64,000 nucleotides of DNA from Octopus sinensis (lineage: Eukaryota): the NCBI RefSeq assembly GCF_006345805.1, contig NC_043009.1, positions 17,546,001-17,610,000 of the forward strand. Direction: 5' to 3'. The position numbers were made by a program, and so were the translations under genes. Positions 1-64,000 of this stretch are shown here, one piece after another. A model generated the notes under the pieces. The model made no database searches, was not told the DNA's origin, and worked only from the letters and a program-made list of their open reading frames with translations. Positions within the stretch are counted from its first letter, which is position 1, and every line of letters starts with the position of its first letter.

Positions 1-1494
1 GTTCTTTGGATACTTCCATGTTAGAAAGGGTTTTAATCAAAGAAATTTAAAATCTATTATTCTATAAAATAATATTTAATTAGTTTAAATGTACACAAAT
101 GCATAAAAATAATTTTTAATTCCCTTAGACATTCTAAAATACTATTAAATTTCATTCAGTTTTAAAAAAGGTAAAATCGGACAGAACTTATGGGATGACC
201 TGATATATTAAATAACTATGGTAAAGTAAAATAGTAACCCAGCTATACTAAAATAGCAACCATAGCAACTCAGCTTTAATAACAAGAGAAAACAATACAG
301 TGAAGACAATAGAAAAGTTTTCAAATGTCTTCTGAAAGATTCATGGTTTATGCAAGTTGCTGATAATTTTGACAGTTTGCTCTTATTTTGCTGGTGGTGC
401 ATGATAGATTAAAAGAAGAAAGAAAAAAAAACAAAACAAACCAAACAGCGTATTTGTGAGCTATCATCAAAGGATGTGAATCAATGCTGAACTCTCAAGC
501 ATGAATGAATTCCATAGAAAGCAGATATATGGGGGCGAGGTATTGAATTATTGCAAAGGTAACTAGAGCAATTGTTCAAACAAACTCACAAAATCATCTG
601 ATCGGTATACTCATCAATCATCAACTGATTCAGAATTAAACATCAAAAATGTTATGACAGAGACAACAGTCTGAGAGAATTTCTGACTCTGACTATTAAC
701 ACAAATCATGTGTGACAATAGCTATCAGATAAGTAAAAACCATAAACCTGCAAAAAACAATTCAACTAAATAGTGAACTGGTTACATTGTGTAGGTTCCC
801 TATCATATATCAACATAAAATATTGCATAATGTCAGTTCTATGTACAACCAATTAATAATATTACATATTTCTAAGATGAATTAATCCAATCAGTATTTT
901 ATCACTGTAGTGATATTAACTTTATCATTTGTGCTTTACATCACATTTCAAGTGAGATACAGTTACTGACATATTGTTACGTTAGAGATGAACTCATGGA
1001 CAAGGTTCCACTGTTCTTTTCTATTAGTCTACGCAAATGTGTACAGGGACAAATACAGCATCAGAAAATAAAACAAATACTGAAACATCACCATCATCAA
1101 AGTTTTGGCATGTATTTTTCCATACTAACAACAGCCTGCATCTTCTGCCAGGCTCATCATCCTGAGATCAGATCTCATTATTTCCTTGGCCTTTATCTTC
1201 CACTTTCAAGATGCCTTTTCAGTTTTTTTACTTATTGTCCATTTCCATTCAACATTCACATCAGTTTACACCTATAATGCTAAGCTGCTCTCTCAGCAAA
1301 CTAAAATTAATAGTGGACGGGAGTGAACACTGCTATTAACTCAACCAATATGTGTCACAGAGAGAATGGCATAATGTGTGAGAGTTTATCTTGTGAATAG
1401 CACTTAACTATCCTTAAATTCCTGTCATGCTACCAGCTGCTGTGGTTTCATTTAGCATCTCTTTACTCATCTTAATCAGGGTTTAATAATGTAA

Positions 1495-1710
1495 CCCTTT
1501 AGCATTTAGATTCTTCTGTTAAATGCAATGCTTATTTATCCACGCTGTTTTGAATTAACCATGCATTACCTTAGCTTCAAATTTTGATGCTGTGATTGTA
1601 TATTTTTAGAATGACAGTGTAGGGTAGGTGTGACATGCTGGATTTGGCTAGTTTGAACACAAAACGATAGACTATTTTGGCCTGGTATAGCCAGTTTAAA
1701 TGCTGAAGGA
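1495..1710. mobile_element. ~220-bp TTAA-type (piggyBac-like) MITE, diverged copy
   Basis: Begins CCCTTTAGCATT and ends AATGCTGAAGGA; interior is the reverse complement of the copy at 34555-34774. Confidence 0.7.
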
Positions 1711-3089
1711 TAAAACCACTGAGCCATTCTAATTGCTTGCTTCTTCCTTTTGTCGTTGCTATTGATATTGTTGCAGTCATCAAGATGACATTAGAAATGG
1801 TTAAGATAGAATTTCAGATTAGGTACTTAGTAATATCAAACTTGATGTCTTCTATCTCTCTTGAGGTGCATCGACATACATACCAGTAATATACACTGGT
1901 TCATACAATTTACAATACTTCTACCTTTTACAAATGCTGCATTCTCAACCACAAGAGAGTATTACAATTATTACTATTCTTTTATTGGGAAGGTAAATAG
2001 TAAAGAAACAAAGTGCTTTGCCTCACTGTTCTGAGCTCAGTTCATACTAGAATTGATATCAATCTTTCTATCATGCTTTTGTAGAGACAGTATGAAAACT
2101 TCACCGTGTAAACAGGTAGCTCAAATATTGTCCTTAAGCATGGCACATTAATTATTCTTGTTTTGGGGTTGCAGAAAAAAGATTCAGCAGTTTTTTTTTT
2201 ATTACAACTACTGTACAAGTGATCATAGCTCTTAACAGATGTGTCAAATATCTAGCGCTAATTAGTACTATGAAATTGACAAGTTTTTGACTTACAGTCT
2301 TGAGTTCAAGGTAAAAATCTATCTGCAATAGGCCAGCATCCAATCCAAATGGGGTTATTTCTCATCTCTTTAATGCTATGGAAACAAGAGTTGAGAACAA
2401 CTCTGTGGATCCTGGTGTTTTGGAAATTATTAGCATTTTTATTCTTTTCTCTCTAGTGCAGCTGAAAAAGAAGGAAGAAATTCTCACCATCTTACAATAT
2501 TTGGAAAAGGTACTGCTTAACTCTCCTGCCATTTATTTGTTCCCAGACAAATTATTCAATAGAATGAAGTATGGTTATTATTTATTTCCAGTGACACCAA
2601 CTATTTTATAAAGTCGCAATTACAATAGTGTTGATAATTGAAGAGAAAAAAAATCTACAAATTTTGATTAGCTGTCAATAGTCATCTTTCATTATGAAAG
2701 AATGGAGCAGTTGTGTCAACTGTATAGGAGATATATAATTGTTAGCAGTGACTGAAAAACTAAAGTTGTCAAGGAAGTTGAAAGATTACATATTTGGAAG
2801 TAACAAAGTTGTTGGGCAAGAAATTACTAAGATGATATCGAGAGGATATGAGTAAGAAATCTCAGTGACATTTTAAAACCAACAGACTTGTCCATAATAT
2901 ATAACTGGTATGAATATTTTAACACATATGGAATTATGACACAACACACAGCTACAAAAGCTACTGATCCTGTTCAATGCCAATACACTCAAAAACATAG
3001 GGGACAGTACAAAAGATGGAAAGCAACACAAAAGGGGGTTACATTAAATTGTTTAAAAAGAAAAGCATTAAAAAACAGTTGATGATGAT

Positions 3090-4800
3090 GATACAATGTT
3101 CCTGATATAGGAAAACCTTTAGGGCCAACCAAGAAACCTAACCATCCAAGAACTCCCTAAACTTCACGAGGGCCTTCTCTGCCATTCTCCAATTGACAGG
3201 TTTACTTTTACAGTGATTCTCATACACTCTAACCAACTTCACACCCTCTTACCCACCTTCCAATAAACTCCTTCAGAAAGCTGCTCCCTCTCCACCCCCC
3301 CCCCCCCTTTTTTTCTAGTAAAAGTTGAAAAAAAATTGATGAGAACTTTAGCAGAGAATAAAGTCTTTGTCTTCGTACAAGTCAACTTTGTCCAATACAC
3401 AACTCTTTCAATATAGACACCAGACGGGAAAACTACCTGAAGGAGGGCAGTGGGGAAATCCTCACAGTGGACTCAGCTGACATTTGGACCTGTCCTACAT
3501 GTGACAGCAGCATTTCAACAAAACTACAAAAGTCAGCAATGTTCAGAGATCAAAAGAGTACATGCAGAGCAGTTTTGTTTACAAGCATCTCACAATGGCC
3601 TGTCTGATGGCACTTCAGTGCTTGTGTAGTTTATTGCAACTTGTTACATAGCACTGTTAAACCAAGGACTTCTGGAAATAATCCAAAATAATCAGTAGTC
3701 CGAAAGGTCTGGAACAGACTCCCAGATTTGTTCTCATCAACATCCAGTCACCACAAGAATGTTATCACTCATTCCCACCAATAATCCTCTACAGATCCCT
3801 AGAATGGAACATCCACAGATCCATTTGCCTGACTGGCAGAGAAGTGAGTGCTTGATGACATTTTAAATGCCAGGTACCCAGTTTCTATCACTGCTTCACT
3901 TAGGACTGTTGCTCTGTCAAGGAGATGAACTACAGAAAGATATGCCTCACAAATACTAGTTCACAGTCGATGAATCTCTGTAGGTAGTGCAGCCTCAGAG
4001 TGTGCCAATGCATCAGCAGCTAGGGCTTACCTAACCCACCATACAGAGGACACTAGTAGAGGACAGACTGCTTGACCAATGGAATGTCTATTCCATAAGA
4101 AACTGAACGACAGATGCTCCAATCTGATCAGGCAGCAAACAGTAACAGAGGTGACCAAAGAATTTTTCACGTCTGATTGACCTTTCAGGAACAACTTCCT
4201 CTCAGTCCATTTCTGGATACCACACAGACTGGCCACCCTGTTAACCTCATCCCAGTTCCCTCAATTGCCACTTAACTAATTCATTAATCTGGTCTTTGTA
4301 GTTATTTTGAATGCTGGTAAGGACACATTCAACAAAGTCCTTGTCTGAGGGCCTTATTTTAATCAACCAAGCCGAACTGTGAATATCCTATGCTATCCTT
4401 ATCCACTAGCTTAACAAATACTCTTACTATCCACATGGATGATTCACTGTGGTTAATTCATGTCCACACTGGCACATGTGGGAAATGCAGTTGGCACCTG
4501 AGCAAGTTTTTGAGGTGGATGCATCTCCTTCTCTTATGTGGTAGTCCACACAGTCCCTTTGTGCATCTAAAAATACACTTCCAATCTCCCACTAGTGTTA
4601 TTGATTAAGATGTCCCAGGAAAGCTTCTAGATGTCTGAGGAAATCAAACCATCAACCTGCTCCACTTGAGGCTTATCGATTATTTCCAGAACAGTTTCAC
4701 CAACTGCTGGCAAAACTGCTGCTATTGGTCACTGGATGCTCATTTCTGACAGCATATACAAGGGTTGGTGGCAAGTAATGAGTAAAGGAAAGCTACCTAC
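3090..4800 (-). pseudogene. Decayed L1/Tx1-type LINE ORF2 (RT and C-terminal region), 5'-truncated
   Basis: Minus-strand translation across stops and frameshifts gives KGDCVDY, GLVD*NKA, WTERKLFLKG, IRLEHLSFSFLW, PLYGGLGKP and FIGRWVR, collinear with L1/Tx1 ORF2 motifs. Boundaries approximate. Confidence 0.6.
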
Positions 4801-5086
4801 CCTCTACCCCCTCCCCCCACATACACAGTGAGTACTCATAGAAACAGAACTAATAGTAAATGTCAGAGTAGTTATGAGAGGAGTTATACAAATAAAAAGT
4901 TTGTTATTATTTAATTTTAAGGTAACAAACGATTTGTTTTTCTTTTGACAATTAGTATTCATTCCTTCGTTTTGAATAAGTACCAAGGAATTTCATAAAA
5001 CTTAACATATGTAAGCCAGAATTCCTGATATTACCCAACGCTGCCGGTCATATGACGAGTAACCCTCTAATAATAACGCTTTCTTA

Positions 5087-5470
5087 TTTTGGCATGAGGC
5101 CAGCAATTCTGATAGCGGGGAAGATTGGTTGACGCCATCGATCCCGGTACTCGACTGGAACTCTATTTTAACAACCCTCAAAGAAAGAAAACAAAGTTGA
5201 TCTCAGTGGAATCAGAATGTAAAGAGCTGGAACAAAATACTGCAAAGTAATCCGCTGCCGCCACCTGCTCTGATCATTCTGTAGCTGTACTGTTTCTAAT
5301 TTAAGGCTAACAATTTTGTAGGGGTCAATACCATCGACCCCAATACTAGACAGATACTTTATTTTATCGCCTCCGAAAGAATGAAAATTAAGCTGACCTC
5401 TCGGGATTTGAACTGGAATAAAAACCACGAGGCATTTTGTCCGACGAGTTAACAATTCTGCCAATCCATT
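5087..5470 (-). mobile_element. Two adjacent decayed SINEs (Deu/Nin-like type), ~5087-5260 and ~5320-5470
   Basis: Reverse complement of the TTTCATCCTTTC..GTCGATAAAATAAGTACC..GGGGTCGATG body seen intact at 25526-25757. Confidence 0.7.
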
Positions 5471-5549
5471 TACCAAGGTTAAGTTTTGTAAAAGAGCAAA
5501 ATTGATTAGTAGAAGAACATGTGAATGGAGACAGAGGTTATAATATGTG

Positions 5550-6666
5550 ACTCGATACGAATGTAAAGCTGTACAACGTGGGAAAAGATCGAACATAAAA
5601 CGAGCTGTCCCCCCTATTACAGCCAAACAGAAAACACATTATTTTAACATGTGACTAAATATGTATTGAAAACAAAGATGCGAAATTATTCTATCGTTTT
5701 GAACACTCAACGTCTATAAACAAAAAAAGCTTCTGAAAGCAGATAAAATAATAAACTATGATAGAACATAATATAAACATGGTGAACATGCCCGAAAAAT
5801 AACGGAGCTAACCAGAAATTGTGGAGTTTAGGCTCCGCTATAAACCGTGATTAATGATTAGATTAATTAATACACGTGTACGTAATTGGTTAGACACTAC
5901 CTTTCGATAATCTGTGCAAAGAATTAGAGACACAACAACAACAAGAATAGTAAGCAAAGAGAATGACAATATTATGTCAAAAAGGTAATGAAGGCATTTA
6001 GTAAGATGTGGGTTAAATTGAGATTGACGGCGACGGCGGCGATTGAGTCGGTGGCTGCTGGAATGGAAATTGATGGAAACACGGGGAAGTAATAGCTGCA
6101 CTGGCACAATAATAAGAGTTGCTTCCCCTTGCATTGTCGCTTGCCTCGCCTTTTCTTCTTTCACGTTCTTAATATGGTTTAATTAGATTTTCATATCCCT
6201 CCTCCTACACGCTCCTCCTTTTCACCATCAACGACATACTTACACACACACACACAAATGTACAAATTTCAGGCACACACACACACACTCCACAAACACA
6301 CAATTCTTCCCCACCTCTCTCATTCATATCTCTTTACGTAACAACACACAACCTTTCCTCCACCACCACCACCACCACCATTGTATCCTAAATCTGTCGA
6401 CCTGCACACACACACACCTATCTTTACCTGGCTGCCTTTCCGCAATGACCCAACTTGAAGAGACAACACACACACACACACACACACACTCCACAAACAC
6501 ACAATTCTTCCCCACCTCTCTCATTCATATCTCTTTACGTAACAACACACAACCTTTCCTCCACCACCACCACCACCACCATTGTATCCTAAATCTGTCG
6601 ACCTGCACACACACACACCTATCTTTACCTGGCTGCCTTTCCGCAATGACCCAACTTGAAGAGACA

Positions 6667-6697
<31 letters not shown>

Positions 6698-7100
6698 CAG
6701 ACGACTAGACATGTCTGCTTCGTGTGTTGTCTACAGCCACTGATATTAATAGAAGTCCGCTTATATCAAGCATAGCTGGTGAAGGTGATCAAGTGGGAGT
6801 TTTGGTTATTTCTTTCATAACTCAGTCAGTAGCTGTACCATTAACGATCGTTGACCTCTCGAAATCTATCAGCAGGCAGCAGGGGTTTGTAATGTTACAA
6901 ATGACAGAGCTCTCGAGAGACGGCGACGCGGGAAGAGGGAAAAGGCAAAGAAAAACAGAGAAAACGTCTATTGACGAAGAGAGAGAGAGAGGAAAGGAAA
7001 GGATGTGAATGGGCAACGATGTGGAGTGTGAAGAGAGGAAAGCGAATCTACGATGTGGGTAAGGTGAAGCGAAAAGAATCAAAACTGGGTCACAAAATAT
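5550..7100. promoter_or_regulatory. CpG-retaining region, candidate promoter / 5' end
   Basis: CpGs are frequent here (e.g. GACGGCGACGGCGGCG at ~6027 and GACGGCGACGCGGG at ~6919) but scarce in 1-5000; mostly non-repeat sequence. Confidence 0.35.
6275..6690. repeat. Near-perfect 201-bp tandem duplication bounded by (CA)n
   Basis: TCCACAAAC at 6289 and 6490; both units appear identical and begin and end in (CA)n tracts. Confidence 0.95.
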
Positions 7101-7149
7101 ATAATATAAACAATGATTGTTTCTGGACGAAATTGTCCTTCATACTCTC

Positions 7150-7530
7150 TTTTTACTCTCTCTCTTTTACTTGTTTCAGTCATTTGACTGCGGCCATGCT
7201 GGGGCACTGCCTTTAGTCGAGCAAATCGACCCCAGCCTAGTACTTATTTCATCGGTGTCTTTTCCCGAACCGTTAAGTTACGAGGACGTAAACACACCAC
7301 CATCGGTTGTCAAGCGATGGTGGTGGTGGTGGTGGTGGTGGAGCAAACACAGACACACAAACATATACACACACATACATACATACATACATACGACGGG
7401 CTTCTTTCAGTTTCCGTCTACCAAATCCACTCACAAGGCTTTGGTCGGGCTTGAGGCTATAGTAGAAGACACTTACCCAAGGTGCCACGCAGTGTAACTG
7501 AACCTGGAACCATGTGGTTGGTAAACAGGC
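7150..7530 (-). mobile_element. tRNA-derived CORE-type SINE (octopus OR-like) with internal microsatellite
   Basis: Reverse complement contains B-box-like GGTTCAGT, CCTTGGGTAAGTGTCTTCTACTATAGCC core, internal (TATG)/(CCA) repeats and the shared tail ..CAGCATGGCCGCAGTCAAATGACTGAAACAAGTAAAAG. Confidence 0.85.
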
Positions 7531-7693
7531 TAGTTTACTGACAGTTACTTATAAGAAGTCCCTCAGTGCAGAAAAGTTAATGATAAACCCCAAAACTTGA
7601 ACACGGAGAAGTGAGGTAAGAATGAGTTAACACCTGAAACTAATCACAATGAGTGCTGAGAGTGACTCAGGTGGAAACACACACACACACACA

Positions 7694-7735
<42 letters not shown>

Positions 7736-8672
7736 TGGGTGAGGAAACGAAGGAAGGAGGCACTCAACACATTTGGTAAGAATACATATATTAATATTTA
7801 ATAACAGTATGATTAGGTTCTATGCACTCCCCCCATATACATAAGAGCACTGCACACACACACACAGACGCACAAGTGAGCTGAAACGTTGAAATCACTG
7901 TCAAATAAATATAAATAAATATGGTACCCCATTGGAAAGTATAGAGTAATCTTCAATATAATATATCGAAGTTTCTATATATAACTTTACATAAGAAAAA
8001 AAAAAAACGTGTGAGTGTGAAAATATACATGAAATGAAAATGTGCTCTGAGGAATAAACTAAGAGTGGCCAGTGGCATGTAGTTTTCGAACAAGATGAAA
8101 AGGGGTATATTAAGTAATAAACCAGATAAATTCTATATTTATTGAAAGTAGCTCAGCTTCCAGACAGGGTAGAACAATTGCTTTCTTGCAATTGGTACAA
8201 ACCCAAATGAGAAAGAAAGGCAATCTCAAGGAGAAAAACTCTCTAAAACTGACATGCCATGAAGCAGATCACAGGCTGTTAGTCTGAAGAGAAGAGTACA
8301 CCTGCTAAAATGTTTCTGCTTTAATGGGCATCATCAACACAGTACATGTCTTACATTATCCCCAGCAGATAGAACACTTAGACATATACAAAGAGTAAAG
8401 AATAATTTAAATAAACTGCATCTATCTCTCTATCTATCCATCCACACACACATACATATAAATACATATAAATATATAGATACACACAAACATACACATA
8501 TGTATATATGATAGATAGATAGATGGATAGGTACATATATAAACACATGTATGATTTATGATTTATTTTAGTTTCAGCTCATGAGCTGTGGCCATGCTGG
8601 GGCACCGTATATGTATAATAGACATACATATGTAAATACACACACACACCAAAATTCATATTTTGCTTGCAG

Positions 8673-8901
8673 GGACTACATCAATTGTACAAATGTTTGT
8701 GGACCCTCTGCCACTTATATGCACTGGAGGGTGCACTGGACAAATGGAACAATCTTTGAAATTGATGTAACATCCACCACCACCACTTTCCAGATTGAAT
8801 CTGCTAACAGAGGAAACAACGCAGGGTTCGTTATAATCTATTTTGATGCTAAGAGGTTTAAGAAAAAAAGAACAAGTAGTAAGAATATATGTAAAAAATA
8901 A
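8673..8901 (+). CDS. Candidate terminal coding exon, product unknown
   Basis: Acceptor TTTTGCTTGCAG|G followed by open frame DYINCTNVCGPSATYMHWRVHWTNGTIFEIDV...KK*; no recognisable homology. Confidence 0.15.
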
Positions 8902-8912
8902 ATAATACAACT

Positions 8913-9020
8913 GTAGAACCATGGTCTGGTGCAGCCTTCGGGCTTGCCAGACCCCAGTTGAACCGTCCAACCCATGCTAGCATGGAAAGCGGACGTTAAA
9001 CGATGATGATGATGATGATG
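8913..9020 (+). mobile_element. Short 3' tail of RTE LINE / RTE-tailed SINE
   Basis: CCGTCCAACCCATGCTAGCATGGAAAGCGGACGTTAAAC(GAT)n, the same tail as the ORF-bearing RTE at 16263-17300. Confidence 0.85.
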
Positions 9021-9174
9021 ATATATACAATACGGTTTGCGTAGAAAATGTAAACACATGCAAAACCATCAAAGCAACACTTGAGTGGTTCTTGAATTGA
9101 TGTTAAAAACTGTGCAATTGTTTTCATGCTAAACTGTTTTGGTATGAGAACTTTATTAAATGAAGGCCCAATGT

Positions 9175-9377
9175 CTTTTGTCTTTTGCTTATTTCAGTCA
9201 TAAGACTGCAGCCATGTTGGGGCACCACCTCAAGAGTTTTTAGTGTAATCGATCAACCACAGAACTTATTTTTTGTCAAACCAGGTACTTATTTCATCAG
9301 TTCTTCTGCTGAACTGCTATGCTACAGAGACATAAACATGCCCACACTGGTTGGCAAATGGTGGTGGAAGACAGATA

Positions 9378-9445
<68 letters not shown>

Positions 9446-9684
9446 ATATATATATATATATTATATATATATATATATATAATATACTATAATATCTGTG
9501 GCCGCGTGTGTATCGTTGGTGATTTTCTTTCTCCATCTTCCCTTCTTTGGACTCTTTCTTTTTTTTCTATATTTCTGAGCTCCACTTGAAATGTGAAATT
9601 CTCCTTCTTTCTTGAGTGTCAAGTAACACTATACTTATTCCACGTCCTCACATTGTTGTGTTTTCTCTTTGTTCATGTTTGGAT

Positions 9685-9724
<40 letters not shown>

Positions 9725-9885
9725 CATATACGAGGGGTTTCTTTTAGATTTTGTCTACCAAATCCACTCACAAGGATTTGACCTGAAGCTATAGCAGAAG
9801 ATACTTGGCCAAGGTGTCACACAGTGAGAGTAAGCCTGGAACCATGCGGTTAGGGAGAAAGCTTCTTGCCACACAGCCACACCTT
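9175..9885 (-). mobile_element. CORE-type SINE split by microsatellites and ~200 bp of other sequence
   Basis: Tail at ~9175-9380 and head/core at ~9730-9885; same family as 32947-33346. Confidence 0.75.
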
Positions 9886-10309
9886 ATACATACACACACA
9901 TCGACACATAGGTATGATTGTGTGGTTAAAAAAATCTGCTTTGCAAATGTGATTCTGGACTTGTTCAAAGTGTAACTGAAATATGATACATGAAAACTAT
10001 GCAGAAGCCCATCAGATACACACACGTGTTTGTGCATGCAAATATCTGTTCATCTGTTCTTTTAATGCCTTTATAGATTGCACTATGGCCGTGTCGTTAA
10101 CTGTTTCAGTTTAATTCCATCCACTTCAGCTTTTATTTCAGTTTGGTTTTTATTTTATTGATCGATGATTATCAAATTGAGGAGCTACACTTTTTAACAC
10201 AAAATTGTCATTTAGACCAGTAAAGAAACATGATGGACCTCTACCTATAAGATGAAGAATATACTGGAGCAAGGCCATCTCCCATTATGTTATAACCAGA
10301 GTTTGTGAC

Positions 10310-10490
10310 AAGGCAAAATGGTTAGTGGCATTTCAGCCATCTTTATGTTCTGAGTTCAAATTTGGCCAAAGTTGACTTTGCCTTTCATCCTTTCAGGGTT
10401 GGTAGAGTAAGAACCAGTTGAATATTGGGGTCAATTTAAACGACTTTGCCCCACCCCTGAAACTGCTGGCCTTGTGCCAATATTTGAAAC
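10310..10490 (+). mobile_element. Deu/Nin-like tRNA SINE
   Basis: GAGTTCAAAT B-box-like motif, then GACTTTGCCTTTCATCCTTTCAGGG body. Confidence 0.8.
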
Positions 10491-11017
10491 TAACAAGGAC
10501 CTTAACAAAATCCTAGAATAACTAATCTCGTTTAGAAAATTACAAATGAAATAAAAGTTTAAGTTTGTGTTTGAACCTGTAGCACCACCAATGAAGATAC
10601 AAATCTGTCTAACAGACTTTACCAATCCCTTTCGGCTTGTCTGATGACTTTCAAAATGATAAACATTAAAAATACTTTGCTTTCCTTACTTATTTAATCT
10701 TTCTGTGTGCGACACACACAATTAAATGGCGGTGGTATATTGAACCAAGCTGAAAATAATGAAGATTAAAAGCGATTAAATCTTATCAACTGAAGATTTC
10801 GCTATAGCTGTTTGAATTCCCAAGTTCCAGCACACATCACATTTTATAATTCTCCACCAACAATCATTGTAACAGATATAAAAATGTTTAATAATAAAAG
10901 AGCAGACTTCATCAAAATGAGCAGTGTAAGCAGGAGTTCACAGATTCAAGACAAAAATATGACTTGTAATAAACATAATAATTCTGTGTTCCACAGGTTC
11001 TGTTGTGAGTTTTTGTC

Positions 11018-11158
11018 TCAAATTTTAGATAACTTTCTATCTTCACACAACCTCAACACACTTGAAGTTTTTTTCTTCTTCCTTTCAGCTTTAATTTGGC
11101 CAGTTTTCCTGACTTTATCATTTTCAATCTTTCCATCCAGCTTTAACTGTTCCAATTC
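11018..11158 (-). CDS. Candidate terminal coding exon of an unidentified gene
   Basis: Acceptor TTTTGTTCTGTCACAG|, phase 0; ELEQLKLDGKIENDKVRKTGQIKAERKKKKTSSVLRLCEDRKLSKI*. Confidence 0.4.
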   Translation of the reverse strand, partial: ELEQLKLDGKIENDKVRKTGQIKAERKKKKTSSVLRLCEDRKLSKI

Positions 11159-11926
11159 CTGTGACAGAACAAAAGTACCTTAATCCCCATATAAAAAGAC
11201 TGGCTGACAATAGAATAGGAAATGAAGAACAGAGAGCAAAGAATGGGTCTTTGAGAAGAAAGGAAGCAGTCAGTGGATAAAGGGAAAATGGTCAGTCAGT
11301 TGTCTGATAAAGCTTTTCAAGAACAACCAATCACAAATGATATGAAATAAGAAAAACAAAGCCTTTTACTCCCATCATAATATCCTGCAGGCTAAGTGCA
11401 ACAGCTTTCATTCTCATAATACACACACACATATATCCACACATACACATAACATATATACAGTATAGAAAATTATCACAGTTCAACAACAATAGAGCAT
11501 TGATTCTATTCTGTTATACCTCTCAAACATCTTGAGTGTGATTCGGTTTTATTTTCAGCTGTGAACCACAACTATGAAACTGTCATTCCCATCTCTACAA
11601 AACATATTGATACTGAGCACCAGTGATTCTTAAGGCTCTTTTTGCTTTTGTTTTTTTTTTTTTTGGTAACATTGTCTCTTTGCATTTACAAACTTTTTTC
11701 AACACCCACTTTCTGCTTCATATACACTTGCATACCTACCAGTTAACATTTATCTTTATATTCCAATTTATAGTTGTATTTTCTGTGAGTTTCACACGCA
11801 CATTTGTACACACATGGATTTCTCTGTCCATGTGCAAACTTACACATGTCAGTTTACGCACGTGGATTACAAGCTCAACAAATGACACTTATAGCCAGAA
11901 CTGACACCATTCAAGCATCAGCAAAT

Positions 11927-11978
<52 letters not shown>

Positions 11979-13107
11979 TCGCACACACACACACATCAGG
12001 ATGGAATCTAATACTACAAGTATAATGGCCTCCTTTATTGCATGTATGGAAATAACCACAAATTTTGACAAAGAGTTATGAATTGTATTTTGTTTATAAT
12101 TTACATGCATAGATGATGATGATGATATATAGTCAGTTTTGTTTATTTAATTATTTACATATGAAAGCCAATTATTATTGTTGATGTTGTGATTGTAGCT
12201 CACAATTTATCTTGATGCTCTTTGAAGTTTAGAAGACAAACAACTGCCGACATTCTCCATAAGGTGACCTGTTCCCACATCCATACACAATTCCATGCTG
12301 CCAACATTAACAAGCTCTGCCATACATACAGGGGGACAATACACCATTGTTTGTACTCTTCCATTAACAAAACAAATGACGGGATGTCACACATGGCTGG
12401 TTTCACCTCCCTGTCTGAGTGAATCCCTTGATCAAATGACTAACACAACCATAACTGCCATCAATCCCCTTCTTCACTCAGTTTCTCCATCATTACCCAC
12501 AATCCAGTCATGTTCCCTCACTTAATAACCACTGACATCCCAACAACAATTAGCATATATATATATATATGTATGTAGAGAGAGAGAGGAGGAGGAGGAG
12601 AGGGAGAGAGTGCCTTACAACATGCAGCTGGCCTCTGGAAAAACCAACATGTATTGGTTTGATGGGAATACCAGCTTAATTTACTTTCAAATTTCACATG
12701 AACAAATGGAGGTAGAGATGAGAGGAAGAACTTGAGCAAAGAGGGAGTGAGAGAAAGGCAAAAGCACGAGGGAGAGAGAAAGAGATGGAAATAATGGAAG
12801 AAAGAATTATAAATAACTACAGCAAAATAAAGAGCATGAGGTGAGAAGCAAGACATTCACCGAGGATATTCATCACTGACACCATGAAGAGTCATGTGGT
12901 ACAGATATACGGAACAGCATGCCCTTGGTATAATAACATGGTAAGGGTATGTATCATGTATGTGATAATGTTAAGACACCCAGCCTAGACAATGCAGTCA
13001 TAGCATTTTCCTGATATAACAAAATCTAAAACACGAGAATAAACCATACATCATATGTTTACTTATGCTTTGTCGTGTTTGCATGAGTTGAATGGGTCTT
13101 TTCTTAC

Positions 13108-13248
13108 CATTCGTTGTAGTTCTTTGCCATCAGCACCCATCAATAGTTCTATTAGCATAAACATCTTTCTTTCTGGATGCAAGTGAATGGTTGAGCACTC
13201 TGATGAAACAGTGTGAACAGACTTTTCAAATGATAATTTTGGATTTCC
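13108..13248 (-). CDS. Candidate internal coding exon of the same gene
   Basis: Open frame GNPKLSFEKSVHTVSSECSTIHLHPERKMFMLIELLMGADGKELQRM ending at donor ATG|GTAAGA (phase 0, compatible with 11158). Acceptor at 13248 or alternatively 13199. Confidence 0.4.
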
Positions 13249-13599
13249 CTTTTATGAATACGGCTTTTTATTGTTGCTGAGCAATTATACTATATAATAT
13301 ATGAGGTAACAATACTTTCATTAGATTATACTTGTAATTTTCTAGTAATAATATAAATCAAAGTGCTTTTGTCCTCTCGGGACCAATAAAAGTTAAATAC
13401 TGGGGTCGATGTAATCAACTTACCGCTGCCCTGAAATTGCAGGCCTTGTGCCAAAATTTGAACGAATATGAATCAAGGTGTTTCAGAAGAAAATATCTGA
13501 TGGTTGATGGTACCCTGTTACAAGCTAGGACACCATCACCTGTCATGCCACTGCAGACCAACACTTAGTTTCCTAAGTGCAATGGTACAGTTTTCAATG

Positions 13600-14609
13600 G
13601 GGGAAAAAAAAACTAAATATTCCTAACCAATTGCTTGTATCAATTCCTGATGAAACTTGTCTTGCAGATGAGTTGTGTTTACAGAAGTCTAAAAGCTTTG
13701 ATCCTATCTCATTTCTAGTGCAATATCTATAACCACCATAGTGTTACCCACAATACCCAATCAAATCATTATCTATGTCAATGAAACAGCCATCATTTAT
13801 TGAAGTAGTCTGCAAAGGGACTGCATAAAACTGCTCCATTTAGCTCTATTCTATCAGTGGTGATTGTGATGCAGATGCAGAGATCACTAATAAAGGATTA
13901 CATTTAGATATGCGTCATATGTAACAAATGCCGTGATATTTGACGACATGGTTCCACTAAAAATATAAGAGGCACCCTTGATTCATGTTTGAAATCTTAA
14001 AAATTGAATGGAGGGTAAAAAAAAGCAGAAATAAAGAACTAACTGCTCTCTGATCTTCTGAGGTTATTTTGCAGCAGCAATTTTCCTTGAAACCTTGTAG
14101 GAGGCTTTCAGACTAGCCGCAATGTGATATCAAATTTTATATATGTTCTGAGGCAACTTTTATAAGTGAGGTACATCTGTGTTGTTTGTCCGCAAACATG
14201 GAGTATAGTCTAGACAGGAGTATATTCTGGCCTGGTTGTCTGGATGGGGTATAGTCTGGGCTAGCCCAGACTAGTCCTGGTTGTTGGCTGGGCAGGGGTA
14301 TATTCTGGGCTGTTACACTGCCAATTTTCAATTATGGTTAGACTTGTTGCACCCATACCCCTGCACCAATCGAACCCGCATTCAAGTACGTGCTTGTACG
14401 CCCAGCACAACTCACCCCACATGCATTCTATCTGTAAGGTTTTTTTAACACGTAAATTAGAGGTTCTGCATAGTGCGTGCATGTTCAATGGTTCTAGTTT
14501 TAGCTAAAACCGAAAAACCTAGGGTTTTGAACATTATAAATCTGAAAATTGGTGACCCCTCCGCAGACCCCTAAAATTGGTCAAGTAGACCCCAGTTTGA
14601 GAACCAAGG
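13600..14609 (-). mobile_element. Decayed hAT (Charlie/Buster-like) transposon, 5' part
   Basis: End reads ..TTGGTTCTCAAACTGGGGTC (Charlie-like TIR); translation AASLKASYKVSRKIAAAK*PQKIREQLV resembles the ASY.VA..IAK.KKPH.IGE.LI motif. Left boundary uncertain. Confidence 0.55.
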
Positions 14610-14864
14610 CTCTATAGTGTAATAAAGATATAATTTGATAAAATACATCTAGCTGCATGGACCATTTTCTACATGCTGATGTAGTATACACAATGACTTC
14701 CATACATAGCAGTATAGGTTACAGATTCTAACGAGTGATTCTAGACAGAGATGGATATGTGTATATATATATATATGTATGTATATACACACACACACAC
14801 ACGTTATATGTATACAGACATATACATATATATACACACACATATATATATATATACACACACA

Positions 14865-14896
<32 letters not shown>

Positions 14897-14983
14897 GTAT
14901 ACTGCTCCATGAAGGTAAGATCAACAAAAAAGTGTTCCATCTGGTGAGAGATAAATATTGTTTACATACACACACATTCTCAT

Positions 14984-15022
<39 letters not shown>

Positions 15023-16262
15023 TGTAAAGGCTAGATACTACACAGTGATGGCTGTAGACTTGCTCTTCTGTTTAAATATTCGACTGAAAAACCACAAGTA
15101 ATCAAATTATATAGAACAATTTATTTTCAATGATTAACAAACAATGCCAAAAATGACTAGACCCTCTGCCTCCCACTCCAAATAGGGTAAAATTATTCCT
15201 TGCATAATTTTCTGTACTGTGTTATAATGTTGAACAATTATGCACAGAAAAAGAATAAAATGAGAGAAAATGGGGTTAAAAGAGGGGGGTGAAATGTGAA
15301 TAAAAATAAAAACAAAACTGTTGCAGATAGGTGAGAAACCTATGAGGATTGCAACTGTTCATAGGTTACTTTTATGTAATCTAATAGTGTATTGATTTTT
15401 AGCCTTTTTAGTTACATACAATGTCGATGGAGAGCTTTGCCCCAAAGCCAGGACTAGCTTCTGCTCTTCTATACTTGGCTTTTGGCCCTGCAACTCTGAA
15501 TTCTCTATTGACTTCTTTGGACAAACATCGGCAAGTAGAGGCTTTCAGAATTTAAGCCTTTAAGTCATACAACTCTGCCAATTCCCAAAACTGTTCAACT
15601 TTTACAGCAACTTAACTTACACAAAACAAAAAGCCATCTATCTTCTTTCAACCACAATTAGCATTTCCAGCAATTTCAATTCCTCTGAGAGGTTTCTAAT
15701 TCCTCACCAATCACGCACAAACAGATGTTTCAATTATTCCCTGTTAGTAGACGTCTACACTCACTTTGCTGTTGCCAGTTTCTTTAGATTATACTTTTAT
15801 CTCATTTACACTTTAAACAATGACTTCAAGTAACAGAAGTAAGAGAATATGATTTAGTTTTCCACAGGCAATGGGTTAAATATATTTAACATCCTAAAAG
15901 TCAACCCTTGAGAATGAGAATGTGCAGGAGAACGATTGTTCAACTAATTAAACCACAAATTGTTGATAGTTGAAACATTGGCATTGGGAGATGGATTGCT
16001 GGAACAATAATTTTGAATCCAGCCAATTATTTCAAGTTAACACCATCTTCGTGGTGGTGGTGGTGATGATGATGATGACTACCACTGCCATCCATACACT
16101 TGATAAAAGTGATAGTATGTTGGTAGCTGGGAGTCAATAATCATTAGAGAAGGTCACCAAATAAGTCATAAACTGTCTCCATCTTCTCAGAAAATTATTC
16201 ACATAATTAGTTTGGCCATAAGGTAAGAATAAATATGTATCAACAACAATAATAATGATGAT

Positions 16263-17300
16263 ATCATCATCACCATCGTTTAACATCCGTTTTCCATGCT
16301 GGCATGGGTTGGATGGTGTGACTCAAGCCTGGAGAGCCAGTGACTGCACCAGGCTCCAATCAGATACAGCAATATTTCTACAGCTGGATGCCCTTCCTAA
16401 TGCCAACCACTCTGAGTGTAGTGGGTACCTTTTACGTGCCACTGGCACAGGAGCCAGTCAGGCAGGCCTGGCATCGATCATGTTCAGATAGTGCTTTTTA
16501 CATGCCACCGGCATGGGAGTCAGTCAGGGGTTACTGGCATTGGCCACAATCATATAGTGCTTTTTACATGCCACCGGTAGAAGAGCCAGTCAGGCAGTAC
16601 TGGCATCGGCCATGTTTGGATAGTGCTTTTTATGTGCCTCTGGCACAGGAGCCAATCAGACAGACCTGGCATCGACCATGTTTTTTACATGCCACTGGCA
16701 CAGAAGCCAGTCCGGGATCACAGGCATCAACCATGTTCGGATGATGCATTTTACATGCCACTGGAACAGGAACCAGGCAGGAGGCTCTGGCCACAGCTAC
16801 AATTTTGACTTTACTTGACTCAACAGGTCTTCTCAAGCATATCATATTGCCTGATGCATCAAGGGTGCTCTTAAATGGGCCGGACATGCAACACTGGCAT
16901 CGGCCATGGCTGTGATCTCACTTTAGCTGGCTCTTCTCAATCACAGCATATCTCCAAAGGTCGCAGTCTCCTGTCATTGCCTCTGTGAGGCCCAATGTTC
17001 GAAGGTCATGCTTCATCACCTCATCCCATGTCTTCCTGGGTCTCACCTCTTCTACAGGTTCCTTCCACAGTTAGGGTGTGGCACTTCCTCACACAGCTGT
17101 CCTCATCCATACATAACATATGACCACACCAGTGCAGTCATCTCTCTTGCACACCACATTTGATACTTCTTATGTACAACTTTTCCCTCAGGGCACTTAC
17201 ACTCCGTCGTGTGTGCACCCTGACATTACACATGCAGCAGATCATACTAGCATCATTTCTTTCAAGCCTACACATGTCCTCAGCAGTAAAAGGTAATTTG
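16263..17300 (-). mobile_element. 5'-truncated RTE-clade LINE with repeat-expanded 3' UTR
   Basis: Translation across frameshifts gives TAEDMCRLERNDASM..LREKL..RLHWCGHM..DEDSCVRKC..EGTCRRGRPRKTWDEVMKHDLRTLGLTEAM; (GAT)n tail. Confidence 0.9.
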
Positions 17301-17500
17301 AATGTGAGCAGCACTAACTCCATATTTTGCACTCAACAGAGTGAATTGTTAGTACCAAATGGGTTTTACCTTGGATAAGTACAAAAATGTGGTTTTTATG
17401 CATGCACACGCATGTGCATACACTGTACTTTAGTTCTTTGTTTTGGTGTTTTTGCTGATACCTTTTTCGATACCCAATCATTCTGTTCATGCAGACTCAC

Positions 17501-17574
17501 CAGCTTACAACCGTTTAACAATGACCTTAATTTTGTGAGGTTTATTTCAGTGTTGAACTCTCTACATGTCTCTT
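17501..17574 (-). CDS. Candidate internal coding exon
   Basis: Strong donor CTG|GTGAGT (phase 0); open frame ETCREFNTEINLTKLRSLLNGCKL; weak acceptor. Confidence 0.3.
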
Positions 17575-17599
17575 CTTATACATTTATTTAACTACTTCA

Positions 17600-17821
17600 C
17601 CTACTTAGCACTTAAATTGGCCACATCCGGCCAAATTATTCTACCAGTTTTATTTTGAAACAGGCTAGATTTGGCCTCTCACACTTACCCTCCAATATTA
17701 TTCTAGGAATAAACAATCATATCACTGAAACCTGAAAGCTACAAAGATAATATATGATTAATTCAAAACAATGTGAATAAATAAGCATTACATTTGATAG
17801 AGAAATCTGAATGCTAAATGG
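17600..17821. mobile_element. ~220-bp TTAA-type MITE, diverged copy
   Basis: Same interior as 34555-34774; ends AATGCTAAATGG-TTAA. Confidence 0.75.
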
Positions 17822-18404
17822 TTAAAAAGAATGAGAGGGATAAACAAGGCAAAAAGATATGACAAAAACTAAGACGATCATATTTGCTAGTCGTAAGCTT
17901 TGTTGGTGTTTTGTAATGGGAATGAGTAACAAAACTTTATGTTAACTCATCATCTACTTAACAGCAAATCTATCTTCTCTATTTAATATTCATTCTTCCT
18001 AAATATGCGATTAGTTTCTAACATTCCACAAACTGTTAGAGGTAAAAGATAACAAACCACAAGGTTATGGCTGTTGAAAATTTGTCATCACTGAGTCGTG
18101 CCTTTACATATGTAATTTTACTGTTTGTTTTGTCTGACTAAAAAACAAAGACAAGCCTAGCATAAAACCGTTTCACTTGAAATGAAGGGGATTTTAAACA
18201 TACTGCCATAGTAAATAGCATTGTAGATTAAACTTTAATTGAACAGAGTCAGCAGATTAAAAACTCAGACGAAGCTGAACAGAGACACCACTTCTACTTC
18301 AAAGTTTGATTTTTATCTCTGGGAACAGGAGCAGCTATCCAATTGTAAAATGAGTTGCTCAACAATTCATAGGCAAAATTACAAATAATAACAAAAACTG
18401 TTTC

Positions 18405-18843
18405 AAATTTTGGCACAAAGCCAGCAATTTTGAAGAGAGGATACAAGTTGATTACATCAGCCCCAGGACTTGACTGCTACTTTATTTTAGTGACAAAAGG
18501 CAAAGCTGACCTTGGCAGGATTTGAGCTCAGAACATAAAGAGTCAGAAGAAATGCTACTAAGCATTTTGTCCAATGCACTAACAATTCTACCAGCATGAC
18601 TAATAATAATAATAATTTCAAATGTTGGCACAAGGTCAATAATTCCAGTGGAGTGATTACATCACCTCCACCCCAAGTGCTCAACTCATACTTGTTTTAT
18701 TGGCACAAAAATGATGAAAGGCAAAGTTGAGCTCAGCAGAACTTGAACTGAGAATGTAAGGACGGATGAAATGCCACTAAGCAGCCCAGCATGCTGCCTT
18801 AGTATGAATAATAATTATAATAATAACAATAATGATAGTAATA

Positions 18844-18883
<40 letters not shown>

Positions 18884-19090
18884 CTCTACTACAGGCACAA
18901 GGCCTGGAATTTTAGGGGACGAGATTGGTTGATCATATAGACTCCTGTGCTCAATAAATACTTATTTTATCAACCCCAAAAGAATAAAAAAGTAAAGTCA
19001 ACTTCAGTGAAATTTGAACTCAAAATGTAAAGACAGATGAAACACTGCTATTCATTTTGTCCAGAGCGTTAATGATTCTATCAGTTCTCT
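18405..19090 (-). mobile_element. Three head-to-tail Deu/Nin-like SINEs separated by (TAA)n
   Basis: Three successive reverse-complement SINE bodies (~18405-18600, ~18620-18800, ~18890-19090) with (TAA)n at ~18600 and ~18805-18882. Confidence 0.8.
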
Positions 19091-19368
19091 ACTTAACAAC
19101 AACAACAGCAGCAGCAGCAGCAATTATAGTTATAAAATGAAGCCAGTTCTGAGAGTAGAGAAAAAGAGAAGATAATTGGTAAAGAAAAATGAATGGTATG
19201 TAATCAAAGCAGAAATAATATTTTGAAACAATATGAATGCAACTACAGGTTCATAATCCTCTTTGCAATCCATTTCTGAATGCATTAAACATTATCGGTA
19301 TAAATGGTTTCAATATCAAACCTTCTCAATGGAACGGGTAAATTGATTAAATTTATGGTAAATTTCAG

Positions 19369-19515
19369 ATTTTGCATTGTAATGATTTCCGAACTTTCAG
19401 TCATAATTCTAAGTTGACACTAGAGGAAATAGCTAAGAGAAGAATTATATTGTTAATAGTTATTAAGACACACCTGCGACCATTATTTAATTGTGCTCCT
19501 ATGTTTGGAGAAAGG
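19369..19515 (+). CDS. Candidate internal exon (147 nt, phase 0-0), product unknown
   Basis: TTTCAG| acceptor, AGG|GTATGT donor; open frame ILHCNDFRTFSHNSKLTLEEIAKRRIILLIVIKTHLRPLFNCAPMFGER. Confidence 0.2.
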
Positions 19516-21498
19516 GTATGTAATGGGTTCTACAGGGGAGAACCAGAAAAACTATCATCAAATTTTGATTTCTGAGCTGTTGCTAAGTGGAAATTGAGAA
19601 TATATAAGGTTCAAGTTGACTGCTGTAGGTTATTAATTGATGTGTAGCTTGTCTCAAGTCATTAAATTAACAATTAATGACTGAGCTCATGCACATTTAA
19701 TAGACAGAAAATATATATGCACCTTTTGCTTTGTCATAATGAAAAGTATCCCTTATTGGGTGATTAATTTCTTTAAGGTCCAGGAGAAGCAAAATGGGTG
19801 TTGTAACATTCAGCACATTTCTAAGTCCATTAATAGCACAAGTGATGCAAGAAAGTCATCCTGCCACAACCAATCTGTACCACGGGCTAAAATGTTATCC
19901 CAGTTTGTTAAACTTTTCGCTATTATTTGCAATTACAAAGTTTAATAAGTGTCCAGTTACTAAAAGCAAGAGATATGGAGAGGAAGTCAGCATATATTCA
20001 CATAATACTTGGGTAATGGTCAACATTATAAATGACAAATACAGATACAGGTAAAAGATTTAATCACCTACAGTAAAGTAATGAGTAAGCACTTTTCTAG
20101 TTTGCATAAAACTGTTGTGGAGGAAGATGAGGGAGGAGATGATTGGTATAGACTGGTAATTTACTATAATTCAACCAAGTGTTTTAGAGAAAGCATCTCA
20201 AAGATGAGAAAAGATGTATTAGGTCAGTGTTCTGAAGATAGTGTAAAAGAAAACTGGATGGGAGGGAGAGAGAGAGAGAGAGGGAGGGAGGGAGAGAGAA
20301 TGCATGTCTGTAAACTATGGTGAAATCAGGAGGAATGTCTGTTTAAAGTAACAGATACAGCTAGAATATCATGTACAAAATTTATTTCAACAAGAGTCAC
20401 ATGTTGGTTCTCAAGTTACAGATTAATGTGCAAGTTTACAGACATGCACACACACACACACACATACTGCACACAGAAATGTATTAAGACACTTGTATTA
20501 CACTCCATCCATCCAAAGTTTCACTGCAATGCTTCAACTATAAAGAGGACATAGATCAGAAAACACAATTAATTGTAAATAATTAAGTATAACCCTTATT
20601 AAATGAGGACTCTTAACATTCTCCTAAAACATGCACGCACACACACACGTGTGTGTGTGTGCGCTTCCCTCTCACATCAGAGGTATGTACTGAATGGAAT
20701 ACTGCATAGAAATTCTATTCAATAAATGCAGTCCCCAACTACTAATTAGTTGTTTTTAAATGAGTTGTTTTCAATTTTAATAATATTAGTGGTAAATGAA
20801 CAAGTATATACTGATTATTCTCAACAAAATTAATCGTTCTTACAACATGGTGTAATAAAGTTGGTGTTACATAACTTCTATAATCTTACTTCAAACTTTA
20901 TAGCCTAATGTCGTCACTCTACATGTGCCCTGCTTTGCTAAACATGTATGGAATCGTCACATTAGAAAGATATCTACTAACCCTGTTGACAATGATGCTA
21001 CACTTGGCCTCATCAAAAGTAGAATCGACATAAAGCTCCACCGAGGATTCACACACTCAAGACTCCTCATTTATTTACTGCTTTACAAAGTTAGATTTAC
21101 AGACTGTTTCCAGTGCACAAGAACCGAGAAGAAATATTTTCAGTAATGTCAGAACCAGGATAAACAACAGAGGCTACATTTCTAGTAGCCAGCTTTGGTC
21201 TTGAAGATTCCTTATTAAAGTAAAGTTGTTATCAGTTCACATCTAAAGAGGCTTCACCAGAAAGGAAAAGACCAGTATACGAACTTAAGAAAAAAAAAAA
21301 AAAAAGGTAATCAAGAGCAGACCACAGCAATTATAGCTTGGTAATCTGTCTGTGAAAATGATAAATCAATCTGAGGTAGTCATTCCAGACATTTTGACAA
21401 CAAATGCTACCGTCAATATGTTCAAAGAGATAAACTTCTGGTGAGTCAAGTGTATGATTTGGTTTCAATCCACACCTAAATCCTTTTTCATTTCAGTG

Positions 21499-21569
21499 TT
21501 ACACAGCTAATACATTTCGAAATGGGAAGAATGTTAAATCCCCCTCTCCTATAATCCAAGGCTTTGTAC
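21499..21569 (-). CDS. Candidate short terminal exon
   Basis: TTGATTCCTAG|GT ACA..; (G)TKPWIIGEGDLTFFPFRNVLAV*, followed by ~600 bp of non-repeat sequence. Confidence 0.15.
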
Positions 21570-24500
21570 CTAGGAATCAATATCATTTTATAAAGGAATC
21601 AATAAAAGGAATTTATTAAAAGGAATCAATATCATTTCATATAATCTCACAGTAAATAGTATAAAGTAAATAGTGTAAGCTGTGGCAAGTTGGATTCATA
21701 GCATAGTTTCTTTCCCAAAGAGTGGTCATTTCACTCCGCTTTTGTTATTAATGTCTTAGAAGAAGATAAAGAGATCACATAATTATATTCTCTAATCAGA
21801 ATGTTCTATGTAAGCAATCATCGTTACTGTGTGTCATGTTATATAGAAAAGATTCCAGTGACTAATGACATAATTCCAAGACAGAGACAATTCCAAAAGT
21901 TGTTACAATATTCCTGTCCTATAGAAATACACAGTACTACTTAAGGAGGACACACAACTTATATCCTCCTTGGATAGGTAGGCACGTAGGTAGGTGTGTG
22001 TGTGTGTATGTATGTATGTATGTATGTGTGTGTGTATACATGTGTGTGTGTGCGCACACACACATTTTTTTCCTCCCCATCCTCCAGGTCTGAAGATTGG
22101 AATATATTCTCCCATCCTCCAGTATCAATGCATATATTTCTACAACCTCAATAGCATAGTGCTAATATGTATTCCTCCATATTCAAGAAAGACACAGAAA
22201 TAATATACATTTTACTCCATCCTCAAGAACACATGACTAACATGTACTCTCCCACCCTCAAGAATGGTACAGTAATAATGAAGATGTTTGGTCTCTCAAA
22301 ATACATTGCAGTTTATTTTACACTGTAATATGTTTATATGCAAAAAACAAACAAAAAACATACTAAATACTCCAAAGTATCTAGAGTTATTTTCTTCTTA
22401 TTTTTTGCATTGTGTTTTGGTGTTCAAATTCTGTTCGGCTTGACTCAGCTTTGTCATTGCTTTACTCAAAAGATACAGAAGCCAAGAAGACAGAGCAGAG
22501 GTGTCTTGATTGTCCAATAGCAAGTTCTTATTTTATTCTGGGTATTGTGTGTCTTTAAGCAGAACATGAAACATCTTAGTTTGTCTTCAACTGTTATGAT
22601 TCAACGGGGAATCATTTTGCTTGTTTAAAATGTCAAAAACTTTTAAAAATTGAAATAAGGTAAAAATTTCAAAGAAGCAATGTTGAAAATGTTAAGGAGT
22701 AGAGACTTTGTTACTATAGCAAAATTAATGCCCTAGATTTTCTTCACTGTATGTTCCAATCCTCCTGTATCCAAACACACCCCACAACAATTCTACAACA
22801 CAGCAGAACAATAGAGCAACTCAGAAAACTACTCCAATACTCCATAAACACTATCCTTCTGTTTCAATTTAAATAGTAAATGGGACTCCTCTACACAACT
22901 CAACAATATGTATTCAGTTGTTCAATCAACTGTGCTGTGCAGATGCATATTAAATTTTAATGTACCCTTAATGTAATTCTCAAGTAAAGCCAATGTGACA
23001 CCACATGACAAGACTGGCTTTTGAATTTTAGGTACACACTTGCAGTTTCCATTAACCCCAATTTCATTTATAAAGCTTGTGTCAATCTGAGGCTATGATA
23101 AATTGCCCAAGATACAATGAATGACAGGTGAACTTCTTAACTATTTGGCCTTGGTGCACCTAACCTAAAATAAGAATAAAAGAGACTTACAAACTAAACT
23201 TAATAGTACCAATAGAGCTGCACTCTAATTAAGTTCACTTTATGTGCTTCTTTTGAAGTCAACAACCAGACTAATATATTCAAAAGCAGCCTGGAGGACT
23301 GAGGTAATGTTACATGCCCAAATAGTCACATTGCAATCTGCATGTCACAGTGTACAGTATATTACACAACTATATAGAGACATAATAAATTTACAATGAT
23401 GTGGTCTCAGTCAGATGTTCAACCAGCTGCTTAAAAACAGATCTAATCAGGATTTCTCGAGAAGTGGGATGAATGGGTAAGTCAAACTTGACTGCCCTCC
23501 TGCATCTGAAGCTGTGAATCTATAGACATCTGTTGAATAAAAGGGAAAATTTAGTAAGGATATTTAGTTGGCAATTTGGCAGCGATAGATGGGAGGTGAA
23601 GTGTTTTGTGGAGTGTAACAGAGGAAGAGACAGTGTAACAACAAACACCTTCCAACTGTTACTTCTATTATATTAGTCATAGCAACATAATCAGCTTGAA
23701 ATAATCAGGATCAATATCCAATAGAATCCATAAAACTGACACAATTATTTCATTTATTCATTTACATATTTACTCTTTTTAAATGAATGATCTGTTTCTG
23801 CATGTGTGTGTGTGTGTGTGCTTACACAGATACACACACACACATCCCAGGTTAGATTTTGTACATAATGTCAGTCAACACATATCAGAAATACATGTGC
23901 ATACAAGGACACACACACGCACACACACACACCAATGCACACAGAATTCAGATCCTTTGTTCATATTTTCTCATATTTATGAAGTGGTTTCCACTAAATT
24001 ATGTTTTATGGTTTTATTGAAAGACAGGAGTGCAGATACAGTTGAAGTCAGTCAGTTTTAGACAGAGTAAATAGCCAGAACAACATTTGTAATTATTCTT
24101 CATACATCCCAGTATACAAGTAGATGTGGACATCATCATAAATAATAATAATGATAATAAAAAAAAGCATGGGGAAAAAAGAAGACACAGGCATGACTGT
24201 TCTTCAAAGTTCACTTTGCAAATCAGCGGGTTCCGCATTTAATTCAAGTACATGACACTTGGGCAAGCCATGAGTCAAATGAAACCCTGTGCATGCAAAT
24301 GGGTAGATCACAGTTTTTGGGTGGTGGTAGACTTATGAACACCACTAAGTAGTTTGACCAGGCTTCAAGTGTGAGGACAATCTATGAGTCTTCTTTTACC
24401 TCTATCAGTCTTAGAAGTAATGCAAATAAAAAGAAAAAAAATAGGATGTCATCAGAGATTCCCTTCTTCTCTTGACTAAACTATGAAAAAAGGAAACTTA

Positions 24501-25525
24501 ATTCAGTGAAAAATTGCTTTAGTGCAAAAGTTCCAGTGCAAATACCCCAGAGCTGAGGGTTTACATTTGCCACAAGTATTTTATCACACTTTGGGGGATT
24601 TAAAGAAGTTGAGAATTAACACTATTGTTTTACCTGAGTCAGTTTACCCAAATGCAAGAGAACATATAATATACTGATGCCCCACCAAGACAAAAAGATA
24701 CAAATTTTATCCCTACAGCAACCACAATATCTGGAATTAAAGTACTGGATTGAAGGGCACAAATATCCAGTTGCAATATTTGTTATTTATTCACAAATAC
24801 TGAAACGTCATATTTAGTGCATTAACAGTGATTGAGAGCTCATGGCTATAAAGTCTCCCTTCTTTACCAAATTAAGGGGAAACAACACTTATTCTATAAC
24901 TGTAGTTAAATGAAGGAAGAGTGTGTTGGGAATAGTAGAACAGTTCACTACAAATATGTAATAAGCAAATCCAGTGTTCCAATTTTCACTGATATGAGGA
25001 TAACTAATTATTATATCATCAGAAGTGCATATTAAGAATCAACATCACATGGAAACACTTAACATCCCATTGGAAAGTTACTAGGAATTTCTATGTAATA
25101 TCTTCATTTTATTGTTTACAATAAATTTCATCTGCCTTTGGATCAATAGTAATGAACATATAATGAAACATCAATAGGTGTTGATTGACAGAATTTTTTT
25201 TTTGTAAGTCAAACAAAACAGCAGTGGGGTGGGTCTATGTGTCATTAGCTTAATATGTAATAGATTGTGGTATACCAGCCATAAAAGGCAAGGTGTATCC
25301 CTGATGAAAAGGAGGGTTGAACTAAAGGTTGTTAGCTAACAAAATATTAAATATACAATGATACCATAGGTTATGATTATGGGCTAAAAACACCCCTAAG
25401 CAGTAAACAGAATCAAATTAAGTTAAGAAAGTCTTTGACCATAGACACTGGCTGGACATCAATGACAGGATATAAAATATGAACTCTTCATTCAGCAATC
25501 ATCTGTGATACAATAAATGTCACCA

Positions 25526-25757
25526 AGGCAGCGAGCTGGCAGAAATGTTAGCACGCTGGGCGAAATGCTTATTGGTATTTCGTCTGTCTCTACGTTCTGA
25601 GTTCAAATTCCGCCGAGGTCGACTTTGCCTTTCATCCTTTCAGGGTCGATAAATTAAGTACCAGATATGCACTGGGGTTGATGTAATTGACTTAATCCCT
25701 TTGTCTGTCCTTGTTTGTCCCCTCTATGTTTAGCTCCTTGTGGGCAATAAAAAAAAT
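25526..25757 (+). mobile_element. Full-length Deu/Nin-like tRNA-derived SINE with TSD
   Basis: A-box-like AGCTGGCAGAA, B box GAGTTCAAATTCC, body GGTCGACTTTGCCTTTCATCCTTTCAGGGTCGATAAATTAAGTACC, A-rich tail; 14-bp TSD AATAA(A/C)TGTCACCA at 25512-25525 and 25758-25771. Confidence 0.92.
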
Positions 25758-28321
25758 AATAACTGTCACCATGTTAGGAACAAGAAATTTAGACAGAGGT
25801 TAAGTCCAAATTCAAGGGACGACCCTTATAATATGCATCCTATACTAAAGCAATGGCATTATGCTTAAGATCACTCATTGCTGGGTACCAACCTCAAAAA
25901 ATGCAACAAAGAAAATATATTCTTAGCCAACCCCAAAAGACTGGTAAGAAAGACAAGAATACATTTGAACAAGATAGAGTTCATGGGTTGTGCAAAGGAG
26001 GAAGAGAGTGAGAGAAGAGTGATAAATACTAAAAGGGTTGATTCTTAATCATACACATTTACTAGGAAAGGTGTATCGTTATTATAAATTTTTTTTTTTG
26101 AGGAAGTTTGTAAATTAATTTTTTTAAATCCAATTAAAAATCCATGGTATCATAAATCCACTGACACTTGTGTAGCTAGTTTGATTTGGGGATATATTTC
26201 AGTCAGTTTGAACAAACTTGGAATTATTCAGAGGTCGTATATTATATGAGATGAATGTGTAAGTTTGTGGGAGAATGTGTTGTTAAGCATGTGTGGCTGT
26301 TTATACTTCTATGTGCTTATATGCATTATTATGTACACATGTTTGTTAAAACTGTGAATTTCAGTGTGTGTTTGTGTGTGTGCATGTACATGTGTGACTC
26401 TCAACATGAAAAGTGTAAAACTGAACCATTACCACCACCAGCCCCCGACTACCACCACTACCATTCAAACATGTTGCTGAAATAAAACAACAACAACAAC
26501 AACAAAAAATAACAAAGCTACCATATTGCAAGACATCACACCAGTTGCATGATAGTGCAATAGTTGGAAGTCTAGTCACTAATGGAATGTATGCAGAAGG
26601 GAAAGAGAGTTGATTGAAATGGTATGTTGATGCACTGGGTATCACAACGGTAGATTCTAACTACAACAACAAATTCTGTAACAATAAAAAGCCTTTCATG
26701 ATGAATTGAAAACATGTTTTCCTTTCATGTTAGTAAGATAGCTCTTTCTCTCTATCTCACTCTCTTTCTCCCTCTCCCTCAGAAAAGGCCCTCACCCAAA
26801 CACTTACTCTCTGTAATGTGGCAATCAGGTCTCCAGAGACTGTCTACCCTATCTAATACAGAATCACACACGACATACAGATCAAGTCTAGCCTTACAGA
26901 CACACATACATGCACGCACATTCGCACACACACTCACACACACAGAGCATACGTGAAACCAAAATATATACAAATCAATTCTCTATATATATATATACAT
27001 ACACTCCCTCAAATCAATTCTTCCCCCACATACACATACCTACACATAAATCAATCCCCAGCTCCACATAATTACAGTTTTTATCAGGTTTAGTTCTCCA
27101 TATTCTTCCCCTGTTCCACATTGCTACTTGTTGGCTGACAACACACACACACATATGCAGACACACGCACACACAGCTGCACATGTGCAGGCCACATGCA
27201 AAAGTTGGCTGACAGACATAAACCCCATGTGCATAGACACACCTACACAGAAATAAATAAGCATACACTAACAACAAAGTTAAAACACAAAGGGAACACA
27301 CATACATATATAGACACATATGCAAATAGGAGAAACATAAACACAACCACATGCACACAGATACATTCAAATTCCATATACACACTACAGACATGCATAG
27401 ATATACATATAAATTCAACAACTACCACAGAAACAGAAAGAGAGAGAGAGAGAGAGGGGGGGGGAGGAAGATTTCTACAGAATACATGAAAAGCCATTAG
27501 GCTTCCCAGTTTAACCTAGCACTCTTCCCAGAGGGAGCCAGCAGAACACATAGCAAGTCATGACAATACAACACACAACGGCACCTTTGAAACTGTGGTT
27601 AGGGTTCAGCATCATATCAAAACTGGTTGGGTCAGCAGTAAAGGGAAAGAGGTTTCGGTAAATTACACAAAATTGGTGATACAAAGTAGACAGGGGAATA
27701 GAAGAGAGTGGACATAAATTAGAATAGCAGCCAACAAAGGTTAAACAGACACATCTGTGAAGAATTAGCAAAGAAATGAGATGTAAAACAATGTTAGCCT
27801 TTCCATGGGACAGTAAGTATCTGTAGATTGAGGTGTTATCTCATGTTTAACACTCAATGTTGCATTACATGGCTGCAAAACTAGTAGCCACTGTTTAATT
27901 TTTAACACTCCATTGTGCAAGACCCATCTGTAGAGCTGAGATGCCTCAAATACTTGTGCACTGCATGTTTATATAGTCTGATGTTATGCTTTATCTAAAA
28001 TTGTAAGAAAATTAATCTAGTTTTAATAAAGCAGTAGAATCTGAGGAAATTATGGTCTGTAGTGATGGTCAACAAACAATGAAATAAACTTTATTTCATT
28101 TACAGTCGAGTCTCAAGTTTTAGTTGACTCATTCAAACAGTAATTCAAATGGAGATTCAAATTTACATATTTACACAGTACACTGGATTGCAATTGACTA
28201 CTTATTGTTAAGGTTCTATAACTGTGATTTCTTATGAGTATCACTGTAAAGTTTTCACTGACCATCATCTGCTGCTGTTGGTGTGTGTGTATGTGTGCGT
28301 AAGTGTGTGTGTGTGTGTCTA

Positions 28322-29574
28322 TTGGGTCATCCCATAAATAATGCAGTTTTTCCAACTGCATGAACTAAAAGTCGGAGGAGGACAGGATAAGCTGTCTGAA
28401 TCAACTTGCTATAAAAGCAGGTCATAATTTTACCTTGCCCTTATTCTTAGTGCAAGTTTTGAAGAGTGCAGTTCGATTTTACCAGTTATTTTTTCAAAGC
28501 TATAATGGAAGTGACAAAGGAGCATATTTGGCATATTTTGCTTTGTGAGTTCAACAAAGACAACAACGCAATGGAAAGTGTGGGAAATATTAATGCAGTA
28601 TATGGGGATCGGACAATAAGCCTAAGCTAGTGTCAACGGTGGTTCCAGAAATTCCGAGCCAGAAACTACAGCCTAGAAGACAAGCCTTGTCCTGGAAGAT
28701 TTGTACAGCTCAATGAGGACGTCCTGCAAACCCTGGTGGAACAAAATCCCATCATAACTGTTGAGGAACTAGCAGAGAAGCTTGGATTTGGTCATTCAAC
28801 CATTCATCGACACCTGTGTGCCATTGGAAAAGTCAGAAAATTGGGTCAATCGGTTCCTCACAAACTTTTCAAGTATAATCGTGTGCAGAGAGTTAATGTG
28901 TGCTCTTCCTTGCTGTCACATGTCATGAATGAACCTTTTTTGGACTGAATAGTGACTGATAACAAGAAATAGAGTCTCCATAGAAAAAGGAGAAACACTG
29001 GCACCCCAGGATAATGAAGGTCTTCATCTACATAAGCTGTTATCTGTTTGGTGGGATACGAAAGGTTTAATCCACTTTGAACTATTAGACTCAAATCAAA
29101 TGATAACAAAGGGGATCTACTGTGAGCAGTTTGAGCAGCTTAAGTCAGTGCTAGAAGAAAAAACAACCATCATTGGTTTCAAGACAAAAGGGGTTCTTCC
29201 ATCAGGATAATGCTGGGCCACATACAACAAGGATGACATTCCAAAGGCTGGAGCAGTCTGAATGGGAAACGATGCCCCACCCACCATATTCACCAGACAT
29301 TACCCCCATCTGATTATGATTTATTCCAGTCTTCAAAATCATTTCAATGAAAAAAATATGAATTCTATAGACAAGGTCAGAATAGTACTAGAGGAGTATT
29401 TTTCGTCACAAACAAGTGAATTTTGGAAGAGGAGCCTTGCAAGTCTGCCACATAGATGGAAGAGAATTGTACAAAATGAAGGAGAATATATTTTAGATTA
29501 AAAAAGAAATTTGTTTATCTTAATTTTGAAAAATAAAAGAAGTATAAAAAAAACACATTTATAGGATGACCCTA
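28322..29574 (+). mobile_element. Full-length non-functional mariner transposon
   Basis: TA then TTGGGTCATCCCATAAAT (5' TIR) and ATTTATAGGATGACCCTA (3' TIR); ~1.25 kb; encloses a transposase pseudogene. Confidence 0.92.
28505..29501 (+). pseudogene. Mariner transposase pseudogene
   Basis: MEVTKEHIWHILLCEF..CQRWFQKFR..STIHRHL..SVPHKL..FLD*IVTD..FHQDNAGPH..HPPYSPDI.PSDYDLF..RWKRIVQNEGEYILD*; stops, frameshifts and a small internal deletion. Confidence 0.92.
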
Positions 29575-31700
29575 TTGCTCCCAGACTAATACTACAACAG
29601 GCACTGAAGAACTCATGTAACTCTCATCAGTTTTACAGTGCTGTCACTGCTTACTTATAGCCTGACTACTCTTCTGTTAAATCAACTGCTGCAGTTATTA
29701 ATTACAAAGAGTGGAAGAATCTATTATCGGTAATAACCACAGGACATAGAGTATAGTTTCAAGCTAAAGGCTGCCATGCTTCTCTTTAGAAGTGCTAAAT
29801 GTTCATGTTTACAACCATTTTATACTGGAAACATTGGTTCTCATCTGTCCAGTTGCTGAAGATAAAATTTGAGACTAATTAGAAATTCGTAGCATCACCA
29901 CTTTTGAAACCTAAGTGCCGTAAGCATCATTCAGTTGATAATAGTGCTCAAGCATGGCCACAGACCGCTTAACTAAAACTGGTAAAACAGTACACACATT
30001 TCAACATATATGCTTGTTTACACAAACACACACACAATTACATAGATAGGCATTTATAATAAATATGATTATAAGTGCAACACTTGCTGTATTTCATCCT
30101 GGGCCAATTGAATAAGTACCAGTAGTATACTGGAGTTGGTTCAATTGAGTAAACAAAAAAATTGGCCATGTGCCTAGACAAAAAGCCAGTTATCATTATC
30201 ATAATAATCATCAAGCAAGCCACATGACTCAACAAGCTCGGTCCATATTAATATCTTGTGAACACGAGGTTTTTATGTGTGAACTTGTAACTTTACAATA
30301 TTTTCATACATTAACTCTACTCTTTTGATATTTCTATCTATTCATGTTTACTTTTAAGCTTCTTCCACATTAACACGCTTACTCAACACTTTCTATTTTC
30401 CTGTGAAGTTACTGCATCTACACATACATATGTACGTGTGCGCGCATGTGTGTGTGTGTGTACGCGTGTGCGCGCGTCTATGTTTGCTATTATTTTTTTT
30501 CTTTTAATATCGGAAAAAAGGAAAAATATGACATTAAGTATCATAGAATATACTTTTCAATAATTGCTTCCAAATTTTAATCATTGTACTAGACATACTT
30601 TTGTGTATTAAATAAAGATTTGGCGTACATGCGTGTATATCTAGCTACCATATATACACATATATACACACACACACAAAAAAAAACACATATCTGTTGG
30701 TCTATATATCATATTTATAGACACACACACATACACCTCTTGCTATCTTTATATCATATCTGTATCTACACACACACACACATGTATATACTGGCTACTG
30801 CTTACACCCATATATACATATCATGTATTGATGTATGAGACTGTGTATAACAACTATTATAGAAATACATACACATCAGTGCACACACACACACAAGCAT
30901 ACTTACAGAAATACTCTTAAGGTAATAATAATAAAAAAAAAGTATTCATTCAAATTCATCAGTTTTTTTTTCTTTTCTTTCTTTTTTTTTTTCCTTGATA
31001 AAATATCTATCATGAAATAAACCAAGTGAATTAAAAAATCAACATAATAATCTCAATAATAATAAACACGATGATGCTGCTGCTGCTGATGATGATGATG
31101 ACGATGATGATAATGGTGATGAAATTGTTTCGAATGAATTATTGGATTGAAAAGCAAAGAGTCATTAAAGCTCGTTATATATGATTTCAATTTGAATTAT
31201 ATTGCACTTCTAATCTCACTCACTTTGATTACAACTTGCTATTTTCTTTACTTTACATTACCACCATTTCTTTTTTTCTTTTGTAAATAACGAACTGTGC
31301 AGTTATTAGTAGCTCTTTTATTATTTTGCTTATAATAAACAGTCAATATCTTATTCCCATTATTATTATTGTTATTATCATTATTATTATTATTTCAGTT
31401 GTTGTTATGTATTCAAGAAGCCCCCCACCACCCAAAAAAACCCCAAATTGGCCAAAAAAAAAACAAAAAACAAAGCAAACAATACAAAATAAAAAGCAAA
31501 AAACACTGGTATCAGACTACTGTCTATTATAGTAAGATTCTAAAAGGGTTCACAAGCCGTTGTTATTGTTATTCTTCCCAAATATTTTCTTTCAACATTT
31601 TCTATAAAGTTTTCAAAGTTAAAACTGCACAGAAACATTTTAAGAAACAACAACAATAAATACAATGAATATAAAAACATTAGGAAATAGAAGAGATAGT

Positions 31701-31757
<57 letters not shown>

Positions 31758-32184
31758 GCATATACATACATAAATAAATACACACACACATTCTTAAACA
31801 TCATGAGTGTGATCAGGTACCTTGTACCACATCAGCACATCAAGAGACATGTACTGATTTAGAGCTGATAAGACAGAGGTAAACTAGAAATGAAATAGCT
31901 TGCTAAAGGACACACCTCCAGGTGCGATCTGGGGTACACAGCAACCGAACCAACACACAAGGCATGGGCCACAATCCTACATAAAGACAGGTGGCCTCTC
32001 ACTTTCTCCTCCTTTCCAAATGTCATGTTCTTGATGTACTACTAGGTCAAAGCTGGGAGGGTCAAGGGGCCTGTCTGCACCCATGACTACACAGGTAGCT
32101 AAAATAACTAACGAAAGTGTGGTACAAGCCACAAGTTCATGCACATAATGAGAGTGATGGCTATACTTCACACACAAACATATA

Positions 32185-32234
<50 letters not shown>

Positions 32235-32414
32235 TATAGTGATAAATAGAAAAGTGCACAGAAACATTAATATATGCATGAGTCTCCATATAAACTATTG
32301 AGATACAGATATGCCATTCTCGACCCCCAACTTGATCTCCTTACTGTTCAAAAACCTCGATTCAAATGGATCCTGCAGTATAAATTTATGTATGTATAAA
32401 TATATATATATATA

Positions 32415-32478
<64 letters not shown>

Positions 32479-32729
32479 CAGTGGGGTGCAAAAATGGGTA
32501 TGGAAAAAGTACAACATCAGTGTTTTAATATCTAATACATTCTAATCTTTAGTACGTTCAATTACTTGGCCACATCTTTGAACATCTTAGCGTCATTAAT
32601 CATACCAACACGTTTATCATAAATATAATAATACTTTTATCATAACTTTTAATTTTTGGGATGACAATAAATAAGCATTGTATGTGTTTTCTTTTTTCAT
32701 AACTGTGTGCGTACTTTTGCACTACGCTG
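32479..32729. mobile_element. Tc1/mariner-type MITE in a (TA)n tract
   Basis: TA-CAGTGGGGTGCAAAAAT ... ACTTTTGCACTACGCTG; imperfect TIRs, ~250 bp, no ORF. Confidence 0.65.
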
Positions 32730-32894
32730 TGTGTATACACACACATATATATACATATACACATACATACATATACACATATATATATATACATCTGTAT
32801 ATATATATATACATATATACACATATATATACATATGATTACATATAATTACATACATATACACACATATATACATATAATTACACACACACAC

Positions 32895-32925
<31 letters not shown>

Positions 32926-32946
32926 CACATACATATATATATAGGT

Positions 32947-33346
32947 ATACTCTTTTACTTGTTCAATCATATTATTGCGGCCATGCTGGAGCACCACCTT
33001 TAATCGAGCAACTTGACCCTGGGACTTATTCTTTTGTAAGCCCAGTACTTATTCTATCAGTCTCTTTTGCCGAACCGCTAAGTAACGGGGACACAAACAC
33101 ACCAGCATCCCAGCATCGGTTGTCAAGCAATGCTAGGGGGACAAACACAGACACACAAACGCATATATATATATATATATATACAACGTGCTTCTTTCAG
33201 TTTCCATCTACCAAATCCACTCATAAGGCTTTGGTCGGCCCGAGGTTATAGTAGAAGACACTTGCCCAAGGTGCCACGCAGTGGGACTGAACCTGGAACC
33301 ATGTGGTTGGTAAACAAGCTACTTACCACACAGCCACTCCTGCGCC
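32947..33346 (-). mobile_element. Near-complete CORE-type tRNA SINE
   Basis: Reverse complement: TGGCTGTGTGGTAAG A box, GGTTCAGTCCC B box, CCTTGGGCAAGTGTCTTCTACTATA core, internal (TA)n, conserved tail. Confidence 0.9.
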
Positions 33347-34554
33347 TAGGACCTGCAACATCTGATGGAGTCACAGTGGTATCATTATCAGGACACACAG
33401 TATGGTTTCAGGTATTTTTAACCTTTTAGCTATATATGTATATATACATACATATATATATATACATATATACACACACACACACACACAAAATATATAT
33501 ATATATATATACACACATATATATTTATGTTTAGCATTCACTAGATATTTAGGTATTGTACTTTTAAGTGCTTAATTATATTAATCGTTATTAATTTGTT
33601 AATTTTTTGATGCATTTTAATATTTTAATTTTATAATTTTTAAAAATATATTTCTAAGTTATATATTTTTATTATATTTTTATTTATATTCTTATTTTTC
33701 TGCTTAATATGTATTAGAATATGTAGTTTTAACTTTGATCCGTTAATAATAATAACAACAATAAGATAAATAGAGTGAGGATACACTGGTGGATTTATGT
33801 AAATAAAAGGTAGAGCCTGGAAAACACACCACCAGCGCAGAAACACGTGTAGTGTTGATAAAAGATATCTTCTCTCCCCACAGACTAATAACAGGTAAGA
33901 CAAATATACTTTATCAAATATCTTTTAAATAAACTTTTTTAAATAATTTTATTGTACTTTATAGTAGGTTTTAAAATGCTTATATTATTTTATTATTATA
34001 TTGGATATAACTTTCTGTGTATTCCAGACAATGAGGTTGCCCTGAAATAGGAGTTGCGGTTCTATTGGTAAAATATATATATATATATGGACAGGCTAGT
34101 TCGATACTCCCATGTATGCTCACCATGCATTTGTAAAATGCACCTGTTGCACAACATTACATGCATACCATCTTGTTTTGTTTTCCTATTTTATAGCCGT
34201 CTATGCGCTTCATGCTACTAAATTATTTCTCCTCCTTTACTAATGCAACCATTATCATTATTTTCTTTCATGGTTTGGCTCAATTAATTCCAGTGACCTA
34301 CTTTTTGCACATGTCACCGAAACACCATAACTCCATAACCTAAATGGCAATACATTCTTTCGGACAATTGTTTATAACTTTAACTGGTCATGTCGCAGTT
34401 ATCTCTTTCCGTCATCTTTCTTCCTTCCCTGGCTGATGCATGGTTCGTGTTTATATAACAGTTGTACTGATTTGATAAACTGTATTTTAAATTTCAACAT
34501 GACCACTGCAGAGAGGTAATCAAAAGTAGAAAATAACATTTTCTCAAAAATTAA

Positions 34555-34774
34555 CCCTTTAGCATTTTAAATCAGTCATATCTGGCCCAAATATTTTACC
34601 TGCTTTATGTTCACACTGGATGGATCCAGTGTCTGGCACCTAACCTACAATGTTATTCTATAAATAAACAATCACTGCACTGAAATGTTGTAGTTACAAA
34701 ATAATCCATGATTAATTCAAAACAATGTGAATAATAAGCATTGCATCTAACAGAATAATCTGAATTCTAAAGGG
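34555..34774. mobile_element. 220-bp piggyBac-like MITE with intact TTAA TSDs
   Basis: TTAA-CCCTTTAGCATT ... AATTCTAAAGGG-TTAA (TSDs at 34551-34554 and 34775-34778). Confidence 0.9.
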
Positions 34775-34959
34775 TTAAGTACTTTGATTTTGGACTGTAT
34801 TTTACACATGCCTTATTAGTCTGTCTCATAGGCTTATGTTTTATCTGGGATTTTATGGTCATACATATATCCAGTTAACTAATTCACATATTTTTGTATT
34901 TTGCTTTATCAGGTAAAAATTTGAATGGGAAATTAATGATGGCCAGCAGATTTTTACAA

Positions 34960-35430
34960 GGAGAAAGACAATCCTGGCCACCCTATTATCTTGGCCTATA
35001 ACTGCTCCACAAAATTTCTGTCATGTTACCAAGACAAGCTCTTATCACCTCTCGTCACTGCCTTCCTCTCACACATTAAAGACACCAACTGTGCCTTAAA
35101 CCTCTTCATCTCGTTCTCTTTTCCACCTGGAGAGCTCAAATTCCTTTCCACCATGGATTTAAAATCACTTCACACCATGACAAGGCCCTACTGACTACCT
35201 GAACCCAGCACCACTATACTCCTCTACCAAACCGAGCTTGTCTTAACCCCTAACTGCCTTTATTTCTCTGAGGACTTTTACAAACAAGTCAGCAGTTTTG
35301 CTATGGGGACTAGGATGGGACCCAATTCTGCCAACCTCTTCATAGCCTACAAGAAGACAAATCTTCACTCAATTCACCATCCTAGAGCTGTATGATCATA
35401 ACAGAGATGACTGTGTCACTGCTGCCACCC
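34960..35430 (+). pseudogene. Penelope-like reverse transcriptase fragment
   Basis: NPGHPII..LLSPLV..HIKDTN..TMDLKSLHT..ELVLTPN..FYKQVSSFAMGTRMGPNSANLFIAY; Penelope-type RT motifs with frameshifts. Confidence 0.8.
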
Positions 35431-35575
35431 TTACCAGTTAAAAAGAATGGGAGGAGCCTTTTTGGTAAAAGAACAAAAAATTTCTGAAAATATTTTCAGA
35501 CACAAAGGTGTGTGATTTAAAGGAGATTTAGCTGCTGTTTCTAGCTAATTCCTTGACCACCTGATACCTTCTTCA

Positions 35576-35947
<372 letters not shown>

Positions 35948-36951
35948 CACTGGCTAAATCCTAGTAATGACCTTTTTAGCCTTTCCGATATTTTGAAATT
36001 ATAAAAAGAAAGAAGGGAGAGGCTATTTAAAAAAAAAATTTTCAAATTTTCTTAAAAATATAATAGCATACTTTTCTGTTAGGAAATATGTTCTTTCTTA
36101 GACACACAGACTTACTTGGTGCCAGTGTGGAAGGAAGACATGTGGAAGGTATCATGTGGTCATGGGATGTGCTAGAAACAATAGCTAAATCTCCCTAAAA
36201 TCACACACTTTTTCATTTAGCATACTTTTCTGTTAGGGCATTTAATTTAGCTATTTAAATTAAAGGTTTATAATACAGCTAAATTAAATGTCCTTGTCAA
36301 ATCTTGCCAAACTGTTTGCTTTTCCTTTTCTGCTTTGATCTAAATATATAGATTAAAGAAGCCTAAAGGAGTCAGGCTCTCATCAGGGGCCCGGGAAACT
36401 TGAAGTAGCACAGAACCAAATCAAACTGTTTTAAATAATATATATAATTGTATATTCACAAAATGCAAATAAAGGAAACTAGCTCATCCTATGGATGTCA
36501 AGTGGTTAAATAAATATGTTCACCTCTCATACCTCTAAACTTTTTTACGGTTTGCATACTACACATGAAATAATTTCATCAATTGGATCTTCTGGAATTC
36601 ACCTGCACAGACACTCTACACTATGCTACTTTGTATTAGATTACTATACAGACTATTTACCAAGTCCATAAGAGGAGCTTTCTGTGATAGCCACACAATT
36701 CTCTGAATCCATATCTTATAGTACAAATTTATACACATACAGTATGCATGTATGTATGTATGTATGCATCCATGCACCAAGGGTATTGTTTATCCATATT
36801 CATGGACAATCAAATGGTTGGAATATTGGTGCAAAAATATACCAACTCCTGGTAAACAACTCTACCTTACACAGAACTAATGACTGTATAAAGAGGATAA
36901 GTTGGCAAGAAGGACAACTGGATTGTGGACTAGCAAAAGGAAAACTAGTTC

Positions 36952-37458
36952 GGATTTAAATTGTACAAAAATGAAATGCATAATTCACATCTAGATACAT
37001 TCAAAATAAAAATACTACTAATGATCAAAATCATCAAATGCAAGAAGATACCCAAACACATTTCTTTGTCATTCAGACATGATTTGATGTTTTTCAACAT
37101 TTTTCTCTCCATAAACACATTTTATGGATTGATAGTGAGGAAGTAGCACACATATTATTTAGCTCAAAGGGGTCAAATGCTGGCAAAAAGAAAAATATTT
37201 TCTAATTTAAATTCTTAACCTCCACCCCACAAGCCTGTATGTGTGTGTGTGTGTGTGTGGTGTGTGTGTGTGTGTGTGTGTGTAAGTAAAAGCATATTTA
37301 CTTACAAAAAAGTATACTATTAAATTATCTTTAATATAACTTTTAAAAATGTGTTTGGGTATCTTCTTGCATTTGATGATTTTGATCATTAGTAGTATTT
37401 TTATTTTGAATGTATCTAGATGTGAATTATGCAGTTCATTTTTGTACAATTTAAATCC
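36952..37458. repeat. 112-bp inverted repeats (36952-37063 / 37347-37458) enclosing the duplicated segment
   Basis: Arms are reverse complements with one mismatch seen (GAAATGC vs GAACTGC); mirrored in ORFs 36961+ and 37449-. Confidence 0.95.
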
Positions 37459-37984
37459 AACAACTAAAATTTAAAGTCACAGATATGAGAAATTCTGTAT
37501 ATACATGTTCAAACTGACAGAACAGGAAATTTGTATAGTATGCATATAATAATTTTATTTTCATTTGACTAAAAAAAAATTCTTTTATGCAGTGCACTAA
37601 CATGGCCACAGACTAATGACTGAAACAGGTAAAAGAGTAAAAGATAAAAAGAAAAGATAAAAGTAGTTAAGAACTATGGAAAAGCCAATGCTAATACCTT
37701 CAAAAGAATAAATGACAAGGCAAACAAATTAATTAACAAACTGGATTTAGCAGAAAAAACTGCAATATTCATACCTAAAACCCTTAAATTTAACTTAAAA
37801 GGCCACAAAGTTAACTTTAACAATAAACCATTCATCAGACTTATCAGCCCTTACTGCATTGGAGCTTTGTAGGGTAAGCAAGGAAATTTACAGACAGAAT
37901 TATTCCTAACATTAAAAAACATTATTACGCTATGTGGAATAATACAAATGAAGTAATGGAATAAGTCAAACATCTCCTTTCTTC

Positions 37985-38187
37985 AGATATATATGTGTGT
38001 GTGTATATAAGTGCATATATATATATATATTTATATATGTATGTATATGTATATATATGTATATGTAAATATATGCATATATATATGTATATACATGTGT
38101 GTGTGTATATATATTTGTGTATATGTATATATATATATATATGTGTGTGTGTATGTATATATATATATATTATATATATATATATAA

Positions 38188-38243
<56 letters not shown>

Positions 38244-38387
38244 CATATATATGTACATATATATGTACATATATATGTACATACATATATATGTACATAT
38301 ATATGTACATATATGTACATATATATATATATGTACATATATATATATGTACATATATATGTACATATATGTACATATATATATATA

Positions 38388-38439
<52 letters not shown>

Positions 38440-38440
38440 T
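37985..38440. repeat. Compound (TA)n microsatellite with palindromic ATATATGTACATATAT units
   Basis: Direct reading of the sequence. Confidence 0.95.
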
Positions 38441-38728
38441 AGGCCATCAGATGTTGCTACACATAGCTGATCACAATGCGCTTCGCATTGTTTTAGCCTT
38501 CAAATGATGCCACCCCGCTGGCTAAGCGAGCAGGCCAACAGAAGAAAGAGTGAGAGAAAGTTGAGGTGAAAGAGTACAGCATGGATCGCCACTACCCCCT
38601 GCCAGAGCCCCGTGGAACTCTGGGTGTTTTTGCTCAATAAACACTCACAATGCCTGGTCTGGGAATTAAAATCTCAATCCTACGACCACGAGTCTGCTGC
38701 TCTAACCACTAGGCCATTGCGCCACCAC
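38440..38728 (-). mobile_element. tRNA-derived SINE (third type)
   Basis: Reverse-complement head GGCGCAATGGCCTAGTGGTTAGAGC; tail GGCATCATTTGAAGGCTAAAACAATGC shared with 53945-54170. Confidence 0.8.
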
Positions 38729-38730
38729 AT

Positions 38731-38765
<35 letters not shown>

Positions 38766-38860
38766 TGCATATATATATATGTATATATATATATGTGTAT
38801 ACATATGTGTGTGTAACTATATATATAGATAGATATACGTGTGTGTGTGTGTATATATAG

Positions 38861-39163
38861 ACACCTTCTTCTGCTCTCTGACCCCACGCCCAGCTACCAA
38901 CAGACTATGTCCTCCACTATCCATGACCTCATCTCCTCACCAACACCACCCTCCTCACCGGCACTCATCACCGACTCCTTCACTTGCACTTCTACCAATG
39001 TCATCTATTGTATCTCCTACTCTCTCTGCCCTTCTCTATACATCAGGCAATCGGGACGCCGCTTGGCTAACCAGTTCGCAGAACACCTCCGAGACATCCG
39101 ACTCAGCAATGACACCCTGGTCTTGCGCCATTTCCGCTCTACCAGTCACTCTTTGCAACACCT
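38861..39163 (+). pseudogene. Penelope-like fragment: pre-RT segment joined to GIY-YIG endonuclease
   Basis: [23 protein letters not shown] then DSFTCTSTNVIYCISYSLCPSLYIRQSGRRLANQFAEHLRDI..RHF..HS in one frame. Confidence 0.8.
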
Positions 39164-39173
39164 ACTTCCTCCC

Positions 39174-39991
39174 ACCATCATCGTTTAATGTACGCTTTCC
39201 ATGCTAGCATGGTTTGGATGATTTGACTGAGGGCTGGTGAACCAGATGGCTGCACCAGGCTACAATCTTGATCTGGCAGAGTTTCTACAGCTGGATGCCC
39301 TTCCTAACACCAACCACTCCGAGAGTGTAGTGGGTGCTTTTATGTGCCACTAGCACGGGGCCAGTCAGGCGGTACTGGCAACGACCTTGCTCGAATCTTT
39401 TACACATTCCACCAGCACAGGTGCCAGTAAGATGATGCTGGTAACGATCACGCTCGAATGGTGTCTTTTACGTGCCATCGGCACAGAGGCCAGATAGCCG
39501 CTCTGGCAACGATCATGCTTGGATAGTGCTCTTAACACCCTACTAGCACGGGGCTTGAGTGCCAGTAAGGCGAGGCTGAAAACGATCACACTCGAATGGT
39601 GCCTTTTATGTGCCACTGGCACAGAAGCCGGTTAGCCGCTCTGTCAACGATCACGCTCATATGGTGCTCTTTGCACCCCGCTAACACAGAAGCCATTTTT
39701 GATTTTGATTGTGATTTCACTTGCCTCAACAGGTCTTTGCAAGCAGAGTTTTAGTGTGCAAAGAAGGAAAAGGTATGCATAAGTGGGATGGTTACGCCCC
39801 TGGCAAAGGCCATGAGATTATGGGCTCATTTGGCTTGCCGGGTTTTCTCACGCACAGCATATTTCCAAAAGTCTCGGTCACTAGTCATTTCTTCAGTGAG
39901 GCCTAAAGTTCAATGGTCGTGCTTCATCACTTCATCCCAGGTCTTCCTGGGTCTACCTCTTCCACAGGTTCCCTCAACTGCTAGGGTGTGA
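39174..39991 (-). mobile_element. 5'-truncated RTE LINE
   Basis: TLAVEGTCGRGRPRKTWDEVMKHDH..LGLTEEMTSDRDFWKYAVREKTR; repeat-rich 3' UTR; (GAT)n tail. Confidence 0.9.
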
Positions 39992-40104
39992 CAGACAGAT
40001 GTGTATATATATATATGTGTGTGAGTGTGTGTGTGTGTGTGTGTGTGCGTATATATATAGAGAGAGAGAAAGAGAGATAGTGTGAGTGAGTGTGTTTATC
40101 TTCT

Positions 40105-40340
40105 TTTTCTCTCTTTATTTTACTTGTTTTGGCCATTGGTCTATGCCCATGCTGGGGCACAGCTTTGAGCAATTTTTAGTCGAATGAATCACCCCCAGTA
40201 CTTGTACCAAATCCACTCACAAGGCTTTGATCAGCGTGAGGCTATAGTAGAAGACACTCACCCAAGGTGCCATGCAGTGGGACTGGGCTTGGAACCATGT
40301 AGTTGGGATGCAACAATTCTTACACAAAGCCATACCTGTA
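40105..40340 (-). mobile_element. CORE-type SINE with internal deletion
   Basis: Tail joined directly to CCAAATCCACTCACAAGGCTTT..CCCAAGGTGCC core and head. Confidence 0.8.
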
Positions 40341-40449
40341 CCTAAACACACAGACACATGCATACTGACACACACAAACACAGAGATACATGTATAACAC
40401 ATATGCATGCACAAACACATACATACATACATACATACATATATACATA

Positions 40450-40635
40450 CCGGAGTAAACACATAAATGTGAAACAAGGTGGAAAAAAGAGTACTCAAAT
40501 ACCAGTGGTAGAGTAATATGCTTTATTTAAAGCAGCAGAAAATTCAACAAAACCTGTTACTCTGAGTTGCCGTTCATCGAAACGTGAAACTCAGAGTAAC
40601 AGGTTTTGTTGAATTTTCTGCTGCTTTAAATAAAG
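40450..40635. mobile_element. Probable Penelope-like terminal-repeat remnant forming a perfect 48-bp foldback
   Basis: Arms 40521-40568 and 40588-40635 are exact reverse complements; 19-nt loop with hammerhead-like fragments. Family assignment is inference. Confidence 0.55.
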
Positions 40636-41602
40636 AATAAATACATATATACATATACAGACTTATATATACGTATGTGCCTGTATATATAATTTTAGGT
40701 ATATGATAAAAAATTCCTCCCTACTGGGTTTAAAATGGCATAATAACAAATCTAAGTACATTTTTCTGATTTGATATGGCTTACTGTCATGAAATACAAC
40801 CATACATATTGTGCAAGAACCAGGTGCACTTTGGTTATAAAATAGACAAACATATCGTTAAAATCTCATCGAACAGAATGCAACTTGTCCAGTATCTAAC
40901 CACAAATTCATAGACTGTATTACAATAAGGCCAGAATGAACAATCTCATGAAATAACAAATTAGCAGATCCACAAAACAGACATCAGATAAAGAATGCAA
41001 AGAATAACTTTGGAAGGTTTACTGATATGAAACTAAATTAAACATACAGGCACAGTTGTGGCCGTGTAGTAATAAGTTTGCGTCCCAACCATATGGCTCG
41101 GGGTTCAAAAAAATAAGCACTGCGAGTAATTCATTTAACTAAAATTCTTCAAGGCAATGCCCCAGCATTGAAACAAGATAGATATGTCAATTAAAATCTA
41201 TATCATAATAGCTTGAAATCTAAAAGGATTTATCATTTTAAATCATTGTGCATGTGTGTATGCATGTTTACGTGTCTGTCTTTAATCTACCAACATTGGC
41301 ACTATTTTGCCACTGCTCGAAAAATGTTATGTTGTGTCGTGTTTATGCTCCAAATTCTGTAACATAGTGCTTTAACAAACAGAGATCGATAAGAGATCTA
41401 CCAGACCTAGCCTGTTCAATCCATTTTTCTAGTTTACCGGGAATTGGCAGACACCGAATCAAAAATCCAATCAAACTAAATCTAAATTGGTTGATGCAAA
41501 TACAGACAGATCAACTGTGTAGAATTCGGTTATTTACAAATGTCTGCTCACAGACAGTGTTATTTCAGTTGTTGTTTTGAGTAATTTTCCAATTGTTCAA
41601 CC

Positions 41603-41870
41603 ATGAAACTCACCACAGTCAAACACTTCTCGAATGTTTTTATTACAACACAAAAACATGCATTGTTTACAACTGATGAAGTACTGAAAATTTTCGAAGA
41701 TTCTGATAAAAATCAACAAGTATTCAATCAAACATATCCAAAGAATGTGTTGGAGTCAATTAAAGATGAAAGATTTCAAGTGGAAAGTGATAAATATGTG
41801 TCTCAAATGAGTGGACTTGGTTGTTAATCAACTAATAGTAGTGCTGATGTAATATTGATATTGGATTGAC
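41603..41870 (+). pseudogene. Possible DNA-transposase (piggyBac-like) N-terminal remnant
   Basis: LFTTDEVLKIFEDSD..ESIKDERFQVESD, an acidic N-terminus; no catalytic motifs. Confidence 0.3.
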
Positions 41871-42128
41871 AATCTACCAATTGTAAAAAATATTTTCAAT
41901 TTTTAGGAATTTTTGTTTGGTAACTTTTTACCAAACAATCAGTTTATTACTTGAGACGTGCCTTTTTATGTGTTATTTGTGTAGAGCTCATGTATAGACG
42001 CTAGTTATCTCATTGTGCACAAAGCTGATTAGGTTAAAAATAAGTACTCGGGTTGATATGCTCAACCTTTCAAGGCAGTGTCACAACAAGGGGCCACAAC
42101 CTAAAAATACTATTCCGTCAAATAAATA

Positions 42129-42172
<44 letters not shown>

Positions 42173-42819
42173 CGTCAAAACAAATTACATTAAAAGGACA
42201 ACACAGGAAGAATAGATTCACTAACATGGTATTAGCTTCACACTTTTAATAGAAAGACAGCAGGGATTTGCATTGGAGATTAATCCTTTATCAGAAAGAA
42301 AAGAAAGTGGAAATAAAGGAAAGAATTGGAAACCAGGTGGGATGGCAGTTCTATGGAGGGGGGGAGTTATGGAGGAAGAAGGCAGGTATATAAATACAAA
42401 TATCAGACTATAATGTGTGTGGAAGCAGGTAGGAGGAGGAGGAGGAGTGTGTGTGAACCTATAGTGGCATTGGTGGTGTAAAAAGCATGTATGTGAGGAG
42501 GTGAAAGTGTGTGCAAGGGATTCAAAAGTATTAGCAAAGCATATGGGCTACAAGAGAGCAAGGTAGAAAATGTTATTGATGTGTGTGCACTTAAGGGTGG
42601 GAAAATGTGGGGTTTTTTTTTTTTTGGTTTTTTTTTTACAAAGAGTGAAAGTGTAAACTAAATACTGAAAATGCTGAAGTCTGTACGGGGAAGAAGTGTC
42701 AAAGAAATTGGTAGTGTCCATGCATGTAGATGTGTGTTTATATATATTAGCAGAGATACCTGACATGGCCAGCATCACATGGAACTGAAGAATTAGACTT
42801 ATCTTTTATATTTTCTCTA

Positions 42820-44640
42820 ATGAACAGGAATACCTATGATTCAAATTTCATCAAAATTGGAGATGAAGAATTTTAAGGGATGTTCTTTCCCTCTTTACAC
42901 ACCATAACAAAAATTCTAATTATGATATATTTATCCCATACTACTCATCTTTATGCCCAGGTTCCAAAATCCAAATCCTATAAAACCTATTCAAAGGATT
43001 TTACTCCTGAAAAATGGAGCACATGAAGCTTTAAAATGTGGGAGTTAAGGCCCCCTACCGGGGGGGGGGGTCCTTAAAGTCAACCAGAGAAGTTGAATTG
43101 TTGGGAATCTTTTTTAATTTGTGTCTTATTTCTATTTCTTTGAAATTGGAAATATATGAATGTTCACCGGGTTTGTAAAAGAGAGCAAAGCCAGAGGAAA
43201 CCAAAAGACGTATGATCACAATAAGCAGTCAGCTACCCTACCCTAGTTGTTACTGCTCCCCAATGTAGGATTTCTCACCATACAGGTAACCAGCACAGCC
43301 ATAAGATGCATTACGGGTCTATAGCAATTGAAAGGGCATGACCCAACTCAAATAAACATTAACAACTGTGTGATGTGAGGGCTAAGGAAAAATGAAAGTG
43401 TCACCTCTAGAGTTTAATAGTGATCACTATGCTGATAGGTAATTGAATAGAATAAATTTGCAATTTATAAATCTCTTTGAATGACCAATCACTTATCTGG
43501 AAAGGCCTTGAAATCAATGTTACCATCTGGGGACTATCTTTGATCCAGTGATAATAAAAAGACTCAAAGGAGGTCTGCAACCAAATAACTTAACTCAAAA
43601 TATCCCATTGCAACTGAATCAGTGAAGGCAAAGATGCCTCTCCTTTACTTGACAATTTATGCACCACATTGCAGAAATCACAATCTAAGTATATCCCAAA
43701 GCAAATTCTTACACTGTTGTACCATTGAATTACAAATAATGCTCATCTTGTATCCTCAGGTGACTAAATGTGGGAGTTAAGCCCCTCATTAAAGGGGTCT
43801 TACTAACCTCCTAAGAAGTTGAAATTTTAGGGATATTACTTCATTTGTATCAAATATCTATAGTTAAAATTTCATCAACAAAAATATATGAATTTTCATG
43901 GGGGTTATGGCTTCATTTATGTCCATTCACTTCTAAACATATATTGCATTACATCTCCTTTTATGCATAGAATATAATTTCCAAATTTCATAAAGATCCA
44001 TTCAGTACTTTAGACCTTGTTTTGGATCATAAAAAAATGACAAAAATTTGAGAGTTAAGGCCCCCGTTAGTTCTTAGAATCCTCATGAGAAACTTTGGGA
44101 ATACTTCATGATTTGTGTCAATTACCTATGGTGAAATTTCATCAACATCGAAAATTTATGAATTTTTATGGTGGTGGTGGTGGGGGTGGGGTGGGTTCTG
44201 CTCCCTTTAAGTCCCCTCAAATACAAACCAAACATACTGCATTAAACCCACCCTTATGCATTGAATCTTAGATTCAATGCAAAAGGATGGTTTTAATGCA
44301 GTATTATAAGGACCCATTCAGTAATTTTGGTTCATGAAAAATGACTAAAATTTGGGTATTAAGCCCTCATTAGTGTGTCTTAGAATCATCCAAAGAAATG
44401 GAAATTTTGGGTATATTTTTTAAATTTATTTCTAATACCTATGGTTCAAATTTCATCAAAATCTGAAGCATATGAATTTTCACAGGGGATTCTGTGCCGC
44501 TTTATGCCCCCTCAAAATTGTATGAAACATACAGCATTACCCTTCTCCCTAGGCTTGGATTTTGTGTTCCAAATTTCATTAGGATTGATCCAGTAGTTTT
44601 CAAGTAACACGTGAACATACAAACATTGACTTTTAAATAA
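42820..44640 (+). mobile_element. Helitron/Helentron (DINE-1-like) non-autonomous element with diverged ~300-bp internal units
   Basis: GAGTTAAG(G)CCCC-like motif at ~43023, 43771, 44051 and 44355; repeated AAATTTCATCAA; ends CCAAATTTCAT..GATCCAGTAGTTTT..ACATACAAACATTGACTTTTAAATAATATATAT. Confidence 0.5.
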
Positions 44641-44787
44641 TATATATATATATAGACACACACACTCATATACACATATACACAGCCATGGTTGATCAGA
44701 ACTGATGGAGTGTGAAGGGAATATAATCTCATATAAATATGTGTTTGTATTGCAGAAATGACTCCTTCTATTTTCTCCAAAGGTGAA

Positions 44788-45213
44788 ATGATTAAAGAAG
44801 ACTCTTTATTTGTGGAAGATGGGGCACCTTGTTACATGGCTAAAAAGACCCAAGATTGGTTGGAAGAGAATGGCATTAAAAAGTTTCCATAGCCAAGCCA
44901 GTCACAAGATATGAACCCTATTGAACACCTCTGAGGCATAACGGGCAGGACACTTTGTAAAAATAACAAGAAAGCATCTTCAAAGCCAGATCTTTTGAGA
45001 TTACTGCATGAAACTTGGCCAGAAATTCCTCAACAGAATATTCGTCATCCGATCAGTAACATGCCTAATAGGGTCCTTGCATTGAAAAATGCAAAGAGCA
45101 TGTCCACTAAATATTAACATCATAATAATTAATAAGTAATTTGCATGCATAATTTCAGATTTAAATAAATTTTAACGATTATAAGAGTGTCTATTTACTT
45201 CTGTCATGCGTGT
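44788..45213 (+). pseudogene. Tc1-like transposase C-terminal fragment with 3' TIR
   Basis: FVEDGAPCYMAKKTQDWL..P*PSQSQDMNPIEHL*..MPNRVLALKNAKSMSTKY* (44788-45117); TIR-like GTGTCTATTTACTTCTGTCATGC at ~45187. Confidence 0.85.
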
Positions 45214-45345
45214 GTGTGTGTGTGTGTATAGTCGAATAATTTGGATTCAATAAGGAGTACAGAGGAACATTTATTTGTAAGCACCACAGTTGTTTCCATG
45301 CAACGTAGTTCTCCAATTGTGTGTGTGTGTATGTATGTATGTATA

Positions 45346-45393
<48 letters not shown>

Positions 45394-45544
45394 TATAAAG
45401 AGTATAAGCAGATTTATGCATGTAAGGGGCACTTGAAGTAAAAGTTTTTTCTGAGAGTTAACACTGATCCACTGGATTTTCCCTCTACACCATCACTCAA
45501 AACAATCTAACCAAAATTGTGGTATTTTTAACAATTTCTCTCAC

Positions 45545-45601
45545 CTGGTTTGTTGTAAGCTGTCTTCATCATTATTACAGTGAGAACAGCAATTTTGAAA
45601 C
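45545..45601 (-). CDS. Candidate 57-nt symmetric exon
   Basis: CTGTTAG| acceptor and CCAG|GTGAGA donor; open as (G)FKIAVLTVIMMKTAYNKP. Confidence 0.15.
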
Positions 45602-46210
45602 CTAACAGTTTAGCAGCAATGATATGACCTAACCACAAGTGAAATTTTATCCTTGGTCAGTCAAAACGACATAGCTCATCACTGATGCAATACTTGGCTG
45701 TTGGCACAAAACTTTTCGATTTAAGGAGAAAAAAAGAGTTGGCAGGTTGATGCTTTCTCATAAATCATGAGCAGCACAAAATGAAAGCTCTTCCAAGTGA
45801 AAATCGAAACAAGGTCATGGACTATATTTCAAGGGAACTTATAGCTCTGTACCATGTTGAACCTCCCACAACAATAGCAACATTAATGGTTATTCCTCTC
45901 ACTGCCATCCCCACCAACCCTGAAGCGCAGACTAGACAGCTCTAGTGAACCACATTTGGCAATGCCCCAACACAGTTCCAACAGGATTTGTAATTAACAC
46001 AATAATCAGTTATTAGAAGTCAGCTTCAAAGTTGGATATTTTGTTTCACTATGGAAATTTCTAAAACGGTACAAAGCATCAAAGGGACGGAGAATGAGCA
46101 TGAAAATGATTAAAATTCTAGTTAGTGGTCGTCCTTTTTATAGATATAGCACTATGGAATTGTTTAATGGAAAGATATAAAGACAAAGAAGATGGAGAGG
46201 AGAGAGAAAT

Positions 46211-46249
<39 letters not shown>

Positions 46250-46644
46250 GGGAGGAGGGAAGAGAGATAGAGAGAGAGGGGAGAGAGAGAATGTGTGTGT
46301 GCTGCACAGTTGGATAACTAGTATTTCCAGATATAAGATACAGTGACTTAGTTAAAAAGCTGTACTCAACCAGCTTAAGTTCAAACCCCAGCTACCAATA
46401 ACCATTGTGGTGCATTGAATGTTTGTTGGTGGTCAGTCTAGTTCCAAGAGAATTAAGATTAAACAGAACTAACGATATGCTAAGAAGAAGACCCAACCAC
46501 CCACTAACCTACAACTTAGTTCCCAATGACTTTCTTCAGTATATTGCAGCCATTTACAACACTAATTTCAAACATGAGTACAAGGTCACACATTCTGCGA
46601 AAGAGAAACATCAATTATATGGGTTTCAAATTTTGGCATGGGGC

Positions 46645-46960
46645 CAGAAATTTTAGGGGAGGGGTAAGTTCATTACATTGACCCCAGTATTCAACTAGTA
46701 CTTATTTTATTGACCTTGAAGGAATGAAATGCAAAGTTGACCTCAGCGAAATTTGAACTCAGAATATGAAGACAGACACAAAATGCCACTCAACATTTTG
46801 CTTGGCATACTAACAATTCTGCCAGCTCTTCGCCTTAGAACTATCAATTATATTGACCACAGTACATAACTGGTACTTATCAAGTTTGAAAGGAATGAAA
46901 GGCAAAGTCAATCACAGCTGTATATTTTTAATTCAGAACATAAATTGGATGAAATTTACC
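46645..46960 (-). mobile_element. Deu/Nin-like SINE plus partial second copy
   Basis: Reverse complement of GACTTTGCCTTTCA..GATAA..GTACCAG body, twice. Confidence 0.75.
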
Positions 46961-47634
46961 AACTACAGAGTTTACAAGAGAGACTTTGTGATGGTAAGGT
47001 TAAGGTTCAAAACTGATTACTGTCTTAATACAAAATAAGACACTAAACTGAGAAGACGAAAACAGGGAAAATGATGCTGATGCTGGTGTTGATAATTATT
47101 ATTACAGTTATGATGCTGATGATGATAACAATGTAGCAACAATACATCATTTTGCTATTATTGTTTTGCCTTTAATTTTCAAAAACCGACTTAATCTCTC
47201 CTGTATTCCATATTTTTTTATGCTTAAAACTACAATGGATCAGATTGCTGTATAGGAACTAGATTTGATATGTATATAAATGGATTGAATACTTGTTTCT
47301 TTGAGATTGGTCAGGTGATGTAGGCATCCCTGATTGAGACCCCAGTTAGGTAAATTCTGCTATACCTACTAACTGGCACACACTTTCGATAACAATGGTA
47401 TATTAAGGCCAGCACATATCTTTACATTGCATTTTTTAATGATAATGCCAAGGAAATGAATTGATTTAGTTTGCAGAAAGATTCCTTTGGCATCAGTCGT
47501 AACAACAATCTGCTTGTGGATGTTATATAAAGACAAAAATATCAATAACATTTTCTATGTTTATTATTTCAATGAATGTTTGTGTGTGTAAGTATATAGG
47601 TATGTATGTGTGTATATAAAGTGTCTCTAAAGGT

Positions 47635-47780
47635 CTTCAGCATCAATCATGTCACATGGGAGCAGGTAGAAGATGGCTAAGGACAGGGTCAACTGGTGGT
47701 CAGCTGTTCACAACGACATGCAAACCGGCAAAGCCAACAAGATTGCCGTAGCAAGCCAAGAAAACCAATATCATCAGAAC
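47635..47780 (+). pseudogene. RTE (BovB-like) ORF C-terminal fragment
   Basis: SINHVTWEQV..AKDRVNWWSAVHNDM resembles the I....WE..A.DR..WR motif. Confidence 0.5.
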
Positions 47781-47927
47781 TCTAGCTATCACCACCACCA
47801 CTCTTTATCCACACTACAAGAGAACCTTTATGACATGGCTTGACCTGATCAGTCTCCAACATACTCAAAGCCCAACCCCAAAACTTAGGACTAAATGATC
47901 CTCATTGCTCCAACGGATGAAGATTAA

Positions 47928-47968
<41 letters not shown>

Positions 47969-48169
47969 AGCATACGTATCTTTATGTGAGGTAAAGTAAG
48001 AATTGTAAGAGATATTAAAATTACATTTCACCCTATGCAAACATTAATTGATATAGAACTCAATACTTTAGGTACATTTAAATGAGAGAAGAGTTGAAGT
48101 CAGTGCTTAACTGCTAATAGTGTTTGAACCCAATGAAGATATTTTTTTCTCCCCCTGATCTGTTAACAC

Positions 48170-48550
48170 AGAATGAAATGAGGCTGTATCTATACAATCC
48201 AGAAAAGAAGGCACACTACATGGTATAGCATCACATCCCTTTACCAAGACCAACGAAATTCATGAGTCAGTGATTGGAAAAGAAAGTTATGCTGGTTGTT
48301 TGTGTGGATGACAAGAGTGTAAGTCTCTTTGTCCCTTAAATGTCAACAGCAAGTGACAGCCTGAGACTCAGACTCAGAAACCTTAAAGAAGCTACCAGAA
48401 GACCAAACAAGAATTTGAAAACAATCCATAATGATGATAATGCACAACCACAGCTTTCGTAACAAATCTGGCTTCAACGCACCACTCTTCCCACTCACAT
48501 ATACCATTGAGTAACACAGTATCTACTCCTGTTCAGCCCTCCCTACAATC
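48170..48550 (+). pseudogene. Mariner transposase fragment (catalytic region)
   Basis: NEMRLYLYNPEKK..PRPTKF..KKVMLVVCVDDKSV..DDNAQP; degenerate. Confidence 0.65.
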
Positions 48551-48922
48551 CTACCACTTTCAAATCCTTGTCTGTCTGTCTGTCTGTCTGTCTGTGTGTG
48601 TGTCTCTTATATACATGTATGTATGTATGTATACACACACACACATATAGGCACTTCTGTTTAGTAGAAAAGTGAAATGAAAATGTTTGAAAATAATGAG
48701 AAAAACAGTTCAGAGAGAGAAATAAAGACATTGATGAGTTTTTTTTTTAGCACAAGGCCACATGTTTTATTGACTTCTAGAAGGATGATAGTGTTTGGCA
48801 AAATTTGAACTTTGAATGTATTATAAATTGAGAACCACTTTATAAAAAAGCCCACTTGATTCTAGCAAAAACTAAAAATATAAGGGTACCAAATGAAATA
48901 CTTAACCCAATGTTTGTACATT

Positions 48923-49295
48923 CATCATCATCCTCAACAATTAATGCCTGTTTTCCATGCTGGCATGGGTTGGATGACTTGACAGAAACTGGCAAGGCCA
49001 GGTTCCTTAGTCTATTTTGGCTTGTTTTCTATGGCTGGATGCCCTTTCTAACACTAACCACATTACAGAGTATACTGGGTGCTTTTTACATGGCACCAGC
49101 ACCAGTGCTTTTTACGTGGTACTTTGGTTTTAAGATCTCGATTTTGTTGTTGTGGACAGATCTTATTGAGTGCAGCAATGCACCACATATCTTGGTCCTC
49201 TGTCATCTCCTTTGTAAGGTTCATAATTTTGAGATCAGCCTTCAATACTTTGTCCCATGTCTTCCTGGGTCTTTCACAACTTGCCTTCACTTTGT
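48923..49295 (-). mobile_element. Short 5'-truncated RTE LINE
   Basis: VKASCERPRKTWDKVLKADLKIMNLTKEMTEDQDMW; a single 3' UTR module; (GAT)n tail. Confidence 0.85.
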
Positions 49296-51084
49296 ACATT
49301 AGTAGTGATTAAAATAAGGAGTATTTGCAGTGATGATGAGAGGGTATTGGTATGAGTTATACTGGGTTAGTGTATCTGCCTTGAGATATAGCCAGGTAGT
49401 TTGGGTATATTTAGCTGGATAAAATGTGTTGTGGCTCTGGCGAATTCTTGAAAATATTACAATCATTTTTATCATTTGAAATCTTGGAATTATGCAAGTA
49501 TTTCTTTCTTCTACCTCACTGCAGAAATCTTTTCCTTCAGATTTCTTATATCTATGTAAAAACATTCATTTTAACTACTTTTTTTTTATATATTTATTTT
49601 TTACTATTCTGCATTGTAATCCCAATACAAGCATATGCTAAGGCAGCTGTATAGATGGTCAACACCAAAATTTGTCTGAAATTTTTATTCAGTGCAACAA
49701 TTTAATGGTAACAAAGAAAATCTATTTATCTCAGTAATGAAATCAATATTTTATTGTAGTCTGATTTTTCTTTGTGTGTGTGTGTGTGTGTGTGTGTGAG
49801 TGTGGTTTTTTTTTTTTTTTGTTTTTTTACTACGTCTTTATACTTTTTCTCTTTTATAAATATAATTTTTACCTCTCTCCCTCACTCCCTTTTGCCAATG
49901 AATTTAAAAGTGAGACGGAAATAATTCAATATTCAAAGAGGGTAGGAGCTACAATAAAATTTATTGAAATTATTCCCTCGCATCCATTTCAAATCCAAAC
50001 CTTAGTTCCGAATCATTTATCTCAACGTTGTCTATGAAGGTTTGACAGGAATTTAATTAGAGGAAGCTTCAGTCAAAAGAGACAGTTTTTCTTGTTTTTA
50101 TTGATGTCAATGATGCTGTTGTTTATTTGCTTTCCAGTGAGCACTTTACAACAAACTATTATAATACTATCTATATTCATCTGTCAATACTGTCTACCAG
50201 TATACACAGCTTTTACACCAGCTTTCCCACTAATTCATACAATAAAACTAACACTCACATTTGAAAATACTTAATACTTATGCTTTCTTTTTTCATCATT
50301 TTTTTTTTCATTATTTGTGCTTACATTATTACTGTTCATTGTTTCTATGTTTTCTTTTGGCTATTTTGAAATCTTTTTCCTTTCCATTTTTAATGTGTTG
50401 GATGGTTCTTTAACTATTGTGATAAATTTAAAATAGCAGCTATTTTTACAGCTGAACTAGTAGCCAACCTCACAGCTAGACTAAATCAAGACCAATAATA
50501 TGCCTAACATAAAGTGCACAACACAGCAGCTCTATAATGCCCTTCTCAACATTTACTGGGAGACTAGTCACGCATATTATTACTCATAGATTTCATGAGA
50601 ACAGAAACAGTTTGTTAAATGAGCAAGAATCTTCTTCAGTGTTTGCCTTTCTAAAACTTATTTTCATACATAAGTATATAGTCAATGTAGTCTCTGTGGT
50701 ATACATGAAGCCTTAGTATTACAGAACTGGATAAGTGAAGCTCTATGATGTTCATGTATTTTTCAGATCATTAGCAACATAAACTGTAGTTATACCACTG
50801 GGAGTCTAACTTGAATTTGCCAAGAATTCACTGCTTTGCATTAACTCTTTCTTCCATAACAATCATGATTGTTAACACAGGCATAAGGCTTCATAGAATT
50901 TAGAAAGTGGAAATAAGATTGGGAAACACTGAAGAAAGACAAAGTTATTTTTATTGGATTTTAATTCAGAGTACAGAGAGACTAAACGAAATACTGCATG
51001 GCTTTGACGTAGGCATTTCATTTTGAGCAATAGCGTTTGTCAGTGGTTACACATTTCTAACAGGTCAATCACTCGTTCACAGCA

Positions 51085-51470
51085 TTGCTACCATTGAGAC
51101 TGACAAAGGATCATCACATTTTACTTTTGTCACACCTCATGCATACACATTACATAACCATACCAGCACAGTCGGCTTTCTTGCCCAACTTTTCTCATCT
51201 GATGCTTCTCACACCCAACTTACCACTCAGGATGCTTACACTCTTTTGTGCATGCACACTGATATTACACATGCAGCAAAGCATGCTACATTTATTCCTT
51301 ACAAGCCTACACATGTCCTTAGCAGTCACAGCCCATTTTTCACTGTTATGTAGCATGGCTGTTCACACAGGCATTATACAGTCTGCCTTTCACTCTGAGC
51401 GAAAGGCCCTTTGTTACCAGAAGAGGTAGGAGTTCTCTAAACTTTGCCCAGCCTACTCTTATTCTAGCAC
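51085..51470 (-). pseudogene. RTE LINE ORF fragment
   Basis: WAKFRELLPLLVTKGLSLRVKGRLYNACV..AVTAKDMCRLVRNK. Confidence 0.85.
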
Positions 51471-51764
51471 ATACTATTATAATATATTATTAAATATTAT
51501 ATCATTGCTATTATGTTAAACTGTTGTATGTCCAAATGTGTCCAAATGCATTTATTTCAATTTTTATTTTTGCTTGCAATAGCTAGTTTTTTGGGTCAAA
51601 CTCTCATATCTGCAGCTGCTTCAGATGCCAAGATATCAAAAATTGTCAAAGTGTAGTACAACAGTTTTGCTATGGAATGGTAAAACTATTTTTTTGTTTT
51701 CTGAAAAAGCAACATTTTGGACTTATGACACTTTTGCATTATAGCAACACTATATTTTTCTTTT

Positions 51765-53915
51765 ATTCTTTTACTTGTTTCAGCCACTTGAATGCAGCCA
51801 TGCTGGAGCACTGCTTTGAAGGGATTTTAGTTGAACAAGTCAACCTCAGGACTTATTTTTTAAAACCTAGTACTTATTCTATTGATCTCTTTTGCCAAAC
51901 TGTCAAGTTACGGGGATATAAACACACCAACATCAGTTGTCAAACAGTGATGGGGGGGGGGAAGCAAATACAAACACAAACACAATAGATGTATACATCT
52001 ATTGTATATATATATGCTTGGCTTAGATTTCCCTTGGCGGGCTGGCCATATCGGAGCAATCTCAAGATTAATCAGCCGAAATTGCTAAGATGATCTGGTT
52101 CTTGACTGATGACTGAGGGCTTCGAATGTCCCGTCCTGTGGTTCTTGTGTCGTCTCTGTGGTGTTTCATGTTCTTGTCCATGTCTGTAATTAATTTTACT
52201 GTTTACCTATATAATCGGCGGCTACGTATCCACAATTGTCCTTATACGATAAGTATATTTTTTTCTCAAGCTTTGATACGACTCTTAATCTGTCTCTTTT
52301 TCTCTCTCTCTCTCTCCTCCCTTATTCCACTCCTTTCTTTCCCTCTCCATCCGTCCCCCCCCCCTTTCTACGTTTCTCTATCTCTCTCACCTCCAGCCCC
52401 CTCGATCTGTCTCTTTCTCTCCTCCCTCGTCACCTTCTCTCCCTTTTCATCTGTCCCTTCTCCTGTCTTTTGTTCTCACGTGACAGCTAGCCGCTGTTGA
52501 GCGCTCTTTTCGTTTTCAGCAGCCTCAGAAGCAACACGTTTTGTTCGTCTCCCCGTGGCCTTTAGGCACAACTTCACAAGCCAGCCCCTACTCAAATCGT
52601 CCTGTCGAAAGACCCTTGTCCTACGTCCTGGTTTTGTTTTGTTGTTTATTTTTTATTTTTACCGTTATTGTCTTTACGTTTTGTATTCTTATTGGTGTCA
52701 CGTATTCTGTATTTTTGTTTGTGTACTTCGATCGTTTTCCGTCCTTTCGTTGTATACATTCGAAGCTTTCTTCCAGGGGATCTAATGCGCTTGGCTTAGA
52801 TTTCCCTTGGCGGGCTGGCCATATCGGAGCAATCTCAAGATTAATCAGCCGAAATTGCTAAGATGATCTGGTTCTTGACTGATGACTGAGGGCTTCGAAT
52901 GTCCCGTCCTGTGGTTCTTGTGTCGTCTCTGTGGTGTTTCATGTTCTTGTCCATGTCTGTAATTAATTTTACTGTTTACCTATATAATCGGCGGCTACGT
53001 ATCCACAATGTCCTTATACGATAAGTATATTTTTTTCTCAAGCTTTGATACGACTCTTAATCTGTCTCTTTTTCTCTCTCTCTCTCTCCTCCCTTATTCC
53101 ACTCCTTTCTTTCCCTCTCCATCGTCCCCCCCCCCCTTCTACGTTTCTCTATCTCTCTCACCTCCAGCCCCCTCGATCTGTCTCTTTCTTCTCCTCCTCG
53201 TCCACCTTCTCTCCCTTTTCATCTGTCCCTTTCTCCTGTCTTTTGTTCTCACGTGACAGCTAGCCGCTGTTGAGCGCTCTTTTCGTTTTCAGCAGCCTCA
53301 GAAGCAACACGTTTTGTTCGTCTCCCCGTGGCCTTTAGGCACAACTTCACAAGCCAGCCCCTACTCAATCGTCCTGTCGAAAGACCCTTGTCCTACGTCC
53401 TGGTTTTGTTTTGTTGTTTATTTTTTATTTTTACCGTTATTGTCTTTACGTTTTGTATTCTTATTGGTGTCACGTATTCTGTATTTTTGTTTGTGTACTT
53501 CGATCGTTTTCCGTCCTTTCGTTGTATACATTCGAAGCTTTCTTCCAGGGGATCTAATGCGCTTGGCTTAGATTTCCTTGGCGGGCTGGCCATATCGGAG
53601 CAATCTCAAGATTAATCAGCCGAAATTGCTAAGATGATCTGGTTCTTGACTGATGACTGAGGGCTTCGAATGTCCCGTCCTGTGGTTCTTGTGTCGTCTC
53701 TGTGGTGTTTCATGTTCTTGTCCATGTCTGTAATTAATTTTACTGTTTACCTATATATATATATATATATATATATGACAGGCTTCTTTCAGCTTCTGTC
53801 TAGCAAATACATTCACAAGGCTTTGGTCAGCTCAAGGTTATAGTAGGAAGACACTTGGCCAAGGTGCCATGCAGTGGGACTGAACCCAAAGCTTCTTACA
53901 ACACAACCACACCTG
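51765..53915 (-). mobile_element. CORE-type SINE interrupted in its (TA)n by the 52016-53757 insertion
   Basis: Tail at 51765-52015; core and head at 53758-53915. Confidence 0.85.
52016..53757. mobile_element. Young tandem element R(198)-U(~575)-R-U-R, period 773/772 bp; possibly derived from a Penelope-like terminal repeat
   Basis: GCTTGGCTTAGATTTC at 52016, 52789 and 53561; units differ essentially only by small indels; CpG-rich with a CT-rich tract; no credible ORF. Confidence 0.85.
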
Positions 53916-53944
53916 CATCTATATATTATATTATTATTATACAG

Positions 53945-54170
53945 TGAAGGTGCATGGCCTAGTGGTTAGGCTGTTTCACTCACAATTGTTAGATTGTGGG
54001 TTCGATTCCCAAACCGGGAAGTACATTGTATTCTTGAGCAAAACACTTCATTTTACGCTGCTCCAGTCCCCCTTTTGATCAGTGGAGATGTGGGCCTGCT
54101 CCCCTAGCCAGCCAAGTGGCATCATTTGAAGGCAAAAACAATGCAAAAGCATTATGGCCAGCAATGATAG
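53945..54170 (+). mobile_element. tRNA-derived SINE with CORE-like body
   Basis: TGGCCTAGTGG A box, GGTTCGATTCC B box, CTTGAGCAAAACACTT core. Confidence 0.8.
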
Positions 54171-54204
54171 GCTGGTCAGTCACATGATTTTTATTATTGT
54201 TGTT

Positions 54205-54415
54205 AAGGCAGCACGCTGGCAGAATCGTTAGCATGCCAGGTAAAATGCTTAGCAGCATTTCATCCATCTTTATGTTCTGAGTTCAAATTCCACCGAGGTC
54301 GATTTTGCCTTTCATCCTTTCAGGGTTGATAAATTAAGTACCAGTGAAACATTAGGGTCGATGTAATCGACTCATCCCCTTCCACCAAATGGCTGCCCTA
54401 GTGGCAAAATTTGAA
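54205..54415 (+). mobile_element. Deu/Nin-like SINE
   Basis: Same sequence family as 25526-25757. Confidence 0.88.
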
Positions 54416-55849
54416 ATCATCATCACCACCACCACCACCATAATAATAATAATAGTACCCATGTTCCATGCTGTGGTGGGTTGGGTGGTCAGACAGGAAC
54501 CAGCAGATGGTCCAATGTTTTTGTTTTTTGGCATTGTTTGTAAAGCTGTATGGCGTTCCTAACATAAACCACGCGGGTGCTTTTTCCATGGCATCAGCAG
54601 TGGTGTGAGATCACCATGTAGCCTGCAAGATTCCCTTATGACTGGGTGGAGCTACACTAGAGAAAAGGGCTGTTTTATGCTATGGGATGAAACCAGACAA
54701 CAAGTCTCCTGTTGTAGATGTGCTACATGGCTACAGTTAAAGAAGAGTGGGTGGAACCATGGATCAATAAAAAATAGTGATGAGATACTAGGGTGGACTT
54801 TAAGGTGAGTGGAAGTCAGTGAGGACAGAATAACAGGCAGTGTAGGTGGGTGGAGGTTGCAAGAGTGTATGAGAGAGAGTGACTGATGGTGAGAGAGAAG
54901 AAATCAGTGAATATTGTCAAGTGCTGAGAGATGGTAGGTTGGAGAAGAGAGAAGAGTAAAAGCTGGATAGGGTTTGAGAGTGACCGATGATGAGTTGAGG
55001 ACAGAAGATGAGTAACAGTGCACAAAAAAGAGGCAGGATGGTGAAAAGTAGGAAAAATAGTAATAATAAAAGTAATGAGTAGACATGAGGAGGGATAGAT
55101 GAAAAGAGGAGAGGTTAAAAGAAGGAGAAGTTATAAGAGAGGGGCAGGTGTAGTGAATGGGAAAGACATGGTGAGGAATTTGCTTGCACATTACACACAC
55201 ACACACACACACACACACTGTCGAGTCTACATTTTCAGCTCCTTGCTAGCTTTTAATTCTCTAATACACCTATCATCTTTGTATCAGCCATTCCACTGAC
55301 ACCCATGTCCCTAGCATTCATATCTCTTAATCACTCTTTCTTTTTACTCTCATTGTACTGTCAGTGTGCAAGAATATCAATGGTTTTTCTGTGACCCTCT
55401 CTCCTATTTTCATCCCTTCCCTTCCTCATCCTATAGCTCTCTTACTCATCACAAGGCATAGGCATGACAGTTGATCAGATTCATACATAGCCCATACAAA
55501 CCATTATTACTCCTTCAATGGCCATTTAATATCAACATCCATCGTTCACCCTCACCATTTATCCACTTTGGATCGTTCATCACTCTCTCACTCCCATTCT
55601 CTCTTGTGCTAGTGCTATGATAGAATGCACTCAATACACTCTATAAAGTGGTTGCAACTAGAAAATGCATCTAGTCATAGAAACCCAAGCTAAAACTGAA
55701 GCTTAATGAACGAGAAGAGGTCCTGAGACTTATTGAGAGTAGCAATGAATGGTCCAGTAGAGAAAGCAAACATAAAATGATGGTATATATATAATCACCA
55801 TCATAATTTCAAATCTGTGCTTTCATGCTTGCATAGGTTGATTGGTTTC

Positions 55850-55995
55850 TTCCTCCAGGGCATTGCTGCAGTCTTTTGCCATCGTCTTCATGAGGCTCGG
55901 CATCCTGAGATTAGCTTTTTCTAATTCTCTTCATGTCTTTCTACTTTTACCCCTGGCACATGTTCTTGGATCACTTTGGCATTTTCTAACTCACC
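55850..55995 (-). pseudogene. Degenerate RTE C-terminal fragment
   Basis: VRKCQS..RTCARGKSRKT*RE..KANLRM aligns to the RGRPRKTW region. Confidence 0.5.
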
Positions 55996-56942
55996 TGTCA
56001 TCCTTTGTACCTATCATATTTCCATATTAATGCAGTCATCTCTCTTGTACACTACATCTGATTCCTCTTACACTCAATCTTACTCTCAGCTTGTTTCTGC
56101 TCCTTCACTCACACACAAACTGCTGCTGCTGCTACTACCACCTTTATTTACTATTATATAGTTTTATTTTAGCTGTCTCTTTTCATCTGTTTGTAATCCG
56201 AGATAATAAAAATGACTAACTTTTCAAATAAAAACAATGTTTTTTTTTTTTATTTCTTCTTGCACTACACAAAATAATATATTCAGCAATAATGTGGAGG
56301 GGGAAAAAAAAGCATAACAAAAATCAACCAACTAAAAATTGTGCTAGTAGTCATCTGAAACTTGTGTATAACATTAAAATGATTATTTGTTCTTTCATTC
56401 AATGAATTATAGAATCGGCTGTTGCTAAGTAGGAGGAGAAGGGGAGAGAGGGTAAGGCCAAAACAAACACCTGCTTTTTGAAGTTTTAATGGTTAAGGTT
56501 TTTTTTTTCCATTTGTTGTTCTTGTTGTTGAACCAGTGGAAAATAGAAAATACGTATTGCTACCGTTGTATTTCCTTGCATGATTTTATGTAATTTTGTT
56601 ACTAATTTTGAAAGTAATTTTATTTTTCATTCATATTTTAGAAATTTTACTCCAAATATGTTCTGATTAATTAAATAAATTATAAAGAGTGTAACAGATT
56701 CTTAATAAGAGTTAAGTATCAGGAGTGGGGATGGGCGCTGCACTTTTTTTCCTGTCTACTTCTCGGCAGTATTTGTAAACTTTCATTTATTCTTATTTAT
56801 TTATTTTCATTTAATTTTGCTATAGAATAGACCAGATACATGCATACATACATACATATATATATACATACATACATATATATATATATATTATATACAT
56901 ACATACATATATATACATACATACATACATACACATACATAC

Positions 56943-56985
<43 letters not shown>

Positions 56986-57042
56986 AAACACACTTATAGG
57001 TGTATAATGCTTGAAATTAAAATTCAGTACATGTCATGGAGA

Positions 57043-57295
57043 TTATATATTTGTATAAACAGCTTGACACAGATCTGCATTACAAACAGTTTCACAGATA
57101 CAAAAAGCAGGTCTGATTATTTGATTATTATAATATATTAACACATCCAAATGATCAGGTGTGCTTGCTGCATTTGTGAAACTGCCTTTGGGAAACCATC
57201 CGAAAGAGTCTTCTGTTGCAATGGAATCGTGACATGCACCAAGTTGATTGTTTACAAAGAAGTTGTTCTTACAGACCTTTAGCAAAGCTTCGGTT
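57043..57295 (-). CDS. Candidate terminal exon, product unknown
   Basis: GTTTGTCTTTTTCATAAAG| acceptor and an 84-codon open frame TEALLKVCKNNFFVNNQLGACHDS..FGWFPKGSFTN..*. Confidence 0.15.
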
Positions 57296-57519
57296 CTTTA
57301 TGAAAAAGACAAACAGTTTCACAGATGCAAAAAGTATGTCTCACAATTTGAATGCTACAATACTATATTCTATCATCACATGATCAAACCAGATACTTGC
57401 AGCTGAGGTGTTACACCATCAACAGAGAAAAATTGGTTAAGTTCAAAGAATAACAGATTATTGGTTGCTGAATGGCAAGAAAATGCTCAGTGGGAGCATG
57501 AAGGTAGGGTTATAATTTA

Positions 57520-57875
57520 AGAACATGGAAGGTGAATGAAGCATAATGTCACCATTCCTAGTGATCACTCCAAACACGATGGTGTTGACTGGACTTTTAT
57601 CATTCTCAGTACATGTCCTCAGATTGCACTGTTCTCACATTGACACCGAAACACTCTGAAATGTTCGTATTGGATCTTCCAGTGTGAATGCCAAGCAGTA
57701 CAGCATGTCATTTCCAAATTTCTGGCACAGTGAATTGCATCATGGTGCTGTTTTTACTCACAGATGGTGCCCAACTGACCCTACTATAGTATGCAGTTGA
57801 CAAAATCAAGAACAAACAATGTGCAAGCATGAAATAAAAAATATAAAATGGTAACAATTTATCCATCGCACCCTG
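57520..57875 (-). mobile_element. Internally deleted Tc1/mariner-superfamily element
   Basis: End CAGGGTGCGATGGATAAATTG; MMQFTVPEIWK*HAVLLGIHTGRSN.. joined to PVNTIVFGVITRNGDIM. Confidence 0.65.
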
Positions 57876-57996
57876 CGTGCATGTGTATATATACATATAC
57901 ACACACTTACATACACGCATTCTTTTATTCCTTCATACATTTCAGCCATATATACGCACACACACACACACACATATATACATATGTATATATATA

Positions 57997-58027
<31 letters not shown>

Positions 58028-58063
58028 CATATATATATGTGTGTGTGTGTGTGTGTGTTTATT

Positions 58064-58094
<31 letters not shown>

Positions 58095-58103
58095 GTATGT
58101 ATA

Positions 58104-58275
58104 TCATCATCATCGTTTAGCGTCCGCTTTCCATGCTAGCATGGGTTGGACAGTTCAACTGGGGTCTGAGAAGCCAGAAGGCTGCACCAGGCCCAGTCTG
58201 ATCTGGCAATGCTTCTACGGCTGGATGCCCTTCCTAACGCCAACCACTCCATGAGTGTAGTGGGTGCTTTTTACG
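58104..58275 (-). mobile_element. RTE-type 3' tail element
   Basis: (CAT)n-CGTTTAGCGTCCGCTTTCCATGC..GGCTGGATGCCCTTCCTAACGCC. Confidence 0.88.
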
Positions 58276-58308
58276 TGCCACCGGCATAGATGCCAGTGTG
58301 TGTGTGTA

Positions 58309-58388
<80 letters not shown>

Positions 58389-58404
58389 GTGTGCATGTGT
58401 GTGT

Positions 58405-58466
<62 letters not shown>

Positions 58467-58554
58467 GTATATATATATATATATATATGTGTGCATGTGT
58501 GTGTGTGTATATATATATATATATGTATGTATGTGCATATATATAATTATTTTT

Positions 58555-58935
58555 CACCTGATTCAGTCATTTTGACTGTGGCCTTGCTGGGCATCACCTT
58601 GAAGAGTTTTTTAATTCAATAAATTGACCCAAGGACTTATTTTTAAATATAGCATTGGTTTCTTTTGCCGAATCACTAAGTTACAGGGATTTAAACACAC
58701 TAACACTGGTTGTCAAACAGTCGTGTGGGACAATCACACACATACACACACACAACGGGCTTCTTTCAGTTTCCTCCTATTAAAGCCACTCACAAGGATA
58801 CTATAGCCTTGGGCTGACTTTACTTGCCCCGAGGCTATAGTAGAAGGCACTTACCCAAATTGCCACGTAGTGGGACTGAACCCAGAACCATGTAGTTGGG
58901 AAGCAAGCTTCTTACAACACACCCACACCTGTACT
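58555..58935 (-). mobile_element. CORE-type SINE
   Basis: Same family as 32947-33346. Confidence 0.85.
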
Positions 58936-59488
58936 TATGTATATATATGAAACTAACAAAGATCTCTAGTTCCTGTAGGCCTGGCAAAGTTGATCATTCT
59001 CCTAAAAACACCTGGGAAAAAAGTGAACTGAACTGATTGGTGCATTTCAGCTAGGAGTGTGATGCAGAACCACGTACAGTGTATGAAGCAACAACTCCAT
59101 GTCTATTTCTGTGGTGTTCTATTCACATGATCATTCACATTTACCTCACCTCTCTGTGTCTGTCTGCCTGTCTATCTGTCTCTCTTCCCATGATCCCACC
59201 CTGCAAAAAGAAATAATCTGTCCAGAAGGAAACATACAACCAATATACTGCCATCCCGTCAAAGGATTATTTGAAAACATATTTATTTCTCACGTTAAAC
59301 TTTTACTTCTATTGAAATATAAGGCCAGACCTGGGTAAAAAGTAAAGAACTAAAGTATACGAATTAAGAATTGAATAATAAAGTAGTGTTATTTGTATCT
59401 TCAACTCAGCCCATCAGGAATGTAAACTTTTTTTTAATAACTAAGCCAATATTTTTAAAAAAAAGGTTGTTGTTGGTATTGCTGCTAA

Positions 59489-59529
<41 letters not shown>

Positions 59530-59777
59530 GGGCTAACGAAAAACCAAAAAAAAATGCTGCACAACAGTGGTGGTTTGATTGTAAAGATTTCCTAAGATGA
59601 GGATATCTTAGTTGTGATATGGACAAATGCCAGACACACAGGTTGTTTATGTGTGTGTGTGTGTGTGAGAGAGAGGCGGGAGAGAGAAAAGGGCAGACAC
59701 ACACTGCTTGTAAAGATTGTAAAGATGTGAGATGGAGACAAGTCAACTGAAGTTTGCTGATAGGAAGTTGAAAAAAA

Positions 59778-60241
59778 AGGGTTCCAAGGAAAAGATTTTA
59801 TATATATATATATACATATATGTGTATATATATACATATACATGTATACATATACATATATATGTATACATATACATATATATGTATATATACACACATG
59901 TATATATATATATACACATATATATGTATATATACACATATATATGTATATATACACACATGTATATATATATATAAACACATACATATGTATATATACA
60001 CATATATATGTATATATACACACATGTATATATATATATAAACACATACATATATATATATACATGTATATGTGTATATATATATACATATATGTATATA
60101 TATACATATATGTATATATATACATATAAATGTATATATACACACATATATATATGTATATATACACATATATATATATACATTATATATATATACATAT
60201 ATATGTATATATATATAAAGTATATATATATATACATATAT
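59778..60241. repeat. Compound (TA)/(CA)/(TG) microsatellite
   Basis: Direct reading of the sequence. Confidence 0.95.
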
Positions 60242-60535
60242 ATCATCATCATCATCATTTAACGTCCGTTTTCAATGCAAGCATGGGTTTGACGGTTTGA
60301 CCGGGGTATGGTAAGCCATGGAGGCTGCACCAGGCTCCAGTCTGATTTGGCAGTGTTTCTACGGCTGGATGCCCTTCCTAATGCCAACCACTCCGTGAGT
60401 GTAGTGGGTGCTTTTTACATGCCACCGGCACAGGGGCCAGAGCAGGCTGGTAAACGGCCACGATCGGTTGGTGCTTTTACGTGTCACCAACATGGATGCC
60501 AGTAAGGCACCGCTAGTATCTGCCACATTCGGATG
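60242..60535 (-). mobile_element. RTE-type 3' tail element with two UTR modules
   Basis: (CAT)n tail and conserved GGCTGGATGCCCTTCC block, then two GTGCTTTT..TGCCAC-type modules. Confidence 0.88.
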
Positions 60536-60549
60536 GAGCTTTTTACGTA

Positions 60550-60554
60550 CACAG

Positions 60555-60601
<47 letters not shown>

Positions 60602-61669
60602 CATACACACATATACATATATATATACATACATACATATATATATGTATATATATACATACACACATATACATATATATATACATACATACATATATAT
60701 ATATACATACATACTATATATATATATATCATACATACATATATAATATACATACACACATATACATATATATTTATAATACATACATATATATATAATA
60801 CATACCTACATATACATATATACATACCTACATACATATATATATATACATACATACATATATATCATACATACATACATATATATATATATACATACAT
60901 ACATATATATATACATACATACATATATATATATACATACATATATATATATACATACATACATACATATATATATATATACATACATACATATATATAT
61001 ATACATACATACATATATATATATACATACATACATATATATATATACATACATACATATATATATACATACATACAATATATATATACATACATACATA
61101 TATATATATACATACATACATATATATATACATACATACATATATATATACATACATACATACATACATATTATATATATACATACATACATATATATTA
61201 TACATACATATATAGACAATACATACATACATATATATATATATACATACATACATATATATATATATACTACATACATATATATATATACATACATACA
61301 TATATATATATAATATATCCATAACATATATCATATATATACATACATACTATTATATACTATATTATACATTAATACATTACATACATAATATATACAT
61401 ACATACATATTATATATACATACATTACATACTATATATAACATACATATATACCTATACTATTATTAACATATCATCTATATAATATACATACTACTAT
61501 ATATATACTTACATACTACATAGATATATATACTACTATACATATATATTATACATACATACCAGTATTATATACATACATACATATATATATATAATAA
61601 CATACATATATACATATTATAGATATACATACATACATATATATAATACATACATACAATATATATATA

Positions 61670-61702
<33 letters not shown>

Positions 61703-62293
61703 TATATACATACATACATATATATATACATACATACATATATATATACATACATACATATATATATATATATACATATATACATATATATATATACATA
61801 CATATATAATACAATACATACATATATATATATACATACATACATATATATACTATACATACATACATATATATATATACATACATACATACAATATATA
61901 CATACATACATATAATATTATATACTATATACATATAATATATATACATACATACATATATATATATACATACAAAGATATATATATATATACATATATA
62001 CATAATATATATATATTATATACATACACACATATAATATATATATATACATACACACATAATATATATATATACACACATATATATATATATATACATA
62101 CACTATATATAATACATACACATATATATACATATATATATATACATATACATACATATATATATACATATACATACATATACATATGTACATATATATA
62201 TATGTTTATATACATATACACACACACACATATATATATACATATACATACATATACATATGTACATATATATATATATGTTTATATACATAT

Positions 62294-62334
<41 letters not shown>

Positions 62335-62410
62335 CACACACATATATGTATATATACATATATGTATATATACATATACACACACTTATATCATCATCAT
62401 CATATATATA
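60550..62410. repeat. ~1.9-kb (TACA)/(TA) microsatellite array
   Basis: Direct reading; degenerate between ~61300 and ~61700. Confidence 0.95.
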
Positions 62411-62984
62411 TATATATGTTCCAACAGAGTTGGTTTGAAAGTCTAAATTCTTTGGCTGTTATCTTATAAATATGTTCCATCAAAACATTTGAGAAAGTCT
62501 CCAAACTTCAAAACTTTGGGTGTTCCAGGTTAAGTACCAGTCAAACAATTTGTCCATGAAAAGATGTCAGTTACATGAAAGAATAAATAACTCAAGCCCC
62601 AGCTGTTCAACTGATTTGAGACTGGGTAAAGCAGCAAACAAGAACATCAAAAAGTGTAAATACCAATAGATACACAATCACTGTTTTGTTGGCACTGATC
62701 AAGCACATGTATATCAGATTAATAATAATAATTTCATGAATAATAAATGATGACGATGACGATGATGACAATGTTGATAGATATTGGTAAAGATGATGAT
62801 GATTTCACTGAATGCATTGATAATAAAAAAAAAAATTTTAACTGAGGAATAAAGGTTGTCTGAGAATTAGTATTGTAGCCTGTCCATTGGAGGAAATGTT
62901 TCATAGTAATTTGTGGTATAAATACAATGCTAATATTTTTGTAGGAAAGATGCTATAGTTAACAGAATGAACTTAGAATATTAC

Positions 62985-63460
62985 CAGTACTTATTTTATC
63001 AACTCCAGAAGGGTAATGGGGTTGATCCTAACAGGCTTTGAATTTGGAACATAAAAGGCAAATAACAAAATAAATTAAAGCAGTTTAGCCCAACACACCA
63101 TTTTGGCACTGTCATTTCTGCAACTTCAACATCAATAATATGGATTTCTAATATAATCACATGGCAAGTTCTATCTGAAAGATGGTCGATAGTGAATTGT
63201 ACACAATACTCGATGGATATTTTAATATTTTCAACACTTGGAATTTAAACTTAAAATGTGTAGACGGCATAACTAAATACAACAAATCTCTGCCATCCAA
63301 CACTCTTAATAGCAAGAATAAATATCATTTACAAAGGCACAAGGCTAACAATTTTGAAGAAGAGTAGCTAATTATATAGTTCACAGTATCTGATACTTAT
63401 TTTATAGATTCTGGAAGGATAAAAGCCAACATTGGATTTGAACTCAAAACATAAAGAAAT
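62985..63460 (-). mobile_element. Two decayed Deu/Nin-like SINE fragments (~62985-63100 and ~63390-63460)
   Basis: TACTTATTTTAT..GGA..AAA..CAA..GATTTGAACT pattern in reverse orientation. Confidence 0.55.
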
Positions 63461-64000
63461 GCAATACCAATGAAGCAGGGATATGAAGTTTTAAATATTT
63501 TAGAAGGAGGTAAGATGCGATGTTAACACTCATCTGAAGAATATTTTTATAAATGAAATGGAGAAAATTTGATGATTGAAATCTTTATGTTTTGTCAATG
63601 GATATTAGTAACAGGGTGAATGGAAATGCTGAAAGCAGGGATTAAACACAAGAAATAATGTTAGGATATCTAGACACTGTCATTAGTATAATGTGCTCAC
63701 AAACAAATAAGATATCTTGGTAGAAAAAAACAACCTTTCCTATACATTTAATGATGTGGGATTTAGAGTATTAGAATAAGAAAGCAAAACATTTTATTTA
63801 TAATTATTTAGTCCAAGATGGAAAGTGCCCTGTAATTTACAGATCATCCCACCTTTATGAACAAGGCAGGTATTCCAGGGGTCTAGAATTCTAGAAAGAC
63901 AGAATGTAAATATCAGTTTAGAGTGTGTAAAATAGTGGGAATGAAAATCATTAATGGTATAGTATTCATACTTTAATGGAAAACATTGCATGCAAAACGA

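What the first reader, a model, noticed from the sequence alone, without database searches (positions are those of the whole stretch)
52016..53757. Very young R-U-R-U-R tandem element inserted in a SINE's (TA)n
Seen: a 198-bp R three times and a ~575-bp U twice (period 773/772), almost no substitutions, high CpG, a CT-rich tract, T-rich strand bias, no ORF, no TSD or TG..CA ends; it interrupts a SINE exactly in its (TA)n. Known: n+1/n arrays arise from Penelope pseudo-LTRs, retrozymes copied from circular RNA, and tandem TRIMs. Inference: a non-autonomous retroelement copied more than twice around a circular or re-primed template. It may be an undescribed retrozyme-like family.
Basis: partly seen in the sequence, partly recalled or inferred. 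Interest (0 to 1): 0.75.

Follow-up and report, generated by a model that had tools for sequence, protein, structure and literature searches.

The report
Young tandem insert in SINE (TA)n
A very recent 1.74-kb non-coding insertion made of 2.26 head-to-tail copies of a 773-bp unit sits in the TA-repeat of an old SINE; it looks most like a non-autonomous Penelope-type retroelement rather than a ribozyme-bearing "retrozyme", but whether it belongs to a dispersed family could not be tested here.

Summary
Window 52016-53757 is R(198)-U(575)-R-U-R with periods 773/772. It splits an old SINE exactly in its internal (TA)n, and the two flanks rejoin colinearly with other SINE copies. The copies show no true substitution; all 9 differences are changes in homopolymer length, typical of long-read error. 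CpG o/e is 0.92 against 0.32 for the window, and the + strand is 68% pyrimidine.

The retrozyme reading fails its defining tests. Rfam finds no hammerhead or other ribozyme at E<=10, there is no CUGANGA...GAAA core, and no strand folds significantly (z -0.5, -1.9; R alone +1.2, -0.03). LTR/TRIM hallmarks (TG..CA, PBS, PPT), Helitron termini and TIRs are also absent. "No TSD" is undecidable inside (TA)n.

"R" may simply be the partial leading copy of a 2.26-unit array, which is the pseudo-LTR layout of Penelope-like elements. Those elements are known to target (TA)n or AT-rich DNA, to lack hammerheads in some clades, and to have non-autonomous head-to-tail derivatives.

No other copy could be found in the window, in 5.8 billion predicted proteins or in any DNA collection I could reach. 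Family status, autonomous partner and unit number therefore remain untested. Best call: new member of a known kind, at moderate confidence.

The parts
52016..52213 (+). R copy 1 (198 bp). This is the leading partial unit of the array. Its left junction with the SINE (TA)n, tatatatat|GCTTGGC, shows no microhomology.
52214..52788 (+). U copy 1 (575 bp). It starts ATCGGCGG right after R's TATATA and ends ...CTAATGC. It holds a CT-rich tract (~52290-52475), a CpG-rich middle part and a T-rich 3' part.
52789..52986 (+). R copy 2, identical to R copy 1.
52987..53560 (+). U copy 2 (574 bp). It differs from U copy 1 only by homopolymer-length changes.
53561..53757 (+). R copy 3 (197 bp, one C fewer in a C-run). 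Its last 6 bp, TATATA (53752-53757), merge with the target (TA)n, giving microhomology at the right junction.
52106..52112 (+). CTGATGA box in R, repeated in each R. It looks like a hammerhead core but has no helix II and is followed by GAAU, so it is not a ribozyme.
51765..52015 (-). Left half of the interrupted old SINE (SINE sense is on the minus strand). It ends in an 11-bp (TA) tract, 52005-52015.
53758..53905 (-). Right half of the interrupted SINE (the tRNA-like head, read on the minus strand). It starts with a 19-bp (TA) tract, 53758-53776.

Best explanation
The insert is a very recent insertion of a non-coding, non-autonomous retroelement laid down by target-primed reverse transcription at a nick in the SINE's (TA)n. 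It is organised as a Penelope-like partial tandem.

On this reading the true unit is the 773-bp U+R. The array is one 5'-truncated unit (the 198 bp called R, i.e. a pseudo-LTR) followed by two complete units.

Inferred mechanism (not shown): a reverse transcriptase/endonuclease supplied in trans nicks the TA repeat. The likely source is a Penelope-like element; less likely, a microsatellite-targeting restriction-like-endonuclease LINE of the Dong/R4 type. It starts cDNA synthesis at a fixed site at the unit's 3' end. It then copies either a multi-unit read-through transcript from a tandem donor locus or several RNA molecules in succession by end-to-end template jumps. It stops part-way through the third unit.

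If the + strand is the sense strand, the unit ends in UAUAUA, which can pair with the TA target. If the - strand is the sense strand, the TATATA is the microhomology used to join the truncated 5' end. The sequence alone cannot decide which.

What is shown: the anatomy, the youth, the target, the lack of coding capacity, and the absence of ribozyme, LTR, Helitron and TIR hallmarks. What is inferred: RNA mediation, the identity of the partner, and the existence of a family.
For: Anatomy and target:
- 2.26 head-to-tail units that directly abut (TA)n on both sides, with no unique terminal sequence.
- A true insertion into a SINE's internal (TA)n, with colinear flanks.
- Asymmetric junctions: 6-bp TATATA microhomology at one end and none at the other.

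Youth and non-coding nature:
- Zero substitutions between copies and CpG o/e of 0.92 in a 0.32 background.
- No homologue of any of the six frames in 5.8 billion protein clusters and no Pfam family.

Exclusions:
- No TIRs, TG..CA, PBS, PPT or Helitron termini.
- No ribozyme.

Literature:
- PLE insertions are typically partial tandems forming pLTRs. Naiad PLEs prefer (TA)n, lack hammerheads and hide their TSDs in microsatellites. [quoted passage not shown]
- A purified PLE protein nicks AT-rich DNA and starts reverse transcription at a fixed internal site on a multi-copy transcript (PMC11167929).
- Octopus vulgaris has 31 recently active Penelope-like families and abundant recently active Dong-R4 LINEs (PMC13282606). 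This applies only if the host is an octopod, which rests on my recognition of the SINE and was not verified by any tool.
Against: - No second copy was found anywhere: not in the window (blastn, nhmmer) and not in the viral, metagenome, prokaryote-genome, plasmid or phage collections. These collections hold essentially no animal genomes, so this is absence of a test, not evidence of absence. A family is still not demonstrated.
- There is no sequence link to any RT/GIY-YIG element, and the window holds no such ORF.
- Canonical PLE clades carry a hammerhead in the pLTR, and this element has none.
- The hammerhead-less, (TA)n-targeting Naiad clade is reported as ancient remnants only in cephalopods (PMC8557442).
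- The optional PLE signatures are absent: no 30-40-bp tail and no adjacent inverted truncated copy.
- Nothing in the sequence proves an RNA intermediate; there is no poly(A) and no intron loss.
- A second perfect tandem duplication at a microsatellite (201 bp x2, 6274-6675) shows that such arrays arise here without any transposon mechanism.
Confidence: 0.4

Rival explanations
1. A DNA-level event with no mobile family. A piece of DNA was captured during repair of a break in the fragile (TA)n, and/or was amplified on the spot by unequal exchange or replication slippage between its own repeats. The source could be a fragment of a 773-bp tandem repeat or satellite, an extrachromosomal circle, or a single-copy segment.
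For: - One junction uses 6-bp microhomology and the other none, as in end-joining.
- No other copy was found.
- The same window holds another 100%-identical tandem duplication bracketed by a microsatellite, (CA)n-X-(CA)n-X-(CA)n at 6274-6675. Perfect local duplications at microsatellites therefore occur in this genome or assembly.
- Any 2.26-copy array gives the R-U-R-U-R picture.
Against: - The insert's composition is foreign to its surroundings (CpG o/e 0.92 vs 0.32; 68% pyrimidine), so it came from elsewhere as a block.
- A 1.7-kb insertion confined to a (TA)n tract with no collateral loss of SINE sequence is more typical of transposition than of break repair.
- Recently active transposons are plentiful in octopus genomes (PMC13282606).
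Confidence: 0.25
2. A small LTR-type non-autonomous element (TRIM-like), with R as the LTR and U as the internal region. Its LTR-internal-LTR form became LTR-I-LTR-I-LTR by unequal recombination between LTRs or by template switching.
For: - The array starts exactly at the first base of R and ends at the last base of R.
- R is 198 bp, within the TRIM LTR range (range from my own knowledge).
- A TA-type TSD could be hidden in the (TA)n, and the 'TT' phase break fits an odd-length (e.g. 5-bp) duplication.
- The minus strand has long purine tracts.
Against: - R does not begin with TG or end with CA on either strand.
- No TGG-initiated tRNA-complementary site lies next to R on either strand. The only nearby TGG is 14 nt away and is not tRNA-like.
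- No purine tract abuts R; the nearest is about 45 nt away.
- There is a known precedent of a pLTR element misread as an LTR element (MRC1).
Confidence: 0.1
3. One reading: a retrozyme-like element whose ~773-nt circular RNA was reverse-transcribed more than twice around (rolling-circle cDNA) and then integrated.
For: - A non-integer number of head-to-tail units with near-zero divergence.
- Non-coding.
- Animal retrozymes are tandem and are linked to Penelope-like elements (preprint 10.64898/2026.07.22.740005).
Against: - No hammerhead or any other Rfam ribozyme at E<=10 on either strand, and no CUGANGA...GAAA core.
- Folding is no better than shuffled sequence for the unit (z -0.53 and -1.87) or for R.
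- 68% pyrimidines cap pairing well below a viroid-like rod.
- By definition a retrozyme has a hammerhead in each unit.
- A circle formed some other way, such as back-splicing or ligation, is not excluded, but nothing supports it.
Confidence: 0.07
4. A rolling-circle DNA transposon (Helitron or Helentron type) that read through its terminator and inserted as a tandem multimer at an AT site without a TSD.
For: - Insertion in (TA)n with no visible TSD and a head-to-tail multimer.
- Helitrons are recently active in O. vulgaris (PMC13282606).
Against: - On neither strand does the insert start with TC or end with CTRR. The ends are GCTTGG.../...CCTATATA on the + strand and TATATAGG.../...CCAAGC on the - strand.
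- The flanks rejoin as T|T, not A|T.
- There are no subterminal inverted repeats.
- The unit number is not an integer.
Confidence: 0.03
5. The unit count, though not the insertion itself, is an assembly artefact: the true allele has fewer or more units.
For: All differences between copies are homopolymer-length errors, which shows an imperfectly polished long-read assembly. Near-identical tandem repeats are a classic place for copy-number errors.
Against: The 1.74-kb array is far shorter than typical long reads, so a single read should span it. The junctions are clean on both sides.
Confidence: 0.1

Closest known systems
Non-autonomous Penelope-like elements with pseudo-LTRs, e.g. MRC1 of Chlamydomonas (a non-autonomous Chlamys PLE), and the Naiad/Chlamys clade in general (PMC8557442, PMC9940879)
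   Same: Non-coding. Partial-tandem or multicopy head-to-tail insertion that mimics LTRs. Insertion into a microsatellite ((TA)n for Naiads), so that TSDs cannot be seen. No hammerhead ribozyme. Very low divergence, indicating recent activity.
   Different: No sequence link to any autonomous PLE could be tested. MRC1 is algal and targets other repeats. Naiads are reported as long-dead remnants in cephalopods. There is no 30-40-bp 'tail' and no inverted truncated copy here.
Animal (non-LTR) retrozymes (Cervera & de la Pena 2020, cited from memory; preprint 10.64898/2026.07.22.740005)
   Same: Non-coding tandem units. Thought to be PLE-dependent non-autonomous retroelements.
   Different: Retrozymes carry a type I hammerhead in every unit and give compact circular RNAs. 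This unit has no ribozyme and no significant fold. At 773 bp it is also larger than the few-hundred-nt units I recall for that class.
TRIM / tandem LTR-internal-LTR-internal-LTR arrays of small LTR retrotransposons
   Same: An n+1 / n arrangement of a ~200-bp repeat and a ~575-bp internal part. Non-coding.
   Different: No TG..CA ends, no PBS, no PPT. A TSD is not demonstrable.
Microsatellite-targeting restriction-like-endonuclease non-LTR retrotransposons (R4/Dong, NeSL/Togen, some HERO; PMC4640811) and elements they could mobilise
   Same: Insertion inside a simple repeat. On the + strand the unit ends in the target motif (TATATA), like the repeat tails of such elements. Dong-R4 is recently active in octopus (PMC13282606).
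   Different: Head-to-tail multimers are not their usual product. No shared 3' end could be tested. The (TAA)n preference of Dong is from my memory, not from a tool.

Membership tests
Retrozyme (animal, non-LTR type) | A type I hammerhead ribozyme in every tandem unit | tested here: not met
   Rfam cmscan of 51500-54300, both strands, E<=10: only chance miRNA-like hits in the (TA)n. No CTGANGA...GAAA core on either strand. The one CTGATGA box has 0 bp of helix II and is followed by GAAU.
Retrozyme (animal, non-LTR type) | Non-coding head-to-tail tandem units | tested here: met
   2.26 units of 773 bp. No protein homologue in any frame and no Pfam family.
Retrozyme (animal, non-LTR type) | Compact, highly self-paired RNA | tested here: not met
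   Unit MFE z-scores are -0.53 (+) and -1.87 (-). R alone gives +1.24 and -0.03. The strand is 68% pyrimidine.
Retrozyme (animal, non-LTR type) | Expression as circular RNA | not testable with these tools
   No transcriptome data are available here.
Penelope-like element, non-autonomous derivative | Partial tandem (5'-truncated copy ahead of full copies) forming a pseudo-LTR; multicopy head-to-tail insertions | tested here: met
   The array is a 198-bp partial unit plus two full 773-bp units. Definition taken from PMC8557442.
Penelope-like element, non-autonomous derivative | Insertion into AT-rich DNA or a (TA)n microsatellite, with the TSD obscured | tested here: met
   The break lies inside the SINE's (TA)n. 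The target preference is documented in PMC8557442 and PMC11167929.
Penelope-like element, non-autonomous derivative | Sequence similarity of the 3' end or pLTR to an autonomous RT + GIY-YIG element of the same genome | not testable with these tools
   No animal genome or repeat library can be searched here. The window has no RT or endonuclease ORF. The paper supplements hold no consensus library.
Penelope-like element, non-autonomous derivative | Across copies: a constant 3' end and variable 5' truncation | not testable with these tools
   Only one locus is available. No other copy was found in the window or in any collection.
Penelope-like element, non-autonomous derivative | Hammerhead in the pLTR (canonical clades only), 30-40-bp tail, adjacent inverted truncated copy (all optional) | tested here: not met
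   No hammerhead. No inverted repeat involving the array and no extra terminal segment. These features are absent in, or optional for, Naiad/Chlamys-type PLEs.
LTR retrotransposon / TRIM (incl. LTR-type retrozyme) | LTRs bounded by TG...CA | tested here: not met
   R reads GCTTGG...CCTATATA on the + strand and TATATAGG...GCCAAGC on the - strand.
LTR retrotransposon / TRIM (incl. LTR-type retrozyme) | A tRNA-complementary primer-binding site next to the 5' LTR and a polypurine tract abutting the 3' LTR | tested here: not met
   The + strand continues ATCGGCGGCTACG. The - strand continues GCATTAGATCCCCTGGAAG, with its TGG 14 nt away and no tRNA-like spacing. The nearest purine run of at least 10 nt is about 45 nt from R.
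LTR retrotransposon / TRIM (incl. LTR-type retrozyme) | 4-6-bp target-site duplication | tested here: inconclusive
   Both flanks are (TA)n. Rejoining gives a TT phase break and a tract about 11 bp longer than in a sister SINE. This is compatible with an odd-length TA duplication but does not prove one.
Helitron / Helentron | 5'-TC and 3'-CTRR termini with a subterminal hairpin, insertion between A and T (T and T with terminal inverted repeats for Helentrons) | tested here: not met
   The termini do not match on either strand. No terminal inverted repeat (best score 7 of 60). The unit number is not an integer.
Satellite / local tandem duplication | Other, longer arrays of the same monomer, or a single-copy source locus elsewhere in the genome | not testable with these tools
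   None in the 64-kb window. The rest of the genome is not available.

The most novel reading that the evidence does not exclude
This is one copy of a currently active, ribozyme-free, (TA)n-targeting non-autonomous retroelement family in a cephalopod. It multiplies as head-to-tail multimers, by template jumping or from a circular template made without a hammerhead. It would be driven either by a Naiad-type Penelope-like element thought to be extinct in cephalopods or by an undescribed partner.
Probability: 0.12. Interest if true: 0.6.

Novelty: new member of a known kind. Interest (0 to 1): 0.3.

Why it matters
If the element belongs to a family, it would mark ongoing Penelope-type (or microsatellite-targeted) retrotransposition in this genome. 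It would also be an animal counterpart of the algal MRC1: a non-coding passenger without a ribozyme.

That bears on an open question: whether hammerheads are needed for PLE-dependent mobilisation or merely ride along.

It is also a practical warning for annotation. The n+1/n layout mimics an LTR element or a retrozyme but has the defining features of neither.

If it is a single-locus duplication, it is ordinary.

Tried and rejected
Searches for other copies (all empty):
- Exact-product look-ups of five ORFs in or beside the element.
- Protein search with the U-to-R junction ORF.
- Protein search with a 1200-aa query covering all six frames of the unit.
- Protein search with the left-flank frame, hoping for the orthologous locus or the host.
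- Exact-word DNA scans with an R word and a U word in the viral, metagenome and prokaryote-genome collections.
- blastn against plasmids and phages.
- blastn and nhmmer within the window.
None of these collections holds the host genome, so the results say nothing about copy number.

Supplements of the two most relevant papers held no repeat libraries.

Structural and coding tests (all negative):
- Rfam at gathering threshold on the whole window and at E<=10 on the region: nothing relevant.
- ARAGORN: no tRNA-like part.
- The bacterial-type promoter/terminator scan is uninformative for a eukaryote.
- Pfam on the unit's ORFs: nothing.

Rejected readings:
- Retrozyme: no ribozyme and no fold.
- TRIM/LTR: no TG..CA, PBS or PPT.
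- Helitron: wrong termini.
- TIR transposon: no inverted ends.
- Tyrosine-recombinase integration of a circle: that would give an integer number of units starting at the crossover site.
- Mitochondrial or bacterial/vector origin: wrong composition, and no plasmid or phage match.

Host identity (octopod cephalopod) rests only on my recognition of the SINE. I could not confirm it with a tool.
Full report
**1. What is there.**
Reading 51500-54300, the repeat finder and a blastn of the first unit against the whole window agree on the layout. A 198-bp segment R occurs three times: 52016-52213, 52789-52986 and 53561-53757. A 575-bp segment U occurs twice: 52214-52788 and 52987-53560. Start-to-start spacing is 773 and 772 bp.

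The identity is far beyond chance: 98.97% over 776 columns between units, and 99.5% for the third R.

A base-by-base comparison shows that every one of the 9 differences is a change in the length of a homopolymer run. The single apparent T-to-C change lies on the border between a C-run and a T-run. There is therefore no clean substitution in about 970 compared positions. The differences look like residual long-read sequencing error, so the copies may be identical.

**2. Composition.**

| Measure | Unit | Window |
|---|---|---|
| GC | 44.6% | 35.3% |
| CpG o/e | 0.92 (1.04 without the CT tract) | 0.32 |
| Purines on + strand | 31.7% | mean 50.7% |

The CpG value is in the top 1.5% of 773-bp windows, and the purine fraction is lower than in every other 773-bp window. 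In a CpG-depleted neighbourhood this means the block arrived recently and from elsewhere.

**3. The insertion site.**
The two flanks (51760-52015 and 53758-53920), joined in a script, align across the junction to two other copies of the same SINE at 7163-7504 and 32948-33293. A multiple alignment puts the break inside the SINE's own internal (TA)n/(YA)n tract, with no SINE bases missing.

The junctions:
- Left: ...tatatatat|GCTTGGC, with no homology.
- Internal U|R: ...ctaatgc|GCTTGGC.
- Internal R|U: CCTATATA|atcggcgg.
- Right: CCTATATA|tatatata..., so the last 6 bp of R are shared with the target.

Two corrections follow.
- 'No TSD' cannot be decided in a TA repeat. Rejoining the flanks gives a T|T phase break and a TA tract of about 30 bp, against about 19 bp in a sister SINE. 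That would fit an odd-length TA duplication, an odd-length deletion or one extra base.
- R-U-R-U-R is what any 2.26-copy tandem array looks like. With a single locus there is no independent evidence that R is a module of its own.

**4. Tests of the retrozyme or circular-RNA idea.**
- Rfam on both strands at E<=10 returns only chance miRNA-like matches in the TA repeats. It returns no hammerhead, HDV-like, twister, pistol, hatchet or hairpin ribozyme. The whole window has no match at gathering scores.
- An explicit search for CUGANGA...GAAA on a circularised unit finds nothing on either strand. The one CTGATGA box (52106-52112) is followed by a segment with no base-paired stem and by GAAU.
- The unit folds no better than shuffled sequence (z = -0.53 on the + strand, -1.87 on the - strand). 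R alone does no better (z = +1.24 and -0.03).
- A strand with 68% pyrimidines cannot form a viroid-like rod.

By the definition used in the field, a retrozyme carries a hammerhead in each unit (preprint 10.64898/2026.07.22.740005). That defining feature is not met.

**5. Tests of other known architectures .**
- LTR/TRIM: R does not start with TG or end with CA on either strand. No tRNA-complementary site follows R. No purine tract abuts R.
- Helitron/Helentron: the ends are neither TC nor CTRR, the flanks rejoin as T|T, there are no terminal inverted repeats and the unit number is not an integer.
- TIR transposon: the best inverted match of the ends scores 7 of 60.
- Tyrosine-recombinase integration of a circle would give whole units starting at the crossover site, which is not what is seen.
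- ARAGORN finds no tRNA-like part.
- The element is non-coding. A 1200-aa query covering all six frames of the unit finds nothing among 5.8 billion protein clusters, nor does the junction ORF. The open stretches match no Pfam family.

**6. What it most resembles.**
The literature describes this exact combination for Penelope-like elements.
- Their insertions are 5'-truncated and organised as partial tandems, so a truncated copy ahead of a full copy forms a pseudo-LTR.
- Naiad-type PLEs prefer (TA)n, lack hammerheads and hide their TSDs in the microsatellite.
[quoted passage not shown] - Biochemistry on a purified PLE protein shows nicking of AT-rich DNA and initiation of reverse transcription at a fixed internal site of a transcript that spans several tandem copies (PMC11167929).

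Read this way, the unit is U+R, the leading R is simply the truncated third unit, and the 6-bp TATATA has one of two roles. It is either the 3' end that pairs with the target (if the + strand is sense) or the microhomology used to join the truncated 5' end (if the - strand is sense). I cannot tell which.

A microsatellite-targeting restriction-like-endonuclease LINE is a possible alternative driver. Such clades, including R4, are mostly target-specific (PMC4640811), and Dong-R4 is the most abundant recently active LINE group in Octopus vulgaris (PMC13282606).

**7. Weak points.**
- Everything about a 'family' is untested. No other copy exists in the window. The collections I could search hold no animal genome. 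These were the viral, metagenome and prokaryote contigs, plasmids and phages, and gene-product indexes.
- The window contains no RT or endonuclease ORF.
- Canonical PLEs carry hammerheads. The clade that lacks them is said to survive only as ancient remnants in cephalopods (PMC8557442).
- The cephalopod (octopod) origin of the window is my recognition of the SINE, not a tool result.
- The same window holds another perfect tandem duplication bracketed by a microsatellite (201 bp x2 at 6274-6675 in (CA)n). A purely DNA-level origin is therefore a serious rival: capture at a break in the fragile TA repeat, and/or unequal exchange.
- The homopolymer errors show that the assembly is not perfectly polished, so the unit number should be checked in reads.

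**8. Verdict.**
- Plausible but not shown: a non-autonomous retroelement laid down as more than two units.
- Failed on defining features: retrozyme-like or circular-RNA origin.

My estimates:

| Reading | Probability |
|---|---|
| Non-autonomous target-primed (PLE-like) element | about 0.4 |
| DNA-level capture or duplication | about 0.25 |
| LTR/TRIM type | about 0.1 |
| Circular-RNA template | about 0.07 |
| Rolling-circle DNA transposon | about 0.03 |

Separately, I put about 0.1 on the unit count being mis-assembled. This is most likely a new member of a known kind, of modest interest until a genome-wide search shows whether a family and a partner exist.

Noticed in passing
window 6274-6675: A 201-bp unit repeated twice at 100% identity. 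Each copy ends in (CA)n and the first is preceded by (CA)n, giving (CA)n-X-(CA)n-X-(CA)n. This is a second perfect tandem duplication at a microsatellite in the same 64 kb. I used it as a control for the DNA-level rival explanation.
   Followed up: partly
window 52016-53757 (differences at 52031, 52236, 52351, 52365, 52418-52431, 52458, 52594 and their partners): All differences between the repeat copies are homopolymer-length changes. This suggests the assembly comes from imperfectly polished long reads, so indel-level detail anywhere in this window should be treated with caution.
   Followed up: yes
window 35576-35947 and 37062-37350, with 36985-37060 / 37351-37420: A ~370-bp segment containing a long (GT)n is present twice, 1.49 kb apart, at ~96% identity. 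The second copy sits between ~70-bp inverted repeats, which resembles a foldback or MITE-like element carrying the segment.
   Followed up: partly
window 28631-28945 (+): An open stretch of 105 aa with a helix-turn-helix match (Pfam HTH_32, E = 2.4e-5, 25.3 bits, below the curated cut-off of 33.7). It looks to me like the N-terminal DNA-binding part of a mariner-type transposase remnant. The transposase reading is from memory and was not tested.
   Followed up: partly
window ~4800-7500: A second CpG-rich block (CpG o/e 0.7-1.2 in a 0.3 background). It spans several repeats and one of the better-preserved SINE copies (7163-7504). It could be younger insertions or an unmethylated island.
   Followed up: no
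window 32600-33000, 37900-38500, 56800-62400: Very long degenerate (TA)n/(CA)n/(TATG)n-type microsatellite fields of hundreds to thousands of bases. Translated, they give the long 'YIYIYI' pseudo-ORFs. (TA)n targets are therefore abundant in this region.
   Followed up: no
window 16425-16799: A tandem repeat of ~66 bp (about 5-6 copies at 72-77% identity) inside a 134-aa open frame with a repeated peptide motif. A similar 'WMPFL' motif recurs in the open frames at 48832-49299 and 57847-58251, so it is probably another interspersed repeat family.
   Followed up: no
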